64,000 nucleotides of DNA from Vicugna vicugna (lineage: Eukaryota), in NCBI GenBank assembly GCA_013265495.1, contig MU060965.1:496001-560000 (forward strand), in the 5' to 3' direction. The notes below the pieces were generated by a model. The model did no database searches. It had not been told where the DNA came from and saw nothing but the letters and a program-made list of their open reading frames with translations. The position numbers were made by a program, and so were the translations under genes. Shown here piece after piece: positions 1 through 64,000 of the stretch (position 1 is the stretch's first letter; the number at the start of each line of letters is the position of its first letter).

Positions 1-989
1 TCCCGCCAGGAGCCGTGGGCTGTCTAGGGGTCACCGCACAGACCGACTGGGGTGTAAGAAGTGGGGGACCAGCCCCAGGCACGCACGCAGGCACCCTGTG
101 CACCTGGATGGGACACAGAGGGGCACGAGAACCTCCCGGAAACATGAAACAGGATCATCTGGACTGTGTCACTGTGCAGACTTGAGACGGTTATCTGTGG
201 TGTGCAGCTCCCTTCCCAGCTACTTGGGACCCGGCGGGGCAGGCGCATTCCTGAGCAGTGACAGCAGAGCTAAACCGAGTCCCCAGCACACGTGGACCCG
301 CGGTGAGCGCACAGTGAGATTCACATTCCAGAGACTGCAGAGCTGCCTTGGACTCTCATTTTGCAATGACACGCTGATGACTCTAACAGTCTCTAACAGA
401 GCAGATACCTTCGTATCAGACACCTGCTGTTTCACCAAATTCAGCAAAAACGGACTGTCCCTGAAATCAACCTGCTGCTTTAAGGGCAGTTCAGGGAATG
501 TTGTTTTCTCCCCATCTCAACCCATTTTGTAGCGTTTTCTTGGGGCATATTTATGGGTGAGCAGCGACCTGAGCTAACGCACAGTTTGGTAGATGGCATT
601 TTAGCCGCGACTCATCGGAATTTCTAAGTAATCCCCAAACAACACTGTCTTACTGGGTCCAAATTGCAAACTGGCTTATTATTTTATACATTCACCAAAT
701 ACATTCAGAGGAAGGGGTGTGACACCTGCAGTGGAAAGTTAACCCTCGTCCCAAACAGCTGCAAAGTGGGAGGTTTGATCAGTTTTAACTCTAGAAACAG
801 AGGCTCAGCCTGTGAACCTTCACAAACCCAATGGAAATTCTGGTGTAAGAGGCAGCACCTGCAGACAAGCAGCGTGAGATCACGCTGTCCCCAAGGCCAC
901 AAAGGGGCACGGCCCTGCACCGCCGGCCTGCTGGGCACACTGGTGTGGGTCAGACCGCACTTCCAACCCTGGCACTGGTAACACCCTCA

Positions 990-1325
<336 letters not shown>

Positions 1326-1609
1326 TCAGCCCTCCCCGCCGACTTCTGTTTTGGTCTTTGTGTCACTGTCGGGAGCCTCCCCGAATGGTCAGACACTCCT
1401 TTTCTGTCTCTGCAGGTGGCACCAATGAGAAAGCTGTCTGGACCCTGCAGCTCACAGCACCACGTGGGGGTCAGCCTCCTTCCCTGCCTGCAGGGACACT
1501 GACTCTTCAGGAGAGGAGACTGTGGCTCAGCCAGCGTCCGGACGGCTCCAGGTTCCCACACAGAGCAACTGCTTTCAGTGCTGGGTCTGCACGGTGTTCT
1601 TGAAGATGC

Positions 1610-1900
1610 ACACATTTCTGCAGTTTATAGCGTAACTCACACTGTCAGACTCAGCTCGGCTCAGTGCGAACGCCACGCTTGTGTAACTGAGTGAGCCCCT
1701 GCCACGGACCAGTCATCACTCTGCCCCTGGAGCTCAGACTTCAGGGAACTGGGATCACACACCGCGTGGCCTTCTGCGTCTGGCTTCTTTCACGGAGTGA
1801 CACAGTGAGACTCGCCTGTTACGTGCACAGTTTAATTTTTCGGAAATTAGCTGATTATAGAATGTGTTTATGATGGAAAAAAATAGGCAAGTGTACAGGA
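1610..1900 (-). mobile_element. Old L1M-type 3' end remnant
   Basis: Contains the motif gggatcacacaccgcgtggccttctgcgtctggcttctttcac, typical of antisense L1M 3' UTR. Boundaries approximate. Confidence 0.5.
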
Positions 1901-2156
1901 AAAAAAGCACAGCCCGCTGCACTGCAAATGGTTACACGTGTTCTCAGAGTCCAACGCCCACCCGCGGCTCTCCGCCACAGTTGATTTGTGTGGTCGCGGG
2001 GCGCAAAGCCTTGCAGAGGGACCGCCGACCTCGAAGCTTCGCGTAAACACAGAAAGGAGCGCTGGGGCTGGGGGAGGTGGGATGTGTAAACCAGAGACCC
2101 TGACTTGAAGCAAGCAGTTAGGGAAGCAGCCCGCCCCTGCTCCCCAGGACCTGGGC

Positions 2157-2345
2157 GCACGTCAGACACGCACCTGCACGTCAGACACCTGCACGTCAGA
2201 CACACACCTGCACGTCAGACACCTGCATGTCAGAAATGTATCTGCACATCAGAAATGTACCTGCATGTCAGACACACACTTGCACGTCAGACACACACCT
2301 GCACGTCAGACACACACCTGCACGTCAGACACCTGCACGTCAGAA
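2157..2345. repeat. Minisatellite, 11 units of 15 or 19 bp, consensus GCACGTCAGACAC(ACAC)CT
   Basis: Read directly: 8 units keep GCACGTCAGA and 3 carry CpG-decay variants (GCATGT, GCACAT). Confidence 0.95.
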
Positions 2346-4469
2346 GCACACCTGATAAAAATAAAGTTTCTCTCAGGACTAACAAGGTACTGAGATGCAC
2401 TCAAGGAACAGGCATCATTATAACAGTATTTGTTGAAAATGAGGTTCTGGAGCATCGTTCCAGCTGGCAGGATTCTGAGAGATGTGGGAGCAAACAGCCC
2501 TTCAAAACTGGCACAGCTGGACCTGGGCTACTGGGACGCGGGCTCCCTCCCTGAAGGCAGCCCCTCAGACAGCCTCACCTAGGAGGAACAGCACCTTTGG
2601 CAGAAACAGTTACTGCTGACGGCTGAGATGCCAAGTCAAGCTGGGTCCTTCGGCTAAATCTGAGGCAGCAGAAACCCTGTCGAAGATGCTAGAAGCAACT
2701 GCAGACTGTCTGGCCTACGTCAGCGAAGAGCAGAGGGATGAGCTCACTGCCTCGTTCATCCAGTGTTTACTGAGCCCTGGCGGGTGCTACGAACCCCGCA
2801 GCCAGAGCCAGAGAAAGATGTAATGTCCCATTTACACTTCTACTGAGTTACGGGGACACAATGACACGTGTTATGTCACCAACGCAGAAAGAGGTGATGA
2901 TGTCTGTTCCAGAACTCTCGGCTGGCCGGCTAAGAAGGCACCGGTCCAAATCCGTCGCGTCTGGTTCCTTTGCGTACCTCCGGTATGTGTGCACTTTCCA
3001 TTTCAGTGCACTCAGTCAGGGAGGTAACTCGCGTCAGCACAGGCAAATTCTAATGTTATGAGATGTGTAACTTCCCACGAGGAAACAGCCACACTTAGCA
3101 GACCACGTGACACCTAAAAAGTGGGTGACCACGGCTGTGTATCCTGGGATGAGGCCCCGTAACATGGCGGTGGCTCCCCTGACGTGGGACCAAGACCCCG
3201 ACGTCCAGTGGTGAGCGTCTGAGCAGCAAGAACAGAGCCAGAAGACCACGACCCCAGAGAGAGCAACTCTAATGTTCTGACATTCTCGGCAGGCTCTGAG
3301 CACACGTGACTCAAATGTAACAGAAGAGACAGAGACCCGTGGGTGTTTGAAGAGCCCGTGTCGATCACAAATGCTCTGGTGTCTACAGGAAACAACTCAC
3401 ACAGCACCTTTTCCCCACTTGACTGTAGATCTCGGGAATAACAGGGCCGCAGGCCGCCACCGCTCACACAGGGTCACCCGAGTTCTATGACCTTCTCTGC
3501 ACAGAACACGACATGTCAGGCTCCGTGAAGCCTCGAAAGGTGCTGTAAAACTGTTGAGGTTTTCATTAAGTCAGCTCTTTTGTATAGAATAAATGCTCCC
3601 AGAATCACAGGCTTGCAGGTGGAGGAGGCCTCGGTTTTCCCTTTGGGGATGTGGCCTCGGAGGCCGCACTGAGGTCAGGAGACGTGCCCAGGCCCTGCAC
3701 CCAGGGGGCCGACCCCCAGACTGAGTCTCAGGCCTCACGCCCCCTCCCCTCCACAGCCTCTGTCCTCTTTGAAACTTTCTGTGCAAAAGGATGAGCGGTG
3801 CACACACCGCAGGTTCACACAAACCTCACGTTGCAGGTGATGCTTCCTGCACACTGAGCAAGTCACACATTCGGATGCGGCCCAAGCCACACGTTTTAGG
3901 CACACACTGTGTCTACGGGAACCCGGCAGTGAACTTCCTGTCTCCTGGGAAATGACCCCGATTTGTCTGTCTCATAAACTGGGTTGTGGGCCAGCAGCAG
4001 GCACACTTGTGACGTGAAGACCTTTCCAACCAAGGGAGGGTCCACGAGGAGCTTCTCAGAGCGCAGGGCGGGCAGCGAGGTGGACGGCTCACCCCCGGCA
4101 CGGCCCCCCCCTGCTGCTCCCAGCCGCACCGGACGGGCCCCCTGACAGGGCGAACCCGGGAGAAACCGGGCAGTGACGTGGGGCAGACACACCTCCTCCT
4201 GCGTGTGACGGGGAGGACCCCGTCTGGGATTTCTTGGGACAGTGACGTGTATCTTAGCTTCCAAAGGTGTGAGCCGCACGGGAGGGTGGGTACTCACGCT
4301 ATGGAACGTGGAAAGGAGCCAACATGACTTCTGAATCTATAATTTATCACACACAAAAGAAATCTTTTTCATGGAAAAATGCCTTTTCAAACGTAATAAA
4401 ATATATTTTTAAAAAAGCATCTTCATGAACCTTCTGAGGCAGGTCAAGTCCATCATGAGACGTGAAGCA

Positions 4470-4552
4470 GACCCGCTGGCTCGCGGGCAGTTAACTACAC
4501 GAGCCAACTGTGGTGTCGCATAAAATCAGTAAAACGATTCTCAGAGGGACAT
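4470..4552 (-). pseudogene. DCUN1D2: Possible DCUN1D2 exon 7 remnant
   Basis: Good acceptor TTTTCTCTTTAATCTTCTCTAG| followed by CGTTTTACTGATTTTATG, resembling the codons for PVLIDDFV. Confidence 0.35.
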
Positions 4553-5677
4553 CTAGAGAAGATTAAAGAGAAAACAGGTCTCAACTCTAGACATCTGGTA
4601 ATTGAAAAAATATGGACCTCAATCCTGGCACCAAGCGTCAAGCCGCCAGAGCCCGCGACAAGGAGCAGAGCAGAGGCGACAAGCCCTGACGGAAGAACTT
4701 CTCCCTGGAGAGAAAGAGACCAGAGACGCGGCGCTGAAAGGCGCAGCACGTCCCTGAGGACACGGCCTGGGGCTGAGACCAGACCTGTGAGCGGCGCTGC
4801 TGGCTTTAAAGCAAAAGGGAAACGTTTCTTTGGGCACCAGGCAAAAGCAGCAAGTGGCAGTAAGGGGAAAAGCAGACCGTCCTCAGACGATCCAAGGGCA
4901 CCTGAGGGGAGCGCAGCAGCGTGCGTAAGACACAGAAAGAAAATGAGGGCAAAGGCTTCATGTCAGGAAAACCGTTCTCCGCCCGCAGGGACTCGGGCAC
5001 CTCCTTGTGCTCGGGGTCCAGCACGAGCCTCAGGATCTAAGTGACCAGGACGCCGACGTGCGGACCGGTGACAAGACTCACCACCCGCACGACCACACGC
5101 CGCGACTGCACCCACGTCCAGAGGGAGACTCGGCCGTGTGCTCAGCGTGGACACAATCTACTCCTTTAATGGGGGAGAATGTACAACCTTTAAAGAGTTC
5201 TCAGTATTTATACCGACGGTGGCAGAAAAAAGGACATGCAGTTGTAACAGAAGAGCCGAAGTGGAAAACCCCAAAGCCCCGTAGTCCTGAATCTGAGCCG
5301 GGAGCATCAGCACAAGGAGCGGAGGACCCAGCCGACGCCAATGAGCATCTTGCTGCCTGGATCACGGCCCTGGAGCAAGATTCTCCACTGACAGAAACTG
5401 GGCTCCTGGGAGAAACGGCTGATCCCGGGCCTGGGGCGGGAATGGGCCAACCCGCCCAGCCGCATTGAGGACGGGGAGCGCGGCTGGGGACACAGACGGG
5501 CAGCCTAAGCTCCCGGTGTCAGAACTGCAGTCGACTGAACCTTCGCGTACGATTAAACCCAGGAGTTCACACAGCATAAAAGATAAATAAATAAACATGA
5601 ATCCTTTTTAAAGGATGCTACGAAAACAAGTCGTTATCTTGATGACAGGTGAATCCAGGCAAATGATCGGCACTTAC

Positions 5678-5740
5678 CCTGCCTTTTCTCAACGAACTGG
5701 GGCTCCTGGCAGCAAACCCTGGAAGGTGGAAGGATTATTC
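5678..5740 (-). pseudogene. DCUN1D2: Possible DCUN1D2 exon 6 remnant
   Basis: Strong donor CAGG|GTAAGT at 5677. An upstream pyrimidine tract ends TTTTG|GAATAA (AG lost). Internal similarity is weak. Confidence 0.25.
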
Positions 5741-7279
5741 CAAAAGAAGATGAGACGGAAGTGACAGAATTAGAACGTCACCCTCCACGCTGTGTGACGC
5801 CGGCTGAGCAGCGGCCTGGCCAGAGGCGAGGTCTGACCCTGACAGCAAACGCCACCTGCCGTGGTCCTGAAGCCAGAACCGCGTCCCCCAGGTCCCCGCA
5901 TGATGCCCACACAAGTGTTCACCCAACCACTCTGTCCGTTGCATGGTGACGCATCCCACCTGCCACCCCAGGGTGTCAAAGCGCTAGAGACAGTTCATAC
6001 ATTTTCCTCAGTCTTCCTAGCACGACTGAAATGGAAGACACCACCGGGGTTGGCAACCTGAGAGCAGGTCTCATGGGAGGGTCTGCAGGGTGGCAGGGGA
6101 CAAGACCAGGTTCCTGGCACCTGGACCCTCCCCAGTGTCCCGCCCTCGGCGGTCACTGCACCCCTGCGGGTGTGCTGATTCCTGCAGAGACAGCGCCTGC
6201 AGGTGGAAGGGAACGGGCTACAACACAACAAATACAAAACAGAACTGGAGCTGGAAGTATGGACGGGGTGTGGCTCCCCTGTGTGTGTGGGAGGTGACGC
6301 GGGGCGGAGGTGAACCCAGCACCAGACTCCCAGCATCTGTTTTGTCACCTGAGGGCCCAGTGCAGGGGCCGATGCATCCTCACAGCACTTCACAACAATG
6401 GTGACAGCGCCTGGACGGAGCCGTCTCCCCTTCGGGGACTGGTGCGTCCAGTCTGTCCTGGGCCATTCCTGCCCTGACAGCCAGGTGGGGCAGTGCTGCA
6501 AGGACTCCCCGGCCTTTCTGTCGCACCTGCTGCTTCCAATGGAGGTGGAGGCGTCAGTGCTGAGAGAGGTGTGGCTGCTCAGGACCCCGGAACCGCGGCA
6601 GGTTTCCCACACGAGACAGGAGCACAGCCCAGGACTCAACAGCCGAGACCGAGCCCCTCAGAACACGGGACGCAGGTGAAGGGGCAACACCTTGGCCCAG
6701 ACCCCGGCTGAGGGGGTCCTGGCGTGTCCCGGGAGTGTGAGAGCCAGTGGGAGGACAGATGGGAGGACGTGGAGGACAAAGACCAGGAGGAGGCTGAGCC
6801 AAGGCCAGCAAAACCACCAGAAGAGGACGGACAGGCGAGACAGGCCCGACTCCTCCCCGAGGGCCAGACCCGGGCTGCCGCCCGCGAACCTGAGATGCCC
6901 AGGGCTCCAGGCCACAGTCGCCACGGCCCCCAGAGCATGTCAGGCAGCCCACCAGGGAGGTGTGAGCACACGGATGGGGGAGGGCGGCCTCCACGCCTGC
7001 TGTCACGGCCCGTATTCCTGCCTACACCTCAGTCTCCCGTTTATAAAACGGGCCATGGCCACGTGTGCACCAGACGAGGAATGAAGCCAGTTTCTACCCT
7101 CCTTTCCGGGAACAGGTAAAAGACAGAAGCAGCCCACTGCCCGCTCAGGCCAGTCCCGTGTCTCGAAGACACAGAGGGATGCCAGCGAATCCGGGCGACA
7201 GGCTGCCTCCCCGCGCCAGCTGGCCCTCCCTGCCAAGCGGCCGATCTTAAGACCGCTGGCTGATCACACCCCGGCCGGA

Positions 7280-7362
7280 CAGACACGGAGATGGCCAATG
7301 CTCTCTGCCGACTCTCTAACCCATCGGCCAGTTACACATCAATATCAGCAACGGCAGGGCTT
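7280..7362 (-). pseudogene. DCUN1D2: Possible DCUN1D2 exon 5 remnant
   Basis: Acceptor-like TAGTTTTCAG| followed by GCCGTTGC..GTGTAACTGG, weakly resembling the codons for AVA..VLSG. Spacing relative to the next two remnants is plausible. Confidence 0.3.
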
Positions 7363-7959
7363 CTGAAAACTAGTTTACAAGTTAAAATGTGAATGTTTAA
7401 CCCCAGAAGGCAAGTGTGAATTGGCTGAGGTGTTCACCTGCTCGTGCAGAGCAAAGTGGGGAGAGAAAGAGACGCCAGCAGGACCCAGGTCCACCCCGCC
7501 CAGGGCTTCCTGCTCTCCTGACCCTCTGCCTCCCGGGGGAGTGAGCGCGAGGGTCCACCTGTAGTTTTAATCTCCCTCCTGCCCCCGCCGCCGCGGATGA
7601 GGCTGAGCGCCTGCTGTGTTCCCACCGGCCACCTGGAAATCACCTTGCGAAGGGCTTATTCCAGCCTCTTACCCGCTGTCAGTTAGGTCATCTTTTTCTT
7701 ACCGTCGTGTGGGAACCCTTCATCGGGGAGGCCCGCACACCCTCGTCAGCTTTTCGCCCTCTCAGACAGCACGTGTGCCCCTCTCCACCTCCTGAGGGCG
7801 CTCCTTGGTCAGAAGGCCGTATTTTCAGCCTGACACGCTGTCAGTCTCCTCCTCGGCGTTTCCTTGAGGACGTTTACAACCCTCCTACGCACGGCCATGA
7901 AGACATCCTGCCCCATTACTTTCTAAAGGTTCCTGCCTTCAGCCTCTGGCCCTGAGATC

Positions 7960-10400
7960 TACAGTCCACTTACCTGACTCTCACGTGTACGGGGAGGCAG
8001 AGGTCAAGATGAACTTTTTTCCACATGACTAGCAGCTCTCCTCGGACCAATTCCTGAAGGGCTGTCCTTTCCCCATCTGTCTACAGGATGTCTTTACCAT
8101 AAACCAAATGCACCTGTAGACGTGGACCTGCTTCTGGGCTCCCCATTCTGCCCCCAGTACCGTGTCGTCTTACTACATTTTCAGGTTCACTTTGTTTTCT
8201 TGCCCTGTTGCGTTCAGTGTTCTGAAATGTGGTGGTTCTCGGTTGCTGACAGTGGGTCCTGAAGTTTGGCTGAACTGGCTTGTGGATGCTAATGCTTTAC
8301 CAGCAGCTTGGACCAGCCGAGACCTCCGGTTCAGTGTTGACTGAAGGTAGGCATTCAAGTTCCAGTGAGTATAACATACAAATCGAGGCCCCAGACAGAT
8401 CAACCGAAACACCAGGATGACCTACAGGACAGAGTTCCACCTGGTTGCTAATACTTTGTTTAGGGTTGTGTGTGTTATGTCCATCTGATGGGCCTTTGAT
8501 TTTCGTGACCGAGATTGGCCTGTGATTTTCCGCCCTCAGGACGTCCTTCTAGGCTGCGCGCTGCTTGGCCAGGATTTCTAGTTTACTAGCGTAAGGCTGT
8601 TCTGACGTTCTCCTACCGTAACGTCTGTTGGATCTAGTGATGCTCCCTTTCGTGGTCTGTTGGTCGTTGTTCATTACTTTGTAAGCCTTTTCAAGTAATA
8701 AGCTTTTGGCTTTATGAACCCTTCCTATGTACACTTTTTTTCCTATTTCATTGAATTGCCGCCTGTTTAAAAACTTACTCCCTCTGTCTACTCTGAGTTT
8801 AATTTCCTGCTCTTTTCCTACTTGTTGAGATGGATGCTTGGCTTACTGATTTTCAGCTTTTCTTTCTGACATTTAAGAAGCTGAGTCCTGCAAGTTGTCA
8901 CATGCAGTGTTTTCTTCATCATTCACAATACTTTCTAATTTCCACTGTAAATTTTTCAACCCAAGGGTCCTTCAGAGGCACGACATTCACATGTATTTCA
9001 ACCTATCTGGTTATCTTTCTGTTACAGTCCTAGCGCAATCGGATTGTGGTCAGAAAACATGCTCTGCATCATTTCAATCCTTTGAAATTTGTTGTAACTT
9101 ACTTTATGGCCCAGTTTATGGTCAACATTTATAAATGCCCTGTGTGTCCTTTTGAAAAGGACATGTGTTCTTCAGCACCAAAGGCAATGTTCTAAGTATG
9201 CCCATTAGCCATTTGTTACGCCGTCCACATGTCCTACCTCCTCTACGGACCCACCCCTCGGTCAAATGTGAGAATCCCCCACTTGGCTTGCAGGTTGTAT
9301 CTTTCTCTTTAAAATGCCGATTTCTGCTGTAAATAAACCACTACCTTCCTGGTGGAAAAACCCTTGTCACTAAGAAACGTCCCCCATTATCTCTAGAATT
9401 GCTTTTTACTTTAAAGCTTATTTTATTATTGCTAACCACGTCAGCCTTTCCTGGTTAATGTCCGTACAACACACCAACTTCTGTCCTCCAAACTGTCCTG
9501 GGCCCTGTTTCACTTGTGTCTACTCTGCATAGTATACACAGAGGCTGGATTCTTAAAATCCACCTAACATTTCGTTCACTTACATTTAATGTAATTATGT
9601 AAATGCCGACACATCTGGGCTTAAACCCTCCGTTTATCTCTGCTTGCTGTTTGTCCTGCCGTAGGCTAACTTTCCTTGTGTCCTTTTTTTTCTTAGATTC
9701 TTTTGGACTGAGCTTTAAATTATTTTATTCCCCACTCTATTATTTAGAAAATATACAGAAATTATAATTCGATTTTTGTAAGGATTATAACATATACAGA
9801 GAGAACAAATATTTTTTCCCACTGCTTTATCTTTTCATTTTCTTGACAGTATCTTTTGATGAGCAGAGCTTTAACTTCGATGAGTCTAATTTGTCAATTT
9901 TTTTCCTTTACGTCAGTGCTTTTTATGTCTTCTCTAAGAAACCGTTGCTCACCCCAAGGTTACAAAGATAGTCTCTTATGTTCTGTCTAAACCTTTATAG
10001 TTTTCAGTGTCTTGTTCAAGCCCACAGTCTGGCCCAGCGTAATCTCTACAGACGGTAGAAGGGAGGACCAGGTGTCAGTCTGTGTTACCAGTTGTCACAG
10101 CATCACTTGTTGAAAAGACTCTTCTGCCCCCACTGAAATAATAAAAACTGACGACCAATCTTGCAATAGATGAATAAAGCAGGAAGACTTTACTAATTCA
10201 TGTCAAGACTGACTCTAAGTGGAACAGCAAGTAGGAATGTGCGGTGTTGGGGTAAAGACGAAAAACAGACCCACGACACAGCAGAGTCCACGCAACGGTG
10301 CTTGCTCTTTACAAAGACATCAAGGTATTTCATAAAGTTTCCCCGGTTCACCTAGGAAGCCTCACGCCCCAGTGAGAGAGTGCAGCGTGAACTGTGAAAG
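7960..10400 (-). mobile_element. Cluster of old L1 ORF2 fragments (mostly antisense; sense fragment at about 10140-10400)
   Basis: T-rich plus strand with L1 ORF2 hallmarks such as tttcaatcctttgaaatttgttg and cagcatcacttgttgaaaagact. Confidence 0.7.
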
Positions 10401-12040
10401 GCAGGTGCTCTGACCGGAGTCACGAGTCAGTAGCCAGGAGAAGTGATTAGCTGCCCTAACCGGGCAGACACAAAAGCCAGGGTGCCTCTCAGAGCCTCGT
10501 GCTGTTTAGACCAGAAGCAGACAGTCCTCTGCATCCCCGAAAGCACGAGGTTAAGTCTACAGCACAGTTACTAACACGTTCACACTTTCATTTAACATGG
10601 ACAGCGTCTGAATACTTACAGCTGCCCGCGAGCTGCAGCCAGCAGTCCCTCAGCCACCATCAGCCTGCAACCCTGACTCACGACCTGTGTGCTCCAAGAG
10701 GGCGTGAGGTCACCCACAATGTTTGGGGAGATTCACACTCCAAACTTTAAAAATGTAGTTTTAAAGTTATGACACTTAGTAGGATGATGGACAGGAACTT
10801 CAACAACCGACTTGTACAAGGTAGTTCTAGACAAAGCGTAAGAAATGCCCGTCAGCGTCTCTGTGAGGGGCGTTTGCGTCCAACGTCCCCCACCACGGGG
10901 CGGGTCCAACAGCAGGGATAATGGGCAGAACAAGGCCAACGGTGCCTCCTCCCAGGCGCTTCTGCCCCAGAACCGCCAGCCAGGCCTCGGGGCTCCCTCA
11001 GTGCAGGCAGCACGAACAAGCTCGCTGCTACGCCACCGTAACTGTGGTGGCTTTCATCTGGTCGGTTTTATACAACTACTGGAAGGTGGAAAGATACTAT
11101 GAGAATTAAAGAAAGTCTCACAGTGTATCATCTCAACAGACTCATGTTTAGTGAGAACACCACCACCCTGTCCACACAGTCTTAAGAACGTGTTTACCTA
11201 AGGCTTTCAAGCTCCTTCAGCAGCTAAAAATAAGTGAGTTGTCAACACTGAAATATCAGAGCATCAGAAAGTCAGCAAGCCGGCTCCTGCGCCCTGGTGA
11301 AATCATTCACGAGGCTTAACAATCACAAGATGCTTGTCGTGCACTTCTGTCTACTCGTCTGAGTCACTAACAAGTAAGAAACACCTTAAGGTATTAATGG
11401 AGCTTTTATTCAACCCTGTACGTAGAACAGAGAAATGTCACAGGCAAAAAAACAAATGACATTTTATTAGTGCTTAATATAGCAACACAATAAATTTAGC
11501 ACACAGTATTATGAAGTAAACTGAACGGCTGAAAACAGGCAAACAAACAAAAAAACCTGGATGTTTATTGTCAATTCAAAGCTGGAAGGAAAGAAATTGA
11601 AAGAAGAAAGTGAGCAGCTGCATCACTGTCTCGCCACGACTCTTTCCGTCTCATAAAACTACGGTGACCCGGCTCTTCCTCCCCAGACACTGGCAGCATC
11701 CGTTACCCCCCGTGCCCTTCGTCCCCATGAATTTGACTAATGGTGAGTTTTGTGTCATGCGTACTGTAACACAATAAAAAATGAAAAACTATACAAATTT
11801 TAAAAAAATGAAATGCATAAAATGCTACATAAGGGATTCATCTGAATAAGAATACTGAACAAAACTTTAGCTGAAATTCAAAAGAACAGCGAAGGCTTCA
11901 CTAATGGTACAAATGCGTGAGAAATCTGTGAAACGCACGAAGAACGTAAATCGGTGCAAACTTGCAGGCTGCTGAGAACCAACTCGCACTGGCCGTGCCC
12001 TCCTTCCTGCAAAGGGTCTAACTGAGACGAGTTTACTTAC

Positions 12041-12207
12041 CCGAGCTGTGTCATGCCGCCTGCAAATCCCTCTTGCTGCATCCACACCGACTCGCGGCCC
12101 CCAGTCTCCAGGCTGCACCCAGAACGCTGACGCAGCAGGACCCAGGCCGGAGCCACCACAGAGCCGCCGGGTACCCTCGGCTTCCACTGTATTTCCATCT
12201 TGCGGGC
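12041..12207 (-). pseudogene. DCUN1D2: DCUN1D2 exon 3 remnant (start of the PONY domain)
   Basis: Acceptor TTTTAACTGCAG| and donor CTCGG|GTAAGT. It reads PQDGNTVEAEGTRRLCGGSGLGPA / VSVLGAAWRLGAASRCGCSKR / FAGGMTQLG in three different frames. Length is 167 nt versus 169 expected. Confidence 0.88.
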
Positions 12208-14435
12208 CTGCAGTTAAAATTAAGGGGGAAAACGTTACACTATTTTGAAAAGTATCACTAAAGCGGTGGTGAGCACCACACCTCTACACGTAGTTCTACA
12301 AGCACGCTCAAATGCATCAGTCAAAGCAACTTTCTACGATACATGAAAGGGGCAGCAGCAAATACTGATTTATCCAGAAAATACTCTTATCTGAAAATCC
12401 AGCTTTCTGGGTTTAGGGGGAAAAAGTCACTGAAACTCCTTTGAAAGCTTCATCATTAGGAAAAAAATTTAATTTCCCTGAAGTAAAATGAAAAGTCACG
12501 TTTACAGAATTTTAGCAATTTAGGCAAACTACTACAAAACACACTGAGTTGGTGAAGTAGTTACAGTATGTTTTCATCACATCCTTGCCAAAGTAAAAGA
12601 AAGATCAATGCTTTTCTTTTAAAAGTGACTTCATTTGCTGGAGTTCTACTGCTATGCACAGCACATATTTTTCAGTCATTAAGCATCCACATTTAACAGC
12701 TTACAAATTCAGGCTCCCGCCTCCTTCCATTTCTACTTTAGAAATAAAATTAGGGAACTTAGCATTTCTCCATCAGAAAAATCAAACAGTGAAATCTCCA
12801 AGCCCTCACCCAAGCAGGTGGGGTGACCCGAGACCGCGCGTCTCCGGACTTGGCGTCACGACCCGCACGCTCACCTGCTGACTGGAAGGCGCCAACGGAA
12901 AACCTGGGCTCCTTTGCGCAAACGGATATTAAGTGCAGTAAACCCTCCTTCCATCACACAAAACTTAACATTTAAGTGCTAAATACCACGTTTTCACGTG
13001 TGTGTTGTTACCAGAGAAGAGCTGATGAGACCCTAATGAAGAAATCACAAAGGTCCTCCGTCTTTCCTCTCCCGGGCCAGGGAGGGAACCTGCCGCCCGG
13101 GCTCTCAGGACAGAGGCTTGGGGATGTGGTGACTCAGTGTCCTGCTCGGTCTGTGCTGCTGACGTGACAGACCTTGGGGACGGTGGAGAAACCGGTCCAC
13201 GCGGCCTCACCTCACAGCCGTCTTTTTAACGGTCACGTGTAACGGTCGTGACTGTGTCACGGTCACTGGGAAGCACTCGCTCATCTGCACGCATTGCTGG
13301 AGCAGCCGATGTGCCATCAGCAGCCGCTGAATCACACACTTATTGTGGGACCCAAAATGGCTGGACTGTGGACCTTAATAACCAGACCTACGCGAACACA
13401 GTTAAATGATGAAGGACGAAGCAGAAAGTAAAGAACGATTTTCATATAAAAATACTTTTCTGAAGAGGACTGAACATACTTGAATAACTTAAAAACCCCG
13501 CATAGCATATGACTGGAAAATTAGCTCAACAATTAACTTAGCCAAAAAAATTGAAAGCACACTGAAGCTTAATTGAAAACAATGTTCATTTTTTAAGAAC
13601 TACAAGTACAAATCTGTTTTTTTGACCACAGAACATGTTTTGGAACCAAGATTTTTTTTTTAAAGAATGGCAATTGTCAATCAATTTTTTGGATCTAAAC
13701 AGACAGATTAAAATACACATGGTTGTTTTCAAAAGTAAAAAGTGAAAATAATAAAAATTTAAAGCCAAGGGAACTTCAATTTCGGCTAATACTTGTTTAA
13801 ATGAGGGGTTTCGTTTCTGGTTTTCTATTTTTATGTTTTGGAAATACAAGATTAGCCTTAGAAACTGCTAGAAAGAAAAAATAAATCAACTCTGGAATTG
13901 CGGTGGCTCTCGCGGGACATCACAGCCCGGACACCTGAGGCAAGATTTTGCAGCCTGCTGAGCGCGCACTTCTCACGCAGATTTATTTCTGCAGCGAGAC
14001 TGCATCCCTACGGGAAAGGGTCATTTAAGTGCTGATTTTAATAAAAAGAACAACTGCCCCCAGCTCACAGCACGCGGCTCCCTGGCACGAGCTGTCCGGA
14101 CGCTGAGACAAGGGCAGCTGCTCCAGCAGCACCAGGCGCGCCAGGAGGAGGCTGGCTCTGCCCCTCGCACCGCAGCTACTCTTAGGGTTTGCTCCCGCTC
14201 TTGACCAGTCTCTTCCCAGCTCTCCCGGCCTCAGTGGAGCTGCTGGGAAGACACTGCACCTCCTGGCCTGGACCTAGTTGTGGGGCAAGGCCCACCGGCA
14301 GCAGACAGACAGTGGGCTCCGGGTTGTCTGGTCAGGGCAGGAGTCCCCCCCGGCCCGTCTACCGGACCCCAACCGGCTCTGCCTGAGCACCGAGTACCGC
14401 CAGGGAAGGAGGTGGGAGACGGACCCCGTTCTTAC

Positions 14436-14597
14436 CCCTGCACGCGGGGGACAGCTGCCCCGCCTGGGCTCCGGGTCAGGAGGAGCCGTCCTGGCCTCAG
14501 GCAGGTTCCACGCATTCCAGGCCGAGCAGCAGACGCGGTTCCCTGAGGAAACGTCACACGCCAACAGACCCACCGGCTGAGACAAGTCGAGCTTGTG
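14436..14597 (-). pseudogene. DCUN1D2: DCUN1D2 exon 2 remnant (UBA-like domain)
   Basis: HKLDLSQ..LLAC..CCSAWNAWNLPEA aligns with HKLKSSQ..FMAC..YCLTQNEWRLDEA. The acceptor reads CCGGG|CAC (no AG) and the donor is G|GTAAGA. Length is 162 nt versus about 217 expected. Confidence 0.8.
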
Positions 14598-15199
14598 CCC
14601 GGCGGGTGGAGAGGCAGGAAAGCCTGAGTCCGCGTCCGTCCCCGGCGCCCCTGCCGTGACTGACTGCTCTTAGTCTTTCTTTGCTGGGTGGTCCACTTCC
14701 CTTCAAATTTCAGGGTGACAAAGCCTTGTTCTTCATCAGTTAAGAGGGCTGCACCGTCTTCTGAAGTGGAAATGCGTGTCCACGTAGTAACCAGGATGCA
14801 AAGGCTGGCCTTCAGAAGAGTGTAAGAACCAACCTTTTATGCAAAACACGTTTTGATCTCTATCCAGCCGCTTCCCATGAAGAAGGGCAGTTTTTTTCCC
14901 AGGTCTCAGTGACATCCCTCTTTATAAAACACATGCACCCTCTGATGAGATGAGGCCTGACACCACCTCAGCTCATCTGCGGTTTCCCTTGGCTTCAATC
15001 AATGTCAGGCCCTAGAGAACAGGAGGAGGGCCTTGCAGTTTGGAGATATTTTTATTTTAAGTTTTCTCACTTTAAAATTAGCAGAACAACACTGATGAAA
15101 ACAAACACATGCCACAGGGTTAAAAATAATCGACAGAAGTTCCAAACGCAGGCTCAAAAAGCCTGTTATAACTCAATGAAGATGATACTAAAAACAAGG

Positions 15200-15530
15200 A
15201 TGCCTGTGCACATGACAGAACTAAAACGGTAAATACGAAACAGAAATGGACTCACAGACATAGAACACAGACTCATGGTTGGCAGGGGGTGGGAAGGGAC
15301 AGACTGGGATTTCAAAATTGTAGAACAGATAAACAAGATTATACTGTGTAGCACAGGGAAATATACACAAGATCTTGTGGTAGCTCACAGAAGAAAAAAT
15401 GTGACAATGAATATATGTATGTTCATGTATAACTGAAAAATTGTGCTCTACACTGGAATTGGACACAACATTGTAAAATGATTATAAATCAATAAAAAAG
15501 GTTAAAAAATAAAAAAATTAAAAAAGTTCC
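15200..15530 (+). mobile_element. Young L1 3' end with poly(A) tail, camelid-type
   Basis: cagaaatggactcacagacatagaac...tgtgctctacactggaattggacacaacattgtaaaatgattataaatcaataaaaaagg followed by an A-rich tail. Confidence 0.8.
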
Positions 15531-17029
15531 TGATATCTATATTTAAAAAGTAAAAACTAATAGGTGAAATTAATGTTTTATTGGATTTAACATCCCAAGT
15601 ATTGTCATTTCAACATCTAATAAACATAAAAATTATTGAGATATTTAAAAATAAAGAAAGAAAGAAAACAGAAAAGCAGGGCAGAGGAAAAGCAGGGCAG
15701 AGGCTGCGGATGGGTGGTAAATAACAAACTGCCAGGTAACTGCACTATATATAGTTTATAATGAAACAGAATACCATCTGAACGCTTCCAGACATTGATG
15801 GTTAAGGTTTTATTTATCCAGGGTAACCTGATGAGAAAGACACCAGAAATGAAAGTGATTCACTAATTTCTATAAGTCAAAACAGACTCTGTAATCTACG
15901 CGTCACACGGTCACGTGATCAAGGGACTTCTACTCAGTCTTGCTCAGAAGCAGATGAGGCAGCTTGCAGAGCACACAGGGTAAGCGGCAGCTTGCAGAAC
16001 TGCGTGCTGGAAAACGAGATGCAGGTGGAGGGATTGAGAGGCGGCACAAAGGGATAAGACACAGGCACGCGCACCATGCACAAGGGCTGGCGTGAGCTGA
16101 AAACCAGGCTCCCAGCTGCCATCGCAAAGAAAATACCATCAGTCAGGAAAACTCGTTTTCATAAGACTTAAAAACCCACCAGCAGCCAGAGTGGCCCAGC
16201 TCCTCCTGGCCCTGAAACCTGACGGAAGTGGCAACTTGAAATGTCCCCTCTGCACCAGACCAGCTTCTCCCCAGACGCCACCAACCAACAGCAGCGCAAA
16301 CTGCCAAAGCTTTCCCTGCAGCAACCCACGGTCCTGCTGCTGGGAAAGCGGCAGAGAGCAACGGAGCCGGGGGCATGGAGTCAGCCCTCGCGCTGCTGCC
16401 CAAGTGTGGTCTGGGGTCCCTGGGGTCCTGAGACCCTTCAGGGTTTCCCCCATCACAAAACTGTCCTCAAAATGACCAACCTGTGATCCACCTTCTCACC
16501 TTGGCTGGCGTATAGCAGAGGCTCCCAGAGGTTGCTCGACTGGTGGTGATATCACAACAGACTGAACGCAGAAGACCTGGGAACCTAACTTTTATTACGC
16601 CAGACATTAAAGATACTTGCAAAAGTGTTATGTAAATAAGCAACGGGTTTACTACTGTCATATTTAGATGTATAAATGTTTTTAAACTTCCCATTTTAAC
16701 ATCTGACCCAGTGAACACGACGGCCATGAGCTGCTTCTGCAACAACAGCTCCTTGGGATGCAGTCACTTTAAAGTACACAGGGGGCCTGAGACTTGGAGG
16801 TTTGAGAACCGCTGCCCTGGGGTGACGCAGGGAGCTAACATTTTGGCCACGCAGAACAATGACTGCCGATCATCTGGGGTCTTGCGTCCCTTTTGGAATC
16901 TGATGAAAGTCCCAGATCCTTCCTTCAGGAAATACACGTGGTCCACGCGTGAGTATGTGGTTTTGCCCATATTGGCTTCTCAGAGGCCGGGGAGGGTGGA
17001 GCTCGGGCTAGGAACCCAGGAGCTGGGTC

Positions 17030-17390
17030 AGGATGCACAAACAGCATTTGGTGTACACGTGGGATGAATTCAACCACGGAAAGGAAAGAAGCAGGGACGT
17101 ACTCCATGACGTGGGTGGACCTCAGAAACACGATGCTGAGCAGAAGTCGGACACAAAAAGCTCACACACCGTGAAGTGTCCAGGACAGGCAAATGCACAG
17201 GGACAGGGGCGGGGAGAGGCTGGGGGTGACAGTTTGGTCAGATCGGGTTTCCTCTGGGTGATGGGAGTGTTTTCAAACTCGACGGAGGTGGTGGCGGCAC
17301 AATGCTGTGAGCGTGCTAAACACACTGAACTGTCCACTCTGAAAGAGTGAACAACATGCTGTGTGGATTTCAGCTCAAGAAAAAGTCAAC
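17030..17390 (+). mobile_element. L1M 3' end
   Basis: gtggacctcagaaacacgatgctgagcagaagtcggacacaaaag...aaacacactgaactgtccactctgaaagagtgaac. Confidence 0.7.
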
Positions 17391-17889
17391 ACGGCAGCCT
17401 TAGAACCTCGGAGACTGGTCCACAGAGGACGGCCCCGTCAGGTAACCAACTCGTCCAACTGAGGATGGGCCCAGGGGACGCGGACAGGCACCTGGCAGGT
17501 GCAACGATGTCGACGATCTCTCGAGGCACTTCTGACAGAGTGGCCGCCTCTCCCGAATCGTGGCAAAGCAGCTGCAGGACAGTTCAGAGAGAACCCTCCC
17601 TCTGAGCGAGAGGGAACACAGGGCAGAGTGAGGTCCACTGCAGGGCCACACAGTGTCTCAAGGGTCACCACCACCTTGTTACAGGGGGCAGAAGGGCAGA
17701 CGGAGAACCAAACAGACCCTCCTCACGTTCTGCCAAGTGCCTGCCGGGTCCCAAGACCTCCCCACCTCAAACCTCAAAGTGGCATGAAGGTACTGGCTCT
17801 GAGAGGGACAGAGCCATGGGTCTGAGCTGGGCTCACAGCAGGCTCTGGGCAGAAGGAAAAGGAGGGCGCTGTCAGTGAAGTTTCAACAA

Positions 17890-18125
17890 TTTGGTGTCAC
17901 CCTTACTGGGATCGGACAGTCATCCGTAGCTAAGTCTAACCTCCCGACAGGTAAACAACAAGATCCTCCTGCAGAGCACAGGGAACCACAGTCAGTGTGG
18001 TGTGAGCACCCATAACAGAAAAGAATACGAGAACGTGTATCTGTGTGTAACCGATTCACTATGCCGTGCCCCAGAAACTAACACAACGCTGCAAGTCAAC
18101 TGTATTTCAGTAAAAAAGAAAGAAG
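17890..18125 (+). mobile_element. Laurasiatherian L1 3' end
   Basis: aacaagatcctcctgcagagcacagggaacc...gtaaccgattcactatgccgtgccccagaaactaacacaacgctgcaagtcaactgtatttcag followed by an A tail. Confidence 0.75.
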
Positions 18126-18829
18126 ACATGTGCTCCATGTCCAAAAGTGACAGAGAGACTCACGTTGCAACACGGAAAAAAGAGAACTGGCATAAAGCTT
18201 TCTAGGAAAAAAAAGCCTCATAAAACTAAAAAATCACAGGGGAAAAAAAGCTCGGGGTCCATTTAGACAAAACTAAATCCACGTAAACTAGTAGAAGTCC
18301 ACACTCGGCAGGACTGGGGCCCGCCCTTCCAGCTCTGCCTGGCTCCAGTAAGGCTTCCTGCCAAGGAAGCTAAATTATTGACGCAACTCTTACGGCAGGT
18401 GGAAGGGGGTTTTCTGCTTCACTGTCTTATCCTGTTGAAACGCACAAAATCCTTGAAGTAAAAATCTGGATAATCCAGGAGAAAAGTCAATTAAATTCTC
18501 GAGCCCAGGGAAAAAGCCTCAAACGTTTAACTGTGACCTTGTGAAAAATCACTTATATGACTGTGTATAAAAAAATAATCACTCTTAAAATGTCTTTCCA
18601 GAGACACCACACAACAAAATCTTCTCTTGGGGCAACTTGGAGGGGCTCCCGGGCATCCTCCTGGCCCCATGATGGCACTGACGGTCACCTCGGCTGTTTC
18701 GAGCAGAGCAGGTTGGGGCGCACGGGGTTGGACCTGAGAGTCCCCCCACTCTCTCGGCCCTCCAGCCTGCCCAGCCCCTCCCCTGGAGCTGGGGAGAGTG
18801 GTCTCCATGGGCAGAGGTGAGAGCATACC

Positions 18830-19870
18830 TGACATGCTCCCCCCCAACCCGGTTCCTCGGTTTCCGGGACCACACTCTCTGGTCCTCCCACTTTTCTGAC
18901 CAGCTCTTCTCCATCTCCCCCTCGGCTGCTTGCCCTACCCTGAAGTTCTGTTCTCCCGCCTCCACTCCTTCTCCTACAAGGCCTCCTGGACCATCTCTCT
19001 CCTGCCTGAACCCTCCCAGCAGCCTCCCTCCCTCTACCGTGAGAACAAAGACAGACGTCCCCTCCTGTGCCCCAGACCACCACACACCCGGGTCTGGGGC
19101 CCTCACCTGCCTCCTGCTGGGTCTCTGTTCCCTGGCTTTCTGGGCCCAGCCAGGGGGTCTTCCGATCTCCTGTCGTCCAGTCGCGTTTCCCACCCAGGGT
19201 CTGCACACGTCTGGCTGCCCCTCCTGCCCCCATCCACGAGAGCTCAGCTCACGCCGTGTTACTGTGGCTAAGCCTTCACTGCCTCCGCATGGGACCCCAC
19301 CGTGCAGGTTCCTGGGGCCTGGGCCTCTCCCTGGCGCTGCCCCATCTGTAATAAACCAGCTGTGTGTTCAGCACCTGCCTGTCCTGCTAGGACAGCAGCT
19401 CCATCAATACCAGATCCACGTTCGTCTTGCTCAGCAGCGAACCTCCAGCATCCTGCACTGCACCTCTCTTGCACACAGAAACTGCTGAAACCCATCGTCC
19501 ACCGTGCTTTCCACTACATTTCAAAATAACTGCACGTTTCCCAAATCTTCTCTCCTGAGCTCCAGACCTGCATCTCTCAGCAGCTACACGAGCCCTCTTT
19601 TCCCCTCGTTGGTGTGCTGTCCTCCTGCACAAGCCTCCTCTTCCCTCTACAGCCCCTGTCACGGTCAATACGACCACCACTGGACGTCCTAGCGAGGAAC
19701 TGCAGAGGCCCTTTCTCTCCCCTCCCCGCCATTTCTGAATAGTTCTGTAAGATTGCTCGCCCTCCCTCTCTCCCTTACTCCTACAGGCTCAGGTCCTCAC
19801 CCCTTCTTGCCTAGGCTCTTGTAACAGCTTCCCAGCTGGTCTCCAGTGCCCACCACCCTGACCTCCCTCC
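18830..19870 (+). mobile_element. Ancient L2 remnant
   Basis: C/T-rich L2 RT-like text (ggtttccgggaccacactctctggtcctcccacttttctgaccagctcttctcc). Confidence 0.5.
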
Positions 19871-20439
19871 CACCCAGTTCCCATTGTTTTGACAAAAGGC
19901 TTTTTGAAAACAAAGCTCAAAGGGGATCACTCCACACACAGCGCTCCTTCTTGCAGATCTTCCCGGGCTCCAGTGCTCTCCTGGAGAGACTACGCTCCTC
20001 AGCAAGGAACACAGGGCCTGATTCCGAGTCCTGCCGTTCCCGACCCTGAAGTCCAGGTTCCAGTCACCTGAGCCACTGCCAGTGCTCAAAGGCGCTGTCC
20101 CGTCCACTTCCTCTCTCACCAGACGCTCGCCCGCCCGAAACGTCCCTCCCTCCCCGTTCACCTGGCTGCTTGGGCTTCCAACGGAGCGCTGCTCCGAGTC
20201 CCCCGCCGCTCGGGGCCTGCATCTCGTCCACGATAACCTGCACCGGGGTCACTGGTCAGGCCCCCGCTGCGTGCCTCCTAGCCTCCGGCGGCGCCCTCCG
20301 CGCGCGAGCCGCCCCGGCCCGGCCCCAGCACCGGGCCCCCAGCCCAGGTCCTTCCCGGACTCCCTCTCCCGCCCCTCGGCGCTCCCCCAGCCCGGGCCCA
20401 GGAGGAGCCGAGCAGGAGGCGATGCCGCGGGCCACCTAC

Positions 20440-20442
20440 CAT
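20440..20442 (-). pseudogene. DCUN1D2: DCUN1D2 exon 1 coding part (ATG only) with donor
   Basis: Minus strand reads GGGGAGAATG|GTAGGT inside the CpG island. DCUN1D1/2 have an ATG-only first coding exon. Confidence 0.75.
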
Positions 20443-20573
20443 TCTCCCCGGCGCTCACCAGCTTCTCGCCGGCCCCGACCACCTCCCGCCCCGGCCCGGC
20501 AGCGCCGTCCGAGTCCTTGTCCTCAGCCCCCGGGACACCCGCGCGGTGAGGTGGCCGCAAGTCCGGGCCGCGA

Positions 20574-20660
20574 GACTCCAACTCCCGGCGTGCACTGCGC
20601 CGCCCGGCGGCCGACGGGATCCAGGCCGCAGGCCGCCTCTGACTCCCGACGTGCACTGCG
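20574..20660 (+). promoter_or_regulatory. Two ZNF143/Staf (SBS)-like sites within a 61-bp-period direct duplication
   Basis: GACTCCAACTCCCGGCGTGCACTGCG (20574-20599) and ACTCCCGACGTGCACTGCG (20642-20660) resemble ACTACAAnTCCCAGnATGCA(C/T)YGCG. Confidence 0.6.
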
Positions 20661-20899
20661 CCGCCTGGGGACCGACGGAACCCACGCCCCGCCTCCTTAA
20701 AGGGGCCGCGACGCTCTCCTGGCTGCGTCGGCGCAGACGGCGTTCTGAGAGGGCTGCGGGCGGCCAGGGGCCTCCCGGTGACTGACCGCGTCCCCATCCC
20801 CGTCCCCGCCCCTGGGGCGGCCCCGCCGCCGTCTGGGAAGGGATGTGGAGAAGCCGTGTCCGTGTCCTGCCCTCAGCCTCGGGCGCCGCAGAGCCGAGC

Positions 20900-21347
20900 C
20901 CTGGACGCGCCGCGGCCGGAACGTCCGGGTGAGCGCTGCGCGGCGTTCGGCGCTGGGCCTCGGGTGCGGCCTGAAGTGCGGCCCGCGGGGCTCCCTCCCG
21001 GGCTCCGCCCCGGGGTCTCTCCTCCCTGGGGCCTCTCCGCCCCGAGCCTGCCTCCGCCGGGGGTCTCCTCTCCCCTCCCCGGGGGTCTCCTCTCCCAGCC
21101 TGGCTCTTCGCTCAGCCCCGGCCCGCTCGCCCCCCTCCTCCTGGCGGTGCGCGGGGACGGTTTTGCACCTGCGGGCCCTTTTCCAGACCCGCGCACCTGG
21201 CGGTGGCCCCAGGATGGCGGTGGAGGTGCGGCCCCGGAGGGTGCGATGGGGGCGCCGGCGGGAGCTGCTCCGCCCGCCTTGAGTCGCTGGTGAGGCTGCG
21301 GACGCCGCCAGCCGCCGCCTGGACCAGTCGGCACCCTCCGGCGTCAG
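20900..21347 (+). other. TMCO3: Probable non-coding exon 1 of TMCO3 (5' end uncertain)
   Basis: Lies in the CpG island; candidate donor GGCGTCAG|GTGTGC at 21347/21348. Confidence 0.45.
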
Positions 21348-24300
21348 GTGTGCGGCGTGAGCGGGCCCCTCGCGGTCCCGGCTCCACACCTGCCCCCAGG
21401 CTCCTTTCGGGTGTCGCCGTCAGCGCCTGAGTGCAGGCCTGGGGCTCGAGCGTGCGCTTATCCAGGTACAAGGCGGCTTCGCCTGGTCCCCGGAAATGGG
21501 GACGCACGGTGAGCGCCGCGAGTGCGTCTCCTGCGGGGTCCAGCTGCTCCGGGCGGGCGCTCCGAGGACGGCTCCGGCGGTGGGGAGCTGCGCTGGCGTG
21601 ACTGCGGAGAGGGGGCTTGCAGACCGGCGCGCGTCTCCGTGGCAGGTTGCTGCTGGTCCCGAGGAACGGTGTCAGCTTATGATTTTAGTGCTTTCCTAAG
21701 TGTAGAAGAGGCAGGAATCCGGGTTCCTAAACGTTTTCCCTGAAGTGTAACTCGGTTTTGCCTGCTTTTCCCCCAGCACAGGATGCCTGGTCCCGTATTC
21801 CTTGTGGGCTGCGCTGTGGGTCAGCGACTCCAGCGCCTGACGACGTGACATCGTAGAACCTGGTGGGAGGGACGTTTTTAGTTGACAGCCTTCTCACATT
21901 TATACGTTTTTCTGATCATTTTTTGGATCAGAGTGTCCGAATTTCTTTTATTAGTGTCTCAGTGATTAGGTTACTTAATGAAATAATTGTATTTTGTAGG
22001 GTTTGGTTAACATGAAATACTTTTTTCTTGTTTGTATTTTTTCCTTCCTCTCCCCCTTTCTTACCTCATCTCCAGTTCCTTTACTAACACGAATCAACCA
22101 TAAGTTGTATTTACAGGGTTGTAAGTGCTTTATTTTAAGAAGTACACTGTACTTCATTCAGTTTGTTAAAGGGTGAAGTATGCTCTTCAAGGAAGATCCT
22201 CCGCAAGTTACACTGAGGTGGGCTCCTTCCACTGGGGGGTCTCTTCTCTCCCTTAGGCCTTTCCACAAGCTCCTCCTTCGTTACCTGTTTCCTGCCCGAC
22301 CTGGAGGTATTGGAGGTGTCAGGAAGGAATTCTCATTTTAAACCGTCTGCTACAAACACTCCTCAGTTTCGTTTTTTTAGAGGTGTAACTAGTGCTATAC
22401 CCGTTGACCTGTTCCAGCCACATCCATACTGCTTGTTCCAGAATTTCCTGCCCAGAGCCCGGGGTGGGCACATTCGGGACCAGGTCAGTGCCCCCACACT
22501 TAGGGCCCGGGTTCAGCTGGGTGGACAGGGCACCTGGGGCAGGCTGTCCCAAGAGCCTGGCCAGTCAGCCTCTGCCCAGCAGACAGTGGCTGCTATGCTA
22601 GTGAGTTGAATAAACTAGATTCTTTTGCAGCAGTTTGACCCTCCTCAGGGTCCCTCCTGCTGCCTTGTTACAGCCACTGCCTCTGCTTCCCAGACCCCAG
22701 ACAAACACAGAAAGTATTTGTTTTGAAAAATGTTTAAAGTGACCGTCCTGAAGACAGGCTCTAATTCTTTCTTTTGAAACAGTAGAAGCTTAGCAATTAA
22801 ATGAGTCATTAAAATAACAAGTCAACCATATTGCCAGGCTGTGATAGGTCAATTATTTATTTTTAAGGTGGTAACATTTACTTTAAGTTGTGTTAAAAGC
22901 AAACTCGAGTAATTCCAACAGCCCCTTCTCATTCACCTGCCTCAGCGGGGAGGCAGGGAGTTCAGAGTCCTGGATGTGTTAGGTCTGTGTAACGTTAGGA
23001 GCCAGCGTATCTAAACCTGAATTGCAGTGGAAGTCTCCTGACTTTTTAAGCAGAATGCTGAGCCAGAACAGTCCTTAGTGGGTGACTTTTGATTGCCATT
23101 CTGAACATTGGCCGCTCTCCCGTCCTCCCGTGGTGATCTTTCCAGGGTCCGTTGAGGTGTGTAGAGCAGTCAGCGCTCCCCAGACCCCGGGGCTGCTACT
23201 GTTGGCTGAGTTCTTTTGTGTTCTCATAAGCTCTGTTTGGTCTGCACTTTCTACTGGCGTCACTTCTCGGTTTGATCAGAATTTTCTCTCTAGAAACACA
23301 CTCTCACTTTTGCTGCATCTAATCTTCTTTGCCTGGGAAACCAGATTAAACTCATTAGACTTTGGGTTTACAGGTGAAATTAAAATAATAGATATGTTGT
23401 GAAATAAACAAGTCCTGTGGAAACAGCAAGTTTTGTTTTATTTTTGGAGTAAGGACTCGGGCCTAGTGGCTGGGTTTAGGGATGTGTTTTAGAGCGTGTC
23501 TTCCCAAGGTCTCCTGTGGTGGTCACTCCTCCCTTATGCCTGCCCCCCATCCCCACCCCGCTCTCCTGCCTGTGAGGCAGTCCTGTCTCAGTGGCCTTGC
23601 TGATGCAGCTTCCACCTGCCCCTTGATCGCCCTCCTCTGGGCGCTGCCCACCCGAGGGCCTGGGGCTCGCGCCCAGGGGGCCTGTCTGTGCCCTGCAGAC
23701 CTGGATAGATTTGTATGTACTTCTCAGGGAGAGGACCAGGAGTCGGGAATCGGACACAGAATGTGCTCTTGGTCATTGTATTTTGTGGGGTTTTTTCTTT
23801 TTTCTGTCCTTGACATCTTGCTAGCATCTGACTGTGATTGATGGCGATTTGGACAGAATTCTGGATGACTCTGGGAAGCCAGCAGCACAGCAGAGCCGGT
23901 CGGAGTAGCTCAGTTTCCCCTGCGCACCCACAGCGCTGGCTCCCGGAGCCGCTTGCCTGGGTGGGGAGCAGGTGGTGTTTTCTGGCCTCTGATACACAGA
24001 CGCTCTTAGATAGAGTTGGTTTTTGTCTTTTGCACAGGGTAGATTTAGGAGATACATGAGGCTGAGTTTTCCTTAAAAGAATTGCCTTTCAATTTGGATG
24101 TAACCTTTCATCTCCACTGTCCACCAGGTATCACACCCTGTGACGCAGTATTTGACTACAGTCCAGCTGTAATAAATTGTTCAAATGTGAATGTTAACTT
24201 AGGAAAAATGACGTTTTCCTCAGAAAAGTGATCGTTTTTAGTAATTACTTAAAAATTAATCTCAGTAATGAGTTGTTCAACTATATGTGACCATAAATCT

Positions 24301-24387
24301 CTTTCAGCTCAAAATGTGCATCTAACATGCAAGCCAAGCTCAGCAGACGTCTTTGGACTGCGCTGCCCTGTCCTCAAGGATCCAATC

Positions 24388-24831
24388 ATGTGGGGCTTGG
24401 GAGGGCTCCTCCTGTGGCTGCTGCTCCCGCCCCTTCCCCTGCCAGCGGGCGCCGCGGAGCATGAGGAGGTGGCGAGGCAAGCCATCAAGTTGCACCGGGG
24501 CAGAGGGGTGGCGGCCACCCAGGGCCGGCGGTGGGTCCTGGATGGATGCAGGAAGCTCTCTGGGCTTCTTCGCCAGAAGGCTGTGGTTCTTAACAAACTG
24601 AAAAATGCAATCAGAGCCGTGGAAGCTGACGCCAGCCTCTCGGATGAAGAGAAGCTGTTCCAGGTGCACACGTTTGAAATCTTCCAGAAAGAGCTGAATG
24701 AGAGTGAAAACTCAGTCTTCCAGGCCATCCACGGCCTCCAGAGAGCCCTGCAGGGGGACTACAGGGATGTGGTCAACATGAAGGAGAGCAGCCGTCAGCG
24801 CCTAGAGGCCCTGCGGGAGGCAGCCATCAAG
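24388..24831 (+). CDS. TMCO3: TMCO3 first coding exon (exon 2): signal peptide + coiled coil
   Basis: Acceptor CTCTTTCAG| at 24307 and ATG at 24388. Reads [13 protein letters not shown]...[17 protein letters not shown]...LREAAIK, 444 nt, donor |GTCGGT. Confidence 0.95.
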
Positions 24832-26416
24832 GTCGGTCCCGGGCGTGGGCCGTGGGGTGCGGTGGCAGGTGGGAGCCGTGCGGGCCTTTTGCGGCCCAGC
24901 AAAGGCAGGAGAGTCAGTCCCTTTCCACAGAGACTTCGCAGATCTGCATTTGATCCCTCTGCATCTTCCCGGATGCCTTCTTCGAGGTGGAGACCCCAGG
25001 CACTTAAACTCGCACCTCATGTCATCCCAGAAAGCTGATGGGAAATAAGTCCCTTGTAACTGCGGCCAACATGTCCAGTTTCTGACTAGAATTCCTTGTA
25101 GTGTGAGGGTCCACATACTGAAAACAAAAATAGTAAAGTTTGTCTTAAACAAATATATGCATTTGAATTAAAGATTTTGGTGAAGTATAGTTTTAAAATG
25201 ATGAGAAGAAGCTGTCCCTGTGTCGCGTGTGATACTTGTGCAGCTTTCAAAGCTGTCATTTGACCGTCCATTATGTGCCGGGAACTTTAAGTATACAAGC
25301 GTCATTTCATCTTCATAGAACGGCTGTGGCGTCATCACACAGCCTGAAAAGTAGAGGAGACACAAACTTAGCGAACTTCCTTTGTTAGCCGCACTGCGGT
25401 GTTTTTGGTGGAAGTATGGTAGTAGGTAATAGCTGGTCGGGGTGGCCGCCAGCCTGACTGGGCGTCTCGTCTGGCGTGTGTGCCGCGCAGGCTGCGTTGT
25501 TGTGCGTTTTGGGAGATAGACCACAGTGCTGTCTCCAGAGCAGGGGCTCCTGCCTTACCAGATCCTTTGGGCAGTTGAGACATTAAAAGTTTTCAGTTGT
25601 AAAGACGGATTTTTAGCGGTATCGATTTGAGGTAGTTTTAGTATAAAACCAGCGCAAACATGAGTGTGGGTGATACTGGTCCAATATGCGTGCTTTCTAC
25701 GACCCACGTGAACAGTGTTCCCACTGGCGCTGGCCCTCGTTTCTGCCTCTGAAGGGTCCAGGCAGCGGCATGGGGGGGGATTGGTTGCTGAGTGGAGATG
25801 TCCAGGCCGCCACGCGCCCTGGGGCTGCCCTTCCACTCACGGTGCCGGCTCTGCCCACCTCTTTAAGTGTAAATACGTGCTCTAGTAGCAAGGCTGTTGC
25901 TTTAAGGCAGCTTGAGTTTAGATGGTTGTGGAACGTATATGTGTTAAAACCTCCTACCAGCAGCGTCCATCAGTTTTGCGAGTAATTAACGCTGTCAGGT
26001 TCTTCTGGATTATTCCCCTTTGTAACTTGGAGTTTGACTGTGTGTGTTCTGCTTGGAAGTTTACAGCTGAATCGTCCAGTGCCATAGTGGTTTCTAAAGT
26101 ACAGCTGTGCCTCTGCGCATAGTAGGCGCCGCGCCTGCAGCGTAACTGTGTTTGGGGAGTGGTGGTGTGTGAGGCGGCGGCCGTCAGAGTCGACCTAGAG
26201 TCGTGTGCTGCCTCGTTGACGTGTAGTGTGAGGAGTGTCCCCGGGATGGTGCTCTGTACGTGTGAGGGACCCGGGCCCTCGGCTTCCCTGACGTTCGTGC
26301 CCAGGAGGGCCCGGGAGAGTGTGTGTCCACGCAGGGCCCGGCCGGCCAGCTGGGTGGAAGCCGTGTCCTGGTTTGCTCCTTGGTAAGCGCTGCTCTCTGT
26401 TTCTCAAAACGACCAG

Positions 26417-26596
26417 GAGGAGAGGGAATACGTGGAGCTTCTGGCAGCAGAAAAACGTCAAGCTGAAGCCCTTAAACACCTGCAGCATCAAAACAAGAGC
26501 TTATCCATCCTTGACGAGATCCTGGAAGACGTGAGGAGGGCGGCCGACCGCCTGGAGGAGGAGATAGAGGAGCATGCCTTTGATGACAACAAGTCG
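26417..26596 (+). CDS. TMCO3: TMCO3 exon 3
   Basis: CCAG|[13 protein letters not shown]...AFDDNKS|GTGAGT, 180 nt. Confidence 0.96.
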
Positions 26597-26759
26597 GTGA
26601 GTGGCCGCCGCCCTGCCCGCTGGACTCCCCAAGCGGGCGTGCCATGGGGCTTGTTCGTGGGTGTGTTTTGAGTGCAGCTGGAACGTGAAGAGGAAAGCGC
26701 TGTGTGCCTTAGAAGGTGATGGCGTGGCCTAGCAGAGGGACGCGGTGTCCCCCGACTGC

Positions 26760-27490
26760 CCCCGTGTTCTTGTCCACCCCCCGCTCCGTTTCCAGGTTTG
26801 CCCTCAGGCGGCTCGGGCTCTGGTCTCAGGGAAGCCGGGCCGGGCCAGTCGGGATCGGGGTGTACCTGCCAGCGGAGTAGCCCGCTCCTCCCATGAAGCC
26901 GTCTCAGGTCTGAGGCAGGCTGTCAGATGCTCACCCATTATAACAGATTCCAGATTCTTTAGAAAGATGAGACTTGAGTCCAGAGGTTGACTGTGTGTTG
27001 GGGGGGGACGACCCAGAAGAGGGTTAGGCAGTGATGACAAACCAGAGCAGATTAGCACCCTGGAAGCTCTCCGAAGCCCATGCTTTAAGGCCATTTATGT
27101 TGGCTTCGCTATGAGGCTTGTGATGAGCCCAGCCTCCGGCCCTGCTGTCCTCCCGAGGTCAGGAGTGGGGCTGAAGGTCCACCCTCAGAACTGGCTTGTT
27201 CCTCTGGTGACCAGCCCCATCCTGAAGGTACCTGGGTCCTTTCCAGCGTTACCTGGCTAATAGCAGCTCAGGTAGGGTCAAGAGCGGCTTGCCATGAACA
27301 GCAAGAAGCTCTTTCTTGACCCCTATTGTTCTGGGGTGATTTCAGGAACTGGGGACAAAAGACCAAAGGTAAGAAAAGGTGTTTCCATCGGTCTTCATCA
27401 CTCAGGAAGTTACCTGGGTTTGGGAGCTGTGAGCCGGGAAAGGGGATGAAGACAAGATACCTATTTGTTGCCACAAATGACAGTGTCACA
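26760..27490 (+). mobile_element. MER21-like LTR
   Basis: ggaagctctccgaagccc..ggggctgaaggtccaccctc..ttcctctggtgaccagccccatcctga..tcactcaggaagttacctgggtttgggagctgtgagccggga matches the remembered MER21 layout. Confidence 0.6.
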
Positions 27491-27669
27491 CACCGAGTTA
27501 GATGATGTGGGTCTTTGGAAGTAGCAGAAATCCTAAACACGTCCATCTTTAAATCACTTTTTTAAGTGAAAAATTTTGCCTGATTTTCTAATCTGTTGGT
27601 CTTTTGCCACACTTGACAGAATGCTAAAATCATTCCTCTGTAAAGGGTTTACTCTGAAGTTTGAACTTG

Positions 27670-27925
27670 AAAATGTCTCATTTGCAGCAACATGGATGCT
27701 CCCGGAGAATGTCATTCTAAGTGAAGTAAGCCAGAAAGAGAAAGAAAAATACCACATGAGATCGCTCATATGTGGAATCTAAAAAACAAAAACAAAAACA
27801 AACAAACAAAAACAAAGCATAAATACAGGACAGAAATAGACTCACAGACAGAGAATACAGACTTGTGGTTGCCAGGGGGGTGGAGGGTGGGAAGGGATAG
27901 ACTGGGAAGACAAAAAGAAAGAAAA
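27670..27925 (+). mobile_element. Short young L1 3'-region fragment
   Basis: tcatttgcagcaacatggatg..ctaagtgaagtaagccagaaagagaaag..gtggaatctaaaaaac..gactggg followed by an A-rich end. Confidence 0.8.
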
Positions 27926-27968
27926 CGTTTCGTCGGTTTTAGTAACGTAACGTGGGTCTTTCTTACAG

Positions 27969-28160
27969 GTCAAAGGGGTTAACTTTGAGGCGGTTCTGCG
28001 GGTGGAGGAGGAGGAGGCCAGTTCCAGGCGGAACCTCACGAGACGGGAGGTGGAGGAGGACCTGGGCCTCAGCATGCTCATCGACTCCCAGAACAACCAG
28101 TACATTCTCACCAAGCCCAGGGACGCCACCATCCCGCGGGCGGACCACCACCTCATAAAG
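27969..28160 (+). CDS. TMCO3: TMCO3 exon 4
   Basis: TTACAG|[16 protein letters not shown]...RADHHLIK|GTCGCC, 192 nt. Confidence 0.96.
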
Positions 28161-29358
28161 GTCGCCCGCACTGCCCCACCCAGTCCACTGGGGGTGGGGG
28201 GACGCTTCATTTTCTGGGCGTCACACAGTGGGGCACAGCCTTCTCCTAACAGATTCCACTGGAATTGTTTTCTGTGATTTGAAACATTTTCTCTCAATTT
28301 AAAAATTTTTTCCAAGAGACTAAGGCATTTTAATATTTAAAGTTAAAATTAATTTCCTTTTGAGAATTTGGAAGACTTTCGAAGTTAGGAGTTGCTGTGA
28401 TGAGGTCAGAGCTTCGACGATCTGAAAGCCCTTTTCACTGGGTGGCTCACTCTACCGGGCAGAGAGGTTGGGCTGTGACTTGGCGTGCGTTTGTCCAGGT
28501 GTGTCGTGTGGCCGTCTTCTCCAGTGGTGCCACTGCCACGGGGCTGTGCCCTCGGGGCGGGGGGCAGGCCTAGTGGGAGGACGTGGGATGACTTCAAGTT
28601 GATGGTGTGGTTCCAGATCAGTGTGTTTGGACCCAAGTGAGTGACAGGCGTGAAGGTGACCGGTGCACCCTGCTAGGGACCTGGATAAGTTGCTGGGTCT
28701 CCAGCAAAGCTCCCTGATGCTGGAATCTGTGCAGGAAAAGAAACCAAGGCTAAGAGTCCGCTCTTAGAGACGCTGCCAAGACCAGCGGGCTGCAGGGGAC
28801 GAGCGGTCCCCACGGGCTTGTCCTGAGCGCTGACCCCGTGTTGGCTGTGTTGCGTCGGCAGGGCTGTTGCCATCCTTGGTTGTGATGGGGATGGAAACGG
28901 GGAGGGGCTGCGTCTGAGGATGACGCGTCCCCGGGAAAGGGTGGGGCTGCTGCTTCCCCGTTGGTAATTGACATGCCTTCCGGGAGACATTTTGAGGCTG
29001 TGACTCTCCTGCTCCTCGTCACACTGTGACCAGGAGCTTTAGCACAGCTGATGGGTCTGCTCTGAATCAGTTGTCACTGTGATGGTCACGTGGTCTTCAT
29101 GGGGGGAACAGTGGTGAGGGTGCCCCGGCCCCGAATGCTGAGAGGAGGTCAGTGCTCCCAGTCTCACGGGGGCCGAGATGGAGCCCGAGCTGGCAGGCAC
29201 TTCTGACCCCGAGGAGCCGGACTCATCTGCTCCCAGGACATGCGAGCGCCTCTGGCCTCTGCATCAGAGCCCCGTCCACCTGCCGACTCCATGAGCCCCG
29301 CTTTCTCTGGCCACCTGGTACAAAGGTTGGGTTTCTCATCTGTCTCTTCTTATGTCAG

Positions 29359-29487
29359 GACATCGTCACCATCGGGATGTTGTCCTTACCTTGTGGCTGG
29401 CTGTGCACCACAATAGGACTGCCCACCATGTTTGGATACATCATCTGTGGTGTGCTCCTGGGACCCTCGGGACTCAACAGCATTAAG
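29359..29487 (+). CDS. TMCO3: TMCO3 exon 5 (start of the Na+/H+ exchanger-like TM domain)
   Basis: GTCAG|[14 protein letters not shown]...GPSGLNSIK|GTAAGA, 129 nt. Confidence 0.96.
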
Positions 29488-31432
29488 GTAAGAACAAAAC
29501 CTAACTGTTTAATATCTGGCGAACTTGAATTAATGAAGATAGCAGTTTCTTATAAAGAAGGTGCCCTTTGAAGTTTCGTAAGAAATCTCTCAAGCATAAG
29601 AAAGTCTTTTTCTTCATTCATTCATGAGTGACTTGACCAAGGGAAATGACCCTGTTCATGTGTTTAAGATTCTGTTTGCAGTAGTGTGATGGACTTGGTT
29701 GTTCAGACACTGAAAGGGACTAAAAGTGCTGGATTAACGTATTTTTAAAACATGCTTCACCCGCTGAGAAGCTGTCATGGTGAGGACGACCCAGCCGAGG
29801 TGTGGGTGTCATGAGGCTGCTCTATGCCGGGGGCGTTTGTGAGCAGGTGGGCGTGGGCTGTGTCCTTTGCTGAAGACACTTTTGGACAGAAACGACAGAT
29901 TCCCAGGCCTTTGTGGGCTTCAAAATGTGTCCCTAAAAAAACACAATTTGGACAAAATGGAAAGAGAATGCCAAGAAAAGGTGTGCTGGGTCCCACACGG
30001 AAGGAGCTTCTGGTACAGGAGGCGGAGAATAGGCGACAGCGTCCTCAGAACCTCTCTGATGACTGGGGTGGGTGGCTCCACCTGCAGCCTCACCCTGTCT
30101 GATCCCACACCTGTGTTGGGGCTGGAGGGCCTCTGAGCTGAGGGTCCCCCCACAGGCAGCGCCACCTAACCCTGACAGCAGGCAGGCCTGGCCGGCGGGG
30201 ACTTGCAGCCACCTCCTCCTCCAGGCAGGTGGCCTCTGGGAAGCGTGGCTTTAATTCAGTGTTTGAATAGGTAATTTTCACACAATCAACACAGTATGAA
30301 AAGCTGTAGGTGAGAACCCTTTGCCTGCCCTTGACCCAGCTTCCTCTCCAGGGTGTTTGCGAACAGTAGCAAACAAAATGTATTTTCCCCTTCGTTTTGT
30401 CTTAACGGCACAGACACCGCATAAGCAGATTCAGGCTAAGTAAGTAGGTAACAGATCCAGCTGGACACTGTGAATATTCCATTTCCCAATAGATCACCTG
30501 CACCGTGGAAGAACAATGTCATTACGGTAGCTGCGGATGCAACTCCAAGAGCCGACTAGCGGCCGTGGGGCGGTTAGTGGAGGGAGAGTAACTGTACCGA
30601 GTGTCTGTCCTCTGCTAGGGAGTTAACGGGCTTCCGCTTTGTAGGTCGGGAAGTACAGGTGTAGGTGTGTTACTTTGAAGTCACGTTACAGCCCAATTTA
30701 AAAGGGGGAAAGTAGCAGAGAGGAGGCATAACGCTCAGAAGACATGAAGACAGAGCGAGCCTGGTGTTTCATGACGATAGTGTGTGGAGTAAGCTTCCCT
30801 CTGAGAGGCTGTCGAGGAGAAAGTGCAGTAACGAGACTGCGTGAGAGTAAAGCGACTGAGGCAGCTTGGACGTGCAGGGAGGGGGTGCGGGTGAAAGCGG
30901 GGCGGGGTCCGAGGCGTCGCAGCCGGCAGACCGCGGGTGCCCGGCGGGGCACAGGGCACAGGAGTAGCCGGCGTGGCGGGTAAGCACTACCCTCTGCGGG
31001 AGTGCGAGGCTTGGAAAGCACACGGCACCTCCGAGCCCCTGCCGTGCGGTCAGATGCGTCCCGAGAAAACCCCACCCAGAGGAGGGTAGGACACCCTGCC
31101 TAGGCAAGCGCTGAACTCGGGCCACCGCCTCCCCGCTCCACGGAGGACGCGTGGGAGAGGCGCCAGTGGAAACAACAGTGGCAGTTAGTGACCTTGGAAA
31201 CAACTGATCATGAGCTAGTTCCTAGAAAATAAATAAAAACACCCCTCCAACTAATCAAGAAAAAGGAGAAAAACCCACCAGAATCGGGAAGCCCAGGTTA
31301 TCTCAGACACAGAGGAAAGCAGGGTTTTGGGTGGGGTCCCGCTGAGTCTGTCAGGACAAGATTGTTTGTGAAGCACAGGTGACCTGTGGAATGTGTTGAA
31401 TCAGATGGTCTTAAAACTCTCTTGTTTTTCAG

Positions 31433-31525
31433 TCGATCGTGCAGGTGGAGACATTAGGAGAATTTGGCGTGTTCTTTACTCTCTTTCTCGTTGGCCTAGA
31501 ATTTTCCCCAGAGAAGCTGAGAAAG
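31433..31525 (+). CDS. TMCO3: TMCO3 exon 6
   Basis: TTTTTCAG|[31 protein letters not shown]|GTGAGT, 93 nt. Too short to appear in the ORF track. Confidence 0.95.
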
Positions 31526-34412
31526 GTGAGTCCTGTCTGTGTGACTGTCATTGCTCTGCGTGAGCCTCGGCCCCTGCTCGCTGTTTACGCTGGTTTGTGA
31601 CTTGCCTGGCAAGTTAAGTGTTTAGGACAGAATGTGACGTTTTAGTTTGACATTATTTTGGAACAAACTTCAAAAGATAACAGTTTTTAAAAAAAAGGTG
31701 AAAGTTCAATGAGTAAATGAAATTAGCTTTCATGTGACTAATTCTAAAATAAGTCTGAGAAATGATACATTCAGTCACTTTTGGGGGCCCCTCCAAGAAG
31801 GTCCAACACCTTCAGAGGCCATAGTATCACAGGAATTGAACATCCCATGTGTTACCCTGGGAAAAAATTCCTGGTTCTAATTCCTAAGTAAATGGCAGGT
31901 TTTGGCTTCCTGTTCCATCACTGTAAAACGAGGTGTCTGAGAGGTCAGTGGTAGTTGGGACCGTGTGTGAATAAACACTGAAACAGTGGAAGCAGCACTT
32001 CCTCCTGAATGTGTTTGCTTTCAGAATTATTGGCTTGAACGCTGCAGTGTTTCAGGATGGAAGTGAATTAATGAGGAGCTGGTCTGTCTTTGCACAGACG
32101 CACACAGAAGAGGGAAGGCTGCTGGGGGGAGAGAAGGGCGGCTGGTTACAAGCCTGGTCCCGCCCAGTTTTGCCTCCAGCTTAAGGAGGACGCCAGTGTC
32201 CCGGGCTGGACCTAGTTGCTCGCCACACGCATGTCCTTTCTCTGAGCCTCCCGCTCCCGGGTCTGTCCGAGGGGAGACTTTAGTACGAGCGCCTTGGGCT
32301 CTGTTTTAAAGCTAACCCGTGAAGGCGGTCAGCTCCTCGTTGCAGCGTGTTATACGCGAGCTGAAGCAGCCCGAGTCCCCTGGCTAGACTGTGGCAGAGC
32401 TTCTTGCTGGAGGCGACGCAGCCGTTACAAATACTGCAGGAATGGGTAGTCACAAGGGGGACATGTAAAAGTGCCAGAACGCTACATTCAAAAGAAAACC
32501 GTGGGCCTTCCGCGTGACTCTGGCAATGCACCAGGAGCCCAGACGCACGGGAAATAACGCCCCCGGCAGCCGCGGGTGCCCCCCACCCCGTGCTCTCAGA
32601 CCCTCTGGGACGCCAGGCGTCCCTCCACGACGAGCAGCAGCGAGCTTCGGCCGAGGCCTGGTCTGCCGTCCGGGAGCGGCTGCTGCGGTCCTGCTGGCCT
32701 CCCCATCCCCCAGCGCCACCGCCTCTCTGGCCCTGTCTCCTCGGCCTCCTCCTTCCCTGGTAGAAGCTCCACTGTCCCGTCAGCTGCTTATTCTCACCTC
32801 CTTTCAGCCGTTCAGAGTCGGGTCCGTGTTTTCTCCGTGTGCGTTTGTGTCTTTTCCACTTCTGGCGGGGTTACCTCCACATCTTAATTTCTGAATCCAG
32901 AGTTTGAAGAAAATGGGCCACTTTCCTGGGTCTTAAGGAAAACTGGCCGAATTACTCCTGTGACCTCTGGGGATGTGTGTGCAGCAGCAGGGGCAGAGGG
33001 AACCCGGCGGGGACACGGGGCCTCCAGGGTCTCGGGGGCAGGGGTCCCCTCACGGCAGCTCTGAGGAAGCACGGCCCCATGGGGGGCACCGCTGGCTCCT
33101 CTGGGTGAGCTGCGGGATTGGGAGCGAGGCGGGCGGCGTCACCGCACGGCCTTCTCAGCCCCAGCGCCTGCATCACGGGGAGACGCGGGTTTCATCTCGT
33201 CTGGACTGTGACGGTATGTTTCCTGGCACTGTAGTGGTCAGTGTTGGATGAGAGAGTGGAGTTCCTCAGTGTGACGTCTGCTACCTTCATCAGCGTGATG
33301 ATGCTCTGTGGCGCTCTGGGGCTCTGCATCTGGCGACGCAGCCTGGGGGTGGGTGGCTTGGGAAGGCACATCTGCGTTGTGAGTTAGGGGAGAAGCTTGG
33401 TTGGGGAACAGGCCCCTGTTGGGTGCCTTTCGGTCTAGGGTGAGCTGGGGGTCTCTAATGTCCCCTCGGCTCTGACGTCCTCAAGTGCCAGAGACACCGG
33501 CTGCCCCCTGCCGGGCAGCCCTGACCCTGAGCTGCACTGGGAAGGTCTCCCGGCCTCCCTAGGCCCGTGGACCCTGGGTGCAGACGGTCTGCTTCGGTTT
33601 TCCTTTCATTTCTCAGGGGTATGTGACTGACACAGCTGTGGAGCAGCCTCAGGTGAGCGCTGCGATTGTCCTGAGCTGACAGGACTCCTGCCCTGTGGGT
33701 CCCCCGGGCGTGTGTCCAGGTGGGCGCTATTCAGGAGGGTTTGGACGTACCTCCAGTTGCTGGAAGGCTCTTCTTAGGTCATTGGTGAAACCGCCAGAGG
33801 CCTGACGGAAAACCAGTCAGACATGCCTGAGTTGAGGAAGTCCTCCTTGTCCCCGAGGACACACTTCTGTCCTGCCCACTGGTGCCCTCGACTGGCGTTT
33901 ATCTGCAAGGCCCCCGGTGCCTGGTGCCCCCAGACTCCTCCTCACGTAGGTGCGACATCACTGGAGGTGGCGCGTGGTTTCTTCTGGTACCTCTTCCTGC
34001 TTGAGGACTGGCGTTCCAGACACTGGTGGCTGCTCACGTGGGTGTCAGGCACTGTCTGCAGTCTGCATGGTTCCTGCCCCGGCAGGGCTTCTGTTTCAGG
34101 GTTTCTGAGGATGTGTGGGGTTGTTGGCAGGAGTCCTGGAAATCTGAACTTTTGAGAAACAGCTCTTGAGGGTGGACCTCTCCCCTCCTGATAGGACAGT
34201 GGGGCCTGGTCGGCCAGTCACAGCTGAAGATGGACAGCGCTCCATGTCGGGGCTAGGCCTCTGTTCAATTACCTGTGGGCTTCTGCTGTGTGGCCTGGGG
34301 CTCCTGTAGCTCATTTCCTGAGGTCAGACACCCCCGTGGTGGGCGAGCAGGTGGCAGCTGTCCCGGCTGTGGTGCCACCGTGCCTGGCGTGCCGCCCTGT
34401 GTTCTCTCCCAG

Positions 34413-34599
34413 GTGTGGAAGATCTCCCTGCAAGGGCCCTGCTGCATGACACTGCTCATGGTGGCCTGCGGCCTGTTGTGGGGACACGCTCTGCAGATCA
34501 GGCCCACTCAGAGTGTCTTCATCTCCACCTGCCTGTCCCTGTCCAGCACGCCCCTGGTGTGCAAGTTCCTGGTGGGCAGCGCCCGCAGCGAGAAGGAAG
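34413..34599 (+). CDS. TMCO3: TMCO3 exon 7
   Basis: CCCAG|[15 protein letters not shown]...SARSEKE+G|GTGGGT, 187 nt. Confidence 0.96.
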
Positions 34600-35283
34600 G
34601 TGGGTGGCCGTGTGCTCTGCGGTGCTGAAGCCGTCACTGCTGTGTGAATCTGCCCCAGAGGCCTGCTCCCCACGGGGCCACCTGGTGGCTGTGGACACCT
34701 GTGCTTGCGTCCTGCCAGGGACCCGTTCCCCCAACCCCTCTGGACTGAGAAAGAGCCCTCTACGTGCTCGTGAATGTGGGTTGTTTGGGCCCCGCTTAAA
34801 AGAAACGAATCTGTGTTGAAAACCACCCTTTGGAATGTGGGTCAATGTGACGCCCACCTGCAGGGCCTCCTCACCTGGAGGCGGTGAGTGGAGCCTGTCA
34901 GAGAAGACCCTGCTGGGGGGCCGGGCGTGTCTGGCACTGCCCGGCAGGTGAGGCGGGAAGGGGTGGCCAGGTCACTCTTGACCAGTGGGGGGTGGGCACG
35001 ATGAAATGGGCGTCAGTGTCCAGGCCGGTCCTGTTCTTGCTTGCCGCGCCACCTTGTAGTGAGGTGGTTCTGTAACTACGCAGCAAGTGACGAGTGAAAA
35101 TAAAATATCCTGGAGGTTCTCTTTACAAAAAATTGTTTAATCTTTAAAATGTTTCAGTGTTTGTTCTCAAGAGGTTTTAAAGTGTGTATTCTTATTAGAA
35201 GTATCAAAATTCAGTTATTTTGAAAATGTGCACAATGACTGTTTTCACCTGAGACGCTGCAAAGTGAGGCTTCTCCCAAGCAG

Positions 35284-35401
35284 GCGACGTGGACTACAGC
35301 GCCGTGCTGCTCGGAATGCTGGTGGTGCAGGACGTGCAGCTGGGGCTGTTCATTGCGGTCATGCCCACGCTCATCCAGGCGGGGGCCGCCGCACACTCCA
35401 G
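35284..35401 (+). CDS. TMCO3: TMCO3 exon 8
   Basis: AAGCAG|(G)[20 protein letters not shown]...AAHS+AG|GTACGG, 118 nt, phase 1 to 2. Confidence 0.95.
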
Positions 35402-36249
35402 GTACGGACTTTACTTCACATCACGGTTTGTTTTTCTGGTTTCAAATCATTCGTTTGTCAAAATACAACTTAATATGTCTTTCCAAAGACTCAGTGAGAG
35501 CCTACGTGGCACAGGTGAGAGGCACAGAGTAGCAGTGCAGTCACACTGCGTGGGCTCAGACGCTCACCTGTGCATCGTGGGCCGACTGCCAACCTCACGC
35601 TTCCTCGGCGTTGTCGCTGTAAAGTGGAGATGACAGCAGTACTCACCTGGTAGGGGAGTTAGGGGTGAGTGAGCTGAGACGTGAAAGTGCTTGGAACACC
35701 TGGACGCTGTGTGTGTGCGTGTCTGTGAGCTTTGTGTGTGAGGGCCTCCTCGTCACCGTTTCCCCAATCCTTTCCGTTTCTGGATGAAATAATCTGAGAC
35801 CGACACTGCACTTGCTTAGGTTCACATGGAGAGAGAAGCCAAATGGGAAAAATAAATTAAGCCAGGAAGTTGTGGGTTGTGATGCACATGCTGTCATGAC
35901 GAGTACCTGCGAGGGAGTAAATGCACCTGGAAGACAGCGGGCGCCCTGCCAAGCGTAAAGGGAGACTACGCGTGGGTGGGCTGTGAACCTGAGTTTGTTG
36001 TGAGCAAGTACACTACGTGCGTGTAAGTACCGTGCTTTGCTTCCAGAGGCTACGCTTGTTTTATCTGTGACGGAAAAATGATAGCGTTGGTCAGAAACGG
36101 GCAGGCCTTTTGAAATTTCCCTCAGCATCACTGGCATGCTGAGGTCCGTCGCGTTTACCTTACTGCTGCCTTCCCCCCCTTCTTCTTGCTTTTTCGTGTG
36201 CTGGCCAGACGCTAGCACTTGTTGAGTCAGACGGCGGAAGTGGACGCCC

Positions 36250-39200
36250 TCGCCTCCTGCTGATCTTACAGGGAAGGCGTTCGTTTTTGCACCGTTCAGT
36301 ATGACGTTAGCTCTGGGATTTTTGTAGATGTTCTTTGTCAAGTGGAAGGAAGTTCCCTTCCAGTCCCAGTTTGCTGAGAGTGTTTATCGTGAAGGGGTGC
36401 TGGATTTTGTCAGGTGCTTTTTCTGCGTCCTCTGATAGGAGCGTATGGTTTTTCTTCACTAGCCGATTTACACTGAGTGATTTTTGAAAGCTGAACCAGC
36501 CGTGCATACTTAGAATAAATCCCACTGGTCATGATCTACGTGGAACTCTTTTTGTGCGTTGCTTCATCCAATTTGCCAGTATTTCATTGAGTTTTTTATG
36601 TCTGAGTCCACGAGAGATACGGGTTTGCGGTTTTCTTTTTCTGTTCTCTTTTTATGTGGTTTTGGCATTGGGGTAATAATAGGTTTATAAAATGATTTGA
36701 GAGGTATTCCTGCCTCTTCCATTTTCTAGAAAATATTGTATAAAATTACTGTTAATACTTTGTTAAATGTTTGTGGATTCTCCAATGAAACCATCTGGGT
36801 CTTGAGATTTCCTTTTGTGGAGTTTTCTTCAATTACGGATTCAGTTTGCTTAGTACTTACAGGGCTATTCAAATTATCTACTCATATTGTTGGCTGGGGC
36901 TAGTCTGGTTTTTTGAGGAATTGGTCCATTCCGTTTCATTTATCAAATTTAAATGCAAGGAATTGTCTCTAGAATTTCTTTATTTTCATTTTGGTGTAAG
37001 ATCCGCAGTGATAGCCTCTGTTCATTCTTTATTAATCTTTTCTCAGAACCAGCCCCTTGTTTCATTGACTTGTCTCTTTGTTTTTCTGTTTTCAGTTTCA
37101 TTGGTTTCTACCCTCATCTTCACTGTTTCTTTCCTTCCGTTTGCTCTGGGTGTATTTTGCTCTTCTTTTGTAGGTTCTTGTGGTCTGAACTCAGACCACT
37201 GACTTGAAACTGTCCTTCTCTTCTGCTGTAAGTATTCAGCGCTGTAAACTCCTTCACAGCACTGTTAGCTGCACTCACTTACTTCTATCCATTGTGTTAT
37301 TTTCATTTAGTTAAATGCATTTTTAATTTTTAAAACCTTTCCTTTGACACTTCCTCTCCGACCTGTGGCCTCTTTAGAAGTATGTTGCTTATTTTCAAGT
37401 GTTTGGCGGCTCTGCTGTCTTTCATTGTTGATTCTGGTTTGGGTCCACTGTGGTAAGAACACACACTTTGTGTGATTCCAGTTCTTTTGAGTTTGTTGAG
37501 GTCCATCTTGTGGCCCCGGACATGGTCTGGTAAATGCCCCAGAGTCACTTGAAAGCGGAACGTGTGTTTGGCGGTGTTGAGGAGAGTACTCACGCTGTCT
37601 GTCGGGTCCCGGGTGCTGGCTGTGTGCTCGGGTCTGTGTGCGCGCTCGCTGGAGCTCTGCCGCTTGACGAGGGAGGCGGTGGTGAAGCCCAGTTACAGCT
37701 CCTGTCTGCTGCTACTTTGGGTCCCGTCAGCTTTTGCTTTGTCTCCTCAGGGGCTCTTTGTTTGGTGCACACACATGTGGGACCGTCTCGTTCTCCTGGT
37801 GGGCAGCCCCGCTTGTCACTCTGTAGGACCCCCCGTGTTTCCAGTGACTGTCCTGCTCTGAGACCCACTTTGTCTAATACTAGCTTTTTTAAAATTGATG
37901 TGCTCAGTGGTGCACCTGCCCCACCCTGTACGTCACCCGCTTATGCCGTTGTGTCTGAAGTGAGTTTCTTACAGACGACACACTGTTGGATGGTTTTTTT
38001 GATCCGCTCAGCAGATCTCTGCCTGTTTTAAGTGGTGTGTTGAGACCGTTGACGTTTAAGGTAATACTGCTGTGTTAGGGTGTGAGGCTCTCACTTTGTT
38101 GTTTGGTTGTTGCTTTGTTGTCTCTGTTTCTTGTTCCTTTTTTTCATTATGCTTAGCTCCCTGTGGGTTATTTCTAAGGGTCCATCTTGATTTGTTTGCA
38201 GTGTCTGAATAATTGCTTCGTGTGATTTCTTTGTGGCCGCTCGCGGCATCGCAGCGCCCCCGCAGCTCACTCAGCCTGCCGCCTGCGCCTGGCTGCGCGT
38301 GCAAGGTCTCCCCAGCTCCCATGCGGTGGGGTCCTCCTTTTCTCTTGGGGCCCTTTGCTCCCCCGCTTCTTAAACGTCATCGTTGTCTTTCTCTACTTAA
38401 CGCTGAACACCACGTCAGCTGGTGCTGAAAGCCGCGTCACTATCAAGCGGGGCGTCTCCAGCTCCCGGGAGCGTGGCTGTCCTACTCGCTCCTCTTGCCC
38501 GTCCTCTCCTTCCTCCCGTCTCAAGTCCAGGTCTCCTCCCGCCTGGGGACTCGGTCAGGTCACTCCTGCTGCCGCTGGCGGCGCATCCTCTCGGTTTCCT
38601 TTGTTCCTGGTGGGCGCGGCCGCCGGCCCTCGGTCTGCAGCAGACGTTTCCATTCCTTTCGGAGCTCGGAGGTGCACTGCTCCCCCGGCCTCCGTGGCCC
38701 CAGAGGGGAGCCGGCTCAGGCCCGTGTTTCTCCACAGACGGCGCACGGCTGCTTTCCGGCGGCTCCAGGGAGTTTCCCTTGCTTTCAGTTTTCAGAAGCT
38801 TGGTTATGACGCGTCTTGGTGTCCTGGTTTGGGCTCCGCAGCAGACACCGATTGCAGGCGTGCGTTTCCCACAGTCACGGAGGCTGGAGTCCGGGATCGG
38901 GGTGCGAACCCCCCGACCTGCCCTCCCACTGTGTCTCGGTGCAGGGGAGGGGGGCTCAGAGCCCTCTGGTCCCTTCTCGCAAGGGTACTCATCCAGTCGC
39001 AGCCCCTCGTGACCACGAGGAAGCCTGTCAGCTCCCAAAGGCCCCTCCAGGGACCGCACCGTGGCTCCGGGGCTGGGGTGGGGGATGCGTTCAGCCCCGA
39101 CGCCCTCTGGTTGATCCCGTGTGGTGCTCGCTCGCCTTTGAGGCTGGGGGTTTGTAGCTCCTGCCCGATTTACGGGTTTTGCCTGTTGCTTCCTCAGGAC

Positions 39201-39480
39201 TGTCAGCCCCTCCTGCCCTCTCCTTCTGGGGCTCTGCCTCTGAGACACGTTTCCATCTGTCGTTCCGACTTGATGAAGTCTGTTGGTCTGTCCTCAAGCT
39301 CCCTGGTCCAGCCTCTGGCACCCCCCTCCACAAGCCTGTCCAGCAGGTTTCGTCTTGTTTGGTTGTATGACTTGCACGTGAGTCTTTTTGTAACTTCTGT
39401 TTCTTTGCTGAGATGTTCTGTTTTTTCATTTGTTTCAAGATAATTTTTAATTGCTGTTGGATCATTTTTACGATTTAAAA
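36250..39480 (-). mobile_element. Degraded antisense L1 (ORF2/ORF1) in TMCO3 intron 8
   Basis: ttttgcaccgttcagtatgacgttagct.., gaaaccatctgggtcttgagatttcc.., ttcagttcttttgagtttgttgagg, all L1 ORF2 antisense text. Confidence 0.8.
38817..39100 (+). mobile_element. MLT1/MaLR LTR nested in the L1
   Basis: tgtcctggtttgggctcc..cacagtcacggaggctggagtccgggatcggggtg..ctctggtcccttctcgcaagggtactcatcc..ctcccaaaggcccc. Confidence 0.6.
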
Positions 39481-39919
39481 TGATGTAGAATCTTTGTCAG
39501 ACCAGAGAACACTTGTCCTGACGTTGGAGCTTCATCAAGCTGTGGCTTCCCGAGTCTTTGTGTGATGAGTGGTTTTCAGTCGTGTCTTGGATGTTTCATA
39601 TCTTATGAGTCTCAGATCCTTTAATCCTTTTTTAAAGGCAGTGGTGGCACAGCAGGGTGGGGCCCCCGATGCCACGAGTCAGACACTGAGATGGGCGTGC
39701 GGGAGAGATCACGGCCACATTCATCCTGATGGCTGGAAAGTGGAGTGGCCCCCACACCCAGCAGCTGGATGAGTAAACGTGCTCTGCCCACACAGGCCGG
39801 CGTCCTCCCACGCCAGGAGGGACGAGGAGCCGATGCCGCCCCGTGTGGAGCCCTGGTCCACGCGAACAGCAGACTAGCGGTTCCCGGGCCAGGGGCAGGG
39901 AACAGGGTCAGTGCTCAGT

Positions 39920-40050
39920 GGCATAGGTGGCAGATACGGTCAAGGCTGAGGTGATGGTTGTACAGCTTTGTGAATACGCTAGAAACCACTGCATTGTATG
40001 CTTTAAACGAGTGAATCTTAAGGAATGAGGTGTATATCAACGTTGTTAAA
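39920..40050 (+). mobile_element. L1M 3' tail fragment
   Basis: gtgatggttgtacagctttgtgaatacgctagaaaccactgcattgtatgctttaaacgagtga. Confidence 0.65.
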
Positions 40051-42433
40051 AATTGTATTCAGTGTTTTATCTACGTAAAGAGGAACACGGAGACCAGAAA
40101 TAAGCGAGGCGTTAATGCTTTTTCTGCTGGTAGACTAATGATTACTGCGATTCTGCTGTCTACCGTATATACGTCTCTGTGTGACTTGGGAAAACCTCTT
40201 TTCCAATTTTGATCCAGGAAAATTTATGGTAAAAAAATTTAGAGAAATAAAATCAGTTGCAATGTTAACATGAACATTGCCTCGCTATCGAGCTTTATTC
40301 AGAATTATTCTTGATCTGTCCTGAAAGAAAGAACTTCTTCCCTCCAGACGCTTCACAGGTGAAGAACATGTCTTTAAAAAAAGTAATTTGAATTATTAGG
40401 ATTAAAATCTTGCAAAACCATAGAAGTTCTACAAGAAAGTGTGGATGAAAGCATTTCCAAGTATTGAGGGTGGGGGGGCCGTTCTACTTCAGGCAGAACA
40501 CAAACCCCAGGAGGCGTGAAGGACCAGAAGGGTGGCCGGTGTCATGAAGTCTTGTATTTTGTTTAAATACACGTGCACCCGCACAGACACGCATACACAG
40601 GCACACGGACGTGTGTGCACACGTGTACAGGAGCATACTTGGTCAGCAGGTCAAAGACAGATGGAAAAGAGGTGTTTGTACACGTTGTGTCTTATTTTTT
40701 AAACTGAAGTTTAGTTGATTTACAGACAGAGGGTTATGTTTCCTATTTGATAAAGATCTACAAATTAATGAGAAAAGTGAGACTGACCCAGCTCACATGC
40801 AGGTGAGCAGGGAGAACAGGCAAGTGCGAGACGCTCCCCGTCCCACCGAGGAGGGGCCGGCGGCCCTGCTCCCTGCCGCGACGCGATGCCCGGGGTGGGG
40901 CCTGTCGAGCGTGGGCCGCGCACGAGCTAGCCCACAGAAGCCTGTCCAGCACAGTAGAACCTGCCCGCAGACGCAGGACACAGACACGTGGTGCTGGCAG
41001 CTGGTGCCGCACGTGCTCGGCTGCTCCCGGGAGCAAAGCTCTTGCCGACGCGGGAGCAGGTGGAGAAGTGAGGACACAGGATGGGGTGTCCTCATCGTGC
41101 ACGTGCAGTACGGGTGTAGGGCACAGGTGACACTTGAGGTAGTGGGAACGTCGCAGGGTCGTCTTTAAAGAGATTGGGTTGGGCTTCTCGTGTGTGTGTT
41201 TCTGAGCTGGTTGGCAGCGTGTGCGACAGACAGGGGCGCTGGCTCTGAACACAGGCCTGGCGTGGAGCTGCGTGGGCCTGGAGCCGTCACCGCGACATGG
41301 GCTCTGTGGGGATGGCGCTCCTGTACCAGCTCACTAAGGCGGCCCGACCCCTGAGCAGCTGTAACTGCGGGCTGAGGTGGGACAGCACGCCTATCTAGGG
41401 ACTGGGACGGGTGGGCGGTGTGCGTGAAGGGCCCACAAGCAGACTTCCAGTGTGGGCAGGAGCCAGGCAGAGGGTCACAGCAGGGGAGGGGGCGGGAACG
41501 GCTAGGACCACTTCAGACGGCAGGGCCTCTGAGGCAGGAATGTGCAGGCACAGACCCTGGGGAGGGGGCCTGTTGAGGAGCAGAGGGGCCGTGGGGAGGG
41601 GCAGCTGCGGTCGCGGGAGCGGAGCGCTGGGTGCGGGGGTCCAGCCGTGGCCGCTGGGGTTGGGCAGGACTTCGAGCCCATCCTGTTCCTGCCGGGTCTT
41701 TGGACCTGCTGTCTCGCATGGACTGTCTGTCCTGAGCATTAAGAGGCCAGTGTGTTCACCGCACACACCCTAGGACGCGTCTGGAGCTGCGATCATTGGC
41801 CTGACTGCGGGGGTGAATTCTCTTTTAGCAGCCAGATTCACAGTCTTCCGTCAGGAACTTTTAAACCAGGATTTCGGGCTGACTGGTTTCCTAAATACAG
41901 TGGAGAGCTGGGGCCAAAAAAGCACGTTGCTATAAATGCTGCAAATACTCCACATGCCTTTCTCCTGAGGGTCTTTCGCTTGAGATCTTAAGAGCACATT
42001 GAGCTGGGAATAGCGTATTCCGAAAAGAGCCTAGGACAGAGTCCTCTCCATGACTGAACAGACATAATGCTCAGAGTTCTGGCTTGGGATAAGGGGACGC
42101 TTTTCTGAAAGTCGCGGGGATCCCGGCCTTGCTCGCTGTGCTGAGCCCACAACAGTGTCTCCGCGCAACGTTGCCTCCCAAGACCTTCTGTCTGCCGTCG
42201 ACTGGGACACGTGAGCTGAAGGCCAGGAGCCAGTGCGCCCGTGACGCGTGCTCACTGGAACGCAACTCGGCTTCTGTATTTAATTCAAGTAACTTACTTT
42301 CTGAGATTAATGCTTGAGGAGTTTTACTTTAACATTCAGAAATGAAGCCTGTGCGGTTTGGGTAACTTGTTTTGTGGTGGGAGGGGAAACAGCAAAGGCT
42401 GTCGCATGGTGAGTGGGCCTTTCTCTTCCACAG

Positions 42434-42629
42434 CGTGGCCGTGGAGATCGCGCGGCTCCTGGCCTTGGCTGGCCAGACCCTGCTGTCGCTGGCCGCGGTC
42501 CTGCTGCTCTGCTTGGCTATGAGGACGTTCGTCGTGGGGCCGTACTGCCGCAAGCTGCACGCGGAGAGCAAGGGGAACAAAGAGATCCTCGTCCTGGGCG
42601 TCTCCGCCTTCACCTTCTTCATGCTGACG
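42434..42629 (+). CDS. TMCO3: TMCO3 exon 9
   Basis: TTCCACAG|(S)VAVEIARLL...[20 protein letters not shown]|GTAACC, 196 nt. Confidence 0.96.
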
Positions 42630-43679
42630 GTAACCCTCAGTGCCTGCCTTTTGTGGTCCGCCGCTGTCGGTTCCTCAAGAGCCCGTGCTCGATTCTCCGT
42701 CTTGTTTTACCTGAACGCCGTTAGCGTTCTATTCTGCGCATCCCGTGCCGCCTGGCAGTGCTCCCCGGGTCCGCGGGCGCCTGCTGGGTGAGCCCTGGGG
42801 CGGCGCCCGCCCCGCTTCAGCTCTCTGTCCATCCTACCTAAGTGGGAGGAGCAGCTGGGGACAGTCGTCAGTTCTCTGTGACGAGAACCTTCTTCCCCAC
42901 GATGTGGGCGGCTGAGCAATGAGGCTTGTTTTGGAAGCAGCCTTCTCATTTGAAGGACAGCTTCTCGTGAGGGAGTCGGGGCGATCCTGGGAGACCCCGA
43001 GATGTCTGAGCTGTGTGGGATCAGCAGACCAGAGTAGCCCCCAGAGAGACGGAGGCTCGGGGTCACATGGACACCCAGACCCGCCTCACGCGTCTGGACA
43101 CTCAGGTCTGTGATGGACCCTTGTTTTCACATTGCTTCCTCCGATTGTTCGGACTGTGTCAGACAGGAGTTGACAGCACAACTCTGAGTTGTCCCCACCG
43201 GCCCTTGGGTCTTCTCTACCCCGTGTCCCCGGAGCCCTGGCCGCAGGTGCCGGGCTGGCGAGGTGCAGACGCTGAGCTGCCGTGTGACAGGCGTTAGGAG
43301 CCGAGGGGAGTGAAGCTGTGTCCACTGGGGCCCCGTGTGTTCCTGGGGGCCGGGGCCCCTTCCGGGCGAGTGTGGCCCCAGGACCGGGCCCGTATGGAGC
43401 CTGCATGTCCGCGGCTGGTTTCCCTGGGTGGCTGAGCCGGTCCCCTGCCCGCGTCCTCACTGACACGAACTTCGGGGGCCGTCAGTCCTGTTGGGGGCTT
43501 CTTGTCGGCCTTGGGGGTTTCATTTCCCCAACAGCCAGCGAAGTGAGCACTCTGTGCTCCCCGGGGACGGGCTCCTGGGGACAGGCTCCCCGGGGACGGG
43601 CCTGCTAGCATTTTCAGGTTGTTTCCTATTGGTTACCTACTTACTCATCTGTGGCTTTTATACGTTCTGGCAAATTTTT

Positions 43680-43860
43680 GTCAGTTTTTTTTTTACTGAG
43701 ATGAAATTCACACAGCAGATTCCCTGTTTCAACCAAGTCAGTGTGCAGTTCCGCGGTTTTTGGCATATTCACGATGCAGTGCAGCCGTCATCGCCGTCCA
43801 GCTCCGGCCACTGTCGCCCAGAAGAACTGTGTCCCTGTTCTGCCTGCCTGGGCCCTGCAG
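43680..43860 (-). mobile_element. Antisense L1M 3' end
   Basis: ttttttttactgagatgaaattcacacagcag..gtgtgcagttccgcggtttttggcatattcac. Confidence 0.65.
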
Positions 43861-43984
43861 AGCCGCATTGCTGCCCTCCTTTCCTGCCACGCCGCTGCTC
43901 GTGGAGACAGCCCACCAGGTCCAAGGGGCCGGGGTGGCCCTCCACTGTGCGTGTGCCTGCTGTGAGGCATGTCCTTCCCCCTAG

Positions 43985-44135
43985 GTCACCGAGCTGCTGG
44001 ACGTGTCCATGGAGCTGGGCTGCTTCCTGGCCGGAGCCCTCGTCTCCTCCCAGGGCCACATGGTCGCCGAGGAGGTTGCATCCTACGTGGAGCCCGTCCG
44101 CGACTTCCTGGCCATCGTGTTCTTCGCATCCATAG
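43985..44135 (+). CDS. TMCO3: TMCO3 exon 10
   Basis: CCCTAG|[17 protein letters not shown]...[11 protein letters not shown]+G|GTGACC, 151 nt. Confidence 0.96.
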
Positions 44136-44664
44136 GTGACCTCCCCCTCCGAGGAGACGCCACACTGGCGTCTGTTTGCGCAGGCTCCCATAGGAGCTGG
44201 TCTCAGAAGGGGAATCTTACATAAAAGCAGGGGACGTTTGACCCCAGGGACGTAAATTAGTTGGTCATCCTCCTTGGTGGTGCTCAGTGGGTTGACGTCG
44301 GAGCGTCAAAACGAAGTCTGGGAGGAAATCCTAACTTTAATACAAAAACTAAACTGGTGCTGCCTGGAGTCCCCGTGTCTGGGTCTCTAGCTGGTAAGGG
44401 AGGCTGTGGTCACACCTGCGGTCACGGCACGTCTCTCTGGCACCTCCCTGTTCGCGTGCCTGCACTGGGCCCGCAAGGCCCCAGGAGACCCCGAGGTTCA
44501 CATGGAAGTGGGAGGGGGGTTGCGCTGAATCACCAGGCTCTCTGCTGAGAGTCTCTGGGTGAGAGGGCGGGTTTGGACACCCTTCTTGTCCCTGATGGAG
44601 GAGGGGACACCAGGGCCTGGGAGGCTGGCCCCCGAGCCCAGCACGTGACACATCCGTCCTGCAG

Positions 44665-44744
44665 GTCTTCACGTGTTCCCCACCTTCGTGCTGTATGAGC
44701 TGTCCATCCTGATGGTGCTCACGCTGTCGGTGGTCGTCGTGAAG
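44665..44744 (+). CDS. TMCO3: TMCO3 exon 11
   Basis: CTGCAG|(G)LHVFPTFVLYELSILMVLTLSVVVVK|GTACCA, 80 nt. Confidence 0.95.
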
Positions 44745-45430
44745 GTACCAGCCCCCTGTGGCCCTGACGGGAGGTCACCTGTTGTGGTTGTGCCGGCCAC
44801 GCAGCGCGCCTGCTGCCTGCCTGAGCTGCGCCGTCCCCCTAGCACCACTGAGCCGTGCGGGGCTCTGGGAGCAGGGTGATCCTTCGTCTCAGGACTTGTG
44901 CTGAGAACGTGGAGTGAAAAGGCGGGAACTGGAGGAACCGCTTTCTGGCTCCTCCGGGAAACCTGCCCTGTGGTTTGACTCCTATCCTGAGTGAGTCTGG
45001 GAAACCACTGCCCCGCCCTGTGAGGCAAACGGGCTTTTTAACAGCCACTTCCCACCTGTCTGTTCTCCGGGACGACACATTGTTGAGGTGGGACGGGTGC
45101 CTGCTCAGTAGCCGCCTGGCTTTGCGGTTATGAAACTGACCCGATGTTTCCAGAGTCCCTGGCGGCTGCGGAGCTGCTCCACCCGCTCCCAGCTGTTGAC
45201 GCTGGCTTTCGCTTACGTCTTATGAAAAGCAAACCTTCCATTCTGAACGCTGCACAACGTTTAGTGCTACGAACTTGGTTTGGTGGGAAGGCCTCGCTTC
45301 TGCTGGTGAACCTGAGCCCCTGCTTCCCAGGGCCCAGGTGGTGTATCTGGACAGTCTCTGTCGGTTGGTGTGTCCCCCTGTGGGTGGGGCTCAGGGCTCT
45401 GGCCAAGCCAGTGACCAGCCACCCTCACAG

Positions 45431-45580
45431 TTTGTCCTGGCAGCCCTGGTCCTGTCCCTCCTCCTGCCCAAGACCAGCCAGTACATCAAGTGGATCGTGG
45501 CCGCGGGGCTGGCCCAGGTCAGCGAGTTCTCTCTGGTCCTGGGGAGCAGAGCGCGCAGAGCCCGGGTCATTTCTCGGGAG
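45431..45580 (+). CDS. TMCO3: TMCO3 exon 12
   Basis: CTCACAG|[21 protein letters not shown]...RARVISRE|GTGAGT, 150 nt. Confidence 0.96.
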
Positions 45581-46242
45581 GTGAGTCTCTACCCACCTGG
45601 CTGCTGGCGGCAGGGGTCAGGGCAGGGGTGGGCTCGGGGGTGAGTCCCCGGCTCACCCTGCACGACGCTCCTTCTGCAGCGGCAGGTGTGTCAAGAGGTG
45701 GGATGAGGTCCCTCCGGGGCTTCCCGTGAGGGATGAGACCCGCCCTCACAGCCAAGGCCCTAGCTTGCGTATCGGTGGTGCTGAGGATCGGGAAGGTGTG
45801 CAGTAAATGCCATCTGACCTGCACCCTCGGTGCCCAAGACCAGGCCGGGGTCCCGTCTGCTGAGGCGACGCCGGGCCGGGCCCGTGGGTTTGTAGGCACA
45901 CGGCCTCCTCCGCAGTTGCTTCTGTTTGAAGCTACTTGTGACCTTGGTCCCCTTCCGCCATCTGGGCTGCTTTTCGCCCCTTTGGAACTTGCAGGGCTGG
46001 ATGCTTGAAGCCAGGACAGGGTCTGCCCCCTGCCCCCACCTTAGGCCACCCAGTCCTGCTGCTGAAACAGCCCACCCGCTGAGGGACGCCCGCCCACCTG
46101 CCCCTGACAGGACACGGGGACGCTGCTGGACTCAGACTGAAGCGGTCTGCGCACGTCTCAGTGTCAGGGAGAGGGCGCACAGGGGTCGGGGGGGTGGGCG
46201 CACCTCTTCTGAGCAGGGGTGACGCAGCCGCACCTGTTGCAG

Positions 46243-46356
46243 GTGTATCTCCTCATCCTGAGTGTGACCACGCTCAGCCTCCTCCTGGCCCCGGTGCTGT
46301 GGAGGGTGGCCATCACCAGGTGTGCGCCGAGACCAGAGAGGCGGTCCAGCCTCTGA
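46243..46356 (+). CDS. TMCO3: TMCO3 last coding exon (13)
   Basis: TTGCAG|[40 protein letters not shown]. The summed CDS is 2034 nt = 677 aa. Confidence 0.96.
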
Positions 46357-46667
46357 GCACCCGCGGGGCCCAGTGGACGTCAGGGTCTGTTGCCCACGTC
46401 CTGCGACCTCCTACGTCGGACTGGGCCCTCCGCTCACAGGTCCTGGTGTCGCTGCTGAGTTTCAGAATCTCCCAAGCAAGCTGTCGCGCTCAGCTGACGC
46501 TGCACCTCCTTCCTACAAACTGCCTGGACTGTTTGCCTGGATGTGCCTTTTCCTGAAATTATGTTAACTTTTTAGTATTTCATCAGTTTGTGTTCTTCTG
46601 GTAAAGAAAAAAATGGAGGCTTTTTTATTTATTGTCGAACTTTACTTATAATCTGTCAATATTTGTT

Positions 46668-46892
46668 ATTAAACGTTTCTGTGATGTGAAATTTTAATTC
46701 TGGTAACGGGTTTGGAAGGTCACTTCTAATCCTTAAAGCCAATGTTTTCTAAAATAAGACAAACGTCTTATAAACATCTACTTGCTTTTTAGCACAATTT
46801 TAAGTAAAACACTTTCATGTCAGTTTTATTAGGTATGTCATTCTTTTGAAACGTTTAGTTTCGAATCATAAGAATATGCGTTCTTTAATAAA
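46668..46892 (+). terminator. TMCO3: TMCO3 polyadenylation signals (ATTAAA 46668-46673; AATAAA 46887-46892)
   Basis: Hexamers lie in an AT/U-rich 3' UTR with T-rich sequence downstream. Confidence 0.6.
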
Positions 46893-49249
46893 GATCATTT
46901 ATGGTCACAGTCAATTAATGGAATGTATTGAAAATCTGTTTTTTAGTAGGTTTTTGTGTTCAACTAATCTTTGCCAGTTTTTTAAGTTAGGTTCCACATC
47001 TCACTCCGCTGCTGTGGAGGTCAGATGAGCACAGAGCTACTCACGCGGCCTGAGCTCTAACTTCGGATTCCAACTGTAGTTTGGCGATTGTGTGCCCTGT
47101 CTTAGGAGACCACGCAGCTGAAGCTCTGATCCTGACGAAGATTCCTCTAAGGGCTACCTGAGTGGAGATCTCCTGGAAGCAGCGGCCTTAAGAGCCCAGC
47201 GGCTTGACCGGGACTCTTGCAGGGACAGGCACGTCCGGTGTGATCCGGGCGGCCGACGTAAATGGTGAGCTGCAGGAAAACAAAGCGCGTCAAGATGAGG
47301 TCAGGCGTGTCTGGTGCGAAGCCAGTCGGTGGAGAAGTGATGTAACGTCCCTGTTCTTAGGCACTGGCATTGGCTTCACTCATTTCTAAACCGGCCGACC
47401 CGTGCTGCTCCCTCCGGGTCCCGCGCAGGCGGGAGGCACCCGGGCAGGGCTGCTCCGCGGAGGGCCCCCCGCCCGTCACATGGTGCCTCATCTGTCCTCA
47501 GGCCACCCCCTGGCACCCACGGCGGGTCCAGGAGCCCTTAAATTGCGCCGAATGAGACCTGCTCCATGTGCTGACTTCAGATTTTCCCCGAAAGCGGAGT
47601 TAACATCACTGTCAGCAGCCCAGATGGTTGGGACTCCCCACAGCTCCCCCCACCCTGCTCCAGCCCCAGGACCTGGCCTCTTCCCCTCCTCCCGGTGGTG
47701 CCCTCACCCGCACCTCTGGTCCTTGCCACCCAAAGCCATGCTCCCGTCTGCCCCGCCCTGGACCCGCAGCCCCTCCCGCCCAGATTGGCTGAAGGCTCGG
47801 AGCCCTGCCTCCCCCCTCCCCCTGTGCTGGGGCTGCAGGCTGCCCGCCGCCCAGGGTCCTAGCACTGACCCACCCTGGCTCCACCGGGCGTCTGTGGCTA
47901 GAACGAGCCATGAGTCCGGGGACAGAGCCTTTGCTGACCGGCCGGCAGGGACAGCACCGACTTGAATCTGAAAATCGGTGTCTGGTTTGAGTCTGTTCCT
48001 ACCAATGTCCGAGATGTGCCTGGAGAACTGAGCTTCCAAACCTGGGGGAGCTGAAGGCAGACTGGGAGAAGGGGTCTGGGCTGCCTCCCACAGCACACCT
48101 GGACGCCACTGGCGTGGTGCCCTGGGTCAGGTGTGACACCTGAGCTCTGACCTGAAACTTCCATGACCCCGTGCACCCAGCTCTTCCGCCTCGAGGAGCA
48201 CGCACATCACGTGTGCTTCAAACTGTCAGCAGTCATGCCGGCTATTCCGCCGTTGTCTCCTGAACTTGTCGCAGCTGGGGCCGTCCTGGTCCTCCATTTC
48301 CTGAGGCTCTGTGAGCCTGCAGTGAGCAGGCTGGCGTAAGGCAGCTCCTGGCTCGCATGTGGGAGCTCTGGAACTTTCTTCAGGCCTGAAGGAATCAGAA
48401 AGATCAAACACCAGACAGCCACATGGTGTCTGAGGTGTGAGCACCAGACGGCCGTGTGGCCACAGGTGTGGACTGAGGCGTGAGTTGCGGCTGCTGCAGT
48501 GCATCTTTAACGGGCAATCAGTTGTGAAAGACCTGCCTCTGTTAGCTTCAGCAACAGAAGTAAAATTAAACCCTTGTGCACCACCGATGACACGAAAGCA
48601 GTGGGGAGGGTGTGTGGGAGTGAAGGTGGCTTTCCTGCCTCTAGGAGGCAGGCACAGGGAGGCTCCGTGACCGGCTCAGATGTGAAAGCCAGGCAGATGG
48701 GAGCGCTGGGACCGGAAGGAGTGTGCTGATGTGTCTGGAAGGCTCCGGGAGGGGCGTGTGTGCCGGCTGGACGTGCTGGTGGGCACAGCTCGGCGGGGAG
48801 TGTTCCGGGAGGTCGTTCCTGACAACTCCCAGCCTGAGCAGAGTCACAGCTGTGCCGGGTCTGGGTGAAAGGTGAGAACAGTTACCAAAGCAGAGAGCCC
48901 CGGCGGAGGGTGGGGGTGCTCTGCATCCTTGAGAGCGTTACTCCACGGCGTGTGGTGGCAGGTGATGCAGAAGAAGGTTAAGTGAAGGAGAGAGCAGCTG
49001 CTCGACACGTCCCCTGGGGCCAGAGCGTAGAGGCGATAGTGTCCGACTTGGACACAGTGTTTCCTGCACCTGAAAGCAGCCATGGTGCCGGAGCCCAGGA
49101 GGGGTCAAGGCGAGGCACAGACTCAGGACCGACAGCAGGGTGAGCGTGGGGCCCTCGGTGCCAAGGGCAGGTGTGGGCGTATGGGGCCGTGGCCCCAAGG
49201 GAGGCCGAGACCCCACCAGGCGTGAGTGGATGGCTCCTCAAGGCCACCA

Positions 49250-52200
49250 GATGGACGTCCCGAGGATGGTGGGGTAGGGAGACCCTGAGCTTGCCCCCTC
49301 CCTCGAGCAGACCAGATCACAGCTGCTTACAGAGCACCTATTGATAGGAACAGCTTGAAGGCAGGAGAGGCTGTCACGACTGAGGATAAAGGAAGGAACC
49401 ACAGCAGAACGGGGGACGGGGGCGGAGATGCAGAACAGCCAAGACCTGCGCGCCTGGGCGGGCGACCCACGCGCGGGAGGGATCCCAGTGGTGGGCCTTC
49501 CCCCAGGGGGCGAGGGGTCTGAGTCCCACACCAGGACCAGCAGCCCCCAAAACATTCGGCTCTGAAGGCCAGTGGGGCTTGGGTACAAGAGAGCCGGAGG
49601 GCTGTGGGGACAGAGATTCTGTTTGTAAAGGGTGCACACGAGATCTCACACCTGCTCCAAGACCCAATGCAGAGGCAATGATTTGAAGGCACCCTGGGTC
49701 AGACGCACTTGGTGATCTTGGAGGGCCTCCTGGAGAAGCAGGAGGCCCTGGGCTCCACTGGGAACACAGATGCTGGCACAGCCCCTCTGGGGAGCTGGTT
49801 CCGCCATGAGGATGCCTGTGCTGGCAAGTGCCAGTCTGTCGCCCTCCCTCTGTCCAGCCTACTGGGGCCAGGGGCTTACCCGCCCAACAGCTGGTCAGCG
49901 CCAGTCAGGGACCCCACAGGCCAAGCAGCCAACTGTGTAGGGACCCAGCCTCACCCCCCAGTGGACTGGCACCAGCACCAGGATGTCCCAGGCCCCACAG
50001 CCATCCCCCCTTAGCCTGGGTCCCAGCCACACCCACCAGCATATTGGCACCAATCCTCGGACCCCCAGACCCTCCAGTCAGCCATTCTGAGACCTGGCTC
50101 CACCCACCAGGGCCAGCAGCCTCTGCACGTGGCAGGGCCTGGCAGCCAGTGGGACCAGGGGCAGCCATGCCTACCAGCACACCCACAGTGATCAGCCCAC
50201 CACGGCAGAAGGGCACATGCAGCCCACGTAGGGAGCACCCCTAGTGCATGTCACTCATGTGACCAGAGGAGAGGCAGCTCCTGGGACCTGTAGAACATCT
50301 GCTGTGTAACCACCTCTCCAAGATCAGAAGTGTGACCAGCCTAACTACTACCTAGAAGTAAGTGCACAGAATCAGGCCAGATGAGGAGGCAGAGAAACAC
50401 GTTCCAGATGATGGAACAAGACAAGACCACAGAACAGCTAAGCAAACTGGAGCTGAGGTCTACCTGACAGAGGTTTAGAGGTCAGTATCTTTGAGATGCT
50501 CAGTGAACTCAGGAGAAGAATGGACAGCACAGTGCGAAGTTTCACACAGAGCTAGAAAAAGGTAAAGAAGAACTGAACAGAGCTGAAGAACACAATACCT
50601 GGAATAAAATGTATGCCAGAAGGAATCAACAGTAGATTAGATGCTACGGAGAAACAGATCTGTGAGCTGGAAGATGGAGTAGTAGAAATCATTGCTGCTG
50701 AACAGGAAAAAGAAAGGAGAATTTTTAAAAAATGAAGTGAGTTTAAGGGACCACCAGGATAATATCAAGTGTACTAACATTTGTGTAACAGGGGTCCCAG
50801 AAGGAGAAGAGAGAAAGTAAGGGGCAGAGGGCTGATTTGAAGAGATAATAGTTGAAAACTTCCTTAACCTGCGAAAGGAAACAGACATCCAAGTCCAGGA
50901 AATGCAGAGAGTCCCAAAAGGATCAACCCAAAGAGAAACACACCAAGAGACATACTAATTAAAATGGCGAAAAGCAAAGATAACGAGAGAATATTAAAAA
51001 CGGCAAGAGGAAAGCAACAAGTCGCACACGGGGGACTCCCATCAGCCCATCAGCGGCCTTTTCAGCAGGAGCCTGCAGGCCGGAGGGGAGGGGCACGGCA
51101 TGTCCCAGGTGATGAACGGGGAAGCCTACAAGCTTCCGCTTCAGCTGAAGCAGAAACCACGTTCTGCAGGCGAGCAGGACGCTGTCCAGGAGAGATCACA
51201 TGCCAGGCCACAAGGTGATACTCAGTAAATCTAAGAAGGTTGAAATCGTACCAGACGTCTCTTTCAGCCATAACAGCGTGAGACTAGAAATCAGTCGTGA
51301 GGGTAGAAACAAGAAGAACACAGACACGTGGAGGCCAGACAGTCCGTGGGCCACCAAAGGAATCAATGAGGAGATTAAAACAAATACCTGGAGACAAATG
51401 AAAACGGAAACACAGGATCCAGAATCTATGAGGTGCAGCAAAGGCGGTTCTCAGAGGGGAGTTTATGGTGATACAAGCTACTCGGAGACAAGGAAAGTCC
51501 CCAGCAACCCAACCTTACACTTTTTAAAGGAGCTTGAAAAAGCAGACAAAACCCAGAGTTAGGAGGAGGAAGAAAATAAAGATCAGAGCAGGAAAAATGG
51601 AGACGAAAGAAAGAAAAGGAAGGAAGGAAAGAAGGAAGGAAGAAAACGAAAGACAAGTTCAATGAAACTAAGAGCTTGTTCTTTGGAAAGGTAAACAAAA
51701 TTGGTGAACCTTTAGCCAGACTCATCAAGAGAAAAAGAGAGGGGGCCCAAATAAGATGAGAAACGGAAAAGAGGTTACGTCCACACCACAGAAACACACA
51801 GGAGCATAAGAGACCACTGCAAATGCCTATACACCAGTTAAAAGGACAGCCCAGAGGGAGTGGGTAAACGCCTAGAAAGGTACAGCCTCCCAAGACTGAA
51901 TCAGGAAGAAATAGAAAATATGAGCAGACCAATGACCAGAAATGAACTGAGTCAGCAATCAAAAAGCTCCCATCAAACCAAAGTCCGGGTCCAGATGCCC
52001 TCACGGGCGAATTCTGCCAAACGTTTAAAGAAGAGTCAGTGCCTGTCTGTCTCAAACTATTCCAAAAAACTGAATAGGAAAGAATGCCCCAAAGTTATTC
52101 TATGAGGCCATCATCACCCTGGTACCAAAACCACACGAAGGTATTACCAAAAACAGAGAAAATTGCAGGCCTGTATCACTGCCGAATGTTAGATGCAAAT

Positions 52201-52920
52201 ATCCTCCACAAAATATTAGAAACTCGATTCACAACACATTAAGAGAATCACACACCAAGATCAGGTGGGGTTTTTCCCCAGGGATGTGAGGATGGTTCAA
52301 TAGCTGCAAATCAGTCCGTGTGAGACACCACAGTAACAAAGTGAAGAATCGAAATCGTATGAGCATCTCCATGGATGCAGAAAAATCTCCTGAGAAAATT
52401 CTGCATCTACTTACTATAAATATTTTCAGCAAAGCGAGTGGGGAGGAAACATCGCTTAGCATAATGAGGGCCGTGTGTGACAGGCCTTGCCATTTGTGAG
52501 AACGTGGATGGCCTAGAGGGTGTTGTGCTGAGTGGAGCACGTTAGACAGAGAAAGCCAAATACTGCGTGATTTCACTTCTACGTAGAATCTAAGAAACAG
52601 AACAAATGAACAAATGTAACAAAACAGAAACAGAGCCATAAATACAGGGCACAAACGAGTGGTTGCCTGAGTGGAGGAGGTCGGGGGATGAGTGACCTAG
52701 GTGAAGGAGATTAAGAGGCACAGACTTCCATTTATATAATAAACGAGCCACAGGGATGGAATGTACAGTGTGGGGAACATAGTCAATAACTATGTAATAT
52801 CTTTGTATGGTGACAGGTTGTGACTAGATTTACGCTGGTGATCAACTCGTAATGCGTACAAATGTTGAATCACTACGTTGTGCTCCTGGGACTAATACTG
52901 TGTTGTTCAATAAGACAACA
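49250..52920 (+). mobile_element. Old, internally deleted L1 (5' UTR, ORF1, ORF2 pieces, 3' end)
   Basis: ORF1-like agaaggaatcaacagtagattagatg..caagtccaggaaatgcagagagtccc and ORF2-like aaaggtacagcctcccaagactgaatcaggaagaaatagaaaat. The 3' end reads gtaatatctttgtatggtgacagg. Multiple frameshifts and stops. Confidence 0.85.
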
Positions 52921-53239
52921 GCCACAATCACAGAACAAATGGCAGGAACCCCAGGAGCCATGGGCACTTAGATCAGGGGGGCGGTATGACTGTGCAGTTT
53001 CATACCAGCCGTGGGCAGCGTGGCTGGACTCCCACACGGGAGGGAGAAGTGGTTACTTCGTTGAGGGCACTGATACATGATGAGATTAACTTAACCCTCT
53101 TGGTAATCTGAGTGGATATTTAGGCCGACAGCTAAGGCACAACCTGTGACTCCCTCTACAGCCCATGGCCCTCAGTAAAGAAAGCACAGACTGAAGTCCA
53201 GTATGCAGGCGGAGCAGACAAGCATCGTGCAGATACACG

Positions 53240-54600
53240 TGTGTGTGTGATAGATGTCATGTATGTAATTCTATTAATGTGATACATTACGTTGATTTTC
53301 TTATGTTGAACAACTTTTCCATTCCTTGGATAAATCCCCCTTGGTCATGTCGTATACTTTGATGAAAGATATGAATCTACTTATTCAAGAAGCTCGATGA
53401 ACCTAAAACAGAATAAACTCAAAGAGTCCTACGTTGAGACACTTTATAATCAAACTCGAAAGGTAAAGGCAGAGATTCTGGAAAGTGGTGAGATGTGGCT
53501 CATCGCTTACAAGGGATCCTCAGTAAGGTTAATAGCCAATTTCTCTTCAGAAACCATGGAGGCCAGAGGCAGTAGGATGACATATTTGAAGTACTGAAAG
53601 AAAACACAATAACCTGCCAATCAAGAGTTTATACCCAGCAGATCTGTGCTTCAGAAATAAGATTCCCAGAGAGACGGAAGCAAAGGGAGTCGCTTCCACT
53701 GAACCTGAGCGCATCTTTCGGGTGGACACGTGAGGACCCTGGACGATGACCAGAGACCATGTGAAGGTAAATACACGGGCAAATACAAAACTGTCACTGT
53801 AGTTTTGTTTTTTAACTATACTTTTTATTTCCTATATGATTTAAATGACAGCTGTATAAATATAATTATACATATGTTACTGAGCAAATAATGTATGTGT
53901 TAAACGAATCAAATTCCCCTATCAAAATACGTAGATTGATGGAATGGATAAAAAGTAGCATACAGCCGTCTGCTGTCTGCAGAAGACCGAGTCTCAGCCG
54001 AAGGTCACGCATAGGTTGAAAGTGAAAGATGGAAAAAGAGCTTACTTGCAGTTCGTAACCGAAAGGCAGCGTGAGTGGCTGCACTAACATCGGACAGAGC
54101 AGACCCTACGTAGGTGTTTTGTAAGAGACAAAGAAGGACGTTATGCAATGATGATCGTAATAAGCTAACACTAAGTCCTTCTCTGTCTCTTGCAACAGTT
54201 ATGGACAGGTAAATTCGCCAGGAAGACGCAGCAGTTGTGAGTGTGTTTACACTAAACACCTGAGCTAGATCCGTAAACAAACTGGCAGAATTGAAGGGCA
54301 GGCAGCTGCACAACAACACGGGAGACCTCGATACCCCACTTTCAACAGCGGGCAGAACGCCCAGAGGGCTTCACAGCGCTGCAGACCGCTGGGGCCTCCC
54401 TGCTGCGTGCGGAGCGTTTCACCTGGCGGCAGCAGAAGCGTGGTCTTCCCAGGGGCGCGCGCAGCGTCCTCCAGGACTAGGTCCCTGGGGACCCTGCCCA
54501 CACTCTCTGAGGCAGCAGTGCCCTGGAGAGCACGTCAGACTTGGAGTCTCTTTATTCAGTGCCCCCTAGTTTCTCGTCAACCCAGGTCAGCCCCTTGAAG
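53240..54600. mobile_element. L1 fragments (short antisense ORF2 piece, then sense ORF1/endonuclease piece)
   Basis: ttcttatgttgaacaacttttccattcc (antisense); ccaatttctcttcagaaaccatggaggccagaggcagtaggatgacatatt (sense). Confidence 0.7.
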
Positions 54601-55300
54601 AATCTTAAGCAGGAAGTATCATGATCTAATTTCCATTTTAAAACCGTCACTCTGGCTGATGAATAGATGAGAGAACTGAGTAGAGCAAGGCTGGAGGAAG
54701 GGAGAGAGGGGTTGTGTGCACAGCCCTCAGTGAGGAGGAGGACAGCTCGGCCAGGGTGGCAGAGGAGATGAGGAAAAGCAGAGGGGTTCGAGATATTTCA
54801 GAAACACGTAGATTGGCAGGATGGGTCGCTTTTAGTTGGCAAAGCCAAGTGTGGTACTTGACTTCTGTCTGCGTTTCCTGTGTGAATAGCTAGGTTGACA
54901 TAGTCCATTTCCTGCGTGACGAGGTGCTGGAGGAGGAGCTGGTTTGGGAGAAGAGTCCTGAGTTCATGATTGGCTGTATCAAACGACATTTGAAAGACGA
55001 ATCACGTTGCCAAATTGTCTTACTAACCAGCACTCCCACTGATGGCACGCGAAACCAAGGCTGAAGGAGTTTGTGTTGTAGCCAGAGAACACAGAACTAG
55101 ACGGAGAAAAACCAGGTATCTGTGCTGCTGGAGTGGACGGGGCAGAGGAGGAGTGAGGCGCTGGCCTGGAGCAGGGAGGTGGCCAGAGGAGCACAGAGCT
55201 GGCGTGGGGGAGCGCGATGAACTTGCCCCCGTTTTTCCCGCTGATCTCAGAACGCGGGTCTTGTCTTCAGACTTTCTCAACTTTGCCCTCTTTTCACCCT
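54600..55300 (-). mobile_element. L2 remnant
   Basis: ttttaaaaccgtcactctggctgatg..ggaggaggagctggtttgggagaagagtcctgagttc. Confidence 0.5.
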
Positions 55301-55959
55301 CTTTCTGCCTCTCCTGTGTCCCAGTCCTGTCAGTCCAGCCGTCTTTCTCCCTCCTTCTCTTTCTCTTTAGTGCCTTCCTCTCAGCCTGCAAAACGCTCAG
55401 GTCCTCCATCTCCCACCAGCCCCCCTCCACTGGCTTCCCGAGGCTCCCACCCCACCGCTTCCCTGCCGGACCCGTTCGCTGCCGCACCCCCGTGCCCCCT
55501 TCGAGGGTGCCCCTGCCCTGCATTGTTGAATCTGCCCTGCCAGTGCCATCGGGCATCTGACTGCCAGGCTGAACGGCCTCTCTTCACCTGCTGATGGCCC
55601 CTCCTATTTGAAGCAGGACCTTTCTTGTTTCTACACATCACCTGATCCAGCTTCTCAGCTCTTGTCCTCCTCACTTCTGAGCCCAGGCCTCAACCAGCCC
55701 CTGACTCTGGCCCTTCTGGGTCGGCGCTGGCCAGGGTCAGTCCCTGGATCTGGTGTGGGCCTCCTGACTGCTCACCTCTCAACCATGTCCTGTCCCACGT
55801 GGTGTCCTGCAACCTCTCCTCTGGCCACCAAGGAGCTTATTTCTCTGAAACACAAGTCGCTCTTCCACATTTGGAAGAAACTGCCAATTGTCTTCCTTCG
55901 TGGACCTTCAGATGCTGAGCTAGGATTGGGCCTAGGACAATGACTAGGTTTCGAGCATC

Positions 55960-56450
55960 ACTTCTGGCCAGGTGTGGCCCCAGCTAAGCCAGTAGGGCTG
56001 CTCTGGTCTGAGTCTTTGCAGCCCCTCAGAACGCGTGTGTTGAACTCAAAGCCCCAGCAAGGTGTGAAAGGTGGCAGGACGTGACACTCCCTCAGGAGAA
56101 GCTCTGCAAACGGCGGGGGCGGCCTTCCACAGAGGAGAGGTATGTCTGCAAAGGACATCTCCATTTGTCAGTATCTCCACGTCTGTCCCAGGAGACGGCT
56201 GAGGAAGCCGCAAGGAACACCCACACATGGAGAGGGCGGGGGCGTGGCCCGCACGACCGCCTTCCTTGCTTCCCGGTTTTCCTGGTCGCCTCCCCGCCAC
56301 TAGCCTCCCCCACACGCTTCTTTCTTTTGTCTTTAGCTGAACATGGTAGTTAATCCTGAGCTCTAAGCCACCTCAGGGAGTTATTCACTTTCCCCAGCGT
56401 CCTCCCCTCCCATGTACACAGGAGGCACACATGTTCAACTTTGGCTTCTC
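55960..56450 (+). mobile_element. ERV LTR-like remnant (MER34-like), abutted by an antisense L1 3' tail at about 56452-56560
   Basis: cccctcccatgtacacaggaggcacacatgttcaactt, then ttttttttagttgacgtatagttgattacaatgttgtgttagtttctggtgtacaacaaagtgattcag. Confidence 0.45.
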
Positions 56451-59319
56451 TCATTTTTTTTTTAGTTGACGTATAGTTGATTACAATGTTGTGTTAGTTT
56501 CTGGTGTACAACAAAGTGATTCAGTTACACGTATATATATAGTTATGTATGTGTACAGGGAGGTAAGCAGCTGTGCATACGTGCACATGCAGGAACATGT
56601 GTACTCGTGTGCACACACGCACACTCGCACACGCATCTGTATATTCTCAGCTGGTCACAGCCCGTCTCAGTGGCACCTTCAACGTGAAGCCGTCCCTGAG
56701 TTCCTGCGCTGTGCTTCCAAGCATGAATGGAGTCTTGCCCCTTATTCATATTTGACTGCATGGGAATGTCTCTCCTGTTTGATCTGAGCTCCTGTCAAAC
56801 TCACCTGCACAGCGTCAGCATGTGCTCAGAGCTCAGCAGTGTGTGGTGAGTGAGGAGAGCAGGAAAGGTGAAGCCTTTGAAATTGTGGTTTGTCTTCTTA
56901 TCAAAGGACTGCATTTCCACCTGCTTATTTCTCGGCTGAAGGAATCTGAGCACCAGGGAGGCTGGGCTGCTCCCCAAGGCCACTTGACCCCCTTCGTCTC
57001 AGCAGTATCCTCGCAGGTGGGCTGCAGGGGCCTGCTCTGAATCAGCAGGGTGAGTGGGCAGCAGCAGGGAAGGGCCCAGAGGCAACCAGCTGGACGTACA
57101 GCCACTTCCCTAACATCGTGCTTTCCCTCCTGGTGCTGCCTCCCGCCCACTGACGGCAAGGGGACCCTGCTGAGGAAGGAGATGACGCTTCCGACCTCGC
57201 ACTGCAGGACCCCGGGGAGAATGACCCTGACACTGTCCTGGGCAGAGCAACGAGAAGCCACACAGAAGGAACTCTTTGGAAGAATTGTGGGGCTAATTGG
57301 CAAAGGAGTGAAAGGGACCTCTTTCATTGCAAAGGCAGGCATTTCAGATGAAAAGCAAAGAAACGGTGAAGCAGCAAACAGGGCTGGTAATAGAAATCTG
57401 AGAAGATTGGGTGCTGTGACCTTCTAGAATTCGTCTGATCCAAGGGGGAGCTTTTCAGAGGACCGTGACTTCAGCCTGTGAGTGGTTGCGCAAATCTTTA
57501 AGCTTGAGCACAATAATGCAAGAGTGTCAAGGACTGACCTCCTTCCAAGAGGAGGCTGTTGCTTCGATCAGAAATTTTCAAAGGCAGTCATGATGAAGGA
57601 AGAGAGAGAAACAAAGGCATCTTCATGTGTCCGGGTGGTGGGCGGGACTCAGAAAGGCCACCTCTTTGCGGGGGGGGGGCAGGTGGAGAGCGAGGGAACC
57701 AGGGGCTTTTCCTGAGGTCTGCAAGCAAGCAATCCGATTTACTTTTATGTCATGATACATACAAGTAAGCAGAACCAATTTTTCTAAAGATGTCTTTTAT
57801 TGATATTTGGCCAAAGAATGAGAAAATGTCACTTGTCCACATGTAGAAACACATCCCCCATCAGGCCTGTCCCCCTCTGTCCTCCCACCTCTTGGTGTCA
57901 CCATTGCTGTGGTGACCCAAGAAGATGGAAAACAGAAAGTGGGTGGAGAAAAGACCCGTCATTGAGGGAGGAACCAAAGACAAACTGGATATTTAACAAA
58001 CAGATTTAGAATGATGGTTTTCAAGGGATCAGAACACCTTCTCTTTAAAGGACCATTCAGTGGGGGTGCGGCAAGGATTTGTCACACGCTGACTCCGCAG
58101 AGCAGACACACACAGAGGGAGCTTTTGAGAGAGGAAGCCATCTTCCTGGGAAGACCCGATCACTTCCTTCTAATAAAACACAGAACAGAAACATTTTCCT
58201 GGTTTCCTGGACATAGTGATGGCACAGCGCCTGGGAGGGGATCAGGTCAAGCTGCAGAGAATTCTGTACTTTTTAACACAGGAGTGGGGGTTCTGTGGGA
58301 TATGTGGCTATGGAGAGGCAGAAAGTCCCAAGTACGCCATGGCTGTGGTAGCTCTTGCCAGTTCAAGTATCTCACTAGTGACTTCTGTGCAGAAATGGTG
58401 CTGGATGTGAGAGCTAGTCACCCCACATGAATACTGTCGAGTGATCAGAACCTCAGATCTGTAGGGAGAGGGTTAAGGTTCCCACTCCGACCCTCCGTTT
58501 CTTCCTGACTCCGGGCCCCCACCCTCCCCAAGAGGCTTTCTGCCCTGTGCATTTGGGTCCAAGGGCTGGGAGCGGGGCTTCCGTCTGTCATCTGAGGGTG
58601 AGTATTCAAATACAGCGAAAAAAAAAAGAATATCTGTGGAAGAAAAGCTGAGCTAGTAACAGGAGGAACAGCACCGAGGATTGCAGGTTTGGAAATCAGG
58701 GGCCCTGCCCATGGGTGGGGAGCTGTGTGCATTTCGCCTGCAGAGAAGTAAGGCGTCTGCCTGCAGGAGTGGGAGGCCGGTCCCCCCTCCATACCTGTTT
58801 CTCTAAGTGCCTGCGTACTAATCAGCAGAATGTGAAGATACCTGCTCTCCTCAAGAAATCAACGCTAATTAAGACGTTACAGCTTAAGGCTGAAGTGGCT
58901 TTACTAGAGGCAGGAGTGGGAGTGGTCAGCACAAAAGTGGTTAAACTGTGAAACCGTTTTAGACGAGTGCAATGCAGCACCTCGCCTGCAGGGAAGAGAC
59001 AGGCCTTTGCTTGGCGCTCAAGTCCTCTGCACACCGCTGCCTGGTGCCCTGGACTTTGGGCATGACTCCCAGGCCTTGCCCACCCTCTGCTAGGTCTCCG
59101 GCAGCTGGGGCCCAGTGCCCTGGCGGTGGTGGGCTCCAGGGGGACAAATATTCAGGGCTCAGGGCTCACTGTCCCCTAGGTCCAGTCCATCTGGCGATGA
59201 GGAGCAAACCCGCACCCTTCAGCGCAGAGGATTAGCGGAATCTGGGCGGAGGTTGGGTGTGGACATGGAAGCCACTGGCAGGGCAGGAACAGGAGAGCAC
59301 AGGGTGGACTGGGCCCTCC

Positions 59320-59920
59320 GTGCTGCACGTGCGCACACACCAGCCTCCTCCATGTACCTACACACGCACAGGTCTGGCCGCCTCTCCTTGTGCACATATG
59401 CATATCCCCGTCTGTACACGCCCACGGGCACAAACCCAGCCTGCCTTTCTCTTCCACGAGTATACATACACACTGCGCACTCACTTGACCCCCAGTCCTC
59501 CGTGTGCGCACACCTGCAGGTGCACACACATGCTCCACCCCTGTCCTAGGTGTGCGCGCTCATGCATACATCCCTTGCCCCTGGCTGCGCACACACGTAC
59601 GTGCACAACTGGTCCCGGCCCCCGTGTGCATACACACTTACCTGTACACCTTGCCCCAGTCCCCCGGGTACCCACACATCCACCCACAGTCGGCCCCTGT
59701 CCCCCTTGTGCACACACACCGACATGCACTCCAGCCCCTATCCCCCGCGTGCGCACGCACGCAGTGCACCTCCTGCCCCTGTACCCGGTGTGCGCACACG
59801 TGCACACATCCCGGGCCCGAACCCCCCGCGCGCGCACCGCGGCTTCCGGGGCCAGGCCCTCCTCTCCATCCCTGCCAGGCGCGCGCACACAGGCGCACAC
59901 GCGGGCACGCGCAGGCGCAG
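59320..59920. repeat. Degenerate (CA/CG/TG) alternating purine-pyrimidine low-complexity tract
   Basis: Repeated gtgcacacac / gcgcacac / tacacac words, read directly. Confidence 0.8.
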
Positions 59921-59940
59921 CCTTCCCCTTAGAGCGCGAG

Positions 59941-60083
59941 NNNNNNNNNNNNNNNNNNNNNNNNNNNNNNNNNNNNNNNNNNNNNNNNNNNNNNNNNNNN
60001 NNNNNNNNNNNNNNNNNNNNNNNNNNNNNNNNNNNNNNNNNNNNNNNNNNNNNNNNNNNNNNNNNNNNNNNNNNNNNNNNNNN
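59941..60083. other. Assembly gap (143 N)
   Basis: Run of N. Confidence 1.
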
Positions 60084-60425
60084 CCCGACGCTCGCAGGGT
60101 GAGCCCCGCGCCCCGGCGCCTCGGCAGGGCAGGGACCCCGGCCGAGCGCCGCCGGGACCGCCCTCCCCTCCCGCCCGCCTGCCCGCGCCCGCCTGTCTGC
60201 GCGCCGACCGCCCGCCAGGTGCGGCGGGCCGGGGTCCCGTAGGGGCGCGCGCCGGCAGGGCGCCCGCGGACCCCGACCGACCCCCACCCCCGCGCGCCGC
60301 GTGCGCTCGACCCCGGTCCCCGCGCGCCCAAGGCCGCCGCGTGGGGCCCCCAGGTGACCGGCCCGGCGCGGTCGGGGTCCGGGGGCCCCGGGCGCGGCCT
60401 GCAGGCGGCCTCCGGCGGAGCAGCG

Positions 60426-60494
60426 NNNNNNNNNNNNNNNNNNNNNNNNNNNNNNNNNNNNNNNNNNNNNNNNNNNNNNNNNNNNNNNNNNNNN
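60426..60494. other. Assembly gap (69 N)
   Basis: Run of N. Confidence 1.
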
Positions 60495-61114
60495 TCCGCG
60501 CGCGGCGGGGGTCGGGGCGGGGCGGGGCGGGTCCGTGCGCGCAGGGTCCGGGGTCCGCGGTCCGGGGCTCTGGATGCAGGCGGCGCTGCCCGACCTGCCC
60601 GCCGACTGCCGGTTCCGGCGCGCGGGGGGCGCTCGCGGGATGCGGCCGCGGCCTAGTGACAGGCTGGAGGCCGGACCCCGGAAGCCCACCTGTCAGAGTT
60701 ACCGGTCGGCCGGTGGTCGCCGGAGGGCGGGGGGTGCAGGTGGGGAGCGCATGTGCGCTGGGACGCGGGGCTGCGCCCGGGTGGGGGCGCGGGCCGCGGT
60801 GCCAGACTCGTCCGCGCTGGGTCTTTGTGCGCGTCTGTGGAGGCCAGGCGGGCACCCTGGTGTTGGCCGAGCTGCCATTCCAGAGAGGACTTTAAAACCC
60901 CGGGGTGGGGGTGTTTCTGCCGGCCGCTCCCGCGCCCGGGGGATGGAGCGCGGTTGGGAAAGGAAGGTGCCTCCGACCTGGAAAGGCGGTGGGGACGAGG
61001 TGGTGCTGCGGGATCCTCACTCATTGCTTGTTTTTCCTTCCTTCTTCCCAGAAAAACCATTTTTCTTCTGTGGAGGGCGAACACTTATAGCATCGATTTC
61101 ACGGATCTGGTAAC

Positions 61115-61126
61115 ATGGCAAAAGAT
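61115..61126 (+). CDS. TFDP1: Transcription factor Dp-1, first coding exon (MAKD); whole exon 61052-61126
   Basis: Acceptor CCTTCTTCCCAG|AAAAACCATTTTTC...GGATCTGGTAAC ATG GCA AAA GAT|GTGAGT matches the TFDP1 exon 2 structure and the synteny. Confidence 0.9.
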
Positions 61127-64000
61127 GTGAGTATGTTGCTTCCCGCCGGACAGACTGCGTTCTTGGTGGTTTTCCCGCTTTGTTTGGGATGACAACACAG
61201 AGACTGCAGGAGCGTGTATTTCAGATGTAAAGCACATGGAACAAGATGAGAGTGGAAACGGCGGAAGGCCGGTGGCTTGTGTGGAGATGCGGGCTGGCCC
61301 TGCCCCGGCTTTGCAGCCCTGAGCCCCGGTGACAAACCTGGATGAGGCTTGGCGGACATGCCTCCTGGCCTCTCCAGCCCCTCGACTTGTGGGTCTGATG
61401 CCTCTGTCGGGGTCACCCCGCGTTCTGGCTGCAGGTGCCACACACCTGTTTTGTGTACAGAGCAGGATTTGGTCCATGAAGCACTAAGCACTGGTTTTGG
61501 CAACCTTTTTTCTCAGAAAAAATGAAATTCTCTGATTACTGAAATATGATAAAAAAAAACTTCTGCTTTAGCTTTTGTACTTGTCGTGAAGCTATAGAAT
61601 ATAATGAATAATATTTTCACTTGTCCCAAGAAATAGGTGTTTAGGCCCCAGAATGCAGCCTGTTTTTTCGGCTGTGTGGCTCTGATTTCCTTGGCAACAC
61701 CAGTTAGGTTCTCGGAAGCCCCAGCTCTGTCCTTCAGTGTTTGGGAGAACTCGCCGTTTTTAAATATGAGTGAAAAGAAGCTCTTGGTTTACTCGTTTAT
61801 CGCGTGGAGTGGGACACGCATCTCGGAGGAGTGGCGTCTGCCTGAGATACGCCTGGAGGTGAGAGGTGTGTCAGCGTCTGTGGGACCGAGCAGGAGGGGA
61901 CAGGCCTTCCCGGCAGCCCCCAGGTTTGGACGTTCTCCAGCGCGCCAGTCGGAGGGCACCCCTGCTGCCAGCTGTGGGCGGCAGGCTCCCCGCGCTGCTT
62001 GGTTTGGCAGCGAGAGTGTGCACAGATGCCCCGTGCGGTGCGTTTGAGGTTGAAAATCATGATCTGTGTGTGACTTGGGTGATTTTATCACCTCTGCCTT
62101 TGTGGACGGCCACGCGTGGTTCTCTGCACGCGGGATAGCGGCCGTGCTCAGTAAGGGTCCTGCCCCCTGTGTCGCCTGTCTGCACGTGGTGCTGGGGTTG
62201 GTGTGTCCAGGACTGAATTTGCTTGTCCCCTGGAGGAGAGCAGCTCCTTGTTCAGGGAGCCCTTTGACTCCTGGGCGTCTGGGGACGTAAGGACGGCCGC
62301 GCCACGTGCCTGGCTGCAGGAGGGCCTGTCTCCCAGGAAGACCGCACCTGTCGAAGGTGCATCTCGGCTTAGAGTCCCGCGCAGCAAGGCCGTAGTCCCT
62401 GCGTGCTGCCAGGTGACGGTGGCTGTGACCACACCCATGTCCTCGAACCCTCGTCTGCTGCCTGTCCCGGGCCGTCTCCGCGAAGCCCAGAGGGTGAGGA
62501 CGGGGAGAGTGTGGAGGTGGCGTGCGGGGCTGGGGCCTGCGCTCTGGTGCCACCTGTGCGCCTGGTGGGGGCTTGTCACCCTGCCGAGTGACACTGTAGC
62601 TTATAGGTCGTTGACTTCTGAGGGCAGTTCCATGAGTTTGTTTTGTGCTGGCCGTGGCTCCCGGGCCTTGTCCTGGTGGGGAGGGTTTGCCTGGCTGAGA
62701 TGCTGTCATGCTCCGGTGCCCAGGACACTCTGCGGTCAGCGTGGACACTGACAGATACGTCTCGCCATATTAAAACGGTTGTGTGAAGTAGGAAGTGGAC
62801 GGTCCCCAGCGTGTGTGCGCCGTGTGGGCTGAGCGTGTGCGTGTCCCACCTCGGCTGCCCGTCCTTCCTGGGCCTCCAGCGTGAGCGGCCTGGTGCGCCG
62901 GCCTTTGGAAACCTGTGCTTTCGTGATAAAGGGCCCAACAGTGGCCGAAGCCCTAGCACCAGGCTGGGGTCCGAGGGGGGAGTGCGGCCCAGGGCCACCG
63001 TTGGAGTGGTCTGCACCAGGGGGGTCAGGGCGCCGCCGTCCCCACTGGCAGGACCCTGCCGTCTTCCTTCAGTGAGATCAGTGAGGTGGATCGTTGATTT
63101 GTAGAATTATGGGGTGCTTCTGCCAGAGATGTTGGGGTGCAGGCCTGGGGCCCTCCCCGCCTTGCTCTGGGTGGGAGTCCCGGCCCAGTCCGAGGTCACC
63201 TCCACTCGGGCAGCCCCTGTCGGAGCTCAGCCACTCCCTTTGAAGGTGCTCTGATCCTGCTGTGCGTCCTGTGAGCGTGTGGGTGAGTCCCCAGGCCGAT
63301 GAGAGCCAGAGACCAGAGAAAAGGGTGGCACGTGTGGGTTTCTGAGGGGCGCTGTGCTGAGCCTGGTTTACCAGCCACAGGGGACTTGCCAGCTTGTCTG
63401 AAACACGCATCCTGAGTGTCCTTTCACAGGCTGGGCCTCGAGGATGAAATTGGGGCCAACCCGCTGTTTGCTTCGGTCCTTGGCGGCATGAGCTTGGACC
63501 CCTCGGCCCTTCCCCACCTGGGCCACGAGGGGTGAGCTCTGCCCCTCTGGGTGACCCCAGGAAGACGTCTCCGGCCCTGCTCGTTTCTACAAGAGGCTTT
63601 TCGTGTTTGGAACTGATTTTTGTCCATGTGGGAGGAAACGGGAGCAGCTCTGAATTGGTGTTAAAAAGCAGAAATCACAGCTGGGTGAGAGGTGCTGCCC
63701 AGGGACACCGGCTCTGAGGGGTCTTTTGGGGGCACCTGGTGCGACACGTGGAGGGGAGGTCCTATTCCTTGCGCGGTCGCTGCGCTTTGCAGCCCCGCAC
63801 GTCCGGCGAGGGAGGGCCAGCCAGCAGGGGCTCCCGGAGCAGGAGGTGGGTGGTGCCCACCCTGAGCCGTGCCGTGGTTTCAGGTGCCACTTTCCTCGCA
63901 TCCTCACCTTTTAAAAAGCCCTTCCGCCTGCTGGTTAACCAGTTACCCCTCAGCGTGGAGCGGTTGGAAGGGTCTCGCTCGGAAGCCAGCCCTGGCTTCT

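Follow-up and report, generated by a model that had tools for sequence, protein, structure and literature searches.

The stretch of Vicugna vicugna DNA analysed here, 64 000 nt long and called the window below, contains a short sequence that resembles exon 3 of DCUN1D2 and changes reading frame twice. It raises the question of whether DCUN1D2, the gene for DCN1-like protein 2, is dead at this locus, how much of it is left, and why the residues that can still be read look so different from those of other mammals. A sequence-only reading of the window had called the gene a unitary pseudogene. That reading is supported here, and the damage turns out to be wider: the synteny is ancestral, exon 2 is wrecked, exons 4–7 are traceless, and orthologues are intact elsewhere. 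We regard it as very probable that this is the ancestral DCUN1D2 locus and that its gene is a long-dead unitary pseudogene.

Position of the locus

The pig chromosome 11 locus was aligned to the window, with a run at sensitive settings included. Pig 77–1183, the CpG-island promoter region common to TMCO3, matches window 21089–20034; collinear blocks follow through DCUN1D2 introns 1–3; pig 27756–28099, directly past the pig DCUN1D2 stop codon, matches window 4659–4308; and pig 31512–32684, in ADPRHL1, matches window 1457–244. Between these anchors the pig coding exons lie at 5959–6174 (exon 2), 7979–8149 (exon 3), 16070–16198 (exon 4), 24955–25038 (exon 5), 26063–26164 (exon 6) and 27387–27464 (exon 7). 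Collinearity with pig runs from the TMCO3 promoter as far as an intact ADPRHL1 exon 1, and the window therefore contains the ancestral DCUN1D2 locus in full. The arrangement is that of human DCUN1D2 (Q6PH85; PDB 4gao), with an orthologous position head-to-head with TMCO3 and upstream of ADPRHL1, and with the same exon boundaries.

Both edges of the locus can be recognized. At one end a CpG island at 20000–21500 (no strand assigned; GC 0.63–0.81) aligns with the intergenic promoter region between pig DCUN1D2 and TMCO3; exon 1, which contributes the ATG only, was not located within this promoter region. At the other end, a remnant of the 3′ UTR region (4308–4659, minus strand) is homologous to pig sequence just 3′ of the stop codon and marks the far edge of the missing part of the gene. 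Beyond it lies ADPRHL1 exon 1 (1029–1265, minus strand), an intact open reading frame 80% identical to pig, which bounds the locus as its downstream neighbour and serves as the intact-neighbour control for the decay of DCUN1D2. The Weddell seal locus is likewise collinear with the window over exons 2–3, and the introns are about 65–78% identical to pig and to seal alike. There are no runs of N below position 59941 of the window.

Some repeats of the region may be recorded here. A minisatellite at 2148–2379, between the DCUN1D2 remnant and ADPRHL1, holds 11 copies of a CACCTGCACGTCAGACA-type unit at a spacing that alternates between 19 and 15 nt. Two pairs of L1 3′-end fragments were seen (15230–15297 with 27820–27887, and 18038–18094 with 56481–56537); the L1 3′ ends in the window are of the laurasiatherian type that is found in artiodactyl, perissodactyl and carnivore genomes. 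With the SINE probes used, no family was recognised in the 64 kb, and Rfam and ARAGORN yielded nothing diagnostic of a species.

The exon 3 relic

The exon 3 relic occupies 12041–12207 on the minus strand. Its splice sites are intact, with an acceptor ...ctgcag| ending at 12209–12208 and a donor |gtaagt at 12040–12035, so delimiting an exon of 167 nt where orthologues have 169 nt, as had been read from the letters. Homology to DCN1-like proteins is split over three frames, about 25 codons in the first, about 21 in the second and the final 8 codons in the third. When the exon is read with an X at both breaks, phmmer against PDB matches it to residues 16–71 of DCN1-like protein 2 (4gao_A, E=3e-8), and DCN1-like protein 1 (3tdu_A) is matched about equally well.

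Orthologous DNA was reached via protein fragments matched by this PDB-aligned exon 3 peptide, and gave four sequences for comparison: two Logan carnivore contigs (L001 and L008), the Weddell seal locus (L014) and the pig locus (L017). In all four the exon is 169 nt long with an open frame. Nucleotide alignment with these intact exons places exactly two 1-nt deletions in the window, at about 12133/12134 and about 12066/12067, neither of them in a homopolymer. The claim that homology jumps frame twice is thus borne out both by the three-frame translations and by the DNA, and the earlier comparison with a 169-nt human exon is extended now to intact 169-nt exons in pig, seal and two further carnivores. 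The TGA that had been said to end the middle frame is present (12053–12051) and closes the second frame, the middle one that bears homology, but the frame actually entered at the start of the exon has no in-exon stop. The changes at conserved residues that had been quoted, GIQQFCDDL>GTRRLCGGS among them, are correct, and roughly one in two residues of exon 3 differs from DCN1-like protein 2.

Three negative searches concern this sequence as it now stands. A 138-aa stop-free stretch over the broken exon had no match in the protein database; exact look-ups of the 53-aa and 66-aa open reading frames over exon 3 found nothing; and neither did a 24-mer scan of metagenome contigs for the broken exon.

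Exon 2 and exons 4–7

Of all the damage to DCUN1D2, the exon 3 frameshifts are the least. The relic of exon 2, the exon of the UBA-like domain, lies at 14436–14597 on the minus strand, between syntenic blocks of intron. Aligned jointly with pig and seal, it shows GG in place of the acceptor AG. Deletions of 2, 10, 2 and 41 nt relative to pig have removed about 55 nt in total, and the internal ATG of Met16, which carnivores and pig use for a 244-aa isoform, now reads GTG. Neither tblastn nor a profile HMM gave a significant protein match to the UBA-like domain (PF14555) at this relic. Because its DNA score is not above that of shuffled sequences, its identity as exon 2 rests on synteny and on short collinear matches. 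A plus-strand UBA-like match at 13230–13406 (HMM E=0.33) was dismissed as chance, having no DNA similarity to exon 2 of pig or seal.

Exons 4–7 encode residues 131–259, and with them the entire Pfam Cullin_binding domain. They are expected in window interval 4660–8970 (minus strand), where no exon homology is detectable; the corresponding pig sequence, 12817–27756, spans about 15 kb and faces only about 4.3 kb of the window (8971–4659). Neither tblastn with four DCN1-like proteins nor blastn-short found anything of these exons in the window. Smith–Waterman scores were 10–13 against a shuffle null of 11–12, exon 3 scoring 54. A profile HMM was made from 40 DCN1-like proteins of full length; when it was searched with --max against all 944 stop-free segments in window 1–22000, it matched pieces of exon 3 only. 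Motif and BLOSUM scans with remembered DCUN1D2 motifs likewise revealed none of the four exons, in agreement with the later searches that used retrieved proteins.

In pig DCUN1D2 the Cullin_binding domain (PF03556) covers residues 136–246, corresponding to exons 4–7, and UBA_4 covers residues 10–48. The Cullin_binding (PONY) domain binds the cullin and the NEDD8 E2 UBE2M, and makes the protein a NEDD8 co-E3. As this domain lies in exons 4–7, all of them traceless, the part that binds the cullin and the NEDD8 E2 is wholly missing here. No continuous DCUN1D2 reading frame remains: exon 3 has lost 1 nt at two places, the deletions in exon 2 break the frame and the downstream exons are absent. A functional DCN1-like protein 2 from this locus is impossible.

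The sequence between 4000 and 8000 is broadly GC-rich, with many 150-nt windows at 0.60–0.71, and no homology was detected between it and the pig interval whose place it takes; it may be either heavily converted intron or lineage-specific sequence.

Presence in independent samples

Damage of this kind could be an artefact of assembly or consensus, with the 1-nt deletions as polishing errors and the missing exons as a collapsed or misjoined region, and the large lesions do rest on a single assembly. Words sampled from independent sequencing runs speak to the smaller ones. Of the 31-mers of window 11500–12800, 136 were sampled, and a fraction of 0.90–0.97 of them was held by 14 DNA runs from six studies under three organism labels; six runs of organism C held all 13 of the 13 sampled 31-mers of the 167-nt exon 3. 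Organism C also has very large single-cell libraries made by targeted-capture RT-PCR, a type employed in nanobody discovery, which fits a camelid. Judged by these shares of sampled 31-mers, a consensus error in exon 3 is very unlikely, the larger lesions being read from this one assembly. Further, the deletions fall outside homopolymers, the locus is free of N runs, and a substitution load of 27%, a lost acceptor and a lost ATG are unlike polishing errors. An artefact is, overall, a very improbable account of the locus.

In RNA-labelled runs under organism labels D and F the share of words present was constant, at 0.31 for the exon and about 0.25 for the 1.3-kb region, although the many runs differed greatly in size. 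Such a constant fraction is what would be expected of a relative diverged by about 4% that carries the same decayed sequence in unspliced RNA. We infer that the decay is older than the divergence of the camelid taxa sampled, and probably older than the split from Old World camels as well; the latter would follow for the New World/Old World camelid divergence if D and F, known here from coded labels only, are Old World camels.

The same D and F runs, together with metagenome runs labelled ‘reproductive system’ and ‘liver’, hold intron words as well as exon words of window 11500–12800. This suggests either an unspliced transcript through the dead gene or carry-over of DNA into the libraries.

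Substitution pattern

Exon 3 has diverged in a strongly directional way. At the 145 sites where the three carnivores agree, the window differs at 38, and 31 of these differences are A/T to G/C (W>S; 16 A>G, 13 T>C and 2 T>G) against four in the reverse direction (S>W). With pig and seal as references, 45 changes are specific to the window lineage, 7 to pig and 4 to seal. The GC content of the exon is 0.66, against 0.42–0.49 in the orthologues.

The excess forms a hot zone at 11900–12207 (no strand assigned), which takes in exon 3 together with the initial ~140 nt of intron 3, and where W>S changes per W site reach 0.40 compared with 0.16 in the flanks (63/159 against 52/321 pooled, Fisher p=3e-8). 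By bin the rate is 0.49 at 12100–12199, 0.29 at 12000–12099 and 0.40 at 11900–11999, the last of which is all intron, with flanks at 0.11–0.22. S>W changes are not raised (0.08 versus 0.14 in the flanks), and the implied equilibrium GC is 0.83 in the hot zone versus 0.53. Exon 2 behaves alike, its W>S rate per W site being 0.53 (31/59) against 0.15 in three intron blocks (116/785, p=1e-10). Both exon relics thus accumulated W>S changes at 2.4–3.6 times the rate of flanking introns, a rate that may itself be somewhat underestimated as it was taken from alignable columns only. The GC patch at exon 2 spans 14000–14650, passing beyond the exon and well into intron 2, and GC-rich patches are dispersed across the whole DCUN1D2 locus.

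One way to load exons in particular with G and C would be non-allelic conversion by a GC-rich processed (intronless) pseudogene, overwriting exons only. Such a donor would account for two exon relics with a much heavier W>S load than most of the compared intron stretches, and for the sharp upstream edge of the exon 3 hot zone, where the rate rises from 0.21 to 0.49 at the acceptor. Yet the zone passes the donor site by ~140 nt into intron 3, at W>S rates of 0.29–0.40, the exon 2 patch reaches well into intron 2, and tblastn and the profile HMM found no second DCUN1D2 copy within the window. Exon-restricted conversion from a retrocopy was rejected because the hot zones cross exon boundaries, and we assign it next to no probability.

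As far as substitutions can tell, the pattern points instead to GC-biased gene conversion that worked in patches on DNA already evolving neutrally. In exon 3 the W>S rate per W site is 0.35 at codon position 1, 0.50 at position 2 and 0.33 at position 3. Positions 1 and 2 show no deficit, just as in neutral DNA, and nothing indicates purifying selection while the burst lasted, so that most of it likely came after constraint was lost. The proposed order of events is that constraint would have gone first, and that the relics of exons 2 and 3 would then have come to lie in patches of intense GC-biased gene conversion, of a kind typical for this GC-patchy region, where ~40–50% of their A/T sites may have been converted to G/C. 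Residue changes look extreme because about that share of the A/T sites in both exons became G/C; the striking replacements are due to a GC-biased substitution process, and not to anything specific to the protein.

The order might also be reversed, with conversion as the killer: a recombination hotspot on exons 2–3 would have fixed deleterious A/T to G/C amino-acid changes in the face of selection and so disabled the protein, the indels and the large deletion coming later. The elevated W>S rate in both relics and the implied equilibrium GC of the hot zone would suit this account, as would the finding that the exon 2 region is unusually diverged also in carnivores in which the gene is still annotated (proteins P0113/P0114, and seal). 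Against it stand the missing deficit at codon positions 1 and 2, the disregard of the hot zone for the exon 3 donor boundary and the spread of GC-rich patches over the whole locus; a single genome, moreover, cannot give the order of events. We consider this order unlikely and prefer conversion of a gene already dead.

DCUN1D2 and DCUN1D1 in other mammals

Proteins annotated as DCN1-like protein 2 are found in Sus scrofa, Phacochoerus and Equus, and in carnivores, bats, pangolins, primates, rodents, rabbit and elephants. Camelids are represented differently: among the best 120 of 794 matches and in 18 clusters, the sole camelid entry is DCN1-like protein 1, from Camelus dromedarius. This bears on the idea that a functional DCUN1D2, as a relocated duplicate or a retrocopy, exists elsewhere in the genome and that the locus in the window is its abandoned parental copy. 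Within the matches and clusters just named the camelid result is a weak negative for such a copy, and the wreck occupies the ancestral syntenic position. We give an intact copy elsewhere little chance.

With the gene dead at its ancestral position, its loss is presumably tolerated because the close paralogue DCUN1D1 supplies the same co-E3 activity. Mice lacking Dcun1d1 are viable, and in testis lysate of such Dcun1d1-/- animals Cul3 neddylation is restored by recombinant DCUN1D2 but by neither DCUN1D4 nor DCUN1D5 (PMC6336273). Compensation of the camelid loss by DCUN1D1 is therefore plausible. The literature searched contained no report of loss or pseudogenisation of DCUN1D2 in any lineage; the loss is apparently unreported, and is in itself an ordinary natural knockout.

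Comparison with known cases

Set beside human DCUN1D2 (Q6PH85), the locus is a relic without a reading frame, its UBA-like exon mutilated and its Cullin_binding exons absent. It resembles other lineage-specific unitary pseudogenes of mammals in that a single-copy ancestral gene has suffered several independent disabling lesions at a syntenic locus, while neighbouring genes are intact (here ADPRHL1 exon 1) and orthologues in sister orders are functional. Unlike typical cases, the decay is unusually deep, half of the gene being gone, and it carries a strong A/T to G/C overlay, which gives the residue changes a more striking appearance than neutral drift would have produced by itself.

Mouse Fxy/Mid1 reportedly underwent an episode of GC-biased gene conversion after it entered the pseudoautosomal region, and primate accelerated regions with a W>S bias are known episodes of the same process. 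As in these episodes, the W>S burst here is localised and directional, S>W changes are not raised, and exon/intron boundaries are crossed. The difference is that the target is a dead gene and that a recombination hotspot, to which we would tie the burst, is read solely from how the substitutions are distributed.

Provided that the genome has no intact copy in another place, camelids would naturally lack one of the two NEDD8 co-E3s of the DCN1 family that contain a UBA domain. Such a knockout, if true, would argue that DCUN1D2 is dispensable given DCUN1D1, and would predict an unusually strong dependence of camelid cells on DCUN1D1, which is relevant as DCN1 inhibitors are in development. The locus also illustrates that an old pseudogene exposed to GC-biased gene conversion can look stranger than plain decay would leave it, and it advises caution in automated screens for gene loss and positive selection in GC-patchy regions.

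Carnivore DCUN1D2

If conversion did kill the gene, and if this region is likewise wearing away the UBA-like exon in carnivores, the two together would be a case of recurrent gene death by biased conversion and not by relaxed selection. Several observations on carnivore sequences are set out here in their own right.

Exon 2 of DCUN1D2, with the UBA-like domain, is strongly diverged in carnivores also (MAFPHRGQRSAVCCVTQDEW...; proteins P0113/P0114; Weddell seal L014:9876-10096). Aligned with pig, the seal exon has two 1-nt gaps, of which one falls in the coding part of the 244-aa isoform; these gaps may reflect genuine erosion of the N-terminal domain or a fault in an old assembly. The canid models P0300, P0495 and P0496 (Vulpes vulpes, V. 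lagopus and Canis lupus familiaris) are all flagged ‘LOW QUALITY PROTEIN, partial’ by NCBI, which may point to problems with the frame, or to GC-rich sequence left unassembled, in canids as well.

One of the two Logan contigs that supplied an intact exon 3, L001 (protein P0071), is from a carnivore, as the head of a CAN-SINE at the start of the contig indicates, and is 81% identical to seal. In its exon 3, three residues that are otherwise invariant have been replaced in unusual ways (AWRFGAA, FMAGMT), and two of the three lie at positions that are also changed in the window. The shared positions look like parallel W>S change.

Follow-up and report, generated by a model that had tools for sequence, protein, structure and literature searches.

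DCUN1D2 is a helper in cullin neddylation and one of two UBA-carrying neddylation co-E3 genes. Its closest paralog, DCUN1D1, has the same domain layout, does the same job, and is a drug target in cullin neddylation. Known structures cover the human PONY domain of DCN1-like protein 2, the product of DCUN1D2 (PDB 4GAO), and full-length DCN1-like protein 1 (PDB 8OR2 chain F), which shows the layout of UBA-like and PONY domains shared by the two genes. In a full-text literature search, no account of a mammal that has lost DCUN1D2 turned up.

We analysed a 64-kb stretch of genomic DNA from Vicugna vicugna, which is called the window below. A DCUN1D2 remnant was found on its minus strand, flanked by ADPRHL1 and TMCO3. 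The gene for DCN1-like protein 2 and the window share the same neighbourhood, an exon 1 that contributes only the ATG, and the positions of exons 2 and 3. Unlike that gene, the window holds no translatable UBA-like or PONY domain; exon 2 has lost its acceptor, frameshifts affect both exon 2 and exon 3, and no trace of exons 5-7 can be detected. DCUN1D1 belongs to a different locus. The DCUN1D2 genes of sheep and wapiti (loci L002, L005 and L006) occupy the same locus as the remnant, and their exon 2 is disabled as in vicugna. Ruminant exon 2 is, however, far better preserved, with 216 nt that still read HKLKSSQKDKVRQ..., and the two lesions that it carries, a TAG at a Trp codon and a 1-nt deletion, are both absent from the vicugna remnant.

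The DCUN1D2 locus and its orthologs

The first coding exon of ADPRHL1 was found at 1040..1256 on the minus strand (the coordinate of its 3' end is approximate). It reads open, and its counterpart lies at 32832 in the sheep locus L005. TMCO3, on the plus strand, extends from 24388 to about 45.6 kb. It appears intact, and its first coding exon (24388..24831) fixes the synteny. DCUN1D2 and TMCO3 stand head to head in a CpG island at 20-22 kb. The ATG start codon of DCUN1D2 exon 1 (20440..20442, minus strand) lies in this shared island and is followed by an intact GTAGGT donor; both ATG and donor are near identical to the annotated starts of the DCUN1D2 coding sequences of zebra and blue whale. 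The same head-to-head layout of ADPRHL1, DCUN1D2 and TMCO3 is likewise found in the loci of sheep, wapiti, zebra and blue whale, and the sheep sequence is collinear with the window along the entire locus. The DCUN1D2 part of the window contains no assembly gaps. Its position, its exon 1, and the homology and order of exons 2 and 3 are those of the DCUN1D2 ortholog.

The orthologous loci were collected with the first coding exon of TMCO3 as the query, and mammalian TMCO3 loci were taken with 10 kb of flank. DCUN1D2 exons 2 and 3 were reached from a sheep TMCO3 model whose start lies within the CpG island (L002) and from the wapiti locus (L006), and the sheep gene model P0239 (L005) supplied the whole sheep gene. 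The flanks from warthog, Myotis, blue whale and zebra extend to DCUN1D2 exon 1 only. Among the TMCO3 matches listed, warthog was the closest, with 86% over the first coding exon, and no camelid TMCO3 was among them.

Two repeats were also noted in the region. Inside the DCUN1D2/TMCO3 CpG island, at 20576-20688, there are two copies of a 52-nt unit that are 83% alike and 61 nt apart. A minisatellite at 2157-2363, in which a GCACGTCAGACACACACCT-like unit of about 19 nt is repeated at least 9 times, sits between the start of ADPRHL1 and the former 3' end of DCUN1D2.

The exon 2 remnant

The segment 14401..14597 on the minus strand, 197 nt under the best alignment, is very probably the remnant of the UBA-coding exon 2 of a unitary DCUN1D2 pseudogene that is still in its ancestral position. 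A preliminary description of this DNA had assigned a shorter segment, 14436-14597 (162 nt), to DCUN1D2 exon 2, and the assignment to this exon is borne out by DNA alignment and synteny. The support for the identification is modest in the sequence and strong in the position. The remnant occupies a gap between two blocks collinear with sheep, one ending at 14839 and the other starting at 13896. Its start is anchored by a polypyrimidine block at the end of intron 1, ggctttcctgc (14614..14624, minus strand), which is conserved in both sheep and wapiti as ggctttc[ct]tgc. The block is followed by CAYAAGCT and TCTCAG. A tblastn match at 14677-14621 (KTKSSQSRQ...) was considered as exon 2 and rejected; its E value was 2.9 and it overlaps the conserved end of intron 1.

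At the 5' end of the exon, the minus strand reads ...ccacccgccggg|CACAAGCTC, and the His-Lys-Leu codons are immediately preceded by GG at 14599-14598. The upstream reading is ...ctccacccgccggg, then CAC AAG CTC from 14597, and translation from there onward gives HKLDLSQPVGLLACDVSSGNRVCCSAWNAWNLPEA... The junction is cccagAG|CAT in sheep and wapiti and gccggGG|CAC in the window. Because both ruminants have AG at the acceptor, this comparison of sequences confirms the change of AG to GG, as described previously, to be a real derived change, and 14598..14599 on the minus strand is a destroyed splice acceptor. The distance from 14597 to the G before GTAAGA, at 14436, is 162 nt, as had been counted. 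The frame of the 5' reading (HKL...) is not that of the 3' reading QAGQLSPACR, also in agreement with the preliminary description. Under either placement of the 3' boundary discussed below, the 5' and 3' parts of the exon do not share a frame, its length differs from 217, and the ancestral frame cannot be read through.

The 3' end of the exon differs from what had been proposed. The preliminary description took GTAAGA (14430..14435, minus strand) as the donor, and had the exon end with the codons for QAGQLSPACR after a deletion of about 55 nt. We aligned the exon together with 300 nt of intron to its counterparts in sheep and wapiti. For both references, and whichever of three scoring schemes was used, the unconstrained global alignments crossed the exon/intron boundary at 14401|14400, that is, 35 nt further. 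Forcing the boundary to 14436|14435 cost 46-54 units under +5/-4/-12/-2 and proportional amounts under the two other schemes. With the boundary at 14401, GTAAGA aligns on AGG-AAG-AAA codons (Arg-Lys-Lys) and would more likely be derived from these codons within the exon. The position orthologous to the donor in the best alignment (14399..14400, minus strand) reads GC; it is GC in sheep and GT in wapiti. The remnant of 197 nt compares with 216 nt in both ruminants through indels of -2, -10, -6, +2 and -3 (net -19), so that the better alignment replaces the deletion of about 55 nt with a net loss of about 20 nt across five small indels. The 3' end of sheep exon 2 reads ...SVDRKKLERLYNRNK, matching DCNL1 residues SLDRKKLEQLYNRYK. 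The final 23 nt before 14401 align at about the level of chance (counted by eye on the three-way alignment).

It is unlikely that GTAAGA at 14435-14430 was the ancestral donor, with a remnant of 162 nt and about 55 nt of the exon deleted. A GT is present there, the last 26 bases of the exon together with the donor match wapiti ungapped at about 56% (counted by eye), the run GCAGCTGT / GCGGCTGT is similar to Glu-Arg-Leu-Tyr codons, and the identity of the exon under the 14436 boundary is 0.63-0.65. This placement, however, requires an additional deletion of 22-33 nt, and its score is lower by 46-61 units on exon 2 alone; with the intron included, it also scores lower, by the amounts given above. 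With the alternative end at 14401, about 30 additional columns are aligned and gaps do not exceed 9-10 nt. As the C-terminal codons of the exon, QAGQLSPACR does no better than the competing reading, and the pairing of CRGKNGVRL with VDRKKLERL fits better than that of AGQLSPACR with LERLYNRNK. Since identity is about equal under both boundaries (0.61-0.65), the preference for 14401 comes down to fewer and smaller gaps. The old exon thus probably ended at 14401, and GTAAGA was probably not the ancestral donor.

The DNA alignments against the two ruminants were compared with controls. Within the 13896-14839 gap, the top-scoring local match to sheep exon 2 begins at 14597 (z 3.5; the score was reached by 2 of 200 shuffles), and this is the exact start of exon 2 in sheep and wapiti. 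The global alignment score at the pre-specified place was reached by 2 of 1000 controls for sheep and by 1 of 1000 for wapiti, the controls being GC-matched random segments of the window. The identity of the remnant to ruminant exon 2, itself disabled in both reference species, was 52-53% in a three-way MAFFT alignment and 0.61-0.65 in pairwise global alignments. Stringent local alignment (+2/-3) detected exon 3 only. The pairwise alignment to the orthologous exon, which the preliminary description had suggested as a check, thus supports homology with a different 3' boundary. An intact exon 2 elsewhere between 12.2 and 20.4 kb had been named as evidence that would speak against the assignment, and neither an intact nor a better exon 2 was found anywhere else in the 64-kb window.

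Searches with the translated remnant returned no relatives. No DCN1-like chain was matched by phmmer against PDB (E up to 10), no Pfam family, UBA_4 included, was matched (E up to 10), and a search of 5.8 billion proteins gave zero relatives. In a BLOSUM62 scan against the N-terminal 49 residues of DCNL1, a reference verified against PDB 8OR2 chain F, the remnant scored 30, which is at the 99th percentile of the window and not its top, and is not significant within the window. Because the searches at the protein level gave nothing, the visual recognition of exon 2 has no statistical backing at that level.

We also considered whether 14401-14597 is GC-rich intron sequence of no kinship to exon 2 that resembles it by chance, the true exon having been deleted. 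The nil signal at the protein level, a DNA identity of just 52-65%, and the one or two in 1000 GC-matched random segments that score equally would all agree with this. The place was, however, fixed in advance by collinearity, the alignment begins at the precise start of the exon, the conserved polypyrimidine block lies immediately upstream, and the distance to the flanking collinear blocks fits. These points make a chance resemblance quite improbable.

With the segment read as the exon 2 remnant ending at 14401, the exon is disabled by the change of its acceptor from AG to GG, and several small indels (net about -20 nt) disrupt its frame. The donor position most likely became GC, and GTAAGA most likely arose by chance from the Arg-Lys-Lys codons 35 nt upstream of the old exon end. 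Exon 2 is by now so diverged that it is recognisable only through DNA alignment with its orthologs and through its position.

Exons 3-7 and the state of the gene

The exon 3 remnant was found at 12041..12207 on the minus strand. It is 167 nt long, compared with 169 nt, owing to two 1-nt deletions, and both of its splice sites are kept (cag acceptor and gtaagt donor). Its identity to wapiti is 65%, and its local DNA alignment score was 79 against a shuffle mean of 24. The translation of exon 3 no longer matched any DCN1-like chain.

The splice flanks of exon 3 (12208-12233 and 12020-12040; ttaattttaac.. cag and gtaagtaaact) are almost identical to those of the ruminants, with the interior 35% diverged. 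Such conservation may be due to chance, or it may point to residual non-coding splicing. When compared with sheep and wapiti, a tract of about 450 nt centred on exon 3 (11900-12370, minus strand) is extremely biased towards AT-to-GC changes. Within exon 3, weak-to-strong differences number 48 and strong-to-weak differences 2, and the G+C content is 66%, compared with 37%; the flanks beyond the tract show no such bias. The tract looks like the product of a local burst of GC-biased gene conversion, which may have sped the decay of the exon.

Little was recovered of the remaining exons. A doubtful remnant of exon 4 lies at the collinear position (7570..7650, minus strand), where the sheep codons for YQFTF...PGQKG align weakly and without significance (z 1.2). 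The interval in which exons 5-7 are expected (4660..7279, minus strand) measures 2.6 kb, against 7.4 kb in sheep, and holds no detectable homology. DNA alignment to sheep gave no signal of exons 5-7 in the window, and fuzzy peptide motifs for exons 4-7 matched nothing in it. Homology resumes in a block at 4310..4659 on the minus strand, which aligns at 63% identity across 365 nt (E 9e-24) with sheep sequence located 3' of the stop codon of DCUN1D2.

No PONY (cullin-binding) domain can be made from this locus, because exon 3 carries two frameshifts, exon 4 can hardly be recognised, and exons 5-7 are either missing or beyond recognition. Neither a PONY domain (Cullin_binding, PF03556) nor a UBA-like domain (UBA_4) is encoded in the window, and disabling lesions lie in more than one exon at the ancestral locus, as in a unitary pseudogene. 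Judged from its sequence, DCUN1D2 is dead here, a pseudogene because its PONY domain cannot be encoded. The lesion in exon 2 is, as the preliminary description had it, an independent inactivating one, and it is one of several in the dead gene. That the gene is alive, as a fast-evolving DCUN1D2 or one alternatively spliced to skip exon 2, is extremely improbable. The exon 1 ATG and donor and both splice sites of exon 3 are intact, and frame 0 of the exon 2 remnant is open across all 197 nt, but at 67% G+C chance alone is expected to leave frames open. Leaving out an exon of 217 nt changes the reading frame. Exon 3 is itself frameshifted twice, with a translation that matches no DCN1-like chain, and the cullin-binding core is encoded by exons 5-7, of which nothing can be detected.

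The pseudogene is a case of ordinary gene loss via accumulated disabling mutations. We infer that no other functional copy of DCUN1D2 is present in the genome, and the loss would have been tolerated likely through redundancy with DCUN1D1.

DCUN1D2 in ruminants and other mammals

Exon 2, 216 nt in length, lies at L002:6872-7087 (-) and L005:12577-12792 (+) in sheep and at L006:2581-2796 (-) in wapiti. In both sheep assemblies and in wapiti, it carries the TAG at the Trp codon and the 1-nt deletion in common, and the window retains TGG at this codon. Because these two lesions are common to sheep and wapiti, exon 2 was disabled before the bovid/cervid split, and the loss of DCUN1D2 is not confined to the vicugna lineage. 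The heavy decay of exon 2 in vicugna had been ascribed to an old loss, and this fits the data.

Further changes were found in the sheep gene. Exon 4 (L005:21775-21880) has an in-frame TGA, a GC donor and an altered FKDFYQFTF motif. In exon 6 (L005:28332-28425), one Leu codon is missing, and in exon 7 (L005:29129-29222), the VLIDDF motif has Arg in place of Ile. The sheep model P0239 (424 aa) skips exons and is chimeric, joining a reading frame from the CpG island to part of exon 2 and the last exons. Exons 5-7 are still recognisable in sheep, and exon 3 is open in both sheep and wapiti. The best match of wapiti exon 3 was DCN1-like protein 2 (PDB 4GAO, E 2.5e-30). Sheep and wapiti differ in exon 3 by 6 non-synonymous and 2 synonymous changes (counted by eye), a pattern that looks neutral.

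The annotated DCUN1D2 products are truncated, at 108 aa, in wapiti (L006) and, at 156 aa, in blue whale. In zebra, the gene is intact, and a 270-aa product with UBA_4 and Cullin_binding is annotated. No DCUN1D2 gene was called in the TMCO3 flank of warthog. DCUN1D2 is thus also disabled among the pecoran ruminants, and perhaps more broadly within Cetartiodactyla. Since no lesion common to vicugna and the ruminants was seen, the gene may have been lost once or several times. We put forward only tentatively, as somewhat less than an even chance, that DCUN1D2 was lost across much or all of Cetartiodactyla, once ancestrally or repeatedly, with the decay of exon 3 in vicugna sped by the AT-to-GC burst.

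Taken alone, the lesion in exon 2 is one further lesion in one further dead gene. The state of the locus indicates that a mammal can do without DCUN1D2, which is consistent with redundancy between DCUN1D1 and DCUN1D2. Sheep and wapiti, and perhaps whales and pigs, are also without an intact copy. If confirmed, this would be an order-wide natural knockout of DCUN1D2, and such a loss would account for the odd short or chimeric DCUN1D2 models in ruminant and whale annotations.
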